Positions 1 through 61,392 of a stretch of 61,392 nucleotides of DNA are shown one piece after another. Position 1 is the first letter of the stretch. Each line of letters opens with the position of its first letter. Below the pieces are notes generated by a model, which saw nothing but the letters and a program-made list of their open reading frames with translations, did not search any database and was not told the origin of the DNA. Origin of the DNA: Poseidonia sp. (lineage in GTDB: Archaea > Thermoplasmatota > Poseidoniia > Poseidoniales > Poseidoniaceae); assembly GCA_030741355.1 (NCBI GenBank), contig JASLVM010000003.1, positions 1 to 61,392 on the forward strand, in the 5' to 3' direction. Both the position numbers and the translations under genes were made by a program.

Positions 1-184
1 ACCTGTCAATGTGGGCTACATGGGCTAGCGGATGGTTGGTGCTACCGATCACGCCGTCCACTTTTCCAATGTACGTGCCATCATCGGCTCGAACCATGAT
101 GGCGTTGAGAGCGGGAGATGATCCTTCAAAATGCACCAGCAAGCCACCCTCGTGGCTTCGTGCTTCAACGGTGCCAGTAAACAT
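1..184 (-). CDS. Gar1-like H/ACA RNP protein, partial (C-terminus runs off left edge)
   Basis: Not in ORF track because it is truncated. The start is ATG at 184-182. The translation MFTGTVEARSHEGGLLVHFEGSSPALNAIMVRADDGTYIGKVDGVIGSTNHPLAHVAHIDR fits the archaeal Gar1 pattern (G-x-V..G-x-L-x-V..P-x-LN..IG-x-V-x-D/G-V-x-G..P). Confidence 0.4.
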   Translation of the reverse strand, partial: MFTGTVEARSHEGGLLVHFEGSSPALNAIMVRADDGTYIGKVDGVIGSTNHPLAHVAHIDR

Positions 185-232
185 CTCAAGACCTGTTTTG
201 GCCTGCGACCATCGCTTTTTGGTGTTGTCGGT

Positions 233-2182
233 TTATTCGTCGACTTTACGACGATGTAGGACGGCCACGCCGAGCATGCAAATCGTAGCCATAAACGAGA
301 GCGAGGGTAGGGCGTCGTCCGTGCTTTCTACCGGTGTGGAAAGATCGGGGACATCCTCGACAACGGGTGCTGGGATGCCCACGGCAAGCTGTGTGGTCGC
401 TCCGGATTCGTCAACGGCCGTGATGACGACATCGTAGTTCGTTAGGCCGTTGGCGAGGCAGATGGCCGTCGACACTTCAACGACCCAGTTGATACCGTCG
501 ATGGTGAAGCCTTGGTAGTCGGCACCGCAAATGGTGAGGCTCATCGTGACAGCCTCCAAGTCGGGGTCTGAAACCAAACCGAACATTTCGAATTTGAGTT
601 GGCTTTCATCCCACGAAGCGTTTTCACCGTCGAAGTTGACGGCCACGGAAACGGCCGGTGGAGAATTTGGTTTGGTCAAGCCAAGGGAGAATTCTGCTGC
701 ATGTGCGACCATGTTGGATGCCTCAGCCGTCACGCTGAATTCAAACGCTCCGGGGCGGAGGTTGGTCAGCGAAACAGCGGTCGTCACGGGTGTGGAGGCG
801 ATGGTGATGGTATCTCCTGCACCACCCAGTTGTCCGTTTTGCAGGGCCCTTGCAGAGAACAAAAATTCGTTCACAAGACCTGAGGACGTGATGGTCAATC
901 TGGCGTTCTTACCGTCTTCGTCCACCGTACCAGTGGCGGTGTAGAGTGTGCCAAAGGTCCATGTTCGTGAGTCGTTTTCGTCCACTGCGCCGAGCGGGTC
1001 AACCGCATGACAGGTAGCAGTCGATTGGGTCGAACTCTCGGGCTGATTGACAAAGAAGTCGCCGATGACGTTGGTGGAAACGCTCCATCCGTCTTCATCA
1101 AACACACACTGAAGCGACCAACCGTTGTCATCGATGGCCCATGCATTTCCGATAGCGGCGGTGGCAAACCGCCAACTACCAGCTCCGGAAGTCGGAACTT
1201 TCGTCCCGTTGGCTGGAGCTGTTGATGTCCATGCAGGGGCGTCGTTGGTTGCGGGTTCCTCCGTGGTGAAATCCATGAAAATATTGCATTCCAAATCCCA
1301 TTGCGTCCTGTCAAAGGACACCAATTGGGTTACCTTGAGTGCCCCATCTGGAAGGTAGACAAAGGAAGGTTCGCCAATGTGGTCGCAAGTTTGACCGCTT
1401 TCGGGCTGGTTGTCGATGACGCGGAAGTCGTAAATTCGGAGCCCTTGGAGGACGGGGAAGGTGACCACAAGCGCTGCGTCACTCATGTTGCTGATGTTCA
1501 TGGCGAGGGTGAAATTTGAAACGCCGTTGTTGGGTAATTTATCCCAACGAACGTTATTTGCTTGGCCATCGGCGACGAAGAGGCTGATTTCCATGTCGTC
1601 GGTGGTCGAAGTGGGGACCTCTTTGCAGTCGCCAGCGGCACCAAAGTTGGTGCATGTTCGGGCGTCTTGGTGGCCATCGGGTACCAAGTTGACCTCATCG
1701 AGTCCGATGCCGTCTTCTACAAACTCAAAGTCGTTCCAGTCCACTCCACCTGAGTGAGGAATGCCTTCACGCATTCCGAGCCGAGTCTCCATGTCGGCGA
1801 TGCACTTTGGTCCAATGCTGCGAACTGCGTCACGCTCGTCGGTGCTGATCCATTCATTGTCTCCTCCTGGCAAACCTTCGAACAGACCGTCCAAATTGTC
1901 CCGAACAATGGCGGAGTTTGAACCGTTCACCCAAGCGTTGGCGAACATATCACCGGTTGCCCAGTCATCCAAAATGTTCAGTTCAAACAAGGCGAAATCA
2001 TACTCGAAGAGGTCTTCAAAGGTGTAGCCGCTGCAATCAACGTCCAAGGTGTCTTGACGGCCTTCGGTTGAGGACACCGAGGGCGTATCGTCAAAGGCGG
2101 TGAACACGGGTGAAGAGGAGACGCCCATCATCAAAACGGCGAGGAGCAGAGAAACAATTGGTGCTGGCAAGCGGTGTGTCAT
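233..2182 (-). CDS. secreted, C-terminally membrane-anchored cell-surface protein (650 aa)
   Basis: ORF 233..2437 trimmed to ATG 2182, where MTHRLPAPIVSLLLAVLMMGVSS looks like a signal peptide. Acidic, with many N-x-S/T sequons. The C-terminus is a TM helix (LSFMATICMLGVAVL) followed by HRRK. No enzymatic motif recognised. Confidence 0.75.
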   Translation of the reverse strand: MTHRLPAPIVSLLLAVLMMGVSSSPVFTAFDDTPSVSSTEGRQDTLDVDCSGYTFEDLFEYDFALFELNILDDWATGDMFANAWVNGSNSAIVRDNLDGLFEGLPGGDNEWISTDERDAVRSIGPKCIADMETRLGMREGIPHSGGVDWNDFEFVEDGIGLDEVNLVPDGHQDARTCTNFGAAGDCKEVPTSTTDDMEISLFVADGQANNVRWDKLPNNGVSNFTLAMNISNMSDAALVVTFPVLQGLRIYDFRVIDNQPESGQTCDHIGEPSFVYLPDGALKVTQLVSFDRTQWDLECNIFMDFTTEEPATNDAPAWTSTAPANGTKVPTSGAGSWRFATAAIGNAWAIDDNGWSLQCVFDEDGWSVSTNVIGDFFVNQPESSTQSTATCHAVDPLGAVDENDSRTWTFGTLYTATGTVDEDGKNARLTITSSGLVNEFLFSARALQNGQLGGAGDTITIASTPVTTAVSLTNLRPGAFEFSVTAEASNMVAHAAEFSLGLTKPNSPPAVSVAVNFDGENASWDESQLKFEMFGLVSDPDLEAVTMSLTICGADYQGFTIDGINWVVEVSTAICLANGLTNYDVVITAVDESGATTQLAVGIPAPVVEDVPDLSTPVESTDDALPSLSFMATICMLGVAVLHRRKVDE

Positions 2183-2228
2183 GGTACACCGGTTGTCTTT
2201 CGCCTTCATGAAGAATTGGTTGAAATCA

Positions 2229-3059
2229 TCATGGAACAAGCCGTTCCATGCGGCGGTGAAGTGCCCACCACGGCAACACCGTCCAAAGCAACGCCGCCAG
2301 CCAAGATTGCCAAGCAGCGACCCCTCTGTCAACGCTAGGAAGTTGGGTTTCGAGGAGATGATGATAGACGCCATTGGGTGAAAGCAGGTCCAACATGCCT
2401 TCAAGGGCAACCCACGCAGGGTCGTTGGCTTCTCCAACCGCCACGCCGGATGCGTAGGCCACCATGGTGGTCACCAGTGCCCAAAGGAAGGTGAAGAAGA
2501 ACCAAACACCGATGCCGAAGGCGATGGCCGTCCCTTGTTCTCTTGCAGAGGTGGAGGCCAAAAGGGCGAAGAGCGTGTACCAGAACACCACCAGTCCGGT
2601 GGAGAGGGCATACACCACAACTTCGGTCACGCCCGGCCATTCGCCCATGCGAAACCGAACCACGAGGACCGAAGCGAAAAGCAAGGCGTAAACCGGAAGG
2701 AGGATGCTTTGGGCATGTCCAAGGATGAGCGCTGTGGCTTGATGTTGGCGGGGCATGGGTTGGGCAAGACGCACTTCGAGCATGCCGCTGGCTCGGTCCT
2801 TGCTCACTCCATCGAACGCCATCAAAACGGCGCACATCGTTGCACCGAACACGACCCCCAGAGAGGCATAAAACAGCACTTCCATGGCCGTATCGGGTTG
2901 GTGGCCACCGGGTAAAACGATGTTGGGGTCGGAGAATCCCCACGCCATGCCCGGCAAGAACAGAAGAAGGATAGGAAGCATGATTTTCAAACGAATCCCG
3001 GACAATCGTTCCTTTCGGATACGAGCGGCGACGTTCACGATGCGTTTCCTGTCACTCAT
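2229..3059 (-). CDS. ABC-2 type transporter permease
   Basis: ORF 2229..3128 trimmed to ATG 3059 (MSDRKRIV), which overlaps the ATPase stop as ATGAGTGA. About 6 hydrophobic helices in a NosY/ABC-2-like layout, directly downstream of an ABC ATPase. Confidence 0.7.
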   Translation of the reverse strand: MSDRKRIVNVAARIRKERLSGIRLKIMLPILLLFLPGMAWGFSDPNIVLPGGHQPDTAMEVLFYASLGVVFGATMCAVLMAFDGVSKDRASGMLEVRLAQPMPRQHQATALILGHAQSILLPVYALLFASVLVVRFRMGEWPGVTEVVVYALSTGLVVFWYTLFALLASTSAREQGTAIAFGIGVWFFFTFLWALVTTMVAYASGVAVGEANDPAWVALEGMLDLLSPNGVYHHLLETQLPSVDRGVAAWQSWLAALLWTVLPWWALHRRMERLVP

Positions 3060-4074
3060 CTTCGCCAACCTCCACGGTTCGCATGGGCAGCATGGCCGAA
3101 GAAGCCACTTCGAGTGAAATGTCATCAACGCTCATGCCGGTTGCAGCACATAACCACTCCACCAAATTTGGCCGAACAGGCGCCCATGACGTGATGTTGA
3201 CGTCAGCATCTACGGCTGCTGAAAGCACCGATTTCGGATCGCGTTTCACCGTCAAGGACCACCCGTCATCGTCTTGATGGCGTTCGAGAACATCTTCGTC
3301 AGGAGCGAAACTCGAGATGTCGGCAGCCCCCTCCCCGGTGATGGTGTAGCGTCCCTCCAAGCCCAACCGCCGCTCGACATCTTCCAGGGGGCCTTCGTCA
3401 AGCAATTGCCCTCGGTGAAGAAGACCGATGCGATCGATGAGCCCTTCGAGTTGAGCGACCATGTGGGAGGAGATGACCACGCTCACGCCTTTGGAGGCGA
3501 GTGTTCGTACCAGCGCTGCGAAAGCCTCGGCTGCAACAGGGTCCAATCCGTTAAACGGTTCATCGAGCAAGAGGACTTTCGGCGAGCCCAACAAGGCCGC
3601 TGCAATCGAGAGGCGCTGACGCATCCCTTGGCTGAGGTTGTCCAGTGCGTCGTCGCGCCGAGAACGTAAACCGACAAGGGCGAGCAAACGTTCAATCTTC
3701 GTTTCAGAGGTTCCACGCATCTCACCAAGCTGGCTCAGCGCCTCGTGAACCGTGGTACGGCCCTGCCAGCGAACTTGTTCCGGCATATGCCCGACCCATT
3801 GGCGGAGGTCGTCCACAGGCTGCCAAACATCGGTATCAAAACGAGACTCAACCTTTCCTTTTTGCACGGGCAGGACGCCCGCCATCATCCTGAGCAGCGT
3901 GGTTTTGCCTGCCCCGTTTGGCCCGATGAGACCCAACACGCAGCCTTCGTAGAGGTCGAGTGATAGGCCAACGATTCCCGGGCCGGCTCGTTTGGCCCAC
4001 GGTTTGAACAGCGTCGGGGCGGGGAGGGCGTGTCGGTGTTGAACCGACCGGAAGGAAAGCACCGCCTCCGCCAT
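3052..4074 (-). CDS. ABC transporter ATP-binding protein with ~100-aa acidic C-terminal extension
   Basis: Walker A GPNGAGKTT, signature LSQGMRQRL, Walker B LLLDEPFNGLD, H-loop SSHM. Start set at MAEAVLSF (ATG 4074); the in-frame ATG at 4137 is also possible. Confidence 0.9.
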   Translation of the reverse strand: MAEAVLSFRSVQHRHALPAPTLFKPWAKRAGPGIVGLSLDLYEGCVLGLIGPNGAGKTTLLRMMAGVLPVQKGKVESRFDTDVWQPVDDLRQWVGHMPEQVRWQGRTTVHEALSQLGEMRGTSETKIERLLALVGLRSRRDDALDNLSQGMRQRLSIAAALLGSPKVLLLDEPFNGLDPVAAEAFAALVRTLASKGVSVVISSHMVAQLEGLIDRIGLLHRGQLLDEGPLEDVERRLGLEGRYTITGEGAADISSFAPDEDVLERHQDDDGWSLTVKRDPKSVLSAAVDADVNITSWAPVRPNLVEWLCAATGMSVDDISLEVASSAMLPMRTVEVGEDE

Positions 4075-4163
4075 GCACTGGCCCAAGGGAAACCCTCGCA
4101 TCAACCTTGGCGAGAGGCGAACCTCTATGTTGGACATGTTTCGGTTACTTGTTGGTATTGACG

Positions 4164-5045
4164 ATGTGGCAGGGCGTAATCCAGTCTTTGGCGCCTTTGG
4201 CCGGGGGTGGACTCGCGTTGTACCTTTACCATCGTCGAACGGACGGTGCTGAGGAACACGAGTGGACGGGTGCCATCGGTGCCAATGGAATACGCATGGC
4301 GTTTGCATTCGCTGTGCTCATCTGGATTTTACCTGCTGGTGCGCTGTTGGCGGCTCCCTTGTTGCTGTTGCTTTCGGTGTTGAGTCCAGCAGGGCGTCAA
4401 GATTGGGCAGAACACCGAACGCCAAGGCTGCTTGTCCTTGGTGTCGCCGTTTTGTGTTTGGGGGCAACCGGTTTCCTTCCCGTATCTCAGCCCGTCGCAC
4501 CCGAAGACTGGGGTCGCCCTTTGTTCACGGAAAACCCGCACGCTCCAATCTACCCCGCCAGCCAGCAATACACTTGGGTGACCAGTGATGTGGTGGTGCT
4601 GCAAACCCTCACCTTGCGGCTACCCCATCAACCGGGAGTGATGGGCGCTGAGGCGGTTGCCTTGACTCTCGCTTCTCTGATGGACATGGAAACAGGACGC
4701 ATGCATCAAGCGATTGAGTTGATCGACGAGGAGGTGCCTTTCGTGCGCCTCAATCCAGAAGAGATCACCCTCCAACCCGTTCCTTCTCCATCCACGTTGG
4801 ATATCCGACTGGATTGGGATTCTGAGCGAATTGAAACCGTTGCTTTCCGAAGTTACAACATCAATTCCACCGCTTTTGGTTCCGATGCAGAAGGCACCAA
4901 GGTCGGAGAAGTGGTCGTGGTCGCCAAAGCCTCCTGGGGTGGAGAACTGGACATGCTGGTCATTGTGCGACCGCTTCAGCCCCCCAATGTAGATTATGAC
5001 GGCATTGGCGAACGGTGGATTCGTGATTGGTTGAGTGCTCGTTGA
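4164..5045 (+). CDS. hypothetical membrane protein
   Basis: ORF 4107..5045 begins at TTG and was trimmed to ATG 4164 (MWQGVIQSL). Three or four N-terminal hydrophobic helices followed by a soluble domain. Divergent from the ABC operon. Confidence 0.55.
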   Translation: MWQGVIQSLAPLAGGGLALYLYHRRTDGAEEHEWTGAIGANGIRMAFAFAVLIWILPAGALLAAPLLLLLSVLSPAGRQDWAEHRTPRLLVLGVAVLCLGATGFLPVSQPVAPEDWGRPLFTENPHAPIYPASQQYTWVTSDVVVLQTLTLRLPHQPGVMGAEAVALTLASLMDMETGRMHQAIELIDEEVPFVRLNPEEITLQPVPSPSTLDIRLDWDSERIETVAFRSYNINSTAFGSDAEGTKVGEVVVVAKASWGGELDMLVIVRPLQPPNVDYDGIGERWIRDWLSAR

Positions 5046-5083
5046 TTCATCTTCGAAACCGGCCCAGCATCCATCCAAACCCT

Positions 5084-5695
5084 TCAGGGGTTCTTGGGGA
5101 AGTTCCAAACTGGCTCCTGCCCCTCCTGTTCAGGTAAGGTCTCGGGTTGCACCGAAGGGGTGAAGGGCATTTGTTGGAAGTTTTGGAATTGGCCAGGATG
5201 TTGCACCATCATCACCGTGGTCGGTTTTTTTCTGGACATCAGGATCACGCCAATGACGATGCCGATCAGCGAAATGCAACAGAGCGCCCCTCCTCCCAAA
5301 ACCGCAAACCCTCCTTCTGAAAGGTAAATCATGTCGTCAACGATGAGAATTTCGTGATTCGCTTGAACATTCAGCACACCGTCCGCATCAGAACTCATGA
5401 TGCCAATGGCTCTCCAACCCGTTTCATCAAACAGTTCGTCGCATTCTTCGTTGAAGTATTCGTAGTCTTCATCGGTGATGGAAACCGTGGTCTCTTCACA
5501 CGAATAATCGTCATTGACAAAGATACTGTAAGTCCCATATTCTTCGACTTGAACGGTCCCGGTGATTCCTTTGAACAGGGCTTCACTCTCGACATCGATT
5601 TCATCAACGTCCGCGAAACCCACACCAATCAAAACAAAGGAGAGGACCAGGAATGCACAAGATGCGACAAGAACAACGGTCGGTGTTTTTGACAT
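5084..5695 (-). CDS. hypothetical bitopic membrane protein
   Basis: N-terminal TM/signal anchor (VVLVASCAFLVLSFVLIGV), an acidic Cys-containing ectodomain, a second TM (ALCCISLIGIVIGVILM) and a Q/P-rich tail. Confidence 0.6.
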   Translation of the reverse strand: MSKTPTVVLVASCAFLVLSFVLIGVGFADVDEIDVESEALFKGITGTVQVEEYGTYSIFVNDDYSCEETTVSITDEDYEYFNEECDELFDETGWRAIGIMSSDADGVLNVQANHEILIVDDMIYLSEGGFAVLGGGALCCISLIGIVIGVILMSRKKPTTVMMVQHPGQFQNFQQMPFTPSVQPETLPEQEGQEPVWNFPKNP

Positions 5696-5787
5696 GGTTT
5701 TCAGTATCGGCTGTGGCAGATATTGGAAAAAGATTTCTTTCCATCCACAAGTTCTCTGAGGAACCTGCCACGGGCACTGGTTTGTGT

Positions 5788-6555
5788 TCAGTAGCGAACT
5801 TTCTGACGGGTCAAGGTTCGCCAGATGCGCTGCAACGGGTCGTAATAACGGTCAACCACGCGCTCTTTGAGTTGAATGATGGCATCGTCGGTGATTTCAA
5901 TCCCCGCTGGACAAACCTCGGTGCAACATCGGGTGATGTTGCAGTATTCTACGCCGAATTCCTTCTTGATTTCAGGCACACGGTCTTCCGTATCAAGCGG
6001 GTGCATCTCGTATTGGGCCAAGCGAACGAGGTTGCGTGGTCCAGCGAAGTCATCGAAGAGCTGGTGGTCCCGAAGGACGTGGCAGGTGTTGACGCAGAGG
6101 AAACATTCGATGCATTCACGGAAGTGTTGAACACGGTCGGCTTCCATTTGGTTGAACTCCCAGTCCATCGACTCTGGTCCCTTGATGGGGGCGATACGTT
6201 GGGCCACGTCGTAGTTCCAGCTGACATCGGTGACGAGGTCCTTCACGTGAGGGAAGGTCTTCATTGGGCGGATTTCAATCGGTTGTCCGGCCGGCGTTTC
6301 GGCGACCACATCGCTCATTCGAGTCATGCACATCAGACGAGGGCGACCGTTGATTTCAGCAGAACACGAGCCGCATTTTCCGGCTTTACAGTTCCAACGA
6401 ACCGCCATATCGGGTTCCTGGTCGTGTTGGATTCGATGAAGGCAATCCAGGACCACCATGCCTTCGTCGAGTTCCAAATCATAGGCTTGGAGTTTGGCGT
6501 CGTCGCCTTCACCGCGTAGAATGTTGAACGATTGTTTGGTTCCTTTGAGGGACAT
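5788..6555 (-). CDS. sdhB: succinate dehydrogenase/fumarate reductase iron-sulfur subunit
   Basis: 2Fe-2S motif CKAGKCGSCSAEINGRPRLMC and 4Fe-4S/3Fe-4S motifs CIECFLCVNTC and CTRCCTEVCP. The ATG overlaps the sdhA stop (TAATG). Confidence 0.95.
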   Translation of the reverse strand: MSLKGTKQSFNILRGEGDDAKLQAYDLELDEGMVVLDCLHRIQHDQEPDMAVRWNCKAGKCGSCSAEINGRPRLMCMTRMSDVVAETPAGQPIEIRPMKTFPHVKDLVTDVSWNYDVAQRIAPIKGPESMDWEFNQMEADRVQHFRECIECFLCVNTCHVLRDHQLFDDFAGPRNLVRLAQYEMHPLDTEDRVPEIKKEFGVEYCNITRCCTEVCPAGIEITDDAIIQLKERVVDRYYDPLQRIWRTLTRQKVRY

Positions 6556-8411
6556 TAGTTTCCGCCTCCTGCTTCTGCTGCGCGGTCAGCGATCATCGCC
6601 TTCACTTCCTTGAGGGCGCCTTTGAGGTCCTCGCGCATCTCCTCAACGGGCTCTTGTCGAATCTTCATCTCACCGTTTTCCATCCAGATGATGTTGAGGG
6701 TTTTGCCCCAGTAGTCGTCTTCCGGTGTCGGGAAATCGTCTCGAGTGTGGCCACCTCGGCTTTCTTCACGGGTGATGGCGGCGAGCGTGGCGGCGTGTGA
6801 AACGTCGGCCATGTTGAGCAAATCAAGGGCTTGATGCCAACCGGAGTTGTACTTGCGGGAAGTGCCTGAAGAGCATGCAAGCGCTCGTTCTTTGAACGCC
6901 TTGATGTCGTCAAGTGCTTCTTCGAGTTCGTTCTTGGTGCGGATGATGCCGACCTTGGCTTGCATCATGTCGCGCATTTCGTCGTAAATTCTGCCGGGGT
7001 TTTCGCCACCGTCTCGCTCGAGCGGAGCCAGCATGTCGGTGATGGCCAGGTCGACTTGAGCATCGTCAATCGAAGGTTGAGCGAGGTCCTTTGCGCGCTT
7101 GGCTGCGTATTCTCCTGCACGCTTACCGAAGACGATGAGGTCGGAAAGGGAGTTTCCTCCCAGTCGGTTGGCGCCGTGAAGGCCAGAAGCGACTTCTCCG
7201 CATGCGAAGAGGCCGGGAACGGTTGTTTCTTGGGATTCAGCGTCGACGATGACGCCGCCCATCACGTAGTGAGCCGTTGGCCCGACTTCCATGGGTTCCT
7301 TGCTGATATCGACGCCAGCGAGTTCCTTGAACTGGTGGTGCATGGAAGGCAGTTTCTTCATGATGGCTTCTTCACCACGGTGAGAAATGTCAAGGAAAGC
7401 GCCACCGTGAGGGGAACCGCGTCCTGCTTTGACCTCTTCGTTGATGGCTTTCGCCACGACGTCTCGGGTGAGCAGTTCAGGGGGGCGACGAACCGTGGCC
7501 AACTTGCCGCTGACCACTTCTTCGACCCACTGGTCCGCTTCTTCGATGGTGTCGGCATGGTCGCCTGCAAACATTTCAGGGACGTAGTCGAACATGAATC
7601 GGCTGCCATCGCTGTTGGTCAACCGTCCACCTTCGCCACGGACGCCTTCGGTGACAAGGATGCCACGAACGGACGGCGGCCACACCATCCCGGTGGGGTG
7701 AAATTGCACGAATTCCATGTCGCGTAGTTCGGCTCCGGCCCACAGAGCGAGTGCATGTCCGTCGCCGGTGTATTCCCAGGAACCGGAACAAACCGACCAG
7801 CATCGGGTGATGCCACCGGTGGCGAGGACCACGGATTTGGCAGAGAAGGCGTGGAATTCACCGTCAACACGGGTGTAGGCTACGCAACCCGTGACTCGGT
7901 CGCCTTCCTTCAGAAGGCTTCGAACGGTGTATTCCATGAAGATGTCAATGCCTTCGTGAATGCCGCGCTCTTGCAAGGTGCGGATGATTTCGAGGCCCGT
8001 AGCGTCGCCAACGTGAGCGAGGCGAGGGAAGGTATGGCCGCCAAAGTTCCGTTGATTGATGAGGTTCTTGGGCGTGCGGTCAAACACCGCACCCCACTGT
8101 TCGAGTTCACGGACACGGTCCGGGGCTTCTTTTGCGTGGTATTCGGCCATGCGCCAGTTGGCAAGCCATTTGCTTCCCTTCATGGTGTCGTGGAAGTGGA
8201 CCTTCCAACCGTCTCGTGGGTCAGCGTTTTGCAGAGCTGCAGCACAACCGCCCTCGGCCATGACCGTGTGAGCTTTGCCCAAGAGCGACTTGGTGATGAT
8301 GGCGGTCTTGGCACCGCTTCGAGCAGCCTCGATGGCCGCACGGAGGCCCGCACCGCCGGCACCGATGACAATGACGTCGTATTCGTGTTTCGTGATTTGT
8401 TCGCTCATCAT
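6555..8411 (-). CDS. sdhA: succinate dehydrogenase/fumarate reductase flavoprotein subunit
   Basis: FAD fold YDVIVIGAGGAGLRAAIEA, HPTG motif FVQFHPTG, RGGHTRDDFP near the C-terminus. GAGGTGA Shine-Dalgarno sequence upstream. Confidence 0.97.
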   Translation of the reverse strand: MMSEQITKHEYDVIVIGAGGAGLRAAIEAARSGAKTAIITKSLLGKAHTVMAEGGCAAALQNADPRDGWKVHFHDTMKGSKWLANWRMAEYHAKEAPDRVRELEQWGAVFDRTPKNLINQRNFGGHTFPRLAHVGDATGLEIIRTLQERGIHEGIDIFMEYTVRSLLKEGDRVTGCVAYTRVDGEFHAFSAKSVVLATGGITRCWSVCSGSWEYTGDGHALALWAGAELRDMEFVQFHPTGMVWPPSVRGILVTEGVRGEGGRLTNSDGSRFMFDYVPEMFAGDHADTIEEADQWVEEVVSGKLATVRRPPELLTRDVVAKAINEEVKAGRGSPHGGAFLDISHRGEEAIMKKLPSMHHQFKELAGVDISKEPMEVGPTAHYVMGGVIVDAESQETTVPGLFACGEVASGLHGANRLGGNSLSDLIVFGKRAGEYAAKRAKDLAQPSIDDAQVDLAITDMLAPLERDGGENPGRIYDEMRDMMQAKVGIIRTKNELEEALDDIKAFKERALACSSGTSRKYNSGWHQALDLLNMADVSHAATLAAITREESRGGHTRDDFPTPEDDYWGKTLNIIWMENGEMKIRQEPVEEMREDLKGALKEVKAMIADRAAEAGGGN

Positions 8412-8417
8412 CTCACC

Positions 8418-9236
8418 TCACACAACGAAGAGCACCATATCGCTCAGTCGGCCTTCAGCCACAGCCAGGACCCAAAGGTCCCCAAGGAAGACGAAAATCA
8501 ACGATGTCCAGAACCAGAAACCGTGAGAACGATTGAGGACGCTGATCTTCCCAAACAAGACGCCACGAACGCGGCTGATGCCGGTGGTCCAACGGTCGAG
8601 CATGCCACCGGCCAAATGGCGAAGGGCATGGCAGGAGGTGACGTACATCGTGAGCAGGAAGGCTTCGATGCCCATCACAAACGTCCCGATGGAAACGCCG
8701 TAGCCGTCGTACGTGCCGGAATGGAAGTGCATCGTGTGGGTGACGTCCCACCACTTGATGACCAGAATGATCATGGCGGCATAGAGGAAATAACGGTGCA
8801 GGTTGTTGAAGATGAACAAGCGCTTCTCGCCTTTGTAGCCAATGGCCTTGTTGATGTCGGGCTCGTCAACCCAGCAGGCCGTGGGGCTGGCGAAGAAGGT
8901 GCGGTAGTAGACCCGGCGCATGTAGTAGCAGGTGCCACGGAAACCAAAAGGAATCCACAACACGAGGATGGCGGCGTTGACCCATTCCGGATGGTTCCAT
9001 TCGTTCAATCCGAACAAACTCCACTCGAGGACGTTGGGCGAGAAAATGGGCGACATGACCGTGCTGCCGTGAAGGGCATACGAGATGTCGGCGTCGTAGA
9101 GGAAGAGTCGCCAAAAGGTGTAGATGAGGGCGGCGGTCAAACCGATACCCATCGCCATCGGTTGGCTCCACCAATTGTCGATACGGTTGGTACGCCCGAG
9201 TCCGTTTAGGACTGGGAGTTTAATCCCTTCACCCAT
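8418..9236 (-). CDS. putative membrane anchor / cytochrome b subunit of succinate:quinone oxidoreductase
   Basis: 272-aa polytopic protein with several conserved-looking His residues in helices, placed immediately upstream of sdhA. No second small anchor gene is present. Confidence 0.65.
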   Translation of the reverse strand: MGEGIKLPVLNGLGRTNRIDNWWSQPMAMGIGLTAALIYTFWRLFLYDADISYALHGSTVMSPIFSPNVLEWSLFGLNEWNHPEWVNAAILVLWIPFGFRGTCYYMRRVYYRTFFASPTACWVDEPDINKAIGYKGEKRLFIFNNLHRYFLYAAMIILVIKWWDVTHTMHFHSGTYDGYGVSIGTFVMGIEAFLLTMYVTSCHALRHLAGGMLDRWTTGISRVRGVLFGKISVLNRSHGFWFWTSLIFVFLGDLWVLAVAEGRLSDMVLFVV

Positions 9237-9331
9237 TCAAAATCCCCCTGTTCCCTACGGGAACATCCTATCCGAGCAGGGCAGGGTCTTTGAGGTTCAC
9301 CATTGAGCCGCAGGGCGTTTTTGAAACAATC

Positions 9332-10960
9332 TCAGGCCAATTCCGACCAATTGACTTCGGCTTCGACCATTTCAATTTCGTCAACATCCATCTGAGCCAA
9401 CTGGAGTTTGCCCGACAATTCGTCGTTCACAGCATGCCAGTAAGAGTAGGCTTCAATGACCCAAATGCCGGACTCCCGTGTTCCGTTTCCGGAGCCTTTG
9501 ACACCGCCGAACGGCAGGTGGGCTTCGGCTCCGGTGGTCGAGTTATTGATGCCGGTCATGCCCGCCTTGATGCCGGTCTTGTACCGGTAGGCTTCAAGTC
9601 GCTCGTTGGTGTAAATGGCCGAGGACAGCCCGTAGGGGCTGGCGTTGGCGAGGTGGAGCGCGTGGTCGAAATCCTTGGCCTTCACCACGGTGACGACCGG
9701 GCCGAAGATTTCCTCGTGGAAACATTCCATGTCCTCGGTCACATCCACGAACACGTGGGGCCACATGAACACGCCTTCGGACGCATCGCCCATGAAGTTC
9801 TCAGGAGCGCTGTCGGCGGTGATGGGGCCTTCGCCCCAAATTTGGGTGGCGCCACTGGCTTTGGCCATCTCAAGGCCTGCGAGGAAATCCTCGGCGTATT
9901 TCTCAGAGAGCATGGGTCCGTAGAGGACGTCTTTGTGAACAAGGGAATTTCCGATGCGAGTGGTTTTGACCTTCTCCATGAATTTCTCCATGAACTCGTC
10001 GTAAATGCTCTCGTGGATGATGAGGTTGCCGAGGCTGGTGCAGCGCTGACCTGCGGTGCCAAAGGCCCCCCAGTAGGCGCCTTCAACAGCGTTGTTCAAG
10101 TCGGCGGAAGGCATGACCACAAGTGGATTCTTCCCGCCCAATTCGAGCGAACATGAAACAAGGTTTCGTCCACAGACCTCGCCGATCATCTTGCCAACGC
10201 CGGTGGAACCCGTGAAGGAGATCTTGTTCACAAGCCCCTCGTCAACGGCGTCGACCAGGTACTGTCCTGCGCCGCTACCCTTGCCGTGAACGAGGTTGAT
10301 CACGCCGTCGGGAAGGCCGGCTTCGTGCATGATACGTGCCAGCGCAAAGGAAAGGAGCGGGGCGTCTTGGGGGCTCTTCCAAACGCAGGTGTTACCGCAC
10401 ATGATAGCGGGGATCATCTTCCAGAAGGGCACCGCTGAAGGGAAGTTACAGGCGTTGATGATGCCACATACGCCCAACGGTCGACGGTAGGTGAAGAGCT
10501 CCTTGTCTGGGAGTTCAGAGTTGACCGTTTGGCCGTAGAGTCGTCGACCTTCGGACTGGAAGAAGAGACAGGTGTCGATGGCTTCCTGAATTTCACCACC
10601 CGATTCTTTCAGGGTCTTGCCGATTTCACGGGTTTCCAAAGCCACGAGCGCGTCTTTGTGCTCCATCAACAAGCGTCCCATGTTGCCGATGATTTGGCCA
10701 CGGGTTGGCGCTGGTGTGGCGGCCCAAGCCGGGAACGCGGCGTGAGCGGCGTGGAGAGCTTCGTGAACATCGTCTCGGGTGGAGAGCGGGAATTCTCCCA
10801 AACAATCGGCGAGATGAGCGGGGTTCGTGGAACGGAAGGTGGCGTTGTCGCTCGAGGTTTTCAGTTGGCCGTTGATGATGTTGTAGCCGCGGACAGCGGG
10901 TTTACCCGTTGGGTTGTTGATTTCCATGTATTCCAAGCCGGTTTCCAGAACATGAGTCAT
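9332..10960 (-). CDS. NAD(P)-dependent aldehyde dehydrogenase family protein
   Basis: ALDH motifs FTGSTGVGK, ELGGKNP and catalytic FGTAGQRCTS over the 542-aa length. Substrate not assignable. Confidence 0.9.
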   Translation of the reverse strand: MTHVLETGLEYMEINNPTGKPAVRGYNIINGQLKTSSDNATFRSTNPAHLADCLGEFPLSTRDDVHEALHAAHAAFPAWAATPAPTRGQIIGNMGRLLMEHKDALVALETREIGKTLKESGGEIQEAIDTCLFFQSEGRRLYGQTVNSELPDKELFTYRRPLGVCGIINACNFPSAVPFWKMIPAIMCGNTCVWKSPQDAPLLSFALARIMHEAGLPDGVINLVHGKGSGAGQYLVDAVDEGLVNKISFTGSTGVGKMIGEVCGRNLVSCSLELGGKNPLVVMPSADLNNAVEGAYWGAFGTAGQRCTSLGNLIIHESIYDEFMEKFMEKVKTTRIGNSLVHKDVLYGPMLSEKYAEDFLAGLEMAKASGATQIWGEGPITADSAPENFMGDASEGVFMWPHVFVDVTEDMECFHEEIFGPVVTVVKAKDFDHALHLANASPYGLSSAIYTNERLEAYRYKTGIKAGMTGINNSTTGAEAHLPFGGVKGSGNGTRESGIWVIEAYSYWHAVNDELSGKLQLAQMDVDEIEMVEAEVNWSELA

Positions 10961-11106
10961 GGTTTTGCGAATCTAAGTCGTCTCTTGAATGTGATGGAAG
11001 CGGTTGTTGGATTTGTTCTCGCCGTTCAAGAACATGGTGGCTGGGGTTTATAGTGGCCCTGCTGTAGATACCCCTGCGAGCAGGTCAAAGGCCCGGTTGA
11101 ATTTCA

Positions 11107-11113
11107 TTATATA
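11107..11113 (+). promoter_or_regulatory. TATA box candidate for cdc48
   Basis: TTATATA lies 36-42 nt upstream of ATG 11149 in the divergent intergenic region. A GAGGGAG Shine-Dalgarno sequence sits just before the ATG. Confidence 0.45.
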
Positions 11114-11148
11114 CCGTAAAATGTTCATTGACAACGAGAGGGAGCACC

Positions 11149-13377
11149 ATGGCAGACAAAGACGACACCATCGAACTACGCGTATCCAAAGCCATCCCTT
11201 CCGACGTCGGTTTCGGTAGGGCGCGTATCTCCTCGGAAATGGGCCTCGACCTCAAACCCGGCGACTTCGTTGAAATCAGTGGCGAAGAACGTTCGACGGC
11301 CGCCATCTATTGGCGAAGTCGGCCGGAAGACGCCAAAATGGACATCATCCGAATGGACGGTATCATTCGGAAAAACGCCGGCGTCAGTCTGGGCGACCGG
11401 GTAACGGTTCGAAAAGTCAAGGCCGAAGAGTGCAAGAAATTGACCATCTCTCCGGTCATGGCCAACAAGCAGAAGGTCAAGTTCGGTCCGGGGATAGAAG
11501 GCTTTGCCAAGCGAGGCCTTGCCAAGCGCCCCGTGGTGGCCGGCGACCGAATTTTCATCCCAGGGATGACGCTTTTCGCTGAAGCGCTTCCCTTTGCCGT
11601 CGTGCAAACCGTGCCCAAAGGCATCGTGGTGGTCACGACCGACACGGAGATCGTCATCAAGGACGAAGCCGTTGCAGAGGAAGACGTCGGCCAGTCCGAA
11701 GGCATCACCTACGAAGACGTCGGTGGTATCGGCCAGCAACTCTTGAAGGTTCGAGAGATGATCGAGTTGCCACTCAAACATCCTGAACTGTTCCGCAGAC
11801 TTGGTATTGACCCCCCCAAAGGGGTCTTGCTCCACGGGCCACCCGGCACGGGTAAGACGATGATTGCGAAGGCGGTCGCTACCGAGGTCAACGCCCACTT
11901 CAAGAGCATCAACGGTCCTGAAATCATCTCAAAATACTACGGTGAATCCGAGAAGCAACTTCGTGAAATCTTTGACGAGGCTGCCGACAACGCACCAGCC
12001 ATTGTCTTCATCGATGAAATCGACTCCATCTGTCCGAAGCGTGAAGACGTCACGGGCGAGGTTGAGCGTCGCGTGGTCGCCCAGATGCTGACCCTGATGG
12101 ACGGGATGCAAGGACGAGACAACGTCGTCGTCATCGGCGCCACCAACCGACGGGATGCGCTCGACCCAGCGCTTCGTCGCCCTGGGCGTTTTGACCGTGA
12201 AATTGAGATCGGCGTGCCCGACCGAGAAGGCCGCAGTGAAATCATGGACGTGCACACACGCCAGATGCCCATCGCCGACGATTTCGATATCTCGTGGGTG
12301 CTCGACAACACCTACGGTTTCGTCGGTGCCGACCTCGCTGCTCTCGTCCGAGAAGCTGCTATGCGTGCCTTGAGGCGGTATCTTCCAGAAATTGACCTCG
12401 ATGAAGAAACCCTCCCGCCAGAGGTTTTGGAGAAGATGGAAGTCTGCATGGACGACTTCAAGGAAGCCATTCGCGACATTGAGCCTTCAGCCCTTCGTGA
12501 AATCTACGTTGAGGTCCCTGAGGTTGGTTGGTCCGAAGTGGGTGGTCTTCAGGAAGTCAAAGACCGTCTCAAGGAATCCGTTGAATGGCCACTGACCAAG
12601 CCGGAATTGTTCGAACACTTTGGCATCAAGCCTCCACGAGGCATCGTGCTCTTCGGTGCACCTGGTACCGGGAAAACCTTGCTTGCAAAAGCCATCGCCA
12701 ATGAAGCGCAAGCCAATTTCATCAGCATCAAAGGCCCCGAACTCATTTCAAAGTGGGTCGGCGAATCCGAGCGGGCCATCCGAGAGATTTTCAAGAAGGC
12801 CAAGCAATCCGCGCCGTCGATTATCTTCCTCGATGAATTCGAATCCATCGCCTCCATGCGGAGCGGCGGGAGCGCTTCGGAAGGCAGCGATGTCGGCAAT
12901 CGCGTGGTGAACCAATTGCTGGCCAGCATGGACGGCGTCGAGTCCTTGGACGGCGTCATCATCGTGGCGGCCACCAACCGACCTGAGATGATTGACCCGG
13001 CCTTGTTGCGAAGCGGTCGTTTCGAGCGAGTATTGCACGTTCCCCCGCCCGACACAGGTGCAAGGGAAGCGATTTTCAACATCCACAGCGAAGGCATGCC
13101 ATTGAGCAAATTCTCGTTCAAGGACATCTTGACGGGCATGGACGGGTTCACCGGTGCCGATATTGAGGCTGTCTGCCGAGAAGCGGCCCTTATCTGCATG
13201 CGTGCTGGAAAGAAGAAGGTCACCAAGGCCCACTTCCAAGAGGCGATTTCACGGGTCCGCCCTACGGTCACACCGGACATGCTGGAGTACTATCAGAAGA
13301 TGGAGACACGCCTGACTTCGGGGTTGACCAACATCAAGCGAAACCGAGACTTCAGCCGTGGCATGGAAACCATGTGA
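11149..13377 (+). CDS. cdc48: Cdc48/VCP-type AAA+ ATPase (two AAA domains)
   Basis: N-domain (ELRVSKA..GDFVEI) and two Walker A motifs (GPPGTGKT, GAPGTGKT) with Walker B motifs (IVFIDEID, IIFLDEFE). ORF 11128 trimmed to MADKDD (ATG 11149). Confidence 0.95.
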   Translation: MADKDDTIELRVSKAIPSDVGFGRARISSEMGLDLKPGDFVEISGEERSTAAIYWRSRPEDAKMDIIRMDGIIRKNAGVSLGDRVTVRKVKAEECKKLTISPVMANKQKVKFGPGIEGFAKRGLAKRPVVAGDRIFIPGMTLFAEALPFAVVQTVPKGIVVVTTDTEIVIKDEAVAEEDVGQSEGITYEDVGGIGQQLLKVREMIELPLKHPELFRRLGIDPPKGVLLHGPPGTGKTMIAKAVATEVNAHFKSINGPEIISKYYGESEKQLREIFDEAADNAPAIVFIDEIDSICPKREDVTGEVERRVVAQMLTLMDGMQGRDNVVVIGATNRRDALDPALRRPGRFDREIEIGVPDREGRSEIMDVHTRQMPIADDFDISWVLDNTYGFVGADLAALVREAAMRALRRYLPEIDLDEETLPPEVLEKMEVCMDDFKEAIRDIEPSALREIYVEVPEVGWSEVGGLQEVKDRLKESVEWPLTKPELFEHFGIKPPRGIVLFGAPGTGKTLLAKAIANEAQANFISIKGPELISKWVGESERAIREIFKKAKQSAPSIIFLDEFESIASMRSGGSASEGSDVGNRVVNQLLASMDGVESLDGVIIVAATNRPEMIDPALLRSGRFERVLHVPPPDTGAREAIFNIHSEGMPLSKFSFKDILTGMDGFTGADIEAVCREAALICMRAGKKKVTKAHFQEAISRVRPTVTPDMLEYYQKMETRLTSGLTNIKRNRDFSRGMETM

Positions 13378-13444
13378 GGCTGGCCAAGCCACCGACGCAT
13401 TGATGGGATTCCAGCCCTCCAAGCAGAGTAAGGAGTCGTACCCC

Positions 13445-13684
13445 ATGGCAATTTTCGGTCGAGAAATCCTCGGAAACACCGTGGTTGACCGAACCGGCGC
13501 TTCAATGGGCGTGTTAACCGATATGCACTTTGACCTCAACACTGGCCTCATCAGTGAACTTTTGGTGGAGGTCGAAGCCGGTTTGGATCCTGCTGTGCTC
13601 CCCTTTGACCACGTGGGGAGGACGGTCAAAATCCCGGGTACGGCCGTTGCTCGTATCGCTGAAAAAATACATCTCAACACTTGA
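13445..13684 (+). CDS. PRC-barrel domain protein (79 aa)
   Basis: ORF 13358..13684 trimmed to ATG 13445. REILGNTVVDRTGASMGVLTDMHFDLNTGLISELLVE...KIPGTAVARIAEKIHL follows the stand-alone archaeal PRC-barrel pattern. Confidence 0.75.
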   Translation: MAIFGREILGNTVVDRTGASMGVLTDMHFDLNTGLISELLVEVEAGLDPAVLPFDHVGRTVKIPGTAVARIAEKIHLNT

Positions 13685-13786
13685 TTCACCGTGAAACATG
13701 GATGAGCATTTTATCCACTGGAGTGGACAACCTTCTAAAGTCATCATGCGCCGTGGAAGAGTGGGAATCCTCTCCCAGTGATTCGT

Positions 13787-15400
13787 ATGTTGGGCCTCCC
13801 TGCCAATTTCAACGCTCGAAGGTTGGCCCTTCAAGCGTCGTTTTGGGCGGTTATGCTCATTCTGCTGATGACCATTCTTTTGAATTTCATCAACCTCAGC
13901 GCCACGAATCAGCTCTCGGCCTACGATGATGATTGGAACGACATGTCAGCCTTCCGCGAGGACATCAAAGCGATGGGCATTGAAACCCGGTCACTGGTGA
14001 GCAGCCCGTTGCTTCTCTCCGACATCGAAGATCCACGCAACACGACCTACGTTCTGGCCGGTGTTGAGCGAGATACCCTTTCGTTGCCTCAGTTTGACGA
14101 TGATGGCTTCATCACGATCGCTTCAGGAGCTGGATATTCACCGTCGGAAATCAACGCCATCGTTGAGTTCGTCGAGGCCGGTGGCACCGCCATGGTGTTC
14201 GAAGACTACGGCTACGCCAACACCATCGCCGAAGCCTTCGGCATCCGCTACACCGGCGAACAGGTGTTCGACACCACCTACGCCACAGAACTGGATTTCA
14301 ACTACATCTGGATGTGCATCCAAAACAACCCTTGCGGCATGAACGGGACTCAACTCGACCCCTCGACGTTGTCCACTCATCAACGCTGGGCCAAGGAGGG
14401 AGGGCCCGGAGAACATCCATGCTCGAAACTCAATGAGCAAAATTTCCTTCCAGGTGAAGCCCCGCTTTGTGAGCAACACATGATCAACGGACGGGTTGAC
14501 TACAACGGTACCTACCAACTCTTGCTCAACAACATCACTGGGTTGGAAGTCATTCCAGGTGTCCGTGGTCCGCTGTCCGAAGTTTCCGTTCGAGCCCTCA
14601 CCAGTAACGAGGCCACGGTTGACGTGAACGGCGATGGCGAGATTTGGGTGGGCAACGAAATCACGCCCGAAACTCCTGACCGATGGGGTCAATTCAACCT
14701 CAGCATTGAGGCCTGTGCGAGAGCCAGCTGTTCGCCGAGCGACGGGGGGCGCATCGTCTTCGTTGCTGACGGTTCTACGCTCATCAACGCCATGTACGAC
14801 TACGAGGGCTTCAATCAAGGAGAATACGGGCCAACCGATACCCTGATGCCCGCCAATGACAACCGGAAATGGGCCCTTGACTTCATCGCCGAGGCCCTGA
14901 TGAGCGAGCGCGTGGATGAACCGGGCGAACCGGCCGAGAATGCGATGGTCATTTTTGACGAATCCCGCCACCCCCAAAGTGCACTGGCTGCTGATTCGTA
15001 CAACACCGTCTACTTCCTTTTGGTTTACTTCACCGGTGAAGGTTTGGCCATGCTCCTGTTGTTCCTCATTCTCTTCATCACCTTCGAAGCCGTGCTCATC
15101 AAGAAGCGTGACCCCGAACCTTGGCGACACGTTTTCAGCATCATTTACTACGGATTTGGCGACGCCAATCGCTACGCCTACTATTCCAAAGTGGAAAAAA
15201 TTCGACAGGTCTTCCTGTCCAAGGTTCGCAACCAAAACGGGTTGAATCGTGAAGAATTCCAGGCGATGAAAGCCAACGAATTGGTGTCGATGATCAACGA
15301 CCCGGTTCTTGCCAAATTCGCCGTTGAATCCAGCAATAAATACACGCTTGAACAAACCGTAGCGCTGGTCAAACGGATCAAGGCGTGGGGGCGCCAGTGA
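13787..15400 (+). CDS. DUF4350-like membrane-anchored protein
   Basis: N-terminal TM, an extracytoplasmic domain with VEAGGTAMVFEDYGY and VIFDESRHP segments, and a C-terminal TM. Sits directly upstream of a DUF58 gene. Start is ambiguous (GTG 13778 or ATG 13787). Confidence 0.55.
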   Translation: MLGLPANFNARRLALQASFWAVMLILLMTILLNFINLSATNQLSAYDDDWNDMSAFREDIKAMGIETRSLVSSPLLLSDIEDPRNTTYVLAGVERDTLSLPQFDDDGFITIASGAGYSPSEINAIVEFVEAGGTAMVFEDYGYANTIAEAFGIRYTGEQVFDTTYATELDFNYIWMCIQNNPCGMNGTQLDPSTLSTHQRWAKEGGPGEHPCSKLNEQNFLPGEAPLCEQHMINGRVDYNGTYQLLLNNITGLEVIPGVRGPLSEVSVRALTSNEATVDVNGDGEIWVGNEITPETPDRWGQFNLSIEACARASCSPSDGGRIVFVADGSTLINAMYDYEGFNQGEYGPTDTLMPANDNRKWALDFIAEALMSERVDEPGEPAENAMVIFDESRHPQSALAADSYNTVYFLLVYFTGEGLAMLLLFLILFITFEAVLIKKRDPEPWRHVFSIIYYGFGDANRYAYYSKVEKIRQVFLSKVRNQNGLNREEFQAMKANELVSMINDPVLAKFAVESSNKYTLEQTVALVKRIKAWGRQ

Positions 15401-15409
15401 GGTGAGAAG

Positions 15410-16663
15410 ATGTGGACCCGTAAAGCAGCCTTCACCTTCACCGGCGGTATTGCGCTGGTCTTGATTGGGATGATGATTTCCAATCAGCAAATGATGATCC
15501 TCGGATTGAGCCTCATCGCGTTCATCGTGGTGAATTCCTGGATTTCAGGGCATGGCGACGTCGAAGTTCAACGCACCTTGTCCGCTGACAATCTCTACAA
15601 AGGCGACGACCTGTACGTCGAACTCTTGGTGACCAACCGCAGCAACCGCAAAACGCAGATGCTCGACATCTACGACAACATTCCTCACGAGATGAAATTG
15701 CGCAGCGGGTTGAACCAGATGCAACTGAACCTCAAGCCCGGAGAGAGCGCTCGCATCCGCTATGTCTTGCGGTGTCCGCTTCGTGGTCACTATTCCATCG
15801 GCCCGGTTTCTTTGCGAGCTCGCAACACCTTCAACCTCGGTGTTGAAGAGATGTACGTCGACCACCACAGCGACATCGTCATCTTCCCTCAAATCAAGGA
15901 CATCGAGGAGGCGTTCCTCCGAAGCCGAACACCGAAGATGTACACCGGCGCCACCACCCTTCGCACCCCAGGGCAAGGCTCTGAATTCTATTCGCTTCGA
16001 GAATACGTCCCCGGTGACCCGTTCAAGAACATCAACTGGAAGGCGTTTGCTCGGACCGGCGACCTGATGGTGAACGAGAAGTGTCGGGACGCCGTCACCG
16101 ACTTGTATCTCCTTCTGGACAGTCGAGATTTAGCCCGCATCGGTACCGTCCTCAAGAATCCGCTCGAGATGGGCACGGTGTCTGCAGCCAGTCTTGCCGC
16201 CTTCTTCCTCAAGCGCCGGGATTCGGTGGCTTTGGCCATTTACGACGAGAAACTCTCCTATCTTCCGCCCGATACCGGAGACAAGCAGTATTTCAAAATC
16301 CTCAGTGCGCTTGCCGGCGTTCGTCCTCAAGGAGCGATGCCGCTGCAAGCCGTCACCAACTCACTGAGCGGCCGATTTAGCCGAGGAAGCCCCGTGTTCA
16401 TCATTTCCTCTTGTGAGGGCGACGGTACGGTGCCAGCCGCCGTTCGAGATTTGGTTGGTCGGGGCCATGAGGTCACCGTTCTCTCTCCATCAAGCGTGGA
16501 TTTCGAACGCTTGGTCAGCCGAATCCCTCGTATGTCCTACGAGGTGCTGAAACTCGAGCGACAAAACCGGTTAACGACGTTGGCCGGTTCTGGGGCCCAA
16601 GTCATCGATTGGATGCCGGACATGGATTTGTCCCAGGCCTTGATGCAGGTAAGGGGGTACTGA
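15410..16663 (+). CDS. DUF58 domain-containing protein
   Basis: Hallmark segment GSEFYSLREYVPGDPFKNINWKAFARTGDLMVNE after two N-terminal TMs. GGTGAG Shine-Dalgarno sequence lies 3 nt before the ATG. Confidence 0.8.
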   Translation: MWTRKAAFTFTGGIALVLIGMMISNQQMMILGLSLIAFIVVNSWISGHGDVEVQRTLSADNLYKGDDLYVELLVTNRSNRKTQMLDIYDNIPHEMKLRSGLNQMQLNLKPGESARIRYVLRCPLRGHYSIGPVSLRARNTFNLGVEEMYVDHHSDIVIFPQIKDIEEAFLRSRTPKMYTGATTLRTPGQGSEFYSLREYVPGDPFKNINWKAFARTGDLMVNEKCRDAVTDLYLLLDSRDLARIGTVLKNPLEMGTVSAASLAAFFLKRRDSVALAIYDEKLSYLPPDTGDKQYFKILSALAGVRPQGAMPLQAVTNSLSGRFSRGSPVFIISSCEGDGTVPAAVRDLVGRGHEVTVLSPSSVDFERLVSRIPRMSYEVLKLERQNRLTTLAGSGAQVIDWMPDMDLSQALMQVRGY

Positions 16664-16664
16664 G

Positions 16665-17882
16665 ATGGCGGGTGAAGTGGGTCTCCAATCGGACGTCTAC
16701 CTCGACGGTGCAGCCAAGCCCCGCACCCTTCACCTGAAGAACCTCCGTCGCCAGTGGCAAATACTTGCTTTGCAGATCATCGCTACCGTGGCCTTGATTG
16801 GCATGTACCTCGAAGTTGTTTCAACCTACGTGGTCGGTTCCATTGACCACACCATTCTCTTCGATTCCATTGAACTGCTCATCTCTGACCAGTTGCCGCT
16901 GGGAGACTGGCTCACCGGCGAGGGTCGCAGCGGCATGGGTCGTTTCTTTGTGCCCCTCGTTTTGGGGCTGAGTCTCGGTGGAACGATGGCCATCATCGCC
17001 TTCCAATCGCCGAAGGTCCAACAACGCATTAAACTCGGATTTATCGTCGGTCTCATCGTTTTGCTCGTCGGTCGATTGGTGCTCTCATGGTTCGCAGGCA
17101 TGTTGTTTTCCTTTGACTTGCGCCTTCCAACCAATGCGGAATTGGAAACGTTGCAGTGGCCGTTGCTGATGATCATGTCCTTGCTGATTCTCTTCATCTA
17201 TCTCCTTCCCGTCATCATGGGGACGCGTGGTATTTGGGGGCTGTCTCGGCGTTCCATCGCTTGGGCCATCGGGTTCACCTTGTTGTTCCTCGGCATACAC
17301 GCCATCCTGACCTTCCCGCTCATCAAGTCGCAATTGGGCTCCTACGGTGGGGCATTGACCACACTGGAAAGTCAAACCTCGGACCCCACCATCGGTTTAT
17401 TCGGGCTGAAATTGGTGACCCAAGAGCAGTTCAATTTGATTCTCATCGCGGTGCTCATCATGGTGTTCCAAGAAGCGAGCTACGGCGTCATTCGCAACCT
17501 CGAGTACGCCTTCCGCCTCCCTGAATCGTGCAAGCGAGACCCGGAATATGTTCGCCAAATGGACAACGTTCTCAACACCCATCTCCGCCACACCTTCCTG
17601 TTCTTGGGTTTGACCGGTCTTGCCACCATGGTGGCCCTCGGGTTCCACAAGGTGTTGCTCACCATCGTATCGGATACCACCGGAAGTCAATGGGCAGGCC
17701 AAGTTTCAGAGTCCATTGAACTGACCCTCACATACGGCCTTGTGATCTCTGCTTTGCTCTTCTTGAGCATCATGGCGGTGCTCCGCTTCTTCATTCCATG
17801 GCAGCGGGTGATTGGTTTCATTCAATCTCGTACCAACAGCCTCCCGCCCGAGCCGGAGTCGAAGGATTTCACCCAACTATGA
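16665..17882 (+). CDS. hypothetical polytopic membrane protein (405 aa)
   Basis: The ATG is 1 nt after the DUF58 stop. About 9-10 hydrophobic helices and no recognised motif. Confidence 0.6.
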   Translation: MAGEVGLQSDVYLDGAAKPRTLHLKNLRRQWQILALQIIATVALIGMYLEVVSTYVVGSIDHTILFDSIELLISDQLPLGDWLTGEGRSGMGRFFVPLVLGLSLGGTMAIIAFQSPKVQQRIKLGFIVGLIVLLVGRLVLSWFAGMLFSFDLRLPTNAELETLQWPLLMIMSLLILFIYLLPVIMGTRGIWGLSRRSIAWAIGFTLLFLGIHAILTFPLIKSQLGSYGGALTTLESQTSDPTIGLFGLKLVTQEQFNLILIAVLIMVFQEASYGVIRNLEYAFRLPESCKRDPEYVRQMDNVLNTHLRHTFLFLGLTGLATMVALGFHKVLLTIVSDTTGSQWAGQVSESIELTLTYGLVISALLFLSIMAVLRFFIPWQRVIGFIQSRTNSLPPEPESKDFTQL

Positions 17883-18131
17883 CGCCCTCATCTGCTGCAA
17901 CAGGCGTCCAGCCAGTTCAACAGCGGCCAACAATGCAAGCGGATAAGCAATGTAAGCGACAAAGGGGCCGAGCAACTCATGGCCAACCGCTTCGTTCACA
18001 TCGGAACTGAAGAACACGAAGGCGAACACCGCTGCGAGGAGGAATAAGCGTTCAACCCAGAGAGGGTAGGGCTTTCCAAGGGCTTCTTCTCGACCCATGA
18101 TGGTGGTGGTCTCGCTCGACATGTTGATCAT
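17877..18131 (-). CDS. small two-TM membrane protein (84 aa)
   Basis: ATG 18131 overlaps the stop of the 1058-aa gene (TGATG). Two hydrophobic helices (LFLLAAVFAFVFF and FVAYIAYPLALLAAV). Confidence 0.55.
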   Translation of the reverse strand: MINMSSETTTIMGREEALGKPYPLWVERLFLLAAVFAFVFFSSDVNEAVGHELLGPFVAYIAYPLALLAAVELAGRLLQQMRAS

Positions 18132-21100
18132 CAAAAGTCGAGGTCAGAGAGTCTTGATTCCAAGTCGGCCAACGCCGTGTCCTTTGATGGCGTAGCAACC
18201 GGGTCATGAGCCGTTCGATGTGTACGTTCAGCATCCAGTCGAGCCAGTTCAGCCTCCAACTGGGCGCGCTCATCGTCCAGGCCTGATGAAGAGGTCGGGG
18301 TGAAGGCCGTTGATGCCTCGGTTTGAGCACCGCCTTCGTCATCGGTTGGTGGGGGGAGTGGCGACCATCCTTCGTCGTCCACCGACTCGGTGTCGGTCTT
18401 CACAATCGAAACCTCCTCGGCCTGCACCAGATGCGGTTCGAGGTCGTTCAGCATGGCCTCATTGACGGGTATTCGCTGCTCAGCGGGAATGGATTCACGT
18501 TCAAACGGTAGCAAACCATCACGCTGGAAATCCCACATCATGCCGCGTGGTCGACCGTCGGTCAATCCAGAGGCGTCGAGTTGGGTGATGAGTTCCTCAA
18601 GCACCCGAGCAGTTTCTTCCAAACCGATGGCTTCTCCGGCATCGCGCTGGTCGGCCTCAAGGTAGATGTCATCAAGGGCCACTTGGATGAGTTTTCTCGT
18701 ACCGAGGGCCAAACTTGGCAGTGCTTCAGGTCGCTGGCAGTTGGCGAGCAGAGCATGGACTTCGTGGGATGGTGCCCCGAGACGTTCCACCTGTTCCAAC
18801 ACATTTCGAATTCGTCGGAGCATCGTGATGGAGCGGTCGAAATCCTCCAGGAGATGTTCCAAATCAACCACGACGTGGTTGACCGTTTCTCCCAATTGTT
18901 GCTCCAGACGTTGTTGAACAGACCATCGGGCCAAACCTCGTACGGCTCCAGCCGTTTGAGGAACTTGACGCTCAAGGAGCGTCATGACCTCAGAAGAGAG
19001 GAGGTGGCGCGGCGTTGCTGCAACATGGTCCACCGTGCCCTGAATCACTTGGAGGGCACGTTCAACTGCACGGTCGAGCATGGTGACCGAATAACCGAGG
19101 CCTCGTGCGTGCTCAAGGCGTTCAAGAACCGGGCCGAGCCCTTGGAAGGTGTTGTTGTCGTCCAGCAAGGCCTGAGCAAGCGGCTCTTCAGCGAGGCGGG
19201 CTCGCAATCGCTCGGCTTCTTGGATGTCGGCAAGCGCCTCTTCATGGGCTTCAGCCAACGAGGTGGCCTTGTCCACCAGGGATGCGAGTTCCGCTTCTGC
19301 GTGCCCTCGTCGTGCCCCTAAATCACCCAACTCACGAAGCACTTGGCGTCGTTCATCCATCAACTCTCGAAGTTCCGCCTGAATGTTAGAACGGCGTGAT
19401 TCTTCCTCAGCGCGTCGGACGCGGTCTTCTTCCGTGCGATTTCGGGCGTGTTTTTCCTCCGTACGTGCGGCTTCAAGTTCCAAATTACTGACGTGAACCT
19501 GCTCTTGGGCGGTGATCAAATCCGATTGCACCCGGGCATGGCGCTCACGACTGGTGTTGACCTGTTCGCTCAAGACACGCAAACGGCGTTCTTCGTCCTC
19601 GCTCTGCTTCCGGATGGTGTTGAGGCGTTCACTGCCCTCCGCAAGATTGGCTTGTAATTCCGCTTCTTTGAGTGACAGGCTTTCGATGGCTTCCTTCAGT
19701 TCAGCGCTGCTCCCTGCATCACCGATGGCCTTGGCGAGCTCAGCCGCTCGTTCACTGACTTGGTGTTCCAACTCGTTGACTCGACGAACCAATCGCTCGG
19801 CGCGAGATTCGGCCTCTTCGGATTGCCCTCTTGCTTGTGCAAGGTCGACCTGCATGGTGTTGAGTTGTGCGTGGGCGTCTTCCAGTGCCGTGCTGTTTTC
19901 TTGGCGAGATTCCGTTGCTTCTCTGGCGACGATTTGTGCGGCGTCTTTCTTTTTCTCCAAAGCCTTTACTTGGCCTTCCAAGACCGCTTTGCTCTTGTTG
20001 AGTACGTCAATGGTCTGTTCGGCCTTTTCCAACTTCCTTCGAAGGCCAGCATCCACCGCTGCAACCGCTTCGTCTCGCATGACGGGTAGCGGTTCTGCGA
20101 CATCAGCACCGTCGGATTTGAACGCCATCTTTGCGCGTTCCTTTTGCAACGCCTCAAGCCCCGCATGGAATCCCAGCATGTCGTCCAGGAGGCTCTTGAG
20201 CGATGCTTGCCGGGCTTCTGAACGTGTTCGCACCGTCGCAAGAGATTGGATGAACCCGGACAGTGTGAACGTGTCAACCGTCCCGGAGGTGGCGGAGACG
20301 ATGGTTCCGGCGGGGAATCGAATGAGTTGCACCTTTCTCTTCGCCTCGGTGAGTGCCATCATCGCTTCTTCTTCGCTGTCGTAGGCCGGGGCCCACAAGG
20401 CAACGGGTGTGCCACGGGAGAGCACCAACGACACGCCTTTGCTGGAAGAGCCGGATTGGATATGCCCTGTGACTTCCTCGTCCAAGCCGGCTTTCAACAT
20501 TGAAATCACGGCGTCAGGGCCACCTCGACCGTCTCGGAGCGTGAACCCCTCTGGCATTTTTGATCCGTGAGCACCTGCGGCCACGATATCTCCGTCCAAA
20601 GCGATGGAGGCGGAGGAAAGAAGGCGAGCATGGTTGGCGTCTTTTTCGGTCCAAACAGCGAGTGATATCTCTCCGCTTTGAGCCAACAAGAGAGCTCCGT
20701 TTTCCGTGTGGAGGGTCCAATGACTCTGGCCTTTCATGCCCCATTGGCTGTGAAGTTCCTGCCCGCCCATGGCGGCCATCATCTGGTGAAGTTCACTGGC
20801 CAGGCGTTCTTCTTCGCCAAGGCCGGGAAGATCGCCGACGTGGTCAATGAGCATCCCGCTGTCAATGGCCATCGCTCCTCGCACCGTCGTGTTGGTTTCG
20901 AGGGTTCTGATGACGGTGGAAAGGTCGCGAGAGAGGAGTCGTTCCACGGCGTTGGTTGAGGACTTCAGGCCTTGACGGTCGGCCTGGTGGACAAAAGCCT
21001 CCGGCACGAGTTCGGCAAGACTTCCAAGTTCACCCATGCTGTAGGACGTGGCGAGGTGTCGGAATTTTTGCTCTGCTTCAAGATGTTCTAAACGGAGCTT

Positions 21101-21307
21101 GGCCTCAACGCCTCCAAGCAGCGTGTTCTTCTTCTCTGCATCAGCGAGGTAGCCGACGATTCGGCCACCACGGACGAGTCGATGGCCCACCGGTGTTTTG
21201 CGGCGGCCGAGGTAGGTCGAAATAGCGCCGTGAGCAAAGGACTGAAGCACCCCTTCTTCCAGTGTGATCGTTTCGTTGATGGGGGTTCCTGCTGGTAATT
21301 CAAACAT
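18131..21307 (-). CDS. 1058-aa Roadblock-like / long coiled-coil protein with acidic tail
   Basis: Long uninterrupted ORF. Residues ~122-235 follow the Roadblock/LC7 pattern. Residues ~415-705 are E/R/A/L/Q-rich coiled coil. Then comes a helical domain and an acidic C-terminus ending LSDLDF. No Walker motifs seen. Confidence 0.8.
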   Translation of the reverse strand: MFELPAGTPINETITLEEGVLQSFAHGAISTYLGRRKTPVGHRLVRGGRIVGYLADAEKKNTLLGGVEAKLRLEHLEAEQKFRHLATSYSMGELGSLAELVPEAFVHQADRQGLKSSTNAVERLLSRDLSTVIRTLETNTTVRGAMAIDSGMLIDHVGDLPGLGEEERLASELHQMMAAMGGQELHSQWGMKGQSHWTLHTENGALLLAQSGEISLAVWTEKDANHARLLSSASIALDGDIVAAGAHGSKMPEGFTLRDGRGGPDAVISMLKAGLDEEVTGHIQSGSSSKGVSLVLSRGTPVALWAPAYDSEEEAMMALTEAKRKVQLIRFPAGTIVSATSGTVDTFTLSGFIQSLATVRTRSEARQASLKSLLDDMLGFHAGLEALQKERAKMAFKSDGADVAEPLPVMRDEAVAAVDAGLRRKLEKAEQTIDVLNKSKAVLEGQVKALEKKKDAAQIVAREATESRQENSTALEDAHAQLNTMQVDLAQARGQSEEAESRAERLVRRVNELEHQVSERAAELAKAIGDAGSSAELKEAIESLSLKEAELQANLAEGSERLNTIRKQSEDEERRLRVLSEQVNTSRERHARVQSDLITAQEQVHVSNLELEAARTEEKHARNRTEEDRVRRAEEESRRSNIQAELRELMDERRQVLRELGDLGARRGHAEAELASLVDKATSLAEAHEEALADIQEAERLRARLAEEPLAQALLDDNNTFQGLGPVLERLEHARGLGYSVTMLDRAVERALQVIQGTVDHVAATPRHLLSSEVMTLLERQVPQTAGAVRGLARWSVQQRLEQQLGETVNHVVVDLEHLLEDFDRSITMLRRIRNVLEQVERLGAPSHEVHALLANCQRPEALPSLALGTRKLIQVALDDIYLEADQRDAGEAIGLEETARVLEELITQLDASGLTDGRPRGMMWDFQRDGLLPFERESIPAEQRIPVNEAMLNDLEPHLVQAEEVSIVKTDTESVDDEGWSPLPPPTDDEGGAQTEASTAFTPTSSSGLDDERAQLEAELARLDAERTHRTAHDPVATPSKDTALADLESRLSDLDF

Positions 21308-21317
21308 GCTTGTTCAC

Positions 21318-21659
21318 CTACATTTCTTGGGTTGTTGCCAGTTGAGGGCGGAGATGGTCCATGGAATGCCTCCACCGTGCAATGTTGCCTTTTGTTCCGG
21401 CTAACATGACGATTCTGTAGGGCGTGAGGATGTCAATGAGGACCTGATCCTCGCCCTCGATCCACAGTTCGTGCATGTCGCCTTGGTCGTGGTTCTGGAC
21501 CGCATCCAACGCAGCGACCGTCAACTCAACTGCACGGTCCACGGGAGGGAGTTGCCCTTCCGTGCCAACGCTGGAAAGCAATTTTCCTCGGTCGTCCATC
21601 ATCATCGCTTGCTCCACGCCGTCAATCTTGAGAAATTCCCCCAGAAGACGTTGCAACAT
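21318..21659 (-). CDS. Roadblock/LC7 (MglB-like) domain protein (113 aa)
   Basis: LLGEFLKIDGVEQAMMMDDRGKLLSSVG...LTVAALDAV...MHELWIEGEDQVLIDILTPYRIVMLAGTKGNIA matches the alpha-beta-alpha Roadblock layout. Stop lies 10 nt before the giant gene. Confidence 0.7.
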   Translation of the reverse strand: MLQRLLGEFLKIDGVEQAMMMDDRGKLLSSVGTEGQLPPVDRAVELTVAALDAVQNHDQGDMHELWIEGEDQVLIDILTPYRIVMLAGTKGNIARWRHSMDHLRPQLATTQEM

Positions 21660-21870
21660 GCCTGCTCAACCTGATTGACAGCGCTGTAGCCTTCAAGAAG
21701 TTTTGCGCTTGGCTGAAGAAATATGGCGGTTTGAGCACCTTTCGCTTTTTTCCAACTGGAAAATAAGTTTCTTCCTCTCTCTGATGAGGCGCTTCAATCG
21801 TTTCCAGTCCATTGAACAGCGGAGATTCTCACTCCTGCAGGGGTGAAGTTCAACCCGGATGTGCGATGAA

Positions 21871-21910
21871 ATTTTCCAATTAAAGATTCAATTTTTCAAT
21901 TGAAGAATTC
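21871..21910. repeat. tandem AT-rich ~20-nt direct repeat in divergent promoter region
   Basis: ATTTTCCAATTAAAGATTC (21871-21889) is followed by ATTTTTCAATTGAAGAATTC (21891-21910). Confidence 0.6.
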
Positions 21911-21981
21911 GATATCAAAATCTGGTGGCACCCTCCTCCTCTGCCGCTCATTTGAAACCCTACCTCTGTTGAGGCGTAACC

Positions 21982-22995
21982 ATGGGAGGCGCAGGTTCGG
22001 AGGGGTTGTTCACCGTTCCAACGTGTGACGCTTGTGACAAACCTGCCGTCGTCGAACAAGCGTATTCCGGGCGCATCTTGTGTGGAAAGCATCTGGCAAA
22101 ATCGGTGCGAAAGAAGATCAGTAAGGAATTGCGCCTTCAATTGCCACTGAAAAAAGGCGAACATACCACGGTTCTTGTTGCTGTTTCAGGAGGGAAGGAT
22201 TCAGCCGTCTTGCTCGATGCCTTGGTTGACCTCATTGGGAAACGAAGGGATGTTACCATCGTTGCCGGAACGGTTGATGAGGGGATTGAGGGGTACCGCC
22301 CTCCCTCCATTGATTGCGCAGCATCGCTATGCGAACGACTTGGCGTTGAGCACCATGTCGTAACCTATCCAGAACTCTCCTTTATCGAAATGGACGAGGT
22401 GGTTCAACGCCTTCCCATGGCGATTCAGAAAGACAACGATGCTCCACGAATGGCTTGCTCTTACTGCGGTGTTTTCCGTCGCCAAGGCATCAATCACCTT
22501 GCGGAGCGACTCGGTGCAGACGTCATCGCTTTGGGGCACAACCTCGACGACATGGCCCAGACCGTGCTCATGAACATGGCCAACGCCGATATTGAACGCA
22601 CGTTGCGCCTGGCCCCTCATACGGCTACACCGGTTGACGGTCTGTCTCCTCGAATCGTACCGCTACGTTGGGTTCCAGAACAGGAGGTTCACCTCTATGC
22701 TCTCCACCGCAACCTCCCGCTTCATCACGAGGAATGCCCGAATGCACGTGGTGCTCTTCGGTGGCGACACCGAGAGATGGTGGCGCAGATGGAAGCCGAT
22801 GTTCCGGGGACTCGACACGGTCTTGTTCGCATGGCCGACCAAATCAAAGGGCTTCGCGACCAAGTGGTGGCGTTGGGTGGAGAAGGACAACGGCCTGCTC
22901 CTCCTACGCCCTGTCCTCGCTGTGGAAGTCCAAGTTCAGGGGCGCAGTGCAAGGCCTGCGATATGCGGGATTTGCTCGGTGTCGAAAACGATTAG
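21982..22995 (+). CDS. PP-loop tRNA 2-thiolation ATPase (TtuA/NcsA family)
   Basis: PP-loop VAVSGGKDSAVL, an N-terminal CDAC..CGKH zinc finger and a C-terminal CPRCG..CKAC zinc finger. Confidence 0.85.
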   Translation: MGGAGSEGLFTVPTCDACDKPAVVEQAYSGRILCGKHLAKSVRKKISKELRLQLPLKKGEHTTVLVAVSGGKDSAVLLDALVDLIGKRRDVTIVAGTVDEGIEGYRPPSIDCAASLCERLGVEHHVVTYPELSFIEMDEVVQRLPMAIQKDNDAPRMACSYCGVFRRQGINHLAERLGADVIALGHNLDDMAQTVLMNMANADIERTLRLAPHTATPVDGLSPRIVPLRWVPEQEVHLYALHRNLPLHHEECPNARGALRWRHREMVAQMEADVPGTRHGLVRMADQIKGLRDQVVALGGEGQRPAPPTPCPRCGSPSSGAQCKACDMRDLLGVEND

Positions 22996-23471
22996 ATCAC
23001 GTTGTTGGCCAGTTCGTCAAGGTCCTGTGGGCGGCCGCAGTAGTGGCACCTCAATTCAAGCGGGACTCTTGAGAGGATCTTCAACCGGTGGGCGAGGGGT
23101 TCGCGAGGGTTCGTCGTGATGCAATTTGAAAATGTGCATCGGACGACGTTGGTGATTTCATCGCCCAACTCAATCGTCAGTTTCTCGGCGACACTGTAGG
23201 CTCGAATAATGGCCACATGGGCATCGGGTGCAACGAGGGCGAGGCGATTCAATTCGTCTTGATTCAATTCGCGGTCTTCCACTTTGATGATGTCTTTGGT
23301 GCCCATTTTCTTCGAGGGAACGTTCATGACCATGGAAACAGGAACCGATGAGGTTTTGTTGATTCCTAGCATTTCCAAGACTCGCATGGCTTGACCAGCA
23401 GGAATGTGGTCGATGACGGTCCCGTTGCGGATGGCCGTCACTCTTCGCATGTTGTGTTCTTGAGACATCAA
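22992..23471 (-). CDS. pyrI: aspartate carbamoyltransferase regulatory subunit
   Basis: VTAIRNGTVIDHIPAG N-domain and a C-terminal Zn domain (CTFSNCIT..CHYCGR). The start overlaps the pyrB stop. Confidence 0.93.
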   Translation of the reverse strand: MMSQEHNMRRVTAIRNGTVIDHIPAGQAMRVLEMLGINKTSSVPVSMVMNVPSKKMGTKDIIKVEDRELNQDELNRLALVAPDAHVAIIRAYSVAEKLTIELGDEITNVVRCTFSNCITTNPREPLAHRLKILSRVPLELRCHYCGRPQDLDELANNVI

Positions 23472-24409
23472 GCACCACCTCCAATGTCTGCAGGGACCTC
23501 AATGTTGAGCAAACGGCACAAGAGGGCCATGCGAGCCACCACCCCGTTGAAGGCTTGCTCGAAATACCGAGCATGACGCGTTTGGTCGACCGAAGGGTGG
23601 ATTTCGTCCACGCGAGGGAGAGGATGCATGATGATCATGTCTTCTTTGGCTCCTTCGAGATTGGAAGCGTGGAGTTTGTATGCACCGGCAACTTTGGCGT
23701 ATTCATCTTCGTCAGCGAAGCGTTCTTTTTGGATGCGAGTCATGTAGACCACATCAGCTGTTTCAAGTGAACCGAGCAAATCTTCTGTTTCGGTGATGTT
23801 TGCTCCGTGAGCGTTCAGGTCGTTGACGATCTCTTTGGGCATTTTCAACAGACTCGGGCTGGCGAGAACGAGTTCGCAACCAAATCGAATGAGGGCATGG
23901 CTCAGCGAATGGACGGTTCGGCCGTAGCGGAGGTCGCCTGCAAGGATGACTTTGAGGCCGTCCAGTCGGCCGTGTGCTTGCTGTATGGTGAACAAGTCAA
24001 GCATGGTTTGGGTAGGGTGGTGGCCGGCACCATCGCCGCCGTTGAGAATGGGGACTCTTGCTGCATCCTGAGCGTATTGTGCAGCACCTTGTCTCGGATG
24101 GCGCATCGCGATGATGTCGGTGTAACCGTCCACCATCTGAATGGTGTCAAACAGCGTCTCGCCCTTGACCACGGAGGAGGTTTTCACATCACCGAGGTTC
24201 ACCACATCGCCACCAAGTCGTTTCATGGCGGTTTCAAAGGACATACGGGTTCGGGTGCTCGGTTCGAAAAACAGATTGCCCAAAATTTTGCCCTGCAAAA
24301 GGGGAAGGTAGGTCTCGCCTTGAGCAACGGGCAGCAAGCGTTGGGCATCATCCAAGATGCTCAGTATTTCTTCGTTGGATAAATCATCCATGGTAATGAG
24401 TCCCGGCAT
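23468..24409 (-). CDS. pyrB: aspartate carbamoyltransferase catalytic subunit
   Basis: ORF 23468..24910 trimmed to MPGLITMDDL (ATG 24409). Motifs FFEPSTRTR, HPTQ and HPLPR. Confidence 0.95.
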   Translation of the reverse strand: MPGLITMDDLSNEEILSILDDAQRLLPVAQGETYLPLLQGKILGNLFFEPSTRTRMSFETAMKRLGGDVVNLGDVKTSSVVKGETLFDTIQMVDGYTDIIAMRHPRQGAAQYAQDAARVPILNGGDGAGHHPTQTMLDLFTIQQAHGRLDGLKVILAGDLRYGRTVHSLSHALIRFGCELVLASPSLLKMPKEIVNDLNAHGANITETEDLLGSLETADVVYMTRIQKERFADEDEYAKVAGAYKLHASNLEGAKEDMIIMHPLPRVDEIHPSVDQTRHARYFEQAFNGVVARMALLCRLLNIEVPADIGGGA

Positions 24410-24512
24410 GGTGTTCCCTCGTAAGTCTTCACACCCCGATAACACCCTTGAACATTGCCGCTGTGTTGGTTCGCTCACAAGGGGCCGCCTCGTCCAAATC
24501 ATCGGAGTGATT

Positions 24513-26297
24513 ATGGGGAACAGCACTGAGGCCCTCACCATGGTCACCTGGGCGGATGCAGACGCAGCCGTTGAAGCCGAGCGGGCCCAGCGAGCAAAAC
24601 GGGTAGAAAACGCCACGTTGTTCACTGCGCTATCCCTGTTGGTATGTTCGGTTTGGCTCGCCTGGCCCTCCATCAAGGGGTTGATGGAAGGTGACGGGGT
24701 GGTGCTCACCAGTTTTGGAGCCCCTCTGGTTCTCTTGATATGGGGGATTTTTGTACAAGATTTGACCCTTGACGACGCCGTTGCTCGTTCTCGTGTCGCC
24801 TCAGCCACCAGTATTGCTTGGCCCGTGCTTCTCTGTTTGGGGGCTTTGGGGCTTGACGGCAACCGTCTGGAAATCATCGGAAGCGTTTTGATTATTTTTT
24901 CGGGCCTCATGTGCCGCCAACTCTCTCACCAAACGATGCGGGGAAACTTCGGCGTGCTTCGTTATCGGGCTGTTCTGACCGGTATCGGGTCGGCTTCAGC
25001 GCTTGCTTTGACCCTGACGCAAAGCGAAACACTGCTCTCACTCTCTGGAGGAACAGCAGGTCTGGTGTCCGCCTTTTCTGTGCTTGACACCGTCTATACG
25101 TGGACGGTTGGCGATGACCAAAAAGTTGAGCGAAAGCAATTCAAGAAACGCCTCGATGTTTTGGAAACCCGCCTCTTGGAACTCAAGGCTCAAGGCGCTG
25201 CCGTGGCTCAAGCCGCGAGTTTGCTGACGACAGCAAAAGAAGAAGGGCATTTGGATCCTGAATACGGCATGCGCTTGTTGGACGAGAGTGAGGAGGACAT
25301 GGAGCGAGCCCTCTCACTGGCCGACGATGTTGAAATCATCCGGAAGGACGCCCTTGACGCCGTGACCGCCGCCGAGGACATCGCCCCCACTGCCAAACGC
25401 CCACGTAAAGCGTATGATATGGGTGAGCGCGAGGTAAAACTCGGTTCCTTGAGGGAAGGCGAACTCCTCTATCGTCAGGCGAAAAAACGAGCCGCTGATA
25501 TCATCGCATGGTGGTCGAAAGCAGAAGGGGTTATCCTCGAGGCCACGCGGGCTCTTGACGGAAAGCAAGGGGCCGGTGTCTCGCATCTCAGAGAATTGTT
25601 GAACGATGCGAAAACAAAGCTCTCACAAGAACAGCCCAAGGAGGCGTACGAGTTTGCCATCGCAATTTTACCTCAATTGGAAGCGGATGAAGGAGCCCTT
25701 GAACGAGCTAAAACCTCGCTTGTGGAAGCCAGGAGGACCGTTGACCAAAGTGACGGCTTGGATACGGAGGAGTTTGAGGAACGCTTGCAGCAAGCCGAAC
25801 AAGCGCTTGAGGCTGGAAACGCCAGTCAAGCCATTGGCCTGGCGGATGGTGTGGTTCGAACGGTTGAGCGAGAGCGCGCAGCGATGGACGATGTCCTTCG
25901 TGCGTTGAAACAAAAGAAGCAACTCACCAAACGCTACCAAACTCGAGATGACCGTGAGACATGGGACGGCTTGCTTCAGGAGATCATCGACGCTGCCGAC
26001 CAACGCCTTTGGTCCCATGCCGGCATGCTGTTGGAACGCATGACTTCGGCGCTGGACAAAGAAGGGCACGCAAGCGAAGAGGCCAAGGAACTCTACGATT
26101 TCGTTATCGAGCAATGGAAGGTCCTCAGAAACCAATGCGAAGCAGCGAACATCAAGGTGGTGGATGAGGACCGGCGCGCTTGCGAAGAGGCGATTGCTGA
26201 GGCAGAAAGTGCCCTTCAGGGCGGTCGTGTCAAGTCCACCTTGGACGCCCTCGGTCAGGCCGATGCTGCGATGGAGCGCTTGCGCCGAAGAATTTGA
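24513..26297 (+). CDS. membrane protein with C-terminal alpha-helical repeat domain (594 aa)
   Basis: ORF 24357 trimmed to ATG 24513. About 5-6 N-terminal TMs, then ~380 aa of E/A/L/R-rich helical hairpin repeats. Confidence 0.65.
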   Translation: MGNSTEALTMVTWADADAAVEAERAQRAKRVENATLFTALSLLVCSVWLAWPSIKGLMEGDGVVLTSFGAPLVLLIWGIFVQDLTLDDAVARSRVASATSIAWPVLLCLGALGLDGNRLEIIGSVLIIFSGLMCRQLSHQTMRGNFGVLRYRAVLTGIGSASALALTLTQSETLLSLSGGTAGLVSAFSVLDTVYTWTVGDDQKVERKQFKKRLDVLETRLLELKAQGAAVAQAASLLTTAKEEGHLDPEYGMRLLDESEEDMERALSLADDVEIIRKDALDAVTAAEDIAPTAKRPRKAYDMGEREVKLGSLREGELLYRQAKKRAADIIAWWSKAEGVILEATRALDGKQGAGVSHLRELLNDAKTKLSQEQPKEAYEFAIAILPQLEADEGALERAKTSLVEARRTVDQSDGLDTEEFEERLQQAEQALEAGNASQAIGLADGVVRTVERERAAMDDVLRALKQKKQLTKRYQTRDDRETWDGLLQEIIDAADQRLWSHAGMLLERMTSALDKEGHASEEAKELYDFVIEQWKVLRNQCEAANIKVVDEDRRACEEAIAEAESALQGGRVKSTLDALGQADAAMERLRRRI

Positions 26298-28823
26298 TCA
26301 CAACTCGAGCAAGCCGTTCTTTTCTGCTGCCTTGAGGTTGATTCCAGCAGGAAGTCCGAGGTCAACCGGCATGCCTCCGATGGTGACCGTGATGCCTTGA
26401 AGGTGGGTGAACAGGCCAATCGGGACTTCGGTTTCCAACGATTTGTGGATGTTCTTTTTCGAGTGTTGGGAGACATTGCTTCCCAGCATCAACGACCAAG
26501 CGTTGGCTTGCAAGGCGTGTCGCTTGAGGGCGGTACTGTCCATGATGGGGGGGATGGCCACGTTGTGGAGGTTCCATGCTGCTCTCCAATTCGCTTCACG
26601 TTCCAAGATCCAGTGGATTTTCGTGGGTTCAGACGGCGGACGTTCAGCACGGCCAAGTTGAGCGAATTGGTGCAATACAGCACGAATGTGAGGGTGTCTT
26701 GGGTGTTGTTTTGCCAAGGTTTTGAGGGCGTTCTCGGCGGAGCGTGTACGACCGCTGTCGTGATTGAGCAGGGCGGCGACCAACTCGGCATGGGCCCACG
26801 TCTCGCCCTCCATTCCTGCAAGCGTCCGTTCGAGATGATTGAGGGCTCGCTCGCTTTCTCCAGCCATTCGCATTCGGGCGAGTTGAGAAAGGTACATCGC
26901 ACGCTGAGCCGGTTGCCGAGGAGGCGTGGCTCGTAGGATTGTTTCACCTTGCTCAAAGGCCTGTAGCATGCGAATGTTGTCCTTACGTAGCGGGTCAACA
27001 CTGATCATGGAGAGACCTTGTTTGCTCAAATGTTTTTGGCCACTCAACAGGCTTGTAACCCACCGAATTCGAACCGCCTCAATGTCATCGCTATCCAGCA
27101 GTTCAAGGCGTGGAATCGCTTCTTTGTAATCGCGTTGAGCAAGGCTCGTCGCGCAAAGCACAAGCCTGGCGATTTGAGCGTCTCGACCGCCTTGCAGGGC
27201 AAGCAGGTCGACCGCCAATTCCTCAGCTTCATCCCAACGGCCCAGTCCACAATAGAGCAGCATCTTTGCTTGAGTGTGTCGAATCATGTCCAAGCCGACC
27301 AAGGTGGCCTCTCGATTCATGGTGGCGTCATCAAAGCGCTCGATGGCGGTGTTCCAATCGTCTTTGCCGAGCAATTCGCTGGTTGGACGTTGCTTGAGGT
27401 AAATCATGTCGCTCATGCCGCGAAGTCGCGTGCGGTCTTCGTCCATGGAGGCGTCAAAGACGATTTCGCTGAGCTTTGTTGAGCGTCGTCTCGACACCAC
27501 CCAGACCATCAAGAACGCCACTTGCCCGCCTGAGGCGAGCATCCAGGTCAGTTGTTCGAGCATGTCCTTTTGGAGAACAGAACAAACACTGCTCTCCCAT
27601 GCACCGCAAGCGTCTCCTTGTGGCAGGAAACTTGAATCCCAGAAGGTCACCATGGCAAGGGCCAATAAAAGCATGGACTGGCCAGCAAATCCGGTGAAAC
27701 AAAAATTCAGAACATTGGCTTGCTGAATGGGCTCAGCCCGTAACAATCGACTGTCTGCGAGGCGAATGCCACCCCATCCAGAGACGTCTTGAATGTCCAA
27801 AAACAAAATTCGAGCCACTTCATAGACGAACAGAAAGCCAATGGCGGCGACGTTCAACAACAAAAACAGCAGAAGGGTGGTGACGATGGGTACGCGTATG
27901 CCCGCTTGCGGAATGTGGGAGAACAATTCAATGAGGCCAAATCCAAGAAGCCCTCCTTCTTCCATGTAGGTGGTTTGTATGCGGTATTCGGGGAGTTCCA
28001 ACACGCGGTCGGAATGAACGAACATGTCGGGGTTGTAGGCAAGTAACACCAGAGAAATCAGGGTGTTCACGGCTACAAACGGCATGGCGACCAGGTTCAA
28101 ATGAACCACTTGGGCAATGAATTGTTGCCGTGCATTGGGGGGATGGTTGTGGAACGGAGACGCCCCTCCCTGAGCAATTTGTGATGAAGACTGTTTGAGG
28201 GCGTGCCATGATGAGCCCAATATGCGACCGTAGGCCAGAACAGCCGGGCTAAAAGCCACCAGAGCCATCACGCTGTAATGCGTGGTCTTCGAGGTACCCA
28301 TGCCTTTGAGCACTTCGCCGACAGCCACCGCCAACGCCAACCATGCCAGTGTCAACGCCATGTAGGATGCGTTTCGAGTATTGGAATTGCTCTGCAGCGT
28401 AGCCCGGCTCACACCAAGTGGTTTGATGACCTGGGCGCCCAGTGAAGTGCCGCTGGAGATGATGGCGGGGGCGACGATGAGAATCAAAGCAAAGGCGACG
28501 GAAGGTGCGTGATAGCCGGCGGAACCACCGCCACGGTAGTTGAAGAACTCAAAGAGGAGGACCAGGCTCCCGGTGAGGGCCATCAAATAGGAGACCACCC
28601 CCAAACGGGTTCCTCTTCGAGCAAGGAGTAAACGTACATCTTGAACCGTTGAGGTCACTTTGTGGACTTCGTAGGTTTTCTCACCGGTGGGAAAAGCGAC
28701 TTGCAACCCTCTGAGTTGTCGGGGAACCACGTTTCTCCAAAAGAACCATGCCGTCAAAAACGCAAGGAAAAGCGGCCCAACCATGTCGAGGGAGAACCCT
28801 TGGATGATGGAGGGTGAGGTCAT
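26298..28823 (-). CDS. polytopic membrane protein with C-terminal TPR-like helical domain (841 aa)
   Basis: The start is 6 nt downstream of the thrS stop. About 10 TM helices in the first ~460 aa, then helical repeats (..GRWDEAEELAVDLLAL.., ..YKEAIPRLE..). Confidence 0.65.
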   Translation of the reverse strand: MTSPSIIQGFSLDMVGPLFLAFLTAWFFWRNVVPRQLRGLQVAFPTGEKTYEVHKVTSTVQDVRLLLARRGTRLGVVSYLMALTGSLVLLFEFFNYRGGGSAGYHAPSVAFALILIVAPAIISSGTSLGAQVIKPLGVSRATLQSNSNTRNASYMALTLAWLALAVAVGEVLKGMGTSKTTHYSVMALVAFSPAVLAYGRILGSSWHALKQSSSQIAQGGASPFHNHPPNARQQFIAQVVHLNLVAMPFVAVNTLISLVLLAYNPDMFVHSDRVLELPEYRIQTTYMEEGGLLGFGLIELFSHIPQAGIRVPIVTTLLLFLLLNVAAIGFLFVYEVARILFLDIQDVSGWGGIRLADSRLLRAEPIQQANVLNFCFTGFAGQSMLLLALAMVTFWDSSFLPQGDACGAWESSVCSVLQKDMLEQLTWMLASGGQVAFLMVWVVSRRRSTKLSEIVFDASMDEDRTRLRGMSDMIYLKQRPTSELLGKDDWNTAIERFDDATMNREATLVGLDMIRHTQAKMLLYCGLGRWDEAEELAVDLLALQGGRDAQIARLVLCATSLAQRDYKEAIPRLELLDSDDIEAVRIRWVTSLLSGQKHLSKQGLSMISVDPLRKDNIRMLQAFEQGETILRATPPRQPAQRAMYLSQLARMRMAGESERALNHLERTLAGMEGETWAHAELVAALLNHDSGRTRSAENALKTLAKQHPRHPHIRAVLHQFAQLGRAERPPSEPTKIHWILEREANWRAAWNLHNVAIPPIMDSTALKRHALQANAWSLMLGSNVSQHSKKNIHKSLETEVPIGLFTHLQGITVTIGGMPVDLGLPAGINLKAAEKNGLLEL

Positions 28824-28829
28824 TGTGTA

Positions 28830-30854
28830 TCACTCGGATGGTGGTGGAACCAAGGATGGTTGCGTGATCTTTTCCTTGATTTCGTTTGCGAGGTCCGTCA
28901 CAAAGGTGGTGAGTGGAATGCCTGCGATTTGGTCGCCGTTTCGAGCCCGCAAACTCACGGTTTCGTTCTCCATTTCATCATCACCGAGAATGAGGAGGTA
29001 AGCCGGCTGAAGCTTTCGATGGTTGCGGATTTTCTTCATGATGTTGTTGCTTGAATCGTCCACTTCCACACGGACGCCCTCGGCACGGAGGGTCTCAGCG
29101 ACCTGAGCGGCGTAGGCTTTGTGTTCCTCTCGAATCGTGATGACGTGGCACTGGGTCGGGGTGAGCCAGGTTGGGAACCGGCCAGCAAAATGCTCGATGA
29201 GAACGCCACAAAACCGTTCCATGGAACCGAACGGGGCGCGGTGAATCATCACGGGTCGGTGCAGTTCACCATCGCTTCCCTTGTAGGTCAAATCGAATCG
29301 CTCGGGGAGGTTGTAATCTACCTGGACGGTACCAAGCTGCCATTCTCGACCGATGACGTCCTTCACAACGAAGTCAATCTTCGGGCCGTAAAAGGCGGCT
29401 TCGCCTTGTTCCTCTGACCAATTAACACCCAGCGATTCAGCCGCAGCTCGGCAGGCTTCCTCGGCCTTGTCCCAGCGTTTGGGGTCACCGACGTATTTCG
29501 TGGAATCAGGGTCGCGAAGGCCAACTCGGACCCGGTAATCTTCCATGCCGAGTTTGTCGAAGATGATCTGCACGAGCTCAATGCAGCCCAGCACTTCTTG
29601 GGCGAGTTGCTCTTCGGTCACGAACAAATGAGCATCGTCTTGAGTGAAGCCACGCACGCGGGTCATACCCGAGATTTCTCCTGACTGTTCCCATCTGTAG
29701 ACGGTCCCAAATTCAGCGAGCCGAAGAGGAAGGTTCCGATACGAACGGGGTTGACTGGCGTAGATTTTCACGTGATGAGGGCAGTTCATCGGTTTGAGCA
29801 TGTATCCGTCGATTTCACCGGTGGCCATCATGTTTGACAGGTCGCCACATGTGCACCCTTCGTCCGCCAACTTCTTCATCAAATCGCGCTCGATGATGGG
29901 TGGGTATTGCGAATCCTGGTAGTAGGGGAAGTGGCCGGAGGTCCTGTACAAATCCAATTTTCCGATGTGGGGCGTGAATACTTGTGAGTACCCTTGCCTG
30001 CGAAGATGATGCGAGATGAAATCCTGCAGTTCTTGACGAATTACCGCACCACGAGGCGTCCATAGAATGAGCCCTTGTCCCACTTCCTCATCAATATGGA
30101 ACAGTTGGAGGTCCTTGCCGAGTTTCCGGTGGTCACGCTTTTTTGCTTCCTCAATACGTGACAGGGTGGCTTTCAGAGCCTCCTTTGAAGGCTCAACCAG
30201 CCCGTAAATTCTGACCAGTTGTTCACGGGACTGATCGCCTCGCCAATAGGCCGTGGACACGGAGGTCAAGCGAACGAACATCAGTTTGGACGTGCTGGGA
30301 ACGTGAGGGCCAAGGCAGAGGTCGTACCATTCGCCCTGCTTGTAAATGGTTGAACCGTCGCCCGCCTCGAGTTTGTCATCAATGATTTCCAGCTTGTACG
30401 GGTTGCTCTCAAAATGCTCACGAAGTGAGGTTTGGTCCAGCTCGAGGCGCTCAACGTTCAGGTTTCGACGAGCGAGTTCGTGCATTTTCTTCTCAATCGC
30501 TTTGAGGTCACCTTGCGCAATGGGTTCCATGGCAAAGTCGTAGTAGAAACCGCGGTCGATGGCCGGTCCGATGGTGGGCAGTGCGCCAGGATACAATTCC
30601 ATGACGGCCTGTGCGAGAAGGTGAGCGGCGGAGTGTCGGAGAATGTGCATCCCTTCCTCCGAATCCGCAGGGATGCCTTCCACGGAGCAATTGATGTCAA
30701 GCACTTTTGACAAATCATGCTCTGCACCGTCCACTTTTGCTGCGAGGCAGCCGTGTTTTTTGCCCATGGCATCCACGATAACTTCTCCGCAGGTGATGCC
30801 GGAGGCGTATTCGTTGACCGTGCCGTCGGGCAAGGTGATGTGAATCATGGCCAT
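28830..30854 (-). CDS. thrS: threonine--tRNA ligase, full-length bacterial/eukaryal-type architecture
   Basis: TGS domain (MIHITLPDGTV), editing-domain motif HSAAHLLAQAV, class II core (RVRGFTQDDAHLF) and an anticodon-binding C-terminus. Confidence 0.96.
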   Translation of the reverse strand: MAMIHITLPDGTVNEYASGITCGEVIVDAMGKKHGCLAAKVDGAEHDLSKVLDINCSVEGIPADSEEGMHILRHSAAHLLAQAVMELYPGALPTIGPAIDRGFYYDFAMEPIAQGDLKAIEKKMHELARRNLNVERLELDQTSLREHFESNPYKLEIIDDKLEAGDGSTIYKQGEWYDLCLGPHVPSTSKLMFVRLTSVSTAYWRGDQSREQLVRIYGLVEPSKEALKATLSRIEEAKKRDHRKLGKDLQLFHIDEEVGQGLILWTPRGAVIRQELQDFISHHLRRQGYSQVFTPHIGKLDLYRTSGHFPYYQDSQYPPIIERDLMKKLADEGCTCGDLSNMMATGEIDGYMLKPMNCPHHVKIYASQPRSYRNLPLRLAEFGTVYRWEQSGEISGMTRVRGFTQDDAHLFVTEEQLAQEVLGCIELVQIIFDKLGMEDYRVRVGLRDPDSTKYVGDPKRWDKAEEACRAAAESLGVNWSEEQGEAAFYGPKIDFVVKDVIGREWQLGTVQVDYNLPERFDLTYKGSDGELHRPVMIHRAPFGSMERFCGVLIEHFAGRFPTWLTPTQCHVITIREEHKAYAAQVAETLRAEGVRVEVDDSSNNIMKKIRNHRKLQPAYLLILGDDEMENETVSLRARNGDQIAGIPLTTFVTDLANEIKEKITQPSLVPPPSE

Positions 30855-30867
30855 GTTTTCGAAGTCT

Positions 30868-30932
30868 CCCTCAACCCCTTCGGGGTTGAATCCTCGCTAT
30901 GAATCCCGCGCCTCGTATTGAAGGTTGAGGGG
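30868..30932 (-). promoter_or_regulatory. thrS 5' leader with mutually exclusive helices involving the Shine-Dalgarno sequence
   Basis: A local 8-bp hairpin UCAACCCC-GAA-GGGGUUGA spans 30871..30889. The alternative is a 9-bp pairing of CCCUCAACC (30923..30931) with GGUUGAGGG (30868..30876), which covers the GAGGGAG Shine-Dalgarno sequence. Confidence 0.35.
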
Positions 30933-30936
30933 TGTT

Positions 30937-31251
30937 CTACCAGTCCACATCAAAATCGTCGCCTGGTTGGAATGAAGGGGCTTTGAGGACCACCTGCTCT
31001 GCGGCCTTTTCCTCCGTGGAGTTGGCTTCGTTCGACTTGGATGCTGGAGCTTTGACAACGAAAGCTTCCCGGTCTTCAACAGCGTCAATGCGTTGGTTGT
31101 AGGCCTTGGGCAGCGCCGCTACCTGCTCCTTTTTTTCTGGTATCGCCGCAGCGGTTTCGCTCTTGAGGTTCTCTTCTCCAACCTTCAGTTCCGAGAAATC
31201 TCGAGCGAGGACATCGTCGAGGTTCGGCTTGTCCGTAGGGGCTCTTTTCAT
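30937..31251 (-). CDS. hypothetical acidic protein
   Basis: ORF 30937..31275; the likely start is MKRAPTDK (ATG 31251). Low-complexity E/K/A-rich sequence ending DDFDVDW. Coding status is uncertain. Confidence 0.45.
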   Translation of the reverse strand: MKRAPTDKPNLDDVLARDFSELKVGEENLKSETAAAIPEKKEQVAALPKAYNQRIDAVEDREAFVVKAPASKSNEANSTEEKAAEQVVLKAPSFQPGDDFDVDW

Positions 31252-31359
31252 GAACCTCCATCCAACCTCTACCACAAGAATGCTCGGGTGGTTTGAACGT
31301 CCTTGAGCGTGAACTTCCGGTATGCAGGTCTATTTGAGGGGGCGCCGCTACGGCCATCC

Positions 31360-32544
31360 ATGCGCCTCGGCATCGTGGTCAATCCTGACGCGGGTTTGGG
31401 GGGTAAATTGGGCTTCAAAGGCAGCGATGGTCGCGCAGAAGAAGCCAGAGCGGCAGGTGCTGAAGACCGAGCAGGACCCCGCATGCAACAATGTTTGAAC
31501 CACCTTGTTTCGTTGGCTACGTCTTCCTTGAATCGAAGTCAAGTCGGTTTGGAATTGCTTGTCTGGGAGGGTCGCATGGGTGGAACATGGTTGCCATCAC
31601 TTGCCGAAGACGCACCCCTGAAGGTTGAGGTCATGGGGGTCACGCCTGCAACCACTTCACCCGAAGACACGGCGCTTCTGGTTCGTGAACTCGTCAGCGC
31701 GGGTGCAGAGGCATTGGTCTATGCAGGAGGCGATGGAACCACGCGAGACATCGTGAAGGCGCTTGAGGGCATGGGCGAGGACGCTCAAAAAACCGCCCTT
31801 ATCGGCGTACCAGGGGGCGTGAAAATGCACTCTGGTTGTTTTGCCACCACCCCCAAAGCCGCTGCCGAAGTTGTCCTTTCCTTTGCCCTTGGTGATTTGC
31901 GCACGGCGATCACCGAAGTGATGGACCTTGACGAAACGGTTTACGCCAAAGGGGAATGGAAGGTCCGCATGTACGGCGAAGCCTGGACACCGTCTTCACC
32001 CCGCTTCATGCAGGGCGCCAAGGAACAGGTTGAGCGAGTCAGTGAAGAAGACACCATCGAGGGTTTGGCCCATCACGTTGCCAGTCTGCTGGATGACGAA
32101 CCGGACCTGATGGTGGTGTGGGGTAGCGGAGGTACCTTGCGTCGCATGGGTGAACACCTCGATCATGATTTGACCCTCCTGGGCATTGACGTCCAGCACG
32201 GAAACACCGTTCACAACGACCTCAACGAGCGTGGCCTCATCGAGGTGATCAGCGCTCATGTGAACGAAGACGGACGACGTCCTCTCCTGCTGCTCCTCTC
32301 GCCCATGGGTGGGCAGGGTTTCCTTATCGGGCGAGGAAACCTCCAACTCTCCCCCGATGTGCTCCGACTCATCGGACACAGCAACATCCTTGGTGTCGCT
32401 ACACCGTCGAAACTCATCGGATTGGAGGCCGTTCGTATTGACACAGGCGATGAAGACCTCGACGCTGAATTCCAATCAAAACGGTTCATCAAAATCCTTC
32501 AGGGTTTCAGAACGACTCGACTGATTCGAGTGGCTGAACTCTGA
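31360..32544 (+). CDS. ATP-NAD kinase-like (COG3199-type) protein
   Basis: ORF trimmed to MRLGIVVNPDAG (ATG 31360). GGDGT motif (VYAGGDGTTRDI) and IGVPGGVKM. Confidence 0.75.
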   Translation: MRLGIVVNPDAGLGGKLGFKGSDGRAEEARAAGAEDRAGPRMQQCLNHLVSLATSSLNRSQVGLELLVWEGRMGGTWLPSLAEDAPLKVEVMGVTPATTSPEDTALLVRELVSAGAEALVYAGGDGTTRDIVKALEGMGEDAQKTALIGVPGGVKMHSGCFATTPKAAAEVVLSFALGDLRTAITEVMDLDETVYAKGEWKVRMYGEAWTPSSPRFMQGAKEQVERVSEEDTIEGLAHHVASLLDDEPDLMVVWGSGGTLRRMGEHLDHDLTLLGIDVQHGNTVHNDLNERGLIEVISAHVNEDGRRPLLLLLSPMGGQGFLIGRGNLQLSPDVLRLIGHSNILGVATPSKLIGLEAVRIDTGDEDLDAEFQSKRFIKILQGFRTTRLIRVAEL

Positions 32545-32614
32545 AATCTTGGCTTGGCAATGGTTCAACCGATTTTGTGAAAATACAGAACCATGAGGCC
32601 TTCATGTTTGGTTC

Positions 32615-32621
32615 ATATATT
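32615..32621 (+). promoter_or_regulatory. TATA box candidate for Sir2 gene
   Basis: ATATATT lies 15-21 nt before ATG 32636 and ~24 nt before the second ATG at 32642. This spacing would give a leaderless or near-leaderless mRNA. Confidence 0.35.
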
Positions 32622-32635
32622 CTCGAGGTTTTGTC

Positions 32636-33355
32636 ATGTTCATGAAAGGAAAACGAGTGGTGGTGTTGACGGGTGCAGGTGTCTCAGCAGAATCAGGAAT
32701 TCGAACCTTCAGGGACAACGATGGACTTTGGGAAGATTACCACATTGAAGACGTGGCGACGCCTCAAGCATGGCAAGCCAACCCCGGGCGTGTTTGGGGG
32801 TTCTATCAAGCCCGGCGGCGACAACTGCACGAAGTAGAGCCCAACCCAGCCCACACCGCTTTGGCGGCGTTGGAAGAGGGGTTGGAAGACTTGACCCTCA
32901 TCACCCAGAACGTGGACAATTTACACGAGCGGGGTGGAAGTCGGCAGGTCGTCCATATGCACGGACAACTGGAAACCTTGCGCTGTGAGAACAGCGGTCG
33001 CCAAGAGGTTCGAATGGATGACGCTGACCTCATCGATGAATTTCTGGTCTGCACCTGTTGTGCAGAACCTCAACGTGTTCGTCCGGACATTGTTTGGTTT
33101 GGTGAAATGCCGATGTACATGGAGGAAATTTACACTGCGGTGGAGGCCTGTGAGGTCTTCATTGTGGCCGGTAGTTCAGGTCATGTCTACCCTGCGGCGA
33201 ACCTGGTCAACATTGCTCATGCCAACGGTGCGCGCACCGTTCTTGTGAACGCTGAACCGCCTCAGAACTTCGAATCCTTTGATGAGGTCCACCTCGGGAA
33301 AGCAGGGGAACTCCTTCCTGCTTTGGTCAAGGAATGGCTCTCCTCGGATGCTTGA
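32636..33355 (+). CDS. cobB: NAD-dependent protein deacylase (Sir2 family)
   Basis: VLTGAGVSAESGIRTFRD, QNVDNLHERGG and HGQL, with a short class U/III-like length of 239 aa. Confidence 0.92.
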   Translation: MFMKGKRVVVLTGAGVSAESGIRTFRDNDGLWEDYHIEDVATPQAWQANPGRVWGFYQARRRQLHEVEPNPAHTALAALEEGLEDLTLITQNVDNLHERGGSRQVVHMHGQLETLRCENSGRQEVRMDDADLIDEFLVCTCCAEPQRVRPDIVWFGEMPMYMEEIYTAVEACEVFIVAGSSGHVYPAANLVNIAHANGARTVLVNAEPPQNFESFDEVHLGKAGELLPALVKEWLSSDA

Positions 33356-33368
33356 TGCGTGGTCCTTC

Positions 33369-34082
33369 TCAACCAGCAGAGAAAACATGCTCGCAGTTTG
33401 GACATTGGATTTCTCCGGAATAATTGGCCGGGAGTCGCAATTTCTTTTCGCAAGATGGACACGGAATGATGACGTTTTCCTGTTGCTTTTTCAGCGCTGG
33501 AGATGTTGACAAGCCCGCTTCAGCGTTCAGGTTTCGAATGCCAAATGTTGCCACGGATGAAACGAGAAACACCCAAAACCCAACCGTCATTACGGTGTAC
33601 CCCAAATCCATACTGTTTTCTATCCACAAAAAATCGCTATCGCTGCAATTGGATCCCATCATGCCGCACAACACCAGTTGCGGGATAGCCAGCAAACCAA
33701 CAATGAAAATGAATGCATAAGCACCTGCAAATGAGAATCCCCCCAAATTCATGGCCATTCGGAATGAAAATTCGATGGTTTCTTGCTGTGATCTCGCCTC
33801 CTTCTGCTCAGGCATGGTGGCACGCCCTTGCTCGTCAACGGCAAGATGCTGTAGCGAAGGCTTCGATTCGCCTCCCTTGCTCAATGTATGAATGAAAACA
33901 GCAAGAACAAGTGGAGGCAAGGCGCAAAAATACGTCATCAGTGGCGAGAAAAAACTCACGCACCCTTCGAGGGTTTCTCCGGTTTGCATGTCTGTACAGT
34001 CAAGAGATTCCGGAGCGATCAGGTACCAAAAGATGCCGAGGGCGACAAACATGCCAGTTCCTATTCGTTCCTTTAGGCCCAT
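33369..34082 (-). CDS. membrane protein with C-terminal MJ0042-type zinc ribbon
   Basis: ORF 33369..34298 trimmed to MGLKER (ATG 34082) because the upstream part overlaps pyrG. Four to five TMs, and the protein ends with CPSCEKKLRLPANYSGEIQCPNCEHVF. Confidence 0.65.
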   Translation of the reverse strand: MGLKERIGTGMFVALGIFWYLIAPESLDCTDMQTGETLEGCVSFFSPLMTYFCALPPLVLAVFIHTLSKGGESKPSLQHLAVDEQGRATMPEQKEARSQQETIEFSFRMAMNLGGFSFAGAYAFIFIVGLLAIPQLVLCGMMGSNCSDSDFLWIENSMDLGYTVMTVGFWVFLVSSVATFGIRNLNAEAGLSTSPALKKQQENVIIPCPSCEKKLRLPANYSGEIQCPNCEHVFSAG

Positions 34083-34167
34083 GCCTCTCCAATCCTCATT
34101 GAAGGTTTGAAAATATGCCCGTGATTGTTCCACTCTCGCACTCGATGTGGGACGGGGGGTTCTCGTT

Positions 34168-35832
<1,665 letters not shown>

Positions 35833-35929
35833 CTAATCAACATACCGAAGAACCACGCTATAACGCGACCAAGGCGAAATGACCGAAGGATGAAAAGGTG
35901 CCAAAGCAAGAACATCCTGAGGGCGAAGG

Positions 35930-36982
35930 ATGGGCAGTGTACCGGCGACCATGATGGCGTGGACAAAAACACGCCCCGAGGTAGGCGGGTTCACGCTGGA
36001 GGAACATGCTGTTCCAAGCCCTGGGCCTGGCGAAGTGCTCGTACAGACCCAATCGACCTCCGTTTGTGGAACCGACCTTCACATTTGGAAGTGGGACGAC
36101 TGGAGCCGAGAAAACGTGCCCCTTGGAACCGTAACCGGCCATGAGACCAGCGGCCGAGTGGTGGCTTTGGGCGAAGGCGTATCGACGCACGACATCGGAG
36201 ATCATGTCGCCATCGAATGCCACTTGGCGTGTTGGGATTGCCCACGGTGTGACGAAGGCAACGCTCACGTTTGTGAAAACGGGTCAATTTTCGGAGTGCA
36301 CGGCCACGGGGCGTTCGCACCTTACTTCGTCATTCCAGCCGTCAACGCCCGTCATGTTCCCGAAGGACTTGACCCCGGCCATGCCTCCATCCAAGACCCG
36401 CTTGGAAATGCCATCCACACGTTGACCGGTGGGCCGGTCGATGGAGCCACCGTGGCGATTCATGGATTGGGCCCCATCGGTCTTTTCGCCGTGAATGCAG
36501 CGAAAGCGATGGGTGCAAGCACCGTCATCGCCGTTGATTGGGACAACACCTATCGGATGAACCTCGCCAAGGAACTGGGGGCTGATTTGGTCCTCGGTAA
36601 GGGCGACGACGTGGTCGCGTCCATCCTCGAGGCAACGGAAGGTCGCGGTGTGGACAACAGCTGCGAATTTTCAGGGGCCGCCTCGGCGTTGGCCAACGCC
36701 ATTCATTCGACCAGAATGGGTGGTTATGTGAACATCCTTTCCGTCTACGGCGAATCCATGCCGGAAGTACCGATGAACGACGTCGTCTTCCGCTATCTCC
36801 ACCTCAAAGGCATCAACGGTCGAAAGATGTGGTCCACGTGGGACATCATGCACGATTTACTTGCACGAGGGGCCATTGATGTGGACAAGGTCCTGACCCA
36901 TCGCATGGGCATTGAATCCTTTGAGGACGCTGTGTTGTTAGCGATGAAAGGTGATTGCGGAAAAGTCGTGCTTGACTTTTGA
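35930..36982 (+). CDS. tdh: L-threonine 3-dehydrogenase (zinc-dependent MDR)
   Basis: SVCGTDLHIWKWDDWS, GHETSG and CHLACWDCPRCDEGNAHVC. Close collinearity with archaeal Tdh as recalled from Pyrococcus. Confidence 0.88.
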   Translation: MGSVPATMMAWTKTRPEVGGFTLEEHAVPSPGPGEVLVQTQSTSVCGTDLHIWKWDDWSRENVPLGTVTGHETSGRVVALGEGVSTHDIGDHVAIECHLACWDCPRCDEGNAHVCENGSIFGVHGHGAFAPYFVIPAVNARHVPEGLDPGHASIQDPLGNAIHTLTGGPVDGATVAIHGLGPIGLFAVNAAKAMGASTVIAVDWDNTYRMNLAKELGADLVLGKGDDVVASILEATEGRGVDNSCEFSGAASALANAIHSTRMGGYVNILSVYGESMPEVPMNDVVFRYLHLKGINGRKMWSTWDIMHDLLARGAIDVDKVLTHRMGIESFEDAVLLAMKGDCGKVVLDF

Positions 36983-36985
36983 CGC

Positions 36986-38557
36986 TCAAGCCTTGATCCA
37001 TCGGTAGCGTCGAGCGCCTTCTTCCACGCCTTCTTCGCCGATGTCAACGAGAGCAAATTCGCCACTCGGTTCGATGACACTGCTGTCTTGGGTGCCCTTG
37101 TGCAAGTTCTCGTAGGTTACGTGGTCAATGGCCATGCGACCGGCAAGTCGCTCAAAGAGCCTCCAAGTGGCCACCACTTCTCGCCAGCGTGGGTTGACCT
37201 TGCCTTCGAACACCTTGGCTTTCGCACCGGAGCCGTAGCCGCACATTCCGAACAGGGCGTTGTCGAGGTTGCTGTTGTCCTCGAGGTCAGACTCAAAAGT
37301 TGACATCAAAGCAAGGAAAATTGAACCGGTGTATTGATTTCCGATCAGGCTGCTCGCACGTTGTCCTTTTTCGATACGACTGGCGTGGAAATCAGCGTAT
37401 TGGGGGGTCTTGGAGATTCGACGACGGTAGGCGTCTTTTTCCTTCTCCCATGTTTCCAGAGCCTCCTTACTTTTCGATTCGGGCTGCTCAGGCATGGGTC
37501 CGATGGCGGCCACGACATCGCTCCACATGGGCGTGTGTTCACGGTCATGGCGGAACACATCAGGGAACATGCGCTTGGCTTGGTAAGCGTACGGCAAATG
37601 CATGATGATGCGAGACCATTGTTCGGTGAAGGGTTCATCGGTTTCGGAGTCGATTCGTCCGTCTCGTTCTGCCTTTTGGCTGAAATCGTAGAAGGCTTGA
37701 CGAACAGCGTTTTGGTAGCAACGGTTCGAAAACTGTCCGTCAAAGACGGGGTCATCTCGGTGTACGCTCACTTTTTCTTCACCATGGGCGAAAATACCGA
37801 GTTTGCGGACCGTGGATTTGGGGAGGTGTCGAATCATCCGTTCAATGATGCCTTTCTTGACCGTTTGGCCGGCTTCTTGTGCCAGTTGCATCACGTTGGA
37901 AATCACCGAGCGAATGGAGACCTCTCGTCGTGGTTTGAAGAAGTCATGGACAGGGGTGGTCGAGACGCCAATGCAGTCTGGAATTTCCAAAAGGCGAGGG
38001 TTCCGGCGAATAAGGAGGGCGCCACCGCCAGCACCTTGCGTGTACTCGCCGGAGGATTCAAGCGCGTATTTGGCGTTGTCAGAGAAGATGACGATCCCCA
38101 CGCGTTCGTCGTTTTCATTGGAGCGGGCGACCCAATCCAGCGTCGTGTGCAAGGCATCGACCGCTCCGATACAGGCGAAGGTCATGTCGACCACGTCGCA
38201 GGTTTGGAAGCAGTCGTTTCCGAATCGTTCAGCGTAGCGTTGAGTCAGCATGTCAACGATGTAGGTGGCGGTGGGTTTCGCACCGTCAAGAGCGGATTCT
38301 GTTCCAAGATACATGCGCCCGATGGTGCGCGGGTCGAGCCCGTTCCGGTCGATCAATTGCATGACGGCCATGGCGCCCATGGTCGCCGTGTCCTCATGGA
38401 CATCAGGAATGGCCATGGCTTCAAGTCCGAGCCCCTTGTTGAGCTTACCGTAATCCGCTCCCCGAAGGTCTGCAAAATCCTTCATGTCCATGTAAAGACG
38501 TGGAAAGTGGATGGCAATGTCGTCAATCCCAACAGGAATCTCAGGTACTCCGGACAC
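36986..38557 (-). CDS. hydroxymethylglutaryl-CoA synthase family protein (long form, GTG start)
   Basis: N-terminus VGIDDIAIHFPRLYM, catalytic-type motifs LGTESALDGAKP, FACIGAVDAL and HLPYAYQ. The start codon at 38557 is GTG, preceded by GGGGG. Confidence 0.85.
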   Translation of the reverse strand: MSGVPEIPVGIDDIAIHFPRLYMDMKDFADLRGADYGKLNKGLGLEAMAIPDVHEDTATMGAMAVMQLIDRNGLDPRTIGRMYLGTESALDGAKPTATYIVDMLTQRYAERFGNDCFQTCDVVDMTFACIGAVDALHTTLDWVARSNENDERVGIVIFSDNAKYALESSGEYTQGAGGGALLIRRNPRLLEIPDCIGVSTTPVHDFFKPRREVSIRSVISNVMQLAQEAGQTVKKGIIERMIRHLPKSTVRKLGIFAHGEEKVSVHRDDPVFDGQFSNRCYQNAVRQAFYDFSQKAERDGRIDSETDEPFTEQWSRIIMHLPYAYQAKRMFPDVFRHDREHTPMWSDVVAAIGPMPEQPESKSKEALETWEKEKDAYRRRISKTPQYADFHASRIEKGQRASSLIGNQYTGSIFLALMSTFESDLEDNSNLDNALFGMCGYGSGAKAKVFEGKVNPRWREVVATWRLFERLAGRMAIDHVTYENLHKGTQDSSVIEPSGEFALVDIGEEGVEEGARRYRWIKA

Positions 38558-38613
38558 CCCCCGTCGTCAGCCGTCGGCTATTTGAAGGACTGGTTTCAAT
38601 CGAGGTATTTCCG

Positions 38614-40206
38614 TCAGTCTTCTTCAGGAATCTCGGGAGCCGCAGGGTCTTTCTTGGCCCACAGTACGTCGTCAATACGCAGCACGGACAGGGCGGCTTC
38701 GGTGGCACCAGCGAGCACTTGGCGTGTGATGCGAAGGGGTTCCACGACGCCGTCTTCAACCATATCTGCCGGTCGCTTCTTCTCGACATTGAGTCCAATG
38801 AAGTGGGCGTTTTTTCCTCCATCCGTGGTTTGTTTGGCGACCGTTTGAAGCAGGGTATCAAGCGGGTCCAGGCCGGCGTTCTGTGCCAAGGTTCTGGGGA
38901 TGATTTCAAGGGCATCGGCAAAGGCCTCTACCGCCAATTGTTCACGGCCAGCAAAGCCTTCTGCAAACCTCCGTAGGTGTCGGGCCAGCGCAATTTGGGT
39001 TGCGCCACCTCCCGGGAGGAGTGCAGGTTCCTCGAGCAGTTGACAGGCAACACCCAGAGCGTCGGCAAAACAGCGTTCCACTTCGCCGACCGTCTCGTTG
39101 GTCGACCCTTTGGCAATGAAGGTCGCCCCTCCTTCTTCGGTCTCCACAATCCAGTGCATGACGCCGTTCCAGCGTTCGTTGCTGCTCTGGATGAACACGC
39201 CAAGGTCAGAGGCTGTCAAACCTTTCACATCGTGGTTGAGGGTGGCGTTGGTGCCGCGAGCGAGCAGGTCGAGGTCGGAACGCGAGACGCGCCGATAGGC
39301 TTGGATGCCTGCGTCGGTCAGTGCAGCATGCAGGTCGTCATCAATGCCCTCTTTGCACGCAAGGAGGGTCACACCGAGGTCCACGAGGTGGTTGATTTGT
39401 TCAAGCAAGACGGTTTTTTCTTTTTGCCGAAAACTTTCGAGAACCCCCGTGCTGGAAACGTTCAGTTTGACATTACTCATCAGTTCCCGACGCTCCAATC
39501 CCCCATCAACGAGGGCGATTTTCCCAGAAGGCATTTGCTTTGGCATGCGGTCCGATACTCGTTTTTTGGCGAGCACCAGGCCGGTGACAAGGGAGGAATC
39601 GGTCATGCTTCCACCCGTTTGGGTGAGAATTTTCACTCGTGTCGGGTCGGCAAGCGGGCCTGTTGGTCGTTGTTCTACCACCGCTTTGGCTGCTTGGACG
39701 GCCAGGGCTGCCAAGTGATGTTGCATGGCCTGGTGGATTTTCCCTGAGAGCGAGGTCGTGGCAGCGGCCAACATGTGCTTCTCGGTGGCTTTGATGACGA
39801 GGTTTTCGAAATGGTTGCGACATGCCTCCTCGGCATGGCGATACCCTCGTGCAATCGCTGATGGATGGACGCCTTGGAGAACGAGTTCCCAAGCGTTCTG
39901 TAACAACTCGGCCGAGAGCAAGACGGCACTGGTGGTGCCGTCTCGAGCGATGCGATCTTGGGTGGTGGAGGCGTTGATCAGCATGTTGGCAACAGGGTGT
40001 TCCACCTTGGCCGATTCAAGGACAGTAACACCGTCGTTGGTGACCATGGTTCGACCTTCGTCGTCAATGAGCAGTTTGTCTTGGCCTAAGGGGCCGAGTG
40101 TACTGCGCACGGCTCCCGCTAACGCCATGGCGGCCGTGATGTTGTTTCGAAGGGCTTCACGGCCCGTAGAGCGCGTGGTCTCCTTGAGAATGGGGACTTC
40201 GCTCAT
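38614..40206 (-). CDS. ths: thermosome subunit (group II chaperonin)
   Basis: TLGPLGQDKLLID, VTNDGVTVL and GGGATQIALA over a 530-aa length. Confidence 0.96.
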   Translation of the reverse strand: MSEVPILKETTRSTGREALRNNITAAMALAGAVRSTLGPLGQDKLLIDDEGRTMVTNDGVTVLESAKVEHPVANMLINASTTQDRIARDGTTSAVLLSAELLQNAWELVLQGVHPSAIARGYRHAEEACRNHFENLVIKATEKHMLAAATTSLSGKIHQAMQHHLAALAVQAAKAVVEQRPTGPLADPTRVKILTQTGGSMTDSSLVTGLVLAKKRVSDRMPKQMPSGKIALVDGGLERRELMSNVKLNVSSTGVLESFRQKEKTVLLEQINHLVDLGVTLLACKEGIDDDLHAALTDAGIQAYRRVSRSDLDLLARGTNATLNHDVKGLTASDLGVFIQSSNERWNGVMHWIVETEEGGATFIAKGSTNETVGEVERCFADALGVACQLLEEPALLPGGGATQIALARHLRRFAEGFAGREQLAVEAFADALEIIPRTLAQNAGLDPLDTLLQTVAKQTTDGGKNAHFIGLNVEKKRPADMVEDGVVEPLRITRQVLAGATEAALSVLRIDDVLWAKKDPAAPEIPEED

Positions 40207-40226
40207 GGTTCATCCACCGACCGCTT

Positions 40227-40259
40227 CCCCATAAGCCAAGCGCTTGGGCTTGCTTGGGG
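40227..40259 (-). promoter_or_regulatory. imperfect palindrome overlapping TATA-like TTATGGGG upstream of thermosome gene
   Basis: CCCCATAAGCCAAGCGCTTGGGCTTGCTTGGGG. The core AAGCCAAGC/GCTTGGGCTT forms 9 bp with one bulge. On the minus strand, TTATGGGG sits 21-28 nt before ATG 40206. Confidence 0.3.
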
Positions 40260-40265
40260 TTTCCA

Positions 40266-42149
40266 TCAGTCCTCGTCTTCAACCACTTCGAAGTCGGCAT
40301 CAACCACGCCATCATCGACGCTGATGTCGCCGTCTTCACCGCTCTCTTGTTGCGCCATTTCTGCGGCTGCAGCTTCGTAGAGTTTGGTTGAAACGCCGTG
40401 CATGGCCTCTTCGATTTCCTTGACCTTTGCCTGAATGGCGGCGTCGTCCATGGCGTCGATGTCAATGGGTTTGCCATCGTCGTCCTGCACCATCTTCTCG
40501 AGTTCGTCCAGGTGAGCCTTCACGGGGTCGACGTCGCTGTCGTCCAACTTATCGGCCGATTCCTCAAGGGTTCGCCGGGTTTGGTAAACCACTTGGTCGG
40601 CCATGTTGCGCAGTTCGACCTTGGCCTTTCGGCGTTGGTCTTCTTCAGCGAATTTTTCGGCTTCAGCGATTTTGTCCTGAATCTCGTCTTCGCTGAGCGA
40701 GGTTGCGGATTCGATCTTGATGGATTGTTCTTTACCGGTCCCCATGTCCTTTGCGCTGACGTTCACGATGCCGTTGGCGTCGATGTCGAACGTGACCTCG
40801 ATTTGAGGAACGCCTCGTGGGGCAGGCGGGATACCGACGAGTTGGAATTGGCCCAACGTTACGTTGTCTTTGGCGAATTCTCGCTCACCCTGCAGAACGT
40901 GGATTTCCACGGCTGGTTGGTTGTCAGAGGCCGTGGAGTAGACCTCGGACCGGCGAGCGGGGATGGTCGTGTTTCGCTCGATCATCGTGGTCATCACGCC
41001 ACCCAAGGTCTCGATGCCGAGGGTGAGCGGTGTGACGTCGAGAAGCAAGACGTCTGAAACGCCTTCATCGCCGGAGATGATGCCCGCTTGAAGAGCTGCA
41101 CCCATGGCCACCGCTTCGTCCGGGTTGATGCCCTTGTAGGGGGGTTTTCCAGCCTCTTTCTCAACGGCTTCTTGGACGGCAGGCACACGGGTTGAACCAC
41201 CAACAAGAATCACCTTGTCCACGTCACCTTTCTTGAGTCCGGCATCTTTCATGGCTTGGCGGGTGGGCACCATCGTCTTCTCAATGAGTTTGGCGATGAG
41301 GTCTTCGAACTTCGCTCGTGAAAGAGAGAGGTCCATGTGGACGGGTTGACCGTCGGCCATGGAGATGAAGGGGAGGTTGATCTGGGTCTGTTGGGTCCCT
41401 GAAATCTCAATCTTCGCCTTTTCTGCAGCTTCTTTGAGCCGAGACATGGCCTGCTTGTCCTTCGAAAGGTCAATGCCGGTTTCCTTCTTGAATTCAGCCA
41501 CCATCCAATCGATGATTTTCTCGTCGAAGTCGTCGCCACCGAGTTTGTTGTTTCCGGCGGTTGCCTTGACTTCAATCTGGGGTTGTCCATCAACCTCGTA
41601 GATTTCAAGGACGGAAACGTCGAACGTACCTCCACCGAGGTCGTAGACCAAAATGGTCTGGTCCTGGGTCTTGTCAACACCGTAGGCCAGAGCGGCTGCG
41701 GTGGGCTCGTTGATGATGCGCAACACGTCAAGTCCGGCGATACGGCCAGCGTCTTTGGTCGCCTTTCGTTGAGCATCGGTGAAGTAGGCCGGACAGGTGA
41801 TGACGGCTTGCTTCACTTCGTGCCCGAGGTAAGCTTCAGCGTCGGCTTTCAACTTCTGAAGAATAAAGGCCGATACCTCTTGTGGCGTGTAGGTGGTTTC
41901 GTCAACATCGGTGGTCCACTTCGTACCCATGTGTCGCTTCACGGAAATCATGGTTCGGTCGGCGTTGGTCACCGCTTGTCGCTTGGCGGTCACGCCGATG
42001 AGTCGTTCACCGCCGTCTTTCGCGAAGGCCACCACCGAGGGGGTGGTGCGGGCACCTTCTGCATTCGGGATCACCACGGGTTCACCGTTTTCGATGGTGG
42101 CCACGCAGCTGTTCGTCGTTCCTAGGTCAATTCCAATTACTTTGCTCAT
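40266..42149 (-). CDS. dnaK: molecular chaperone DnaK (Hsp70)
   Basis: The track ORF starts at TTG 42167. The canonical [14 protein letters not shown] begins at ATG 42149. Also DLGGGTFD and an acidic C-terminus. Confidence 0.97.
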
Positions 42150-42163
42150 TGTTTTCACGTCCT

Positions 42164-42856
42164 TCAAAAGATGGGGATGCCGCCGTCGTCTTCGTCATCG
42201 TCCTCGTCTCCGAGGTCAATGCTCACCTCCCCCGGGGCAGGGAGGGTGTCGTCATCATCCGATTCCAATGCCTTTCCTTGGGGCGTCAGTTTCAGTGTGA
42301 TGTCGAGAATACCGTTGTTCAGGGTCCATTCCACGACATCGTCGCAGGGATGGGGGAGTTCCACCAAAGCCAGCGGCTTTGGTTGTGTGGTGCGCATGAT
42401 TTCAATTTGCGAACCGTTCTTGATGAGTTCGATTTCGAGCGATTCGGAGTCAAGGTCGCCTTTGAGCGCGAAATCAAGGGTGACGGACATGTTCCATCCA
42501 TCGAGGTACACGTCCTCTGCCGGGAGCGTGACGGTTTCGTCGTCGTTGGATTCAAGGGCGGAGGGGTCGATTTCGACCGGGGCGGCGTCAACGCGAATGT
42601 CCATGCCCAAATTCTTGAACAGGTCTTCTACGGAAGTACCGGCGTTGAACATTTTTGAGATGTCAGAGATGTCGAAGTTGAAGTTCACTTCACCCTTGGC
42701 GATTTTTTCTGGATTGATGCCCAAAGCATCGAACTGGTCTTTGAATTGATTCATGAAGCCCTTGAGTTGTTCGCGATTGATGGGCATGCCCATGTTTCGG
42801 AGCATCTCTTCCAACTTGTCCAATAGGTCATCTTCCCAGTCGTCGGTCATCTCCAT
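42164..42856 (-). CDS. alpha-crystallin (Hsp20)-like protein with long acidic N-terminal region and C-terminal IPI motif
   Basis: The C-terminal half, [39 protein letters not shown]...[26 protein letters not shown], fits the ACD pattern. The protein ends with an acidic tract and GGIPIF (IXI motif). Its stop is 14 nt before the dnaK ATG. Confidence 0.6.
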
Positions 42857-42899
42857 TCACCACTACTAAACCATCGGTTATGTAGTTGCCAGTCCATTA

Positions 42900-42910
42900 C
42901 CCCATATAAA
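42900..42910 (-). promoter_or_regulatory. TATA box candidate for sHSP-like/dnaK transcription unit
   Basis: Minus-strand TTTATATGGGG lies 44-54 nt upstream of ATG 42856. Alba and thermosome upstream regions share the same TTAT(AT)GGGG shape. Confidence 0.4.
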
Positions 42911-43033
42911 TCTAATGAAAACAGTGTGCTGAGTTGGAGAAAGGAGGAGGGAAATCCGCCACAAGGCTACGCAGAACAGCTCAAAGAATTCCCCACACGA
43001 CCCAATGCCGTGCGGTTTTTTGGGTGTTGAACC

Positions 43034-44527
43034 TCATTCGCCGGTGATGAGGCGGACCATGGTTCGGACGTGAATGCCCGTAGCACCGTGGCCAACCATC
43101 TTGTTGGTCTTGGCACCCCAGTATGTTCCTGCGATGTCCATGTGGGCCCAGGTGATTTGTTCGGCATCATCGCCTTCACCACGGTTGGGGACAAATTGCT
43201 TCAGGAAGGCAGCGGCGGTGTTGGCCCCACCCCAACGTCCTGCACCCAAGTTGCGGGTGTCGGCGATCTTCGAATCGGTCATTTCCTTCTCGAAGGCGGG
43301 CAGGAGCGGCATGGGCCAGGCCAATTCGCCGACATCGTTACCAGCTTCGTGGATACGGGTGCGGAAGTCGTCGTCGTTGGACCACAATCCGGTGGCTTCG
43401 TGTCCTAGAGCAACGACGCAAGCGCCGGTCAAGGTGGCGAAATCCACGATGTATTCTGGGTCGTAGTCGGTACCGGCCTTCCACAAACCGTCGGAGAGGA
43501 CCAGACGGCCTTCAGCGTCGGTGTTCAGGACTTCGATGGTTTTGCCCGAGAGGGTGGTGATGACGTCGCCGGGGCGTTGTGCATTCGCAGCAGGCATGTT
43601 TTCGGCCATGCAGGTGATGGCCACGACCTTGCCGGGGTAACCGCTTGAGGCGAGGGCTTCCATGGTACCAAAGACGGTGGCAGAACCGCCCATGTCGTAC
43701 TTCATTTCGTCCATGTTGGCGCCGGGCTTGAGCGAGATGCCGCCCGTGTCAAAGGTGATGCCTTTTCCGACCAGCATCGGATGCTGACCTTTCTGGTCGC
43801 CGTTCAAGGTGAAGATGACCATGCAAGGCTTGCGGGAGGAACCCATGCCGACGGCAACGAGTCCACCCATGCCATGGCGCTTAGCAGCATCATAATCGAT
43901 GACTTCGACCTTGACGTTGTCGTATTGCTTGGCCCAAAGTTCGGCTTTTTCAGCGAAGGCCATGGGGTACATGTCGTTGGGTGGGCAATTGCCCAAATCT
44001 CGAGAAAGGTGCACGCCACTCACGATGGAGGCCGCACGGTCGATGGCTGCTGACAGGGTGGTGGCATCGCCTTCGTCGCAGTTGATGCGAGCCGAAAGGT
44101 TCGTGTCGCCGTCGTCCTCGTCCTTCTTCTTGTAGAGGTTGTACGAATAATCTCGAAGCATCATGCCTTCTGCAAAGGAGGTCATGCAGTCCATATCAGC
44201 ACCGTGGAAAACCACGGTCAATTCATCGCCGTGGACTTTTTTGCAGGAAGCGACCACGGTGGCGCCGGCTTCTCGGTAGGCATGAACATCGGCTTTGGCC
44301 TCTTTACCAAGGCCAACGAGCATTGCTTTGCCGCCTTCGGTGCCCATCAGGGTCATCGTGGCGTTGGCCTTCGCTTTGAAATCCCCATCACCGAGGACGC
44401 GATTGATTTGGCTTTTCAGCGTTTGAGGGATGCCTTCGACGATTTCGGGGAGCGTTTCCTCGCCTTCGAAGAGAGGGAGGACGAGGGTTCCGTTGATGTT
44501 GTTTCCTGAACTGATGGTCACTTGCAT
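43034..44527 (-). CDS. pepA: leucyl aminopeptidase (M17)
   Basis: NTDAEGRLVLSD signature and VGKGITFDTGG. ORF 43034..44590 trimmed to MQVTISSG (ATG 44527). Confidence 0.93.
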   Translation of the reverse strand: MQVTISSGNNINGTLVLPLFEGEETLPEIVEGIPQTLKSQINRVLGDGDFKAKANATMTLMGTEGGKAMLVGLGKEAKADVHAYREAGATVVASCKKVHGDELTVVFHGADMDCMTSFAEGMMLRDYSYNLYKKKDEDDGDTNLSARINCDEGDATTLSAAIDRAASIVSGVHLSRDLGNCPPNDMYPMAFAEKAELWAKQYDNVKVEVIDYDAAKRHGMGGLVAVGMGSSRKPCMVIFTLNGDQKGQHPMLVGKGITFDTGGISLKPGANMDEMKYDMGGSATVFGTMEALASSGYPGKVVAITCMAENMPAANAQRPGDVITTLSGKTIEVLNTDAEGRLVLSDGLWKAGTDYDPEYIVDFATLTGACVVALGHEATGLWSNDDDFRTRIHEAGNDVGELAWPMPLLPAFEKEMTDSKIADTRNLGAGRWGGANTAAAFLKQFVPNRGEGDDAEQITWAHMDIAGTYWGAKTNKMVGHGATGIHVRTMVRLITGE

Positions 44528-44657
44528 GGTTTCACCGACCAAGGCCAACGATTTCCTCCACTTCAATCCTCCCCGTGCGGCTTCTGCCACGGAGCATCAA
44601 CGTGCAAGCAAGGTGAGACGCTCTCCAAAGGTTGGAGCGTTCTCTTTCAAGGCGGTT

Positions 44658-44819
44658 TCAGTTTCCGCAGCCACAGCCTCTGGTTTGACAGCTGGCCGTG
44701 TTCTCTTCGGGAACTTCCATCTTGGGGGCAGCGGCCGTGACCGGGGCGCTTGGAGCCTTCTTCTTGAAACGCTTGGGCAGTCGAATCTTCCGTTGATTGC
44801 GTTGGGTGTTTCGGTTCAT
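44658..44819 (-). CDS. candidate small basic protein (53 aa) with C-terminal CxxxxCGCG
   Basis: MNRNTQRNQRKIRLPKRFKKKAPS...SCQTRGCGCGN. The ATG is preceded by GGTGATGGC (Shine-Dalgarno-like) and lies 25 nt after the carboxypeptidase stop. The ORF fills an otherwise empty ~250-nt gap. Confidence 0.3.
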   Translation of the reverse strand: MNRNTQRNQRKIRLPKRFKKKAPSAPVTAAAPKMEVPEENTASCQTRGCGCGN

Positions 44820-44844
44820 GCCATCACCAGGCGGGCACTCCCTT

Positions 44845-46251
44845 TCAATGTTCGCTGTTGGACTGGCCCTCACGCAATGCATCCTCAACATCGTGCTCTC
44901 TGCGAACAAGAGCGCTGACGCCGACCAAACTCAGGATCACGGCCAGGGGGTTGAACAAACCATAGCCGGTGAGGAATCCGCCTTCGTCCTCTTCCACCAT
45001 CATCACGGTCGTGTTTCCGTCCACGGTCTCGTTGACCCAGATGGCAGCGTTAATGACGCGTTTTTGATAGTTAAGATTCCAAGAGCCCGGTCCTTCAAAG
45101 GCGTCATCGTCCACCTCAAAGGAAACAACGGTGCTGTTGGTGGCGTTCACGCCGAACAACGAGGAGGCCCAGAGCACCTCCCCGGTTGGGCTGTGGTACT
45201 CCAAACTCGCATTCGCTGTTGAGGCTTCACCGTGGTTCGCAACATCGAGGGTGAGGGTATCGTCGTCGATCGTGATGGATTGAACAACAAGTCGAGCCCG
45301 CCAATACCACACGTTGTCAATCAAATAGCGCATGACATCCATCTCTTCCCCAAGTCGGTCGTTGAGGTTCTCAACGCTCCCTGGGACGAACTGCTCATCG
45401 TCGGTCTCGAAGGTGAAGGTGGGGAAGCCCATTTGCCCGTAGCCGTAATCTCGGCTGGTGCCGCAATTCGGGTACAAGCCTTGGTTTGCGTTTTGGAGGG
45501 GAATGTCCGAAATACCGGCGTTGACGGTGTCGCGTATGCTCCAGAACAGTTCCCAGTCGGGGGGTTGTTCAGGCCATTTGCCCCACGGGTAGAGGATGAT
45601 CCACACACCGGTATGCATGGTCACGTAGAGGTCAGCATCGGTGACGTATTCGTTGATGTAGGCCGCATTGGCTGCGGTTTCGGCTTCACTGAATGCACTG
45701 CTTCCGGGTTGGGTGGTGGGGCAGGTGTTCCAATAGTGGTCATAATTACGGTTGAGGTCGACTTGATTGATGTTCCAACGGGTGTCGATATCGTTCCCGT
45801 CAGGGTTGAGCATGATGAGGATGTGGAGCTCGGTGGTTTGCAAGACGTTGATGGCTTCTTCGTTGCCGTTTACCCAGCCGTCGATGTACCATTTCGCAGA
45901 CAACCATGCAAGGGCCGTTCCAAGGTATTCATTTCCGTGATGCCCTCCATCGATGTAGACGATTTCCTTCGATGAACCGTTGGGCTTGGTGTCCATGGAC
46001 CAATCGGAGAGACGAACCACCCACAAGGTCTTGCCAAGTTCGGATTCACCTGCACTCACCAAGTCCACGATGTCAGGGTGGTCATCGGCCCATTCGTTCA
46101 CTTCCAAGGTCAAGGCGGCCCACGTCATGTGGACATGGCTGTCAACCGGGTCGCCGGGCCATGCGTAGAGGCTTTCAGGGTCGAATTGGGCCGATGCGGT
46201 TGGAACGCACGCCAGCAGCATGCAGAGGGCCAGCCCGACAGCGACGCGCAT
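44845..46251 (-). CDS. secreted M14 zinc carboxypeptidase with C-terminal TM anchor
   Basis: Signal peptide MRVAVGLALCMLLACVPTASA, zinc motif GGHHGNEYLG, a later MHTG, and C-terminal LFNPLAVILSLVGVSALVRRE. Confidence 0.85.
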   Translation of the reverse strand: MRVAVGLALCMLLACVPTASAQFDPESLYAWPGDPVDSHVHMTWAALTLEVNEWADDHPDIVDLVSAGESELGKTLWVVRLSDWSMDTKPNGSSKEIVYIDGGHHGNEYLGTALAWLSAKWYIDGWVNGNEEAINVLQTTELHILIMLNPDGNDIDTRWNINQVDLNRNYDHYWNTCPTTQPGSSAFSEAETAANAAYINEYVTDADLYVTMHTGVWIILYPWGKWPEQPPDWELFWSIRDTVNAGISDIPLQNANQGLYPNCGTSRDYGYGQMGFPTFTFETDDEQFVPGSVENLNDRLGEEMDVMRYLIDNVWYWRARLVVQSITIDDDTLTLDVANHGEASTANASLEYHSPTGEVLWASSLFGVNATNSTVVSFEVDDDAFEGPGSWNLNYQKRVINAAIWVNETVDGNTTVMMVEEDEGGFLTGYGLFNPLAVILSLVGVSALVRREHDVEDALREGQSNSEH

Positions 46252-46299
46252 GGCCTCCCCTCGGGTATGCGAATCAAAAACGCTTGCATGGTGAGTGCT

Positions 46300-46806
46300 T
46301 CACCAGTCGGAGGTGAACGCATTGGGATTGGCGACTTTTTCTCCTTCACGGGTCCAAATACTCGGTCCGTCCGTGGCGTAAATGTCAGCGAAGGGGTCGA
46401 TTTCTTCTTCTTGCAAGTTGCGTTGCATGTAGGCTTCCACACGCTCGCGAAGGTCAGGTTTGAACTTCCAGTAGTGGATGCGCCATTCCCGTCCGTCCCA
46501 AAGGGTGGTTTCCTCCGACTCAGTGGTCAAGAGATCGTAATCCTGGAACATGTAAAACAGGTTGCGGTCCGTGGGTTCAAGGGCGTTGTCGATGATGCGG
46601 TTGTAAAAACCAAAGAAGCCGAGGGCGTGTTCTGCCATGCCCTGAGCCACTTCGGTATCCATGTCAAGGTCGATGTGTTGTTGTATGGCCTTGGTCAGTT
46701 CTGCGAGTGTCATCCCCATGTTCGTCCCATCCGAGCACTTGAACCGCGTGTTTTCGGTCCCTGTTGCTATCTTATATTGGTCACCGACCCATATTAAGTG
46801 TTCCAT
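46300..46806 (-). CDS. hypothetical cytoplasmic protein (168 aa)
   Basis: Clean ORF with coding-like composition and no motif recognised. Ends FTSDW. Confidence 0.6.
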   Translation of the reverse strand: MEHLIWVGDQYKIATGTENTRFKCSDGTNMGMTLAELTKAIQQHIDLDMDTEVAQGMAEHALGFFGFYNRIIDNALEPTDRNLFYMFQDYDLLTTESEETTLWDGREWRIHYWKFKPDLRERVEAYMQRNLQEEEIDPFADIYATDGPSIWTREGEKVANPNAFTSDW

Positions 46807-46897
46807 CGCATTTCATGAAAACCGCTCTTTCACCCTTGAAATCGGCGCTCATTCTTCATCGGTAGGATGATGAAGGGGGCGCCAACCCGCAAAATGC

Positions 46898-47914
46898 ATG
46901 TCAGACGACTTTGAGGAGGGGGCGTTTCTTGGCCTTCCAACGGCCGTCGGTCCGGCCGATATTGCCGTCGTGCCGCTGGCGTATGAGTTGACGACGTCGT
47001 ACGGGACCGGTGCCTGCGATGGCCCAAAGGCCTGCCTCGATGCCAGTGCTCAAGTCGAACTCTTTGACGACCGCCTAGGCATGGACCTCCCCGCCGGTCA
47101 AGCCATGGTCACCGAGCCGGTTTGGGAAGGAAGTGCTCCAACGTTGCGAGGGCAGCTCGATGAATTGGCGGCCCATGCTCGTTTGTTCTACCACGGGGGC
47201 GTGTTCCCCTTGTTCCTTGGTGGTGAACACGGCATTCTTCCTCCCATCATCCATGCGGCCAGGCACCACCCGGCTGTTGATGGTGACCTCTCCAGATTGA
47301 CCATTGTCCAACTCGATGCCCATGCAGACCTGCGCTCTTCTTTGGACGGTGAAATTTTTTCACATGCATGTGCGGCCTCCAGAAGCCTTGATGTCGGCGC
47401 TGGACGCGTGCTTCAGGCCGGCGTTCGAGCCTACAGCGAGGAGGAACTCGTGCGCATCAATGGCGACGAGCGCATCAGCACCTTCTTCGCGAAAGACACG
47501 CAGCACCCTCATGGTGGCAGTGAAGTCTGGCAGGCTTGGTTGGATGAACTTCGTTCGCTCTCAGGCCCGGTCCATTTCACCCTTGACATCGACGGTTTGG
47601 ACGGCGCGCTGGTTCCTGCTACGGGGACTCCCGTTCCCGGTGGCTTGAGTTTCTGGCAAGCCGTTGAGACGGTTGAGACGTTGTTCGCCAATCCGAAGGT
47701 GGTCGTCATCAGTGCTGATGTCAACGAGATCGTTGCTCAAACCGACGGGGTGTTGACCCAATTTACTTCGGCCTTGCTGGCCACCAAAATTGTGGCCAAC
47801 CATGTCCTTGCTCGGAGGGAAGGACGCTGGAGCGCCATGGTTTCTACACAAGAAGAGCCGTTTGATGCCGCGTTTTTCAAGGATTTTGACGGAGATGCGA
47901 TTTCGGCAGTTTGA
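46898..47914 (+). CDS. speB: agmatinase / ureohydrolase family protein
   Basis: Mn-ligand motifs GGEHGI, QLDAHADL and TLDIDGLD..PGG. Confidence 0.9.
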   Translation: MSDDFEEGAFLGLPTAVGPADIAVVPLAYELTTSYGTGACDGPKACLDASAQVELFDDRLGMDLPAGQAMVTEPVWEGSAPTLRGQLDELAAHARLFYHGGVFPLFLGGEHGILPPIIHAARHHPAVDGDLSRLTIVQLDAHADLRSSLDGEIFSHACAASRSLDVGAGRVLQAGVRAYSEEELVRINGDERISTFFAKDTQHPHGGSEVWQAWLDELRSLSGPVHFTLDIDGLDGALVPATGTPVPGGLSFWQAVETVETLFANPKVVVISADVNEIVAQTDGVLTQFTSALLATKIVANHVLARREGRWSAMVSTQEEPFDAAFFKDFDGDAISAV

Positions 47915-47949
47915 AAACGGGCACGGCACGGCAGACGGCAGGTGAAGGT

Positions 47950-48336
47950 ATGACGGGAGAGGCGAGTCAAGGCGCTCATGTGTTTTTGGATTACATCAAC
48001 GCCGTCTTCGATGATGAGGCCACCTATGAATGGCTTTTTTCACTGATGAGGGAGGCCGTTCAACAGAGCCCTGCTACGGAGGTTCACGCCCATCTCGCTC
48101 CGTTTGATGGAAGCACTTCTCCTCCGGGATTTGCAGCGGTTGTTTTGATCGATGAAAGCCATGTTACGGCGCATTGTTATGCAGACCGTGGCCTGTTGGC
48201 CATCGATTGCTTCACCTGCGGCGACACCGACCCGGATACCATCGCAACGTATCTTCATGACCGATTGGTTGAGCAAATGCCAGCGCTTCAATGCGTTCGC
48301 AGGCAACGGGTAGACCGGTTCATCACGGAGGTTTGA
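47950..48336 (+). CDS. pyruvoyl-dependent decarboxylase proenzyme (SpeH-type AdoMetDC or arginine decarboxylase paralogue)
   Basis: VLIDESHVTAHCY (E-S self-cleavage site) and AIDCFTCGD. The track ORF begins at TTG 47911; ATG 47950 has a GGTGAAGG Shine-Dalgarno sequence. Confidence 0.85.
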   Translation: MTGEASQGAHVFLDYINAVFDDEATYEWLFSLMREAVQQSPATEVHAHLAPFDGSTSPPGFAAVVLIDESHVTAHCYADRGLLAIDCFTCGDTDPDTIATYLHDRLVEQMPALQCVRRQRVDRFITEV

Positions 48337-48339
48337 ACC

Positions 48340-49299
48340 ATGACGGTGAGAGCCTTTGTGGATGAACACTTTCGCCACTTCAACGCGGGTACTCTTCGCC
48401 GAGCCGTGGATTCATTGGTTGACCATCTCGAACAGGGCGGAGGTCTCTTTGTTACGCTCGCCGGAGCCATGAGTACGGCAGAAATAGGGCGCAGTCTCGC
48501 TCAAATGATCCGTGCGGGCCATGTGTCTGCCATTTCGTGTACGGGAGCCAACCTCGAGGAGGACGTGTTCCACCTCGTTGCACGCGATGACTACGTTTCC
48601 GTTTCGTCCCCCGATGACCTCACGGCTGAAGATGAAGTGGCGTTGTTGGAGCAGCAATTGAATCGTGTTACGGATGTCTGCATTCCAGAGGAAGAAGCCA
48701 TTCGAAAGATTGAGCATGCCCTGATGGAGGTCTGGACCCAGGCTCAAGCCGACGGTGAATCGCTCCTCCCTCATCGCTTCCTCTATCGACTTCTTCTTTC
48801 GGATGCTCTTCGCTCCTCCTATCAGGGGCCACCCGAACATTCCTGGCTCTTGGCTGCGGCGGAATGCGACCTCCCGCTTTACGTACCCGGATGGGAGGAT
48901 TCAACCCTCGGAAACATCTTCGCTGCCCGCTGCTCACAGGGTGTACTTTCTCCCGAACTTGTGTTGAGTGGCACCCATTACATGACGCATCTCATGGATT
49001 TCTATCGGCATTCAACTCAGCCGTTGGCTTTCTTGCAATCCGGTGGAGGCATCGCCGGAGATTTCCCGATTTGCGTTGTACCCCTTTTGCATCAAGACTT
49101 GGGTGAAGTGGACGTGCCGCTGTGGGCCTGGTTTTGCCAAATCACGGATGCCACAGCGTCTTACGGCGGTTATTCAGGTGCTCCTCCTAACGAGAAAATA
49201 TCATGGGGCAAACTTGGCCTTGAAACGCCCCGGTTCAACATACAGAGCGATGCTAGCATCGTTCTTCCCCTGATATTTGGCTACGTTCTGGACCTCTGA
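48340..49299 (+). CDS. dys: deoxyhypusine synthase
   Basis: FVTLAGAMSTAEIG, ISCTGANLEEDVF and WGKL near the C-terminus. The ATG is 3 nt after the previous stop. Confidence 0.9.
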   Translation: MTVRAFVDEHFRHFNAGTLRRAVDSLVDHLEQGGGLFVTLAGAMSTAEIGRSLAQMIRAGHVSAISCTGANLEEDVFHLVARDDYVSVSSPDDLTAEDEVALLEQQLNRVTDVCIPEEEAIRKIEHALMEVWTQAQADGESLLPHRFLYRLLLSDALRSSYQGPPEHSWLLAAAECDLPLYVPGWEDSTLGNIFAARCSQGVLSPELVLSGTHYMTHLMDFYRHSTQPLAFLQSGGGIAGDFPICVVPLLHQDLGEVDVPLWAWFCQITDATASYGGYSGAPPNEKISWGKLGLETPRFNIQSDASIVLPLIFGYVLDL

Positions 49300-49351
49300 G
49301 GAGGACCAATGCCCCCAAAGTCTTGAAAGGGAGCCGTCCCACATTGAAACC

Positions 49352-52300
49352 ATGACCACTCAGCGAAGGTTGGCGTCAGCGTTGATGATGGCGCTCTTGG
49401 TTGCTACGGTTCTCCCGCTTCATGTCCAAGCGGATGACACCCCCTCGGTTCGCATCACCACGCATTGGGTCGGTCAAGGAACCACGGACACCGTGCACGC
49501 GTACATGCTCACGTTCTCCGACAACGGCACCTACGGTTTTGAGGTTGAGATGAATCACGTCCACAACGGGAGTCAACTGCCCACCAGTCACAGCATCACG
49601 TGGGGCAGCGAGGCTGGCATGCGAACGGCCTTGCTTGAATTCAACTCGTCCTTGTCGTGGGGTGATAGCGTTGACCTCGGCATCACCATCACCGACCATG
49701 ACGACGCAGAAAACCTCGACATTGAGACGGTGAGGAGTTTCGTGGTCGGTCTTTGGAATCAACCCATGGACGACCACGAAGTTCTTCTTTCGACGTCGTG
49801 GGAACTTGACCAGTCCTTCGAAACGACGACGGGCGACCAAAATTTCACGCTGAGTTTCACCGGTCAAGGCTGGCAGGAGCGTGTTGGAGACACCCTTTCC
49901 TCGTGGGAACTCGGAAACGGTACCTTTGCTACCGTTGAAAGCACAGCTGAAGGCGTGTCGGAACTCGATTTGGTCCTCACTCAGGTGTGGAAAAACGAGA
50001 CCGTGGTTGCCGGCGTGCTGACCAGTCAAGTCTTCGATGCCCGCGGCTTTGGAGATCTGAGAACCGAAGTCATCGATGGTGAAACCACCACCGTCATCGA
50101 CGCTGATGTGTCTCACGCCATGCTGAACCGTTCCATCATCAACGGGGTTGTCGGTGAACGTTTGTCGTTGGAAGCCACGGGTTTGCTCAACGTTTCGGAA
50201 GACGATGGCGAGAACAATTCACTTGCCATCGATGGGGAGTTGGCTGTCTTTTTCTTTGAATATGAGGACGTCGACGGTGTACGGGTGCTCCAACACACCC
50301 AATTCGAAGCCATGGCCGATTTTGTTCTGATTGAAGACGACACCCGGCTCGATGTTTCTCTGGACGGTTTCTCATCGCTTGTCCGCTGGGAAGACGGTGT
50401 GCGAACCCAGCATCTTGAGGAATTGTACGGCGACGGAACCTTTGGCTTCGCTGGCGAAGAGGAAAACGCTTCCCTGCAGGTCAACGGCACCATTCTCGAC
50501 CTGCACACAAAATTGGAAAACGGGACGACCCTCATCGATGACCTTCATGTCGATGGAACCCTGACCGGTGATGTTCAGGGTTCCTTCGGTGTTGTTCGAG
50601 GCATTGAAACCACCGGCATGCAAGCCAACGTCTCCGGTCAAGAATTCTTGGTCAACGTCATCTTCCAGGAAACTTGGTTCAACATCACCGGAGTCAACGG
50701 GGGGAATTTCTTTGACGGTGCAGGGGTCGGTGCAACCCACAACCAAACCTGGGACTATCAAGCGGTTCAGTCCGATTGGGACAACCGGACGGTGCGATTG
50801 GTTTGGCGCGAAACAGGTCCCGATGCCTCCGAAGGTGAAGACTTCCCAGAACACAGCCCGCTTCAGCAAAATGCCACGGCCCCCTTGGCCGAAGAAAGCC
50901 TCGGGGACTTGACCGTGGGCCGAGAAACCGGTTGGATGCCCATTCCACTCAACACGAACGACCGGCTTCGTTTGAACGGACAGGAAGGTCTCACGCTCAC
51001 CGTTGAGGTCGGTGAAACGCGCACGGATGTTCGCGATGGACACAACCTCAGCGTCATCGACTGGACGGGCGTCTACGAAGGCAGCGGTGAAACAGGTACG
51101 GCCACGGGTGCTGTTGTCGTTGATGGTCCGCTCAAAGGCCTGCTATCTACGGTTGAACGTTCTCTTTCCTTGCCATTCGGTGATGAAAACGAATCGGTGA
51201 TGCTTCAGGAAACTCAGGTCCTTGAACGGGTTCTATCGCCTGAGATCGTCAGTGCAGATGACAACCATCCACCGGTGATTTCACAAATCGGATGGCGAGA
51301 AGGAATCGCTGTTGGAGAAGGGGGCGGCGTCGCTCATTTGCAAGCCACCGTCGAGGATGCAGAGTGGAACGTGATGAGCGTGCAAGCCGACCTCACAGCC
51401 CTCGGTCTGGGTGAGGTTGAACTCAACGACCGAGGACTCGATGGCGACCTGGCCGTGGGTGATGACGTTTACACCGCGTCGGTGATCATCCCCGGTCTTG
51501 AAATCGGCTCGTTCAGCGTGAACATTTCAGCAACCGACACCTTCGGGGCCATGGCCACGGGTGAAGAAATGCTTGAGGTCTCGAATCAACCGCCTCGCTT
51601 GGTGAATGTTGAAATCGTCCCGTCCTCGCTGGAACGAGGTCAGTCGGTTGTGGTGAACATTGAGGCATATGATGGGCACGGGGTTCGTTCCGTTCACATT
51701 GACCTGCGCAGCTACGGAGGCGAGGTGGTCAACCTGACTTCCGAGAGCGGAAGCGGCCTTTGGGCGGCCATGATCGAAATGCCGGTTGGGATGACGCCGG
51801 GTCACCAATCTTTGTTGGTCGTGGCGGAGGACGAACAAGGCGCCGTGTCACAACAGCGCGTTTACACACCCTCTGCCAACGGTGTCGGAGATACTGTGTT
51901 CGGGCCACATCATGTTGACCAAGCGGTCAGCCTCCCGGTTGAAGTTCACATTCTCAACGACAGGCCGACGATTGTCAGTTCAGCCTCCACGGTGGAGAAA
52001 GACACGGAGGCCACCGTTCATTACACCGTGGAAGTCAACGACCCAGACGGTATTGAGCGCGTTCAAATCAACCTCGGTGTATTCACCCCAATCGGAGGCC
52101 AAACATGGGCTTTCATGCACGATGATGGCGTGAACGGCGGCGATGATGTTGCCGGTGATGGCGTCTACTCCGTGGCGTTGTCCATCAGGGACGGTACGCC
52201 TTTGGGCACCCATGAAATTTCACTTCGAGCCGTTGACAACTACGGCGAATTGAACACCGCTTCCACCGTGATTACCCTCAAGGAAGGTCAAGGGTCGACC

Positions 52301-52435
52301 GACGGGACCGATGGCCTGAGTAGCGCCGTTCTCGGTGGACTTGGATTGGTGGTCCTCGTCGGTGCGATTGCTGTTTTGACCGTGCTTGCCCGCCGTGGCG
52401 GGGAAGGTGGCGGCGACCGATTTGGCATGCAATGA
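49352..52435 (+). CDS. giant secreted surface protein (1027 aa) with three C-terminal Ig-like modules and TM anchor
   Basis: ORF 49277 trimmed to MTTQRRLASALMMALLVATVLPLHVQA (signal peptide). Many N-x-S/T sequons. The C-terminus is the TM helix VLGGLGLVVLVGAIAVLTVLA followed by RR. Confidence 0.8.
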   Translation: MTTQRRLASALMMALLVATVLPLHVQADDTPSVRITTHWVGQGTTDTVHAYMLTFSDNGTYGFEVEMNHVHNGSQLPTSHSITWGSEAGMRTALLEFNSSLSWGDSVDLGITITDHDDAENLDIETVRSFVVGLWNQPMDDHEVLLSTSWELDQSFETTTGDQNFTLSFTGQGWQERVGDTLSSWELGNGTFATVESTAEGVSELDLVLTQVWKNETVVAGVLTSQVFDARGFGDLRTEVIDGETTTVIDADVSHAMLNRSIINGVVGERLSLEATGLLNVSEDDGENNSLAIDGELAVFFFEYEDVDGVRVLQHTQFEAMADFVLIEDDTRLDVSLDGFSSLVRWEDGVRTQHLEELYGDGTFGFAGEEENASLQVNGTILDLHTKLENGTTLIDDLHVDGTLTGDVQGSFGVVRGIETTGMQANVSGQEFLVNVIFQETWFNITGVNGGNFFDGAGVGATHNQTWDYQAVQSDWDNRTVRLVWRETGPDASEGEDFPEHSPLQQNATAPLAEESLGDLTVGRETGWMPIPLNTNDRLRLNGQEGLTLTVEVGETRTDVRDGHNLSVIDWTGVYEGSGETGTATGAVVVDGPLKGLLSTVERSLSLPFGDENESVMLQETQVLERVLSPEIVSADDNHPPVISQIGWREGIAVGEGGGVAHLQATVEDAEWNVMSVQADLTALGLGEVELNDRGLDGDLAVGDDVYTASVIIPGLEIGSFSVNISATDTFGAMATGEEMLEVSNQPPRLVNVEIVPSSLERGQSVVVNIEAYDGHGVRSVHIDLRSYGGEVVNLTSESGSGLWAAMIEMPVGMTPGHQSLLVVAEDEQGAVSQQRVYTPSANGVGDTVFGPHHVDQAVSLPVEVHILNDRPTIVSSASTVEKDTEATVHYTVEVNDPDGIERVQINLGVFTPIGGQTWAFMHDDGVNGGDDVAGDGVYSVALSIRDGTPLGTHEISLRAVDNYGELNTASTVITLKEGQGSTDGTDGLSSAVLGGLGLVVLVGAIAVLTVLARRGGEGGGDRFGMQ

Positions 52436-52486
52436 CCGCTATGTTCTCGTGCTTTGGAAGGGGCCGTGAATCTTCGCCGACAACCG

Positions 52487-52492
52487 TTTAAA
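52487..52492 (+). promoter_or_regulatory. TATA box candidate for tRNA-Gly
   Basis: TTTAAA lies 26-31 nt upstream of tRNA position 1. Confidence 0.45.
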
Positions 52493-52517
52493 CCCCGGCA
52501 AGATGGGAAGGGCACCA

Positions 52518-52592
52518 GCGAGCGTAGTGTAGTGGTTATCACCGGGCGTTGCCAACGCCTGAACCCGGGTTCGAGTCCCGGCGCTCGCACCA
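52518..52592 (+). tRNA. tRNA-Gly (anticodon GCC), CCA encoded
   Basis: Hand-folded. The acceptor stem GCGAGCG pairs with CGCUCGC. There is a D-arm. The anticodon stem is GGGCG/CGCCU with loop UUGCCAA. The T-arm is CCGGG-UUCGAGU-CCCGG. The discriminator is A, followed by CCA. Confidence 0.9.
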
Positions 52593-52602
52593 CTGCAAGC
52601 CA

Positions 52603-52618
52603 TTTTTCTGATTTTATT
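52603..52618 (+). terminator. oligo-T terminator after tRNA-Gly
   Basis: TTTTTCTGATTTTATT lies 11 nt downstream of the tRNA. Confidence 0.45.
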
Positions 52619-52627
52619 CAGTGAATG

Positions 52628-52636
52628 TTTATGGGG
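52628..52636 (+). promoter_or_regulatory. TATA box candidate for Alba
   Basis: TTTATGGGG lies ~30-37 nt before ATG 52665. Confidence 0.4.
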
Positions 52637-52664
52637 TGGCGTACTTCAAGAGCGTTCGTTAACC

Positions 52665-52985
52665 ATGAGCGACCGACGCATCATCTTCGTAGGAAAGAAA
52701 CCTCTACACGCCTATGTTCGAGCGGTGGTGAAAGCCATGGAAGACGGCGACAAGGAATTGCAATTGGTCGCAAGGGGCGCCACCATTTCCCGTGCCGTGG
52801 ATGTTGCTGAGGTGTGCCGTCGTCGCAACGGGCACATCGCTCAAGGCCTGCCTGAGACGGTGAATATTCAGAACCTCTCCTGTGAGTCTGAGGAAATTGA
52901 AGGCGAAAACGGTATGCGAACCGTCAGCGTTCTTCGAATTGATCTCCAAGGTGTTGGCGACGTGCCGAACGATCAAGAGGAATGA
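52665..52985 (+). CDS. albA: DNA/RNA-binding protein Alba
   Basis: IFVGKKPLHAYVRAVV...LQLVARGATISRAVDVAE...VSVLRIDL is the typical Alba fold pattern, with an acidic tail. Confidence 0.9.
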   Translation: MSDRRIIFVGKKPLHAYVRAVVKAMEDGDKELQLVARGATISRAVDVAEVCRRRNGHIAQGLPETVNIQNLSCESEEIEGENGMRTVSVLRIDLQGVGDVPNDQEE

Positions 52986-53344
52986 GCGGCCAGCAAATTC
53001 AGTCGTCGTTCAATCTCAGCGGCTGTTTTCTCGTACACCTCGTAGTCGTGCCCGACCGGGTCTTCAAGTTCCCAATCCTCGTCGATTTTGATGGCTGGAC
53101 AGTGGACGCCACATCCCATGGAAATCACCATGTCAAAGGTGCTGGGGTCAAACTCATCCAGTCCTTTTGGCACCATGCCCTCGGTTGAGATGCTTCGGGA
53201 TTCAAGCAGCGTCAACGCGTGTTTCGCGACACTTGAAGCGGGGTGGGTTCCGGCCGAAGAGGCTTCGAAGCCCATGGATTTGGCCAAGCCTTCAGCCATT
53301 TGAGAACGGCAAGAATTTCCGACACACACGAAAAGCAACTTCAT
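52973..53344 (-). CDS. low-molecular-weight phosphatase family protein (ArsC-type arsenate reductase / LMW-PTP)
   Basis: P-loop MKLLFVCVGNSCRSQMAEG and a later DPVG. The 3' end overlaps Alba convergently by 13 nt. Confidence 0.85.
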   Translation of the reverse strand: MKLLFVCVGNSCRSQMAEGLAKSMGFEASSAGTHPASSVAKHALTLLESRSISTEGMVPKGLDEFDPSTFDMVISMGCGVHCPAIKIDEDWELEDPVGHDYEVYEKTAAEIERRLNLLAAHSS

Positions 53345-53427
53345 GATTTGAGGAGGAGTTCACTTGCTATCAATCCTTGCTCCATAGATGTTGATGGCTT
53401 CACATAGGGGGGCGTCCTGGCCAGTTC

Positions 53428-53772
53428 ATGTGGCGTGCTTTAGCGATGAACATCGCCGCCTTCTTCCTCCTGTTTCTCCTTCACATTCTTTTTGCCTCTC
53501 AGAATTTTGACCTCGCATTTTCCGTCGTTGCGCTGTTCATCAGCCTTCAAGTGATTCTGTTTGGACCACTCACCGTCGTGCTTGAAGGGGCAACCCTTCG
53601 AAACGACCGCCGGCAGACCAATCGGGTGAGCTTTTTGTTTGCTCTTCCGCTTTCCTTTGGTTTGGCGTGGGCCTACGGCGGCATGGCTTGGTCAATAACA
53701 TCGGTGGGCGCCGTGGTGGGGGCCACCTTGATTCTCCACGCAACGCTTGACCGACAGTTGTCCCTTGATTGA
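53428..53772 (+). CDS. hypothetical small membrane protein
   Basis: Four hydrophobic segments in 114 aa and no motif. Confidence 0.5.
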   Translation: MWRALAMNIAAFFLLFLLHILFASQNFDLAFSVVALFISLQVILFGPLTVVLEGATLRNDRRQTNRVSFLFALPLSFGLAWAYGGMAWSITSVGAVVGATLILHATLDRQLSLD

Positions 53773-53831
53773 TGGATTCCCGCATTCCTCTTCGTGGGTG
53801 GGTTGAAGTAGGCCAGTACGGTGGTTTGAGC

Positions 53832-54842
53832 ATGGCGGATTCCCCAGTCTCCATCAATTCACCCGGTGCCTCCAACGAAGCATCCGCCGGACCATCCCCC
53901 CAAGAGCAGAAGCAAATGGAACAGGCGTATGCTCAGATGAAGCGCAAAATGGCGATGGAAGAAATCGGTCGGAAGATCAAGCACAAAATCATGGTGCTCT
54001 CAGGCAAGGGAGGCGTGGGCAAATCCACCGTTTCGACGGGGCTCGCTCTTTCCCTGGCCCAACAAGGCCACAGTGTGGGCATTCTTGACATTGACATCAC
54101 CGGACCGAACGTGCCGAAGATGATGGGATTGGATGGCCGCCGCCTTCATGTTGAAAACAAGCGCATTCACCCTGCTCAAGGCCACTTGGGTGTCAAAGTC
54201 ATCAGCATGGCTTTCCTGCTCGAAGACGAAGACACGCCGGTCGTTTGGCGCGGCCCCATCAAACTCGGAGCCATTCAGCAATTCATCGGTGATGTCGAAT
54301 GGGGCGAATTGGATTACCTCGTCATCGATTTCCCACCGGGCACTTCCGATGAACCCCTGACGGTGGCACAATCCCTTCCCGATATCGACGGCATGGTCAT
54401 CGTCACTACGCCGCAACAAGTGGCGCTTCTTGACAGCCGCAAATCCATCACCTTCTCAGAATCCCTCAAAGTCCCCGTTCTCGGTATCGTGGAGAACATG
54501 AGCGGTTTTACGGTCAACGGAACGACGTCTCCGGGAACCGAGGTTAGCATCGCAGCCCCCGGTGGAAAAACCCTCTCGGCCAAGGCCGATGGTGAAGGGA
54601 ATTTTTCGGTTACGCTGGATATTTTCAAAGAAGGTGGAGGCAAGGACACTGCCGAGGAATTCGGGGTCCCGTTCCTTGGTGCCCTTCCCTTTGACCCCGG
54701 TTTTGTGCGAGGCGGCGATGACGGTGTTCACCGCATCGTTTCTGAACCCGAAGGGCCGTCCGCCTTGGCTTTCGCAAACGTTGTTGCTGCCATTCAAGAC
54801 CAACTCTCGGATGGCACTGATGGCGGTCTTGAAATCATTTGA
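53832..54842 (+). CDS. Mrp/NBP35-family P-loop ATPase, cysteine-free, with insertion replacing the CxxC motif
   Basis: Deviant Walker A VLSGKGGVGKST, DFPPGTSDE and VENMSGF...DIFKEGGG. Start is ATG 53832 (MADSPV) or the upstream in-frame start at 53769. Confidence 0.85.
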   Translation: MADSPVSINSPGASNEASAGPSPQEQKQMEQAYAQMKRKMAMEEIGRKIKHKIMVLSGKGGVGKSTVSTGLALSLAQQGHSVGILDIDITGPNVPKMMGLDGRRLHVENKRIHPAQGHLGVKVISMAFLLEDEDTPVVWRGPIKLGAIQQFIGDVEWGELDYLVIDFPPGTSDEPLTVAQSLPDIDGMVIVTTPQQVALLDSRKSITFSESLKVPVLGIVENMSGFTVNGTTSPGTEVSIAAPGGKTLSAKADGEGNFSVTLDIFKEGGGKDTAEEFGVPFLGALPFDPGFVRGGDDGVHRIVSEPEGPSALAFANVVAAIQDQLSDGTDGGLEII

Positions 54843-54851
54843 GGTGGCGGT

Positions 54852-55205
54852 ATGAGCGAAACCCTTCCGAATCTCAAGAAATTGGAACGTCGTCCTCAGG
54901 ACATGGTGCTCACCTACGACAACGATTCGGAATTCACGGTTTCCTACGATGATTTACGTCATGCATGTCCCTGTGCAAAATGCTCGCCAATGCGCAACGA
55001 GGACGACACCAGTCGAAACCTTCGGCGCCAAATTGAAGCCCTACCAGCGGAAAAACCGGCTGTTCGCACGGTTGGAAAATACGCCTTGGCCTTTGACTGG
55101 CAACAAGGCTGCTCCAGCGGCATCTATCGGTTCGAGCGAATTTACGACCTCGCCAACCGGCGTGACCCTGACCGTGGTAAGCCCTATGTTCACGGTGCCT
55201 GGTAG
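54852..55205 (+). CDS. DUF971 domain protein
   Basis: DDLRHACPCAKCSP and YALAFDWQQGCSSGIYRFERIY. GAGGTGG Shine-Dalgarno sequence. The gene starts 9 nt after the Mrp stop. Confidence 0.8.
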   Translation: MSETLPNLKKLERRPQDMVLTYDNDSEFTVSYDDLRHACPCAKCSPMRNEDDTSRNLRRQIEALPAEKPAVRTVGKYALAFDWQQGCSSGIYRFERIYDLANRRDPDRGKPYVHGAW

Positions 55206-55305
55206 AAAACGCCTCGCCGGGATGCTTGCTGACGACGCTTTGATGAAGGGACGCCATGACCACGACTTGGAGTGAGCCCACGTGCAGAGCGTCTATTTGA
55301 CTTGG

Positions 55306-57345
55306 ATGATCAGCGCCTTGGCGCTTGGCGTCATCCTGCTCCCGGTGTTCAAGCCGCCGTGGGCGAAGTTGTCACTGCCCCCCTTTGTTGACTTCTTCCG
55401 AAGGTATTGGATGCACGTCCTCATCGTTTTTGCCATCTACAATGCCAAGGACACCCTCGACCAAATCGACCGGCTTTTGATGGCGAGCACCGGCCTTGAC
55501 ATGACGCCTTACATTTGGGCCATTGAGGGCAATTTGGTGCTCTGGGTTCAACAGACCTTTGAGGCGGACTGGTTAACCACAGCGTTAACTCACTTCTACG
55601 TGGCCGGTTTCATGTTCATCTGCTATGTTTCCGTGTTCTATTTCGCTTATTTTGACGACCGATGGCTTGCCGACCGAGTCACGCTTTCCATCGCATGGGT
55701 TTACATTCTCGCCGTACCGTTTTACCTCTTCTTCAACGTTCGAGTGACCGGCGACACGATACCTGAAATGCAAACCCTCGCTTACACACTCACACCAGAA
55801 ATAGCGGATTGGTTCCGCCGGATTGACCCGTTTACCAACGGCATGCCTTCGCTTCACATCGGAATTCCGTTTGCCGTATGGCTTTGCCTTACTCGGTTTG
55901 ATGACGACCGCCGTTGGAATCGCTATCGCTACACGGTCTTTGCCTACACGCTCCTCACGGCCTTTACCATCATCTACCTCGGAATTCATTGGTTTGTCGA
56001 CATCATCGGCGGCATGCTCATCGCAGGCGCCGCCGTGTCAATGGCGGACCGAACCTCCAACTCCTGGTGGAAATTTTTTGACGAGCGAACCATGAACACT
56101 CGAATCGTCACCGTGCTGACCAGTCCCAAGCAGGCATGGTCCTGGATTCGCTCCCGAGGGGGTCGTTTACTCCATCAATACAAATCACCTTCCAGCCGTG
56201 AAACTGGGCACATTGCTGTGGTCATTTTGGTCATTGTTGCTGCCGTCATCACGTGGGATTTGACGCACCGTTCGCTTCCCGCTGGAGGGGTTGAGGCTCC
56301 CGAAGCGGCTGCAGCTGCCGACGGATGGCTGGTGACCTTGGACAACCAAACCGACGGGCCCTCTCTCCTGCTGCATGACCTTTCGTTTGCATCGTTTGAC
56401 CCTGTATCGGTTGAGGTTCCCGACCTGACATTGGATTCCACCTATGCGCTCAAGGAAGACCGCCTCGTTGCCACGAACGCCACTTCGTTGCTTGTCTTTG
56501 ATGTCGCGCAACCTGAAACACCGTTGTCGAGCATGCCGTTTGGCGAGCATGACGATCTGCTTTTGTGTGAGCAAGCCGGCTCGACCGTCATCACCTACAC
56601 CACGGACGGGGTGCTTGATGTCATGAACTTCGAAGGGCAAACTTTGCTTGGAGACCAGCGGCCCAATAACATCCGAAGCATGATGTGTACTGGCTCGGAA
56701 ATCGCCTATGTCACGCAGGACAAACCGATGGAAGTGAACATCATCCAATTGGGTGTTCGAGGCCAAGTCGCTTATCTCATCAACGCCACTGCTCCGGTTG
56801 AGGAAGACGAACTGCTCGCCTCCTGGGGTATTCCTGTGGACATGGAAAACGCCAGCATCCAGAACATGGCGTTCAACCGCGAGTATCTTGCCGTGACCGT
56901 GAACGTTTCCGCCACCGACCGGTTGGTGCTCTACAACCGCACCACGGCTGAGCAATGGCTGGCCAGCAATCCAAAATACCATGTTTCGGATTTATCCCTC
57001 GATTACGGCATCCTTGCTTGGTCGGTACGAGACCATTACAATCCACTTTCACCTCAACAGAAATACCTTGACCGTGAAATTTACTTTACCGAATTGGACA
57101 CCAACACCTCCCATGTCTTGACATCGGATGCCAACGACCAGTGGGGCCCACAAGTCTTGGAACAACACCTCGTCTATTTCCAAACGGACGGTGAAGTGGT
57201 TTCCGTTGAGGTCCATTCATGGGAGCCCGAGTTGAGGTTGTACTCCAGCCTCGTCCTTCAAGCCGGTGTTTTGGCCGCCTTTGTTGTGGTGGCTTGGAAC
57301 ATGTGGCAGCGACAGAGCGAACGGCGGCAGGAACGTCAGCCGTGA
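55306..57345 (+). CDS. PAP2_3 (Aur1/Ipt1-like) membrane domain fused to extracytoplasmic beta-propeller-like domain
   Basis: MPSLHIGIPFAVW and GIHWFVDIIGGMLIAG motifs in a polytopic N-terminal half. The C-terminal ~370 aa have TolB-like strand periodicity and a terminal TM. The track start at 55282 is GTG; an ATG lies at 55306. Confidence 0.7.
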   Translation: MISALALGVILLPVFKPPWAKLSLPPFVDFFRRYWMHVLIVFAIYNAKDTLDQIDRLLMASTGLDMTPYIWAIEGNLVLWVQQTFEADWLTTALTHFYVAGFMFICYVSVFYFAYFDDRWLADRVTLSIAWVYILAVPFYLFFNVRVTGDTIPEMQTLAYTLTPEIADWFRRIDPFTNGMPSLHIGIPFAVWLCLTRFDDDRRWNRYRYTVFAYTLLTAFTIIYLGIHWFVDIIGGMLIAGAAVSMADRTSNSWWKFFDERTMNTRIVTVLTSPKQAWSWIRSRGGRLLHQYKSPSSRETGHIAVVILVIVAAVITWDLTHRSLPAGGVEAPEAAAAADGWLVTLDNQTDGPSLLLHDLSFASFDPVSVEVPDLTLDSTYALKEDRLVATNATSLLVFDVAQPETPLSSMPFGEHDDLLLCEQAGSTVITYTTDGVLDVMNFEGQTLLGDQRPNNIRSMMCTGSEIAYVTQDKPMEVNIIQLGVRGQVAYLINATAPVEEDELLASWGIPVDMENASIQNMAFNREYLAVTVNVSATDRLVLYNRTTAEQWLASNPKYHVSDLSLDYGILAWSVRDHYNPLSPQQKYLDREIYFTELDTNTSHVLTSDANDQWGPQVLEQHLVYFQTDGEVVSVEVHSWEPELRLYSSLVLQAGVLAAFVVVAWNMWQRQSERRQERQP

Positions 57346-58016
57346 TAGCGTACTCGTGTGCGAATGTCCTCAAGGCGCGTGTGAACTTCCTTGGCAGAGG
57401 GAACGGAGCCTCCCTGTAACGCCGGCGCCGGACCAAGTTCTTCTTCGGCTGCGAGATAGCCTTCGATGACCCAATCAATGGCGCCTTCCCATTGTGGGTG
57501 GGAGGCCCCAAGAATTTCGTCCAGAACGTGCAGATCGATACCAAAGCGCTCAACGTCGTATTCAATGGACGCTAAACCAAAATCGATGAGGTGAACCTTT
57601 TCGCCGTCGATCAAAACATTGTTGCTGGATAAATCACCGTGCGTCGTGGCTTCCCGGTGAAGTTGGCGAACAGCGTGGCCAACTCGCTCAAGAATGGCTT
57701 TTACTTCCCGGGCGCTGATGGCTTCATCGTTGAGAACGTCGATGAGGGGTTGACCCTGAAGGTGTTCAATGATGAGTTGACCCCCCTCGTAATCCAAGTC
57801 CCAGACGGAAGGCACCGATAGACCGGCTTTGCGAATGCGTATCAACAAACGAGCTTCGCTGATCATTCGGCGGACGCCGAGTCGATGGTCGAGGTTTGGG
57901 TGTCGCCATGAGCGCGGCCGTCGCTGCTTCCGCACGGCGGTTTTTCCAAACCACTCGCCTTTCCAAACCTCGGCTTCTGCCCCCAGGTGAAGGCGCTCGG
58001 TTGGCGTGAAGGCCAT
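57336..58016 (-). CDS. bud32: Bud32/PRPK-type atypical kinase (KEOPS subunit)
   Basis: GAEAEVWKG...AVRKQR, HGDLSSNNVLI and IDFGLA. ORF trimmed to MAFTPTERL (ATG 58016). Confidence 0.85.
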   Translation of the reverse strand: MAFTPTERLHLGAEAEVWKGEWFGKTAVRKQRRPRSWRHPNLDHRLGVRRMISEARLLIRIRKAGLSVPSVWDLDYEGGQLIIEHLQGQPLIDVLNDEAISAREVKAILERVGHAVRQLHREATTHGDLSSNNVLIDGEKVHLIDFGLASIEYDVERFGIDLHVLDEILGASHPQWEGAIDWVIEGYLAAEEELGPAPALQGGSVPSAKEVHTRLEDIRTRVRYHG

Positions 58017-58137
58017 GGTTCGCTCACCGAGGCCCTCTTTTTGAACATTCATGCCCATCCGTTCCTTGAAAAAGGGTCGGTGCTTGGGATATATGAGTCC
58101 CATGACCGTGAGCCTCCCGATGTGTTCTGTCAACTTC

Positions 58138-59256
58138 ATGGACACGACGCTGTCCGTTGAAGAACAGGCTGTCGCCGACCGAATTCAAGAACTCAAGGAT
58201 ATGTTGGGGGAGGACTTGCTCATTCTTGGCCATCATTATCAACGCGACAGCATTGTCATGCACGCTGATTTCCTTGGGGATTCGTTCATGCTCAGCCAGA
58301 AGGCGGCTGAATCGAAAGCGAAGCACATCGTGTTCTGTGGCGTTCACTTCATGGCAGAATCAGCGGATATCCTCACTTCGGACGACCAAAACGTCATCCT
58401 TCCCAACCTACGGGCTGGTTGTTCCATGGCGGACATGGCAACGTTGAGTGAGGTTGAGGTGGCTTGGGATGAAATCCTCAAAGAATCCGGCTTGAAGGAC
58501 CCCATCACTCGCGACGACCCGGGTCAACCCGTTGGTAAAGAAGAGGCGTACCTCGTTCCCGTCACTTACATGAATTCCAGCGCTGACCTGAAGGATTTCG
58601 TTGGCCGGCACGGTGGTGTCGTCTGCACTTCCTCAAACGCAGAAGGGGTGTTGAATTGGGCCTTTGAACGAGCAGGCCCAAAGGGCGCTGTCCTCTTTTT
58701 CCCCGATCAACATCTTGGTCGAAACACGGGATTGGCCATGGGCATTTCAACCGAACACATGCCAACATGGACGCCAGGAATTGGGGCCATGGGTGAACTC
58801 AAAGGCGCTCGAATTGTTCTTTGGCATGGCTTTTGTTCCGTCCATAAGCGCTTCACGCCTCAACAGATTCATGAGTTTAGAGCACAATATCCCGATGGCA
58901 TTGTTGTGGTTCACCCGGAATGCCCTCGCGAAACGGTTGAACTTGCTGACGCCAACGGCTCAACGCAATACATTCGGAATTTTGTCAACGACCAACCAGC
59001 AGGTTCCAGCATCGCCATTGGTACCGAGATTAACATGGTGGCTCGCTTGGCTGCGGAGCATCCTGACAAGCACATTGAATGCCTCGATGAAGAGATTTGC
59101 CCGTGTTCGACCATGTACATGATCCATCCAGCTTACCTCATGGACGTCTTGGAGCGTCTGGTGGATGGAGAGGTGCCCAACCAAATCGTGGTGCCTCAGG
59201 ATGTCCAAGCCGGTTCACTGCTGGCTCTCAATCGCATGTTGGCCATTTTGAAATGA
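58138..59256 (+). CDS. nadA: quinolinate synthase
   Basis: ILGHHYQRD, FCGVHFMAESADIL, VVHPECP and CPCSTMY. ORF trimmed to MDTTLSVEEQ (ATG 58138). Confidence 0.93.
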   Translation: MDTTLSVEEQAVADRIQELKDMLGEDLLILGHHYQRDSIVMHADFLGDSFMLSQKAAESKAKHIVFCGVHFMAESADILTSDDQNVILPNLRAGCSMADMATLSEVEVAWDEILKESGLKDPITRDDPGQPVGKEEAYLVPVTYMNSSADLKDFVGRHGGVVCTSSNAEGVLNWAFERAGPKGAVLFFPDQHLGRNTGLAMGISTEHMPTWTPGIGAMGELKGARIVLWHGFCSVHKRFTPQQIHEFRAQYPDGIVVVHPECPRETVELADANGSTQYIRNFVNDQPAGSSIAIGTEINMVARLAAEHPDKHIECLDEEICPCSTMYMIHPAYLMDVLERLVDGEVPNQIVVPQDVQAGSLLALNRMLAILK

Positions 59257-59257
59257 G

Positions 59258-59629
59258 TTAGCCGAACCACGCTTGCCCGCTCTTCCAGCCAAACCACGCC
59301 AAGAGCGGGCCGACAACAGCCGAGGTCAACACGTAGATTCCAGCTGTTCGCCAATGTCCGTCTTCCATCAGCATCATCGTCTCCACCGAAAAGGTCGACA
59401 TGGTGGTGAAGGCTCCTAACACGCCAACGCCCAAGAGGAGTGCTTCGGCCTCACCAAGGACGTTGGCCAAGGAGGCGGCCATCACGATGCCAAGCAGAAA
59501 GGAGCCGACCAGGTTCACGCTGAGGGTGGCCCACGGGAAGGCCTCGGAAGGCAATGTTTCGCTGATGTAAAATCGCAAAACCGCACCAGCAGCCCCCCCC
59601 AACGCCACCAGAAGCCAATGGGAGAACAT
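59258..59629 (-). CDS. crcB: fluoride ion channel CrcB/Fluc
   Basis: LLVALGGAAGAVLRF, LSVNLVGSFLLG and GAFTTMSTFSVE. ORF trimmed to MFSHWLL (ATG 59629). Confidence 0.9.
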   Translation of the reverse strand: MFSHWLLVALGGAAGAVLRFYISETLPSEAFPWATLSVNLVGSFLLGIVMAASLANVLGEAEALLLGVGVLGAFTTMSTFSVETMMLMEDGHWRTAGIYVLTSAVVGPLLAWFGWKSGQAWFG

Positions 59630-59728
59630 GACCTTCACACCCGGTTGGCCGCTAAAGAATCTCCTTACAATTGGGTCCATTCTCTGTGGAATGGACATGG
59701 TCATAGGCTACCGGCACAACGGCTTTGC

Positions 59729-60397
59729 ATGAGCACAACCGTGTGGTTTCTCACCTCCAATCCCGGAAAGTTGGAGGAGGCCCAACATCACTTCCAAGAA
59801 CTCGGGATTGAGGTCAAGGGGTTGGACCTGCCGGAAGACACCATCCTTGAACCTCAAGCCGGTGATTTAGAAACCGTAGCGCGGTCCAAACTCGCTCAGG
59901 CTTTGGCCCACCTACCCTACGAAGGGGCCATGGTCATGGTTGAGGACGCCGGTTTATTCGTCGACGCCTTGGATGGATTTCCCGGCGTGTATTCTTCTTA
60001 CGCCTTTTCGACCATTGGAAATCACGGCATTCTACGATTGCTTTCCCATCTCGTGGACGACGACCCTGTTCGCATCAAGAACCTCCGGTCCGCTTCGTTT
60101 GAAGCGGTGGCGGCGCTGTGGGATGGAGAGAACGTTTTGATTGGAAAAGGGGTCTGCAAAGGAGCCATTGCGACGAAAGTCCAAGGTGAAGCAGGGTTTG
60201 GTTTTGATCCGATTTTCATTCCGTCCGACTTGGACGATTCGGGCGAGCCCGTCAGCCCGGGTGTCCTCGGTGCCGTCAGTACTCACGGGCAGACCTTTGG
60301 TGTGGTGGGCCCGTACACCAAACACCAGTTCAGTCATCGCCGTCGGGCGCTTGAGGATTTGTTGAGCCAACTTCCGCTTCACGAACCCGATGAATAA
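59729..60397 (+). CDS. rdgB: non-canonical purine NTP pyrophosphatase (RdgB/HAM1 family)
   Basis: VWFLTSNPGKLEEA, VEDAGLFVDALDGFPGVYS, GFGFDPIF and SHRRRAL. Confidence 0.9.
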   Translation: MSTTVWFLTSNPGKLEEAQHHFQELGIEVKGLDLPEDTILEPQAGDLETVARSKLAQALAHLPYEGAMVMVEDAGLFVDALDGFPGVYSSYAFSTIGNHGILRLLSHLVDDDPVRIKNLRSASFEAVAALWDGENVLIGKGVCKGAIATKVQGEAGFGFDPIFIPSDLDDSGEPVSPGVLGAVSTHGQTFGVVGPYTKHQFSHRRRALEDLLSQLPLHEPDE

Positions 60398-60450
60398 CCA
60401 AGGCTTCCATCACCGTCATAAAGAATCAAGGATTGGGTCGGGCGAGGGAC

Positions 60451-61389
60451 ATGGGATTCGCAAGGACCGCCGTTGGTGTGTTGTTCCTTTCCGTCTTGTT
60501 GTTCTATCTCGCCACGGTTGGGCAACTCACCGATGAGGCCAAATGGGGCTTCGTGGGCGCCATGGGCGTCCTTGCTTTCGCATACATCAATCTCGGAGGG
60601 AAGGCTCAACCTGCTTCCAGGCCTCGACCACGAAGTCCACGACCTCAGGCTGTTGAAGTCGAAGTTGAAGACGAATCGCCCGAAGTCGAAGAGGACGATG
60701 ATGACCTTCCTGAACCCGTCACGGCTGATTCGCTTGACGGTGCAACTCTACGTGAGCGAAAACTGGCGAAAATTGCTGCAGCACAGGCCGCCGCAGAGGC
60801 TGCCAAAGCAGAAAACCTCTCTGAGGATGTGGACAACGCTGAAATCATGGTTGAGGTCGAGGTGGAGGAGGTCCATGTCGCTGACGAATACGTCGTGGAT
60901 GTCAGTCCGGAATCCGTCGAAGACGCCGATATTGAGTTGACCGTACGTGATCGTCGTGAACGCCACGAAGCCATTCGAGAGCGCATAAAGCGTCGACGTA
61001 TGGGCCAGATGGCTGATATCCGAGCTTCGACCGCTCGCATGTGGGAAGAGCACGCTTCGGGAGAAGACATCGTCGCGCTTTTACAGACCCCCGGCCACGG
61101 CCACACGGTGCTGGTCGAGCCTGAACATCCTGAACCGGGGCACGTCTACGGCGCGACCTTTGTTCGTATTGACGATGCACGCATTTTGAAACTCCGCCTT
61201 CCACTTGATGTCGGTTTTGAATCCGTTGGCCCAACCCCTGCCGCTCAGCCTGAACTCCCAACGCTTATCGGTCCCGACGGCAAAGAATTGCCACCGCTGC
61301 TTGGTCCTGACGGTTCCCCACTTGCACTTCCACCCCTTCCCGCGGCGAGCAGCGCTCTTGATGCTCTTCGTAAAGAAATGAACGATTGA
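60451..61389 (+). CDS. hypothetical two-TM, highly acidic protein
   Basis: The track start at 60433 is TTG; an ATG lies at 60451 (MGFARTAV). Two N-terminal TMs, a P/R linker, E/D/V-rich tracts, and short LxGPDG repeats near the C-terminus. Confidence 0.6.
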   Translation: MGFARTAVGVLFLSVLLFYLATVGQLTDEAKWGFVGAMGVLAFAYINLGGKAQPASRPRPRSPRPQAVEVEVEDESPEVEEDDDDLPEPVTADSLDGATLRERKLAKIAAAQAAAEAAKAENLSEDVDNAEIMVEVEVEEVHVADEYVVDVSPESVEDADIELTVRDRRERHEAIRERIKRRRMGQMADIRASTARMWEEHASGEDIVALLQTPGHGHTVLVEPEHPEPGHVYGATFVRIDDARILKLRLPLDVGFESVGPTPAAQPELPTLIGPDGKELPPLLGPDGSPLALPPLPAASSALDALRKEMND

Positions 61390-61392
61390 GAC

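Follow-up and report, generated by a model that had tools for sequence, protein, structure and literature searches.

A Poseidoniales-specific operon encoding two Roadblock/LC7 units, a coiled-coil giant and a predicted membrane hairpin

Described Roadblock systems and the Poseidonia locus

MglB and MglC of Myxococcus xanthus, components of a polarity module that also includes MglA, RomR and RomX, have the Roadblock/LC7 fold and are two paralogous Roadblock units encoded together. Both features recur in the archaeal gene trio described here, which encodes a stand-alone Roadblock protein (g1), a 1058-aa rod protein (g2, the giant) and a small membrane protein (g3), and MglB structures (6hjm, 6izw) were among the Foldseek leaders for the giant. 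The polarity proteins FrzS and AglZ bear long coiled coils. Unlike MglB and MglC, the trio has an archaeal host, has one Roadblock unit fused into a 1058-aa rod and lacks an MglA-type GTPase in the 61-kb stretch of DNA analysed (the window); sequence identity between the two systems is only ~20%.

Other Roadblock systems resemble the trio in part. Ragulator (LAMTOR1-5, considered with the C-terminal domains of the Rag GTPases) is a docking platform built as a membrane-anchored set of Roadblock heterodimers, and LAMTOR2, 3, 4 and 5 were among the structural matches. Its anchor, however, is the lipidated LAMTOR1 and not a two-helix hairpin, and the complex is eukaryotic, has no coiled-coil rod and serves partner GTPases that themselves have Roadblock-fold domains at the C-terminus. 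The best matches in both structure and sequence profile were small Roadblock dimers of Asgard archaea (7f8m, 7yh1, 9jue), which, unlike the trio, are stand-alone and are discussed together with small GTPases (PMC10933270). No fusion to a coiled-coil giant or pairing with a membrane hairpin has been reported for the Asgard proteins. Dynein LC7/Roadblock belongs to the same superfamily and is part of the dynein motor complex, but it is eukaryotic and has no membrane component. It works without a GTPase, serving as a dimer clamp for an elongated subunit. We found no description of the trio itself in the literature, in agreement with the preliminary description, which could match it to no described archaeal system.

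The window covers positions 1 to 61,392 of the forward strand of contig JASLVM010000003.1 (Poseidonia sp., assembly GCA_030741355.1). ORF calls place the three tightly linked genes on the minus strand, spanning 17877-21659:

21660..21981, minus strand: intergenic region of 322 nt, common to the divergent NcsA gene; presumed operon promoter region
21318..21659, minus strand: g1, 113 aa, stand-alone Roadblock/LC7 protein
18131..21307, minus strand: g2, the giant (rod protein), 1058 aa
17877..18131 (ATG start, 84 aa) or 17877..18134 (TTG start, 85 aa), minus strand: g3, predicted two-helix membrane hairpin

The close linkage noted in the preliminary description was found as reported. The giant's ATG follows the g1 stop after a gap of 10 nt, with a Shine-Dalgarno-like motif, AGGTGA, overlapping that stop, and the giant's stop overlaps the g3 start as TGATG. 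The intergenic region, described earlier as 320 nt and AT-rich, measured 322 nt and proved only modestly AT-rich, with a GC content of 45.7% compared to 55.5% for the window. NcsA, the product of the divergent neighbouring gene, is an ATPase of the PP-loop type, and the AAA+ ATPase Cdc48 is encoded ~4.5 kb from the operon.

The trio itself contains neither a Walker A nor an NKxD motif. Pfam scans of selected ORFs across the window (nearly all >=200 aa) revealed no small GTPase, and no MglA-family GTPase was found within four genes of the operon, which is the adjacency criterion of PMC4316618; likewise, none was called in the inspected related loci (+/-10 kb). The earlier statement that operon and flanks lack any GTPase or NTPase motif thus holds for the trio and, as regards small GTPases, for the window, but not for the flanks, where NcsA and Cdc48 are encoded. 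Treating the missing GTPase as remarkable was an overstatement. Among 749 prokaryotic MglB-family proteins, 328 (44%) lack an MglA gene within four genes and count as orphans (PMC4316618), and because orphan Roadblock proteins are this common, the absence is not in itself unusual.

The stand-alone Roadblock protein and the giant

The g1 protein of the window matched the Pfam Robl_LC7 model (PF03259) with E=2.6e-4 and 21.1 bits, just below the 23-bit cutoff. The family as a whole gave a clearer signal: 17 of 22 diverse members matched at E<=0.01 (best 7.7e-6), and the family consensus scored 31.3 bits (E=1.8e-7), above the cutoff. A PDB profile search with g1 returned Roadblock entries as its sole matches (7f8m, 9jue). 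Judged by its sequence, g1 is a divergent stand-alone Roadblock/LC7 protein, as had been suspected from its sequence pattern.

The giant was divided into the following regions, all on the minus strand:

20963..21307: aa 1-115, N-terminal alpha/beta domain with no family match (AlphaFold2)
20582..20950: aa 120-242, Roadblock/LC7 domain (AlphaFold2, Foldseek, Robl_LC7 consensus score, hhalign)
20264..20566: aa 248-348, third alpha/beta domain with no family match (AlphaFold2)
20066..20263: aa 349-414, linker with a long helix into the coiled coil (AlphaFold2)
19193..20065: aa 415-705, heptad coiled coil (periodicity and length across homologs)
19709..19750: aa ~520-533, conserved shift of heptad register in the coiled coil, motif ELAKAxGDAxS (register change and alignment)
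18473..19192: aa 706-945, all-helical C-terminal domain, 240 aa (AlphaFold2, conservation)
18134..18472: aa 946-1058, acidic disordered tail ending LSDLDF (AlphaFold2, composition, alignment)

A second Roadblock-like segment had been proposed at aa ~122-235 of the giant, and structure and profile searches both recovered the fold there. In the AlphaFold2 model (pLDDT 80), aa 126-238 have the order alpha-beta-beta-alpha-beta-beta-beta-alpha, which fits the Roadblock/LC7 fold. Foldseek searches of the PDB with the N-terminal model gave 82 matches at E<=1e-3, and the best 50 of the 82 were all Roadblock, MglB or LAMTOR structures; the leaders for aa 120-242 (7f8m, 6hjm, 9jue and LAMTOR) had E values of ~5e-6 to 1e-4 and target-normalised TM-scores of ~0.7. 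The window's giant sequence alone did not match Robl_LC7 in the Pfam scan, whereas 3 of 12 homologs did (best E=1.9e-4), as did the consensus of aa 120-242 (28.3 bits, E=1.5e-6), again above the 23-bit cutoff. The same consensus matched Pfam LAMTOR5 at E=0.014, and hhalign related the domain to the g1 family at E=1.1e-3. These data show that aa ~120-242 are a divergent Roadblock/LC7 domain, the middle one of a three-domain globular head.

The flanking head domains are alpha/beta folds in the model. Domain 1 (aa 1-115, pLDDT ~90) consists of four strands, a helix, a strand and a helix and had no Pfam match; domain 3 (aa 248-348) has the topology beta-alpha-beta-beta-beta-alpha-beta and matched nothing in Pfam or the PDB. 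The two compared to each other at E=0.11 in hhalign. A PATAN/DUF4388 or DUF2226 identity for these domains was considered and rejected, as Pfam models run at E<=10 against 10 domain sequences and consensus sequences gave DUF2226 once, at E=0.087, and DUF4388 not at all. The linker that follows carries a helix at aa 364-392 and is 66 aa long in 36 of 39 homologs.

The ~290-aa coiled coil, described earlier as uninterrupted, is a true heptad coil from aa 415 to 705, but it is broken by one conserved register shift (stutter) at aa ~513-533, ~10 residues long and containing Gly/Ser. Hydrophobic periodicity power at 3.5 residues was 3.22, compared to a shuffle mean of 0.13, and was reached by 0 of 2000 shuffles. 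Identity among homologs across this region is only ~33%, yet its length is nearly invariant (all 39 diverse homologs have 288-291 aa here, 31 of them exactly 291 aa). Profile searches matched this region solely to the coiled-coil arms of SMC, Rad50 and JetC.

The helical domain and acidic tail seen in the preliminary description were borne out by the AlphaFold2 model and charge counts. The C-terminal domain, helical throughout with pLDDT 80-92, is the best-conserved part of the giant (column conservation 0.73-0.93), and its identity is 46-58% even to the most distant homologs. No fold match to it was found in Foldseek against the PDB (best E 0.37), a PDB profile search or Pfam. The tail contains 25 D/E and 7 K/R; its pLDDT falls below 50 at aa ~961-1007, after which two helices are modelled. 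It varies from 80 to 148 aa across homologs and carries three conserved motifs, W..P.P.D, DERxxIExELARLD and LxxLExxLSDLE, the third of which precedes a hydrophobic residue at the C-terminus. Homologs of the giant keep its architecture and its length (1020-1089 aa).

The membrane hairpin and distribution of the operon

The g3 protein has two hydrophobic segments, which accords with the two-helix membrane protein proposed earlier, and it is conserved. It was found in 82 of 86 related loci by phmmer and was recognised by eye in the divergent lineage. The family alignment shows G[RK]xYPxxxER ahead of helix 1, a proline within helix 2, ExxGRxxQ after helix 2 and, between the helices, an acidic loop that lacks K/R in the displayed sequences. 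From these sequence features g3 is predicted to be a conserved two-helix membrane hairpin.

Relatives are encoded in at least 239 species-representative genomes, and all identifiable ones are Poseidoniales, with named members from both Poseidoniaceae and Thalassarchaeaceae. The giant has more than 500 homolog clusters, every one unnamed and from Poseidoniales, and in an exhaustive search of 1.84 billion representative proteins all 65 matches fell in its own family. The g1 gene is present in 79 of 86 related loci, the misses being contig ends and one divergent lineage. Gene order is kept at a single syntenic, housekeeping position, and most gaps lie between ~-32 and +12 nt, the few outliers stemming from longest-ORF start calls. 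The trio, expected in the preliminary description to be conserved in relatives if meaningful, thus belongs to the core genome of the Poseidoniales (Marine Group II, abundant ocean archaea) as an operon specific to this order. The giant and g3 are separated by a 448-aa FG-GAP gene in the most divergent lineage, indicating that translational coupling of g3 is not obligatory.

Possible roles of the operon

Our leading reading, which we hold tentatively, is that the operon builds a lineage-specific, membrane-associated, rod-shaped scaffold with a Roadblock platform at one end. The giant would dimerise via its coiled coil, and a parallel dimer would give a rod ~43 nm long. The near-invariant length of this rod suggests a role as a spacer or ruler over one as a generic filament. 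In Ragulator and MglB, dimers of Roadblock and longin domains are known to act as platforms (PMC3747258, PMC10933270). The giant's Roadblock domains in cis, together with g1, may form a canonical platform of this type, as g1:giant pseudo-heterodimers or as stacked homodimers, and the platform would dock or regulate a partner encoded elsewhere, possibly an NTPase. At the other end, the conserved C-terminal domain or the tail motifs may contact other partners or those motifs of g3 that face the cytoplasm, and so hold the rod at the membrane. Both the pairing of g1 with the giant and the anchoring by g3 are guesses from gene adjacency. The coiled coil could also turn back on itself at the conserved stutter to form an antiparallel hairpin, with a consequent change of geometry. 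A bolder version, which we consider doubtful, is that the trio forms a cytoskeletal or polarity device, so far unrecognised and confined to Marine Group II, in which a hairpin-anchored, fixed ~43-nm rod organises a process at the cell envelope or cell pole through a Roadblock head that recruits or switches an NTPase. If so, the device could serve division, archaellum or pilus placement, or envelope spacing.

Two narrower roles for the Roadblock domains each seem unlikely to us. They could be a GAP/GEF platform of the MglB type for a Ras-like GTPase encoded elsewhere, with the rod and g3 merely positioning this activity at the membrane or pole. The MglB (6izw with MglA, 6hjm alone) and LAMTOR structures among the Foldseek leaders are consistent with such a role, as is the IMG label "predicted regulator of Ras-like GTPase" on some family members, and small GTPases are what Roadblock dimers typically bind (PMC10933270). 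However, the window scans, the four-gene neighbourhood and the inspected related loci yielded no GTPase, and the 44% of prokaryotic MglB homologs that are orphans are of unknown function (PMC4316618). In addition, MglB is not known to supply a diagnostic catalytic residue that could be recognised by sequence. Alternatively, the domains could be a dimerisation clamp only, holding together the heads of a coiled-coil protein whose role is purely structural and involves no NTPase. The clamp of dynein LC7/Roadblock, the lack of an NTPase motif in the trio and the invariant length of the rod, which suits a structural spacer, would all fit, but a parallel coiled coil would by itself make the giant a dimer, leaving no obvious need for a free g1, and the Roadblock domain is flanked by two more conserved head domains of unknown function.

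That the giant is a chromosome- or DNA-handling protein like SMC, Rad50 or MukB is scarcely credible. The NCBIfam SMC (E=3e-11), Rad50 and PADLOC JetC models do match it, but these matches are confined to aa ~336-846, the coiled coil and adjoining helices, and score far short of the curated cutoffs (41.8 against 567 bits). The long heptad coiled coil is the only shared feature: the giant has a Roadblock N-terminus in place of an ABC ATPase head, no Walker A, no hinge domain and no CxxC zinc hook (there is a single Cys in the whole protein), and its C-terminal domain matches nothing. Membership in the SMC/Rad50 group, which the preliminary description had raised as one finding that would overturn its view, is effectively refuted by the absence of both ATPase head halves, hinge and zinc hook. 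A known anti-phage defence system was also rejected, as the giant matches only the coiled-coil arms of JetC (E=5e-6, aa 359-660) and g1, g3 and the neighbouring 405-aa protein matched no PADLOC model.

The conserved adjacency of the three genes could reflect vertical descent and not functional coupling, since synteny across the order extends over the entire neighbourhood, Cdc48 through PyrB. The stronger claim that g3, and perhaps g1, are functionally unrelated to the giant strikes us as distinctly improbable. This synteny and the FG-GAP gene that parts the giant from g3 in one lineage speak for it. However, the genes lie on the same strand, and their stop and start codons overlap or nearly abut in the vast majority of the 80+ loci, g1 and the giant contain the same rare domain, and the g1, giant and g3 families are all equally narrow in taxonomic range.

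Operon layout and conservation

The trio consists of three minus-strand open reading frames in the window:

21318-21659, minus strand: g1, a 113-aa ORF encoding a small stand-alone Roadblock/LC7 protein
18131-21307, minus strand: the giant, a 1058-aa ORF encoding the rod protein
17877-18131, minus strand: g3, an ORF of 84 aa counted from its ATG, encoding a two-helix membrane hairpin

The linkage claimed in the preliminary description, a 10-nt gap followed by a stop-start overlap, was borne out on reading the sequence: g1 ends in TAG, 10 nt separate this stop from the giant's ATG, and the TGA of the giant and the ATG of g3 have one A in common. An AGGTGA Shine-Dalgarno-like motif overlaps the g1 stop codon. 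The region 5' of g1, described there as AT-rich and 320 nt long, measures 322 nt with a GC content of 45.7%, compared to 55.5% for the window, and also borders the divergently transcribed tRNA-thiolation gene NcsA/TtuA.

Conservation of the trio in relatives, a check proposed with that description, was seen in most of the 86 fetched loci; 79 had a g1 homolog and 82 a g3 homolog, and the misses fall at contig ends and in a single very divergent lineage. Intergenic gaps in related loci were mostly about -32 to +12 nt, and the few outliers stem from longest-ORF start calls. In the most divergent lineage (loci L001-L003), a 100-aa gene upstream of the giant starts MIERVIHSLTRLEGV, similar to MLQRLLGEFLKIDGV of g1, and the g3 homolog (KKYPLWIER...) is retained downstream of an inserted 448-aa FG-GAP beta-propeller gene. 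In the coordinates of these loci, the inserted gene occupies about 11221-12859, with the giant on one side and the g3 homolog on the other, and its product has an N-terminal hydrophobic segment.

Among the related loci with inspected gene calls, synteny runs all the way from Cdc48 through PyrB, also in the most divergent lineage. Because this whole region is syntenic, adjacency by itself argues only weakly for functional linkage; better evidence comes from the stop-start overlaps and from the Roadblock domain common to g1 and the giant.

Domain architecture of the three proteins

The g1 protein of the window scored 21.1 bits on its own against Pfam Robl_LC7, just below the cutoff of 23. Its family supports the Roadblock/LC7 pattern noted in the preliminary description, with 17 of 22 diverse members matching Robl_LC7 and a consensus score of 31.3 bits, and the family profile retrieved two PDB matches only, both Roadblock proteins. 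A second Roadblock segment had been proposed within the giant, and several lines of evidence agree with it. Three alpha/beta domains were modelled by AlphaFold2 for aa 1-410 from an alignment of 12 sequences (mean pLDDT 80), and the middle one (aa 126-238) has Roadblock topology. With this model, Foldseek found 82 PDB matches (E<=1e-3); all 50 that were listed are Roadblock, MglB or LAMTOR chains. The consensus of the giant's Roadblock domain scored 28.3 bits against Robl_LC7, and hhalign placed it in equivalent register with the g1 family (E=1.1e-3). The flanking domains (aa 1-115 and 248-348) had no matches in Pfam or in PDB profile searches. A PATAN/DUF4388- or DUF2226-like identity for these domains 1 and 3 was unsupported by Pfam scans of individual and consensus sequences, by the PDB profile search and by an hhalign comparison of the two domains with each other. 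Comparison of the N-terminal model to viral structures by Foldseek gave nothing significant, with weak longin and profilin-like matches.

The coiled coil of the giant (aa 415-705) was examined in an alignment of 39 sequences filtered to <=85% identity. It shows a 3.5-residue hydrophobic periodicity that was equaled by 0 of 2000 shuffles, so that the coiled coil of the preliminary description stands as a heptad one, but is not strictly uninterrupted; the register is unbroken over aa ~408-512 and, beyond a single shift at a conserved ELAKAxGDAxS motif, over aa ~527-680. Of the 39 homologs, 31 have a segment of 291 aa, and the range across the whole set is 288-291 aa, even at ~33% identity to the window. 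A parallel dimer of the giant would form a rod of about 43 nm, as computed at 0.148 nm per residue; alternatively, the coil may fold back at the register shift.

A long coiled coil raises the alternative of an SMC, Rad50 or JetC protein. Matches to such proteins do exist, but they are confined to the coiled coil and the helical stretches next to it, with scores far below cutoffs, and the ATPase heads that would identify an SMC/Rad50 protein were looked for and are absent, which also rules out this identity. A known defence system or defence island fares no better; PADLOC gave no match beyond the JetC models on the coiled coil and adjoining helical stretches, and the trio occupies a conserved housekeeping position.

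Conservation within the giant is highest in the helical domain that follows the rod (aa 706-945), where column conservation is 0.73-0.93 and the most distant homologs share 46-58% identity. AlphaFold2 models it as an all-helical bundle (pLDDT 80-92). No structural match came from Foldseek (best E 0.37), and neither Pfam nor a PDB profile search gave one. The tail (aa 946-1058) is acidic, disordered and variable in length, and three short motifs within it are kept across the order, one being an LxxLExxLSDLE at the C-terminus that is closed by a hydrophobic residue. Partner-binding peptides typically look like this, and the motifs may serve as such. A MIT-interacting (MIM1-like) reading of the C-terminal LESRLSDL was dropped because its Arg varies among homologs. 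Within the otherwise poorly conserved acidic tail, a short tryptophan-proline motif, GW..LP.P.DD, at aa ~976-990 (window ~18338-18382), is retained in both Poseidoniales families.

The g3 protein has the two hydrophobic segments expected of the small two-helix membrane protein it had been taken for. Its family conserves G[RK]xYPxxxER ahead of helix 1, a Pro within helix 2 and ExxGRxxQ beyond helix 2, and the short loop is acidic and without K/R among the sequences displayed. The positive-inside rule would place these two conserved motifs in the cytoplasm, putatively the side of the giant.

Distribution and possible scaffold function

Homologs of the giant are all unnamed proteins of Candidatus Poseidoniales (formerly Marine Group II). 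An exhaustive HMMER search of 1.84 billion representative proteins, using aa 1-410 to leave out the coiled coil, gave only 65 matches, all of them giant-family members or fragments; those of full length measure 1020-1089 aa and have the N-terminus at the same position. The family comprises >500 clusters, and when one genome was scanned for each GTDB species, at least 239 species-representative genomes proved to encode a relative; the best 80 were all Poseidoniales except for one contig labelled Verrucomicrobiales. Named members belong to Poseidoniaceae and Thalassarchaeaceae, i.e., both families of the order, and all relatives that could be identified are Poseidoniales, none having turned up elsewhere. 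Locus L007 (GenBank NZEQ01000033.1), deposited as 'Verrucomicrobiales bacterium ARS100', encodes a giant 99% identical to that of the window; the contig almost certainly stems from Poseidoniales and was mis-binned with a bacterial genome. Literature searches (Roadblock/archaea/coiled coil, DUF2226, Poseidoniales cytoskeleton, Thermoplasmatota small GTPases) returned no published description of the module, and the giant family is not discussed with the 199 protein families consistently associated with Poseidoniales (PMC9258230). The operon is real, widespread and uncharacterised.

The absence of NTPases noted in the preliminary description held for the trio, in which a motif search found neither Walker A nor NKxD, and for small GTPases, none of which appeared in the 61-kb window in Pfam scans of selected ORFs (nearly all of the window's ORFs of >=200 aa). 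It did not hold for the flanks, where the divergent neighbor NcsA is a PP-loop protein. The window also encodes Cdc48, an ABC ATPase, Hsp70, a thermosome subunit and a Mrp/NUBPL ParA-type ATPase; none of these NTPases is an expected Roadblock partner. Wuichet and Sogaard-Andersen surveyed 749 prokaryotic MglB homologs and found 328 with no adjacent MglA; none of these orphans was characterised at that time (PMC4316618).

Judged from architecture alone, the parts of the trio fit a membrane-associated scaffold, in which a Roadblock platform would sit at one end of a fixed-length rod, with the conserved helical domain and peptide motifs at the other end beside a dedicated membrane hairpin. The trio would act similarly to Ragulator, a membrane-anchored Roadblock platform, to MglB/MglC or to dynein LC7, where a Roadblock clamp sits on an elongated subunit, but is a member of none of them. 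A Roadblock platform, a ruler-like coiled coil, a novel conserved helical domain and a membrane hairpin are the kinds of components that polarity and scaffolding machines use in bacteria and eukaryotes. Poseidoniales rank among the most abundant archaea of the surface ocean; to our knowledge they have never been cultured, and therefore nothing is known of their cell biology. If the trio is such a machine, it would offer a concrete entry point into their cell organisation and would place Roadblock domains in a new architecture outside the Asgard/eukaryote line. Even a merely lineage-specific structural protein would be a good structure target, because its C-terminal domain matches no known fold.

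Neighboring genes

A tight five-gene run on the plus strand converges on g3 with a 6-nt overlap. The run is found again in related loci of Poseidoniales, the most divergent lineage among them. No MoxR ATPase was found in the window or the inspected loci, and a DUF58/DUF4350 cluster beside Cdc48 without MoxR is unusual. The 405-aa protein next to g3 had no Pfam match.

Features neighboring the trio or sparsely annotated in the window

11128-17882, plus strand: five-gene run of Cdc48 AAA+ ATPase, PRC-barrel protein, DUF4350, DUF58 and a 405-aa multi-pass membrane protein
24357-26297: 646-aa membrane and long-helical protein, little or no annotation
26298-28823: 841-aa TPR protein, little or no annotation
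49277-52435: 1052-aa protein, no Pfam match
233-2437: 734-aa protein, no Pfam match
22992-23471: PyrI, next after PyrB

The mechanical 480-aa ORF at 23468-24910 (minus strand) is an over-extended aspartate carbamoyltransferase (PyrB). Since PyrB is called at ~304-308 aa in homologous loci, its true start is internal, probably near MPGLITMDD.
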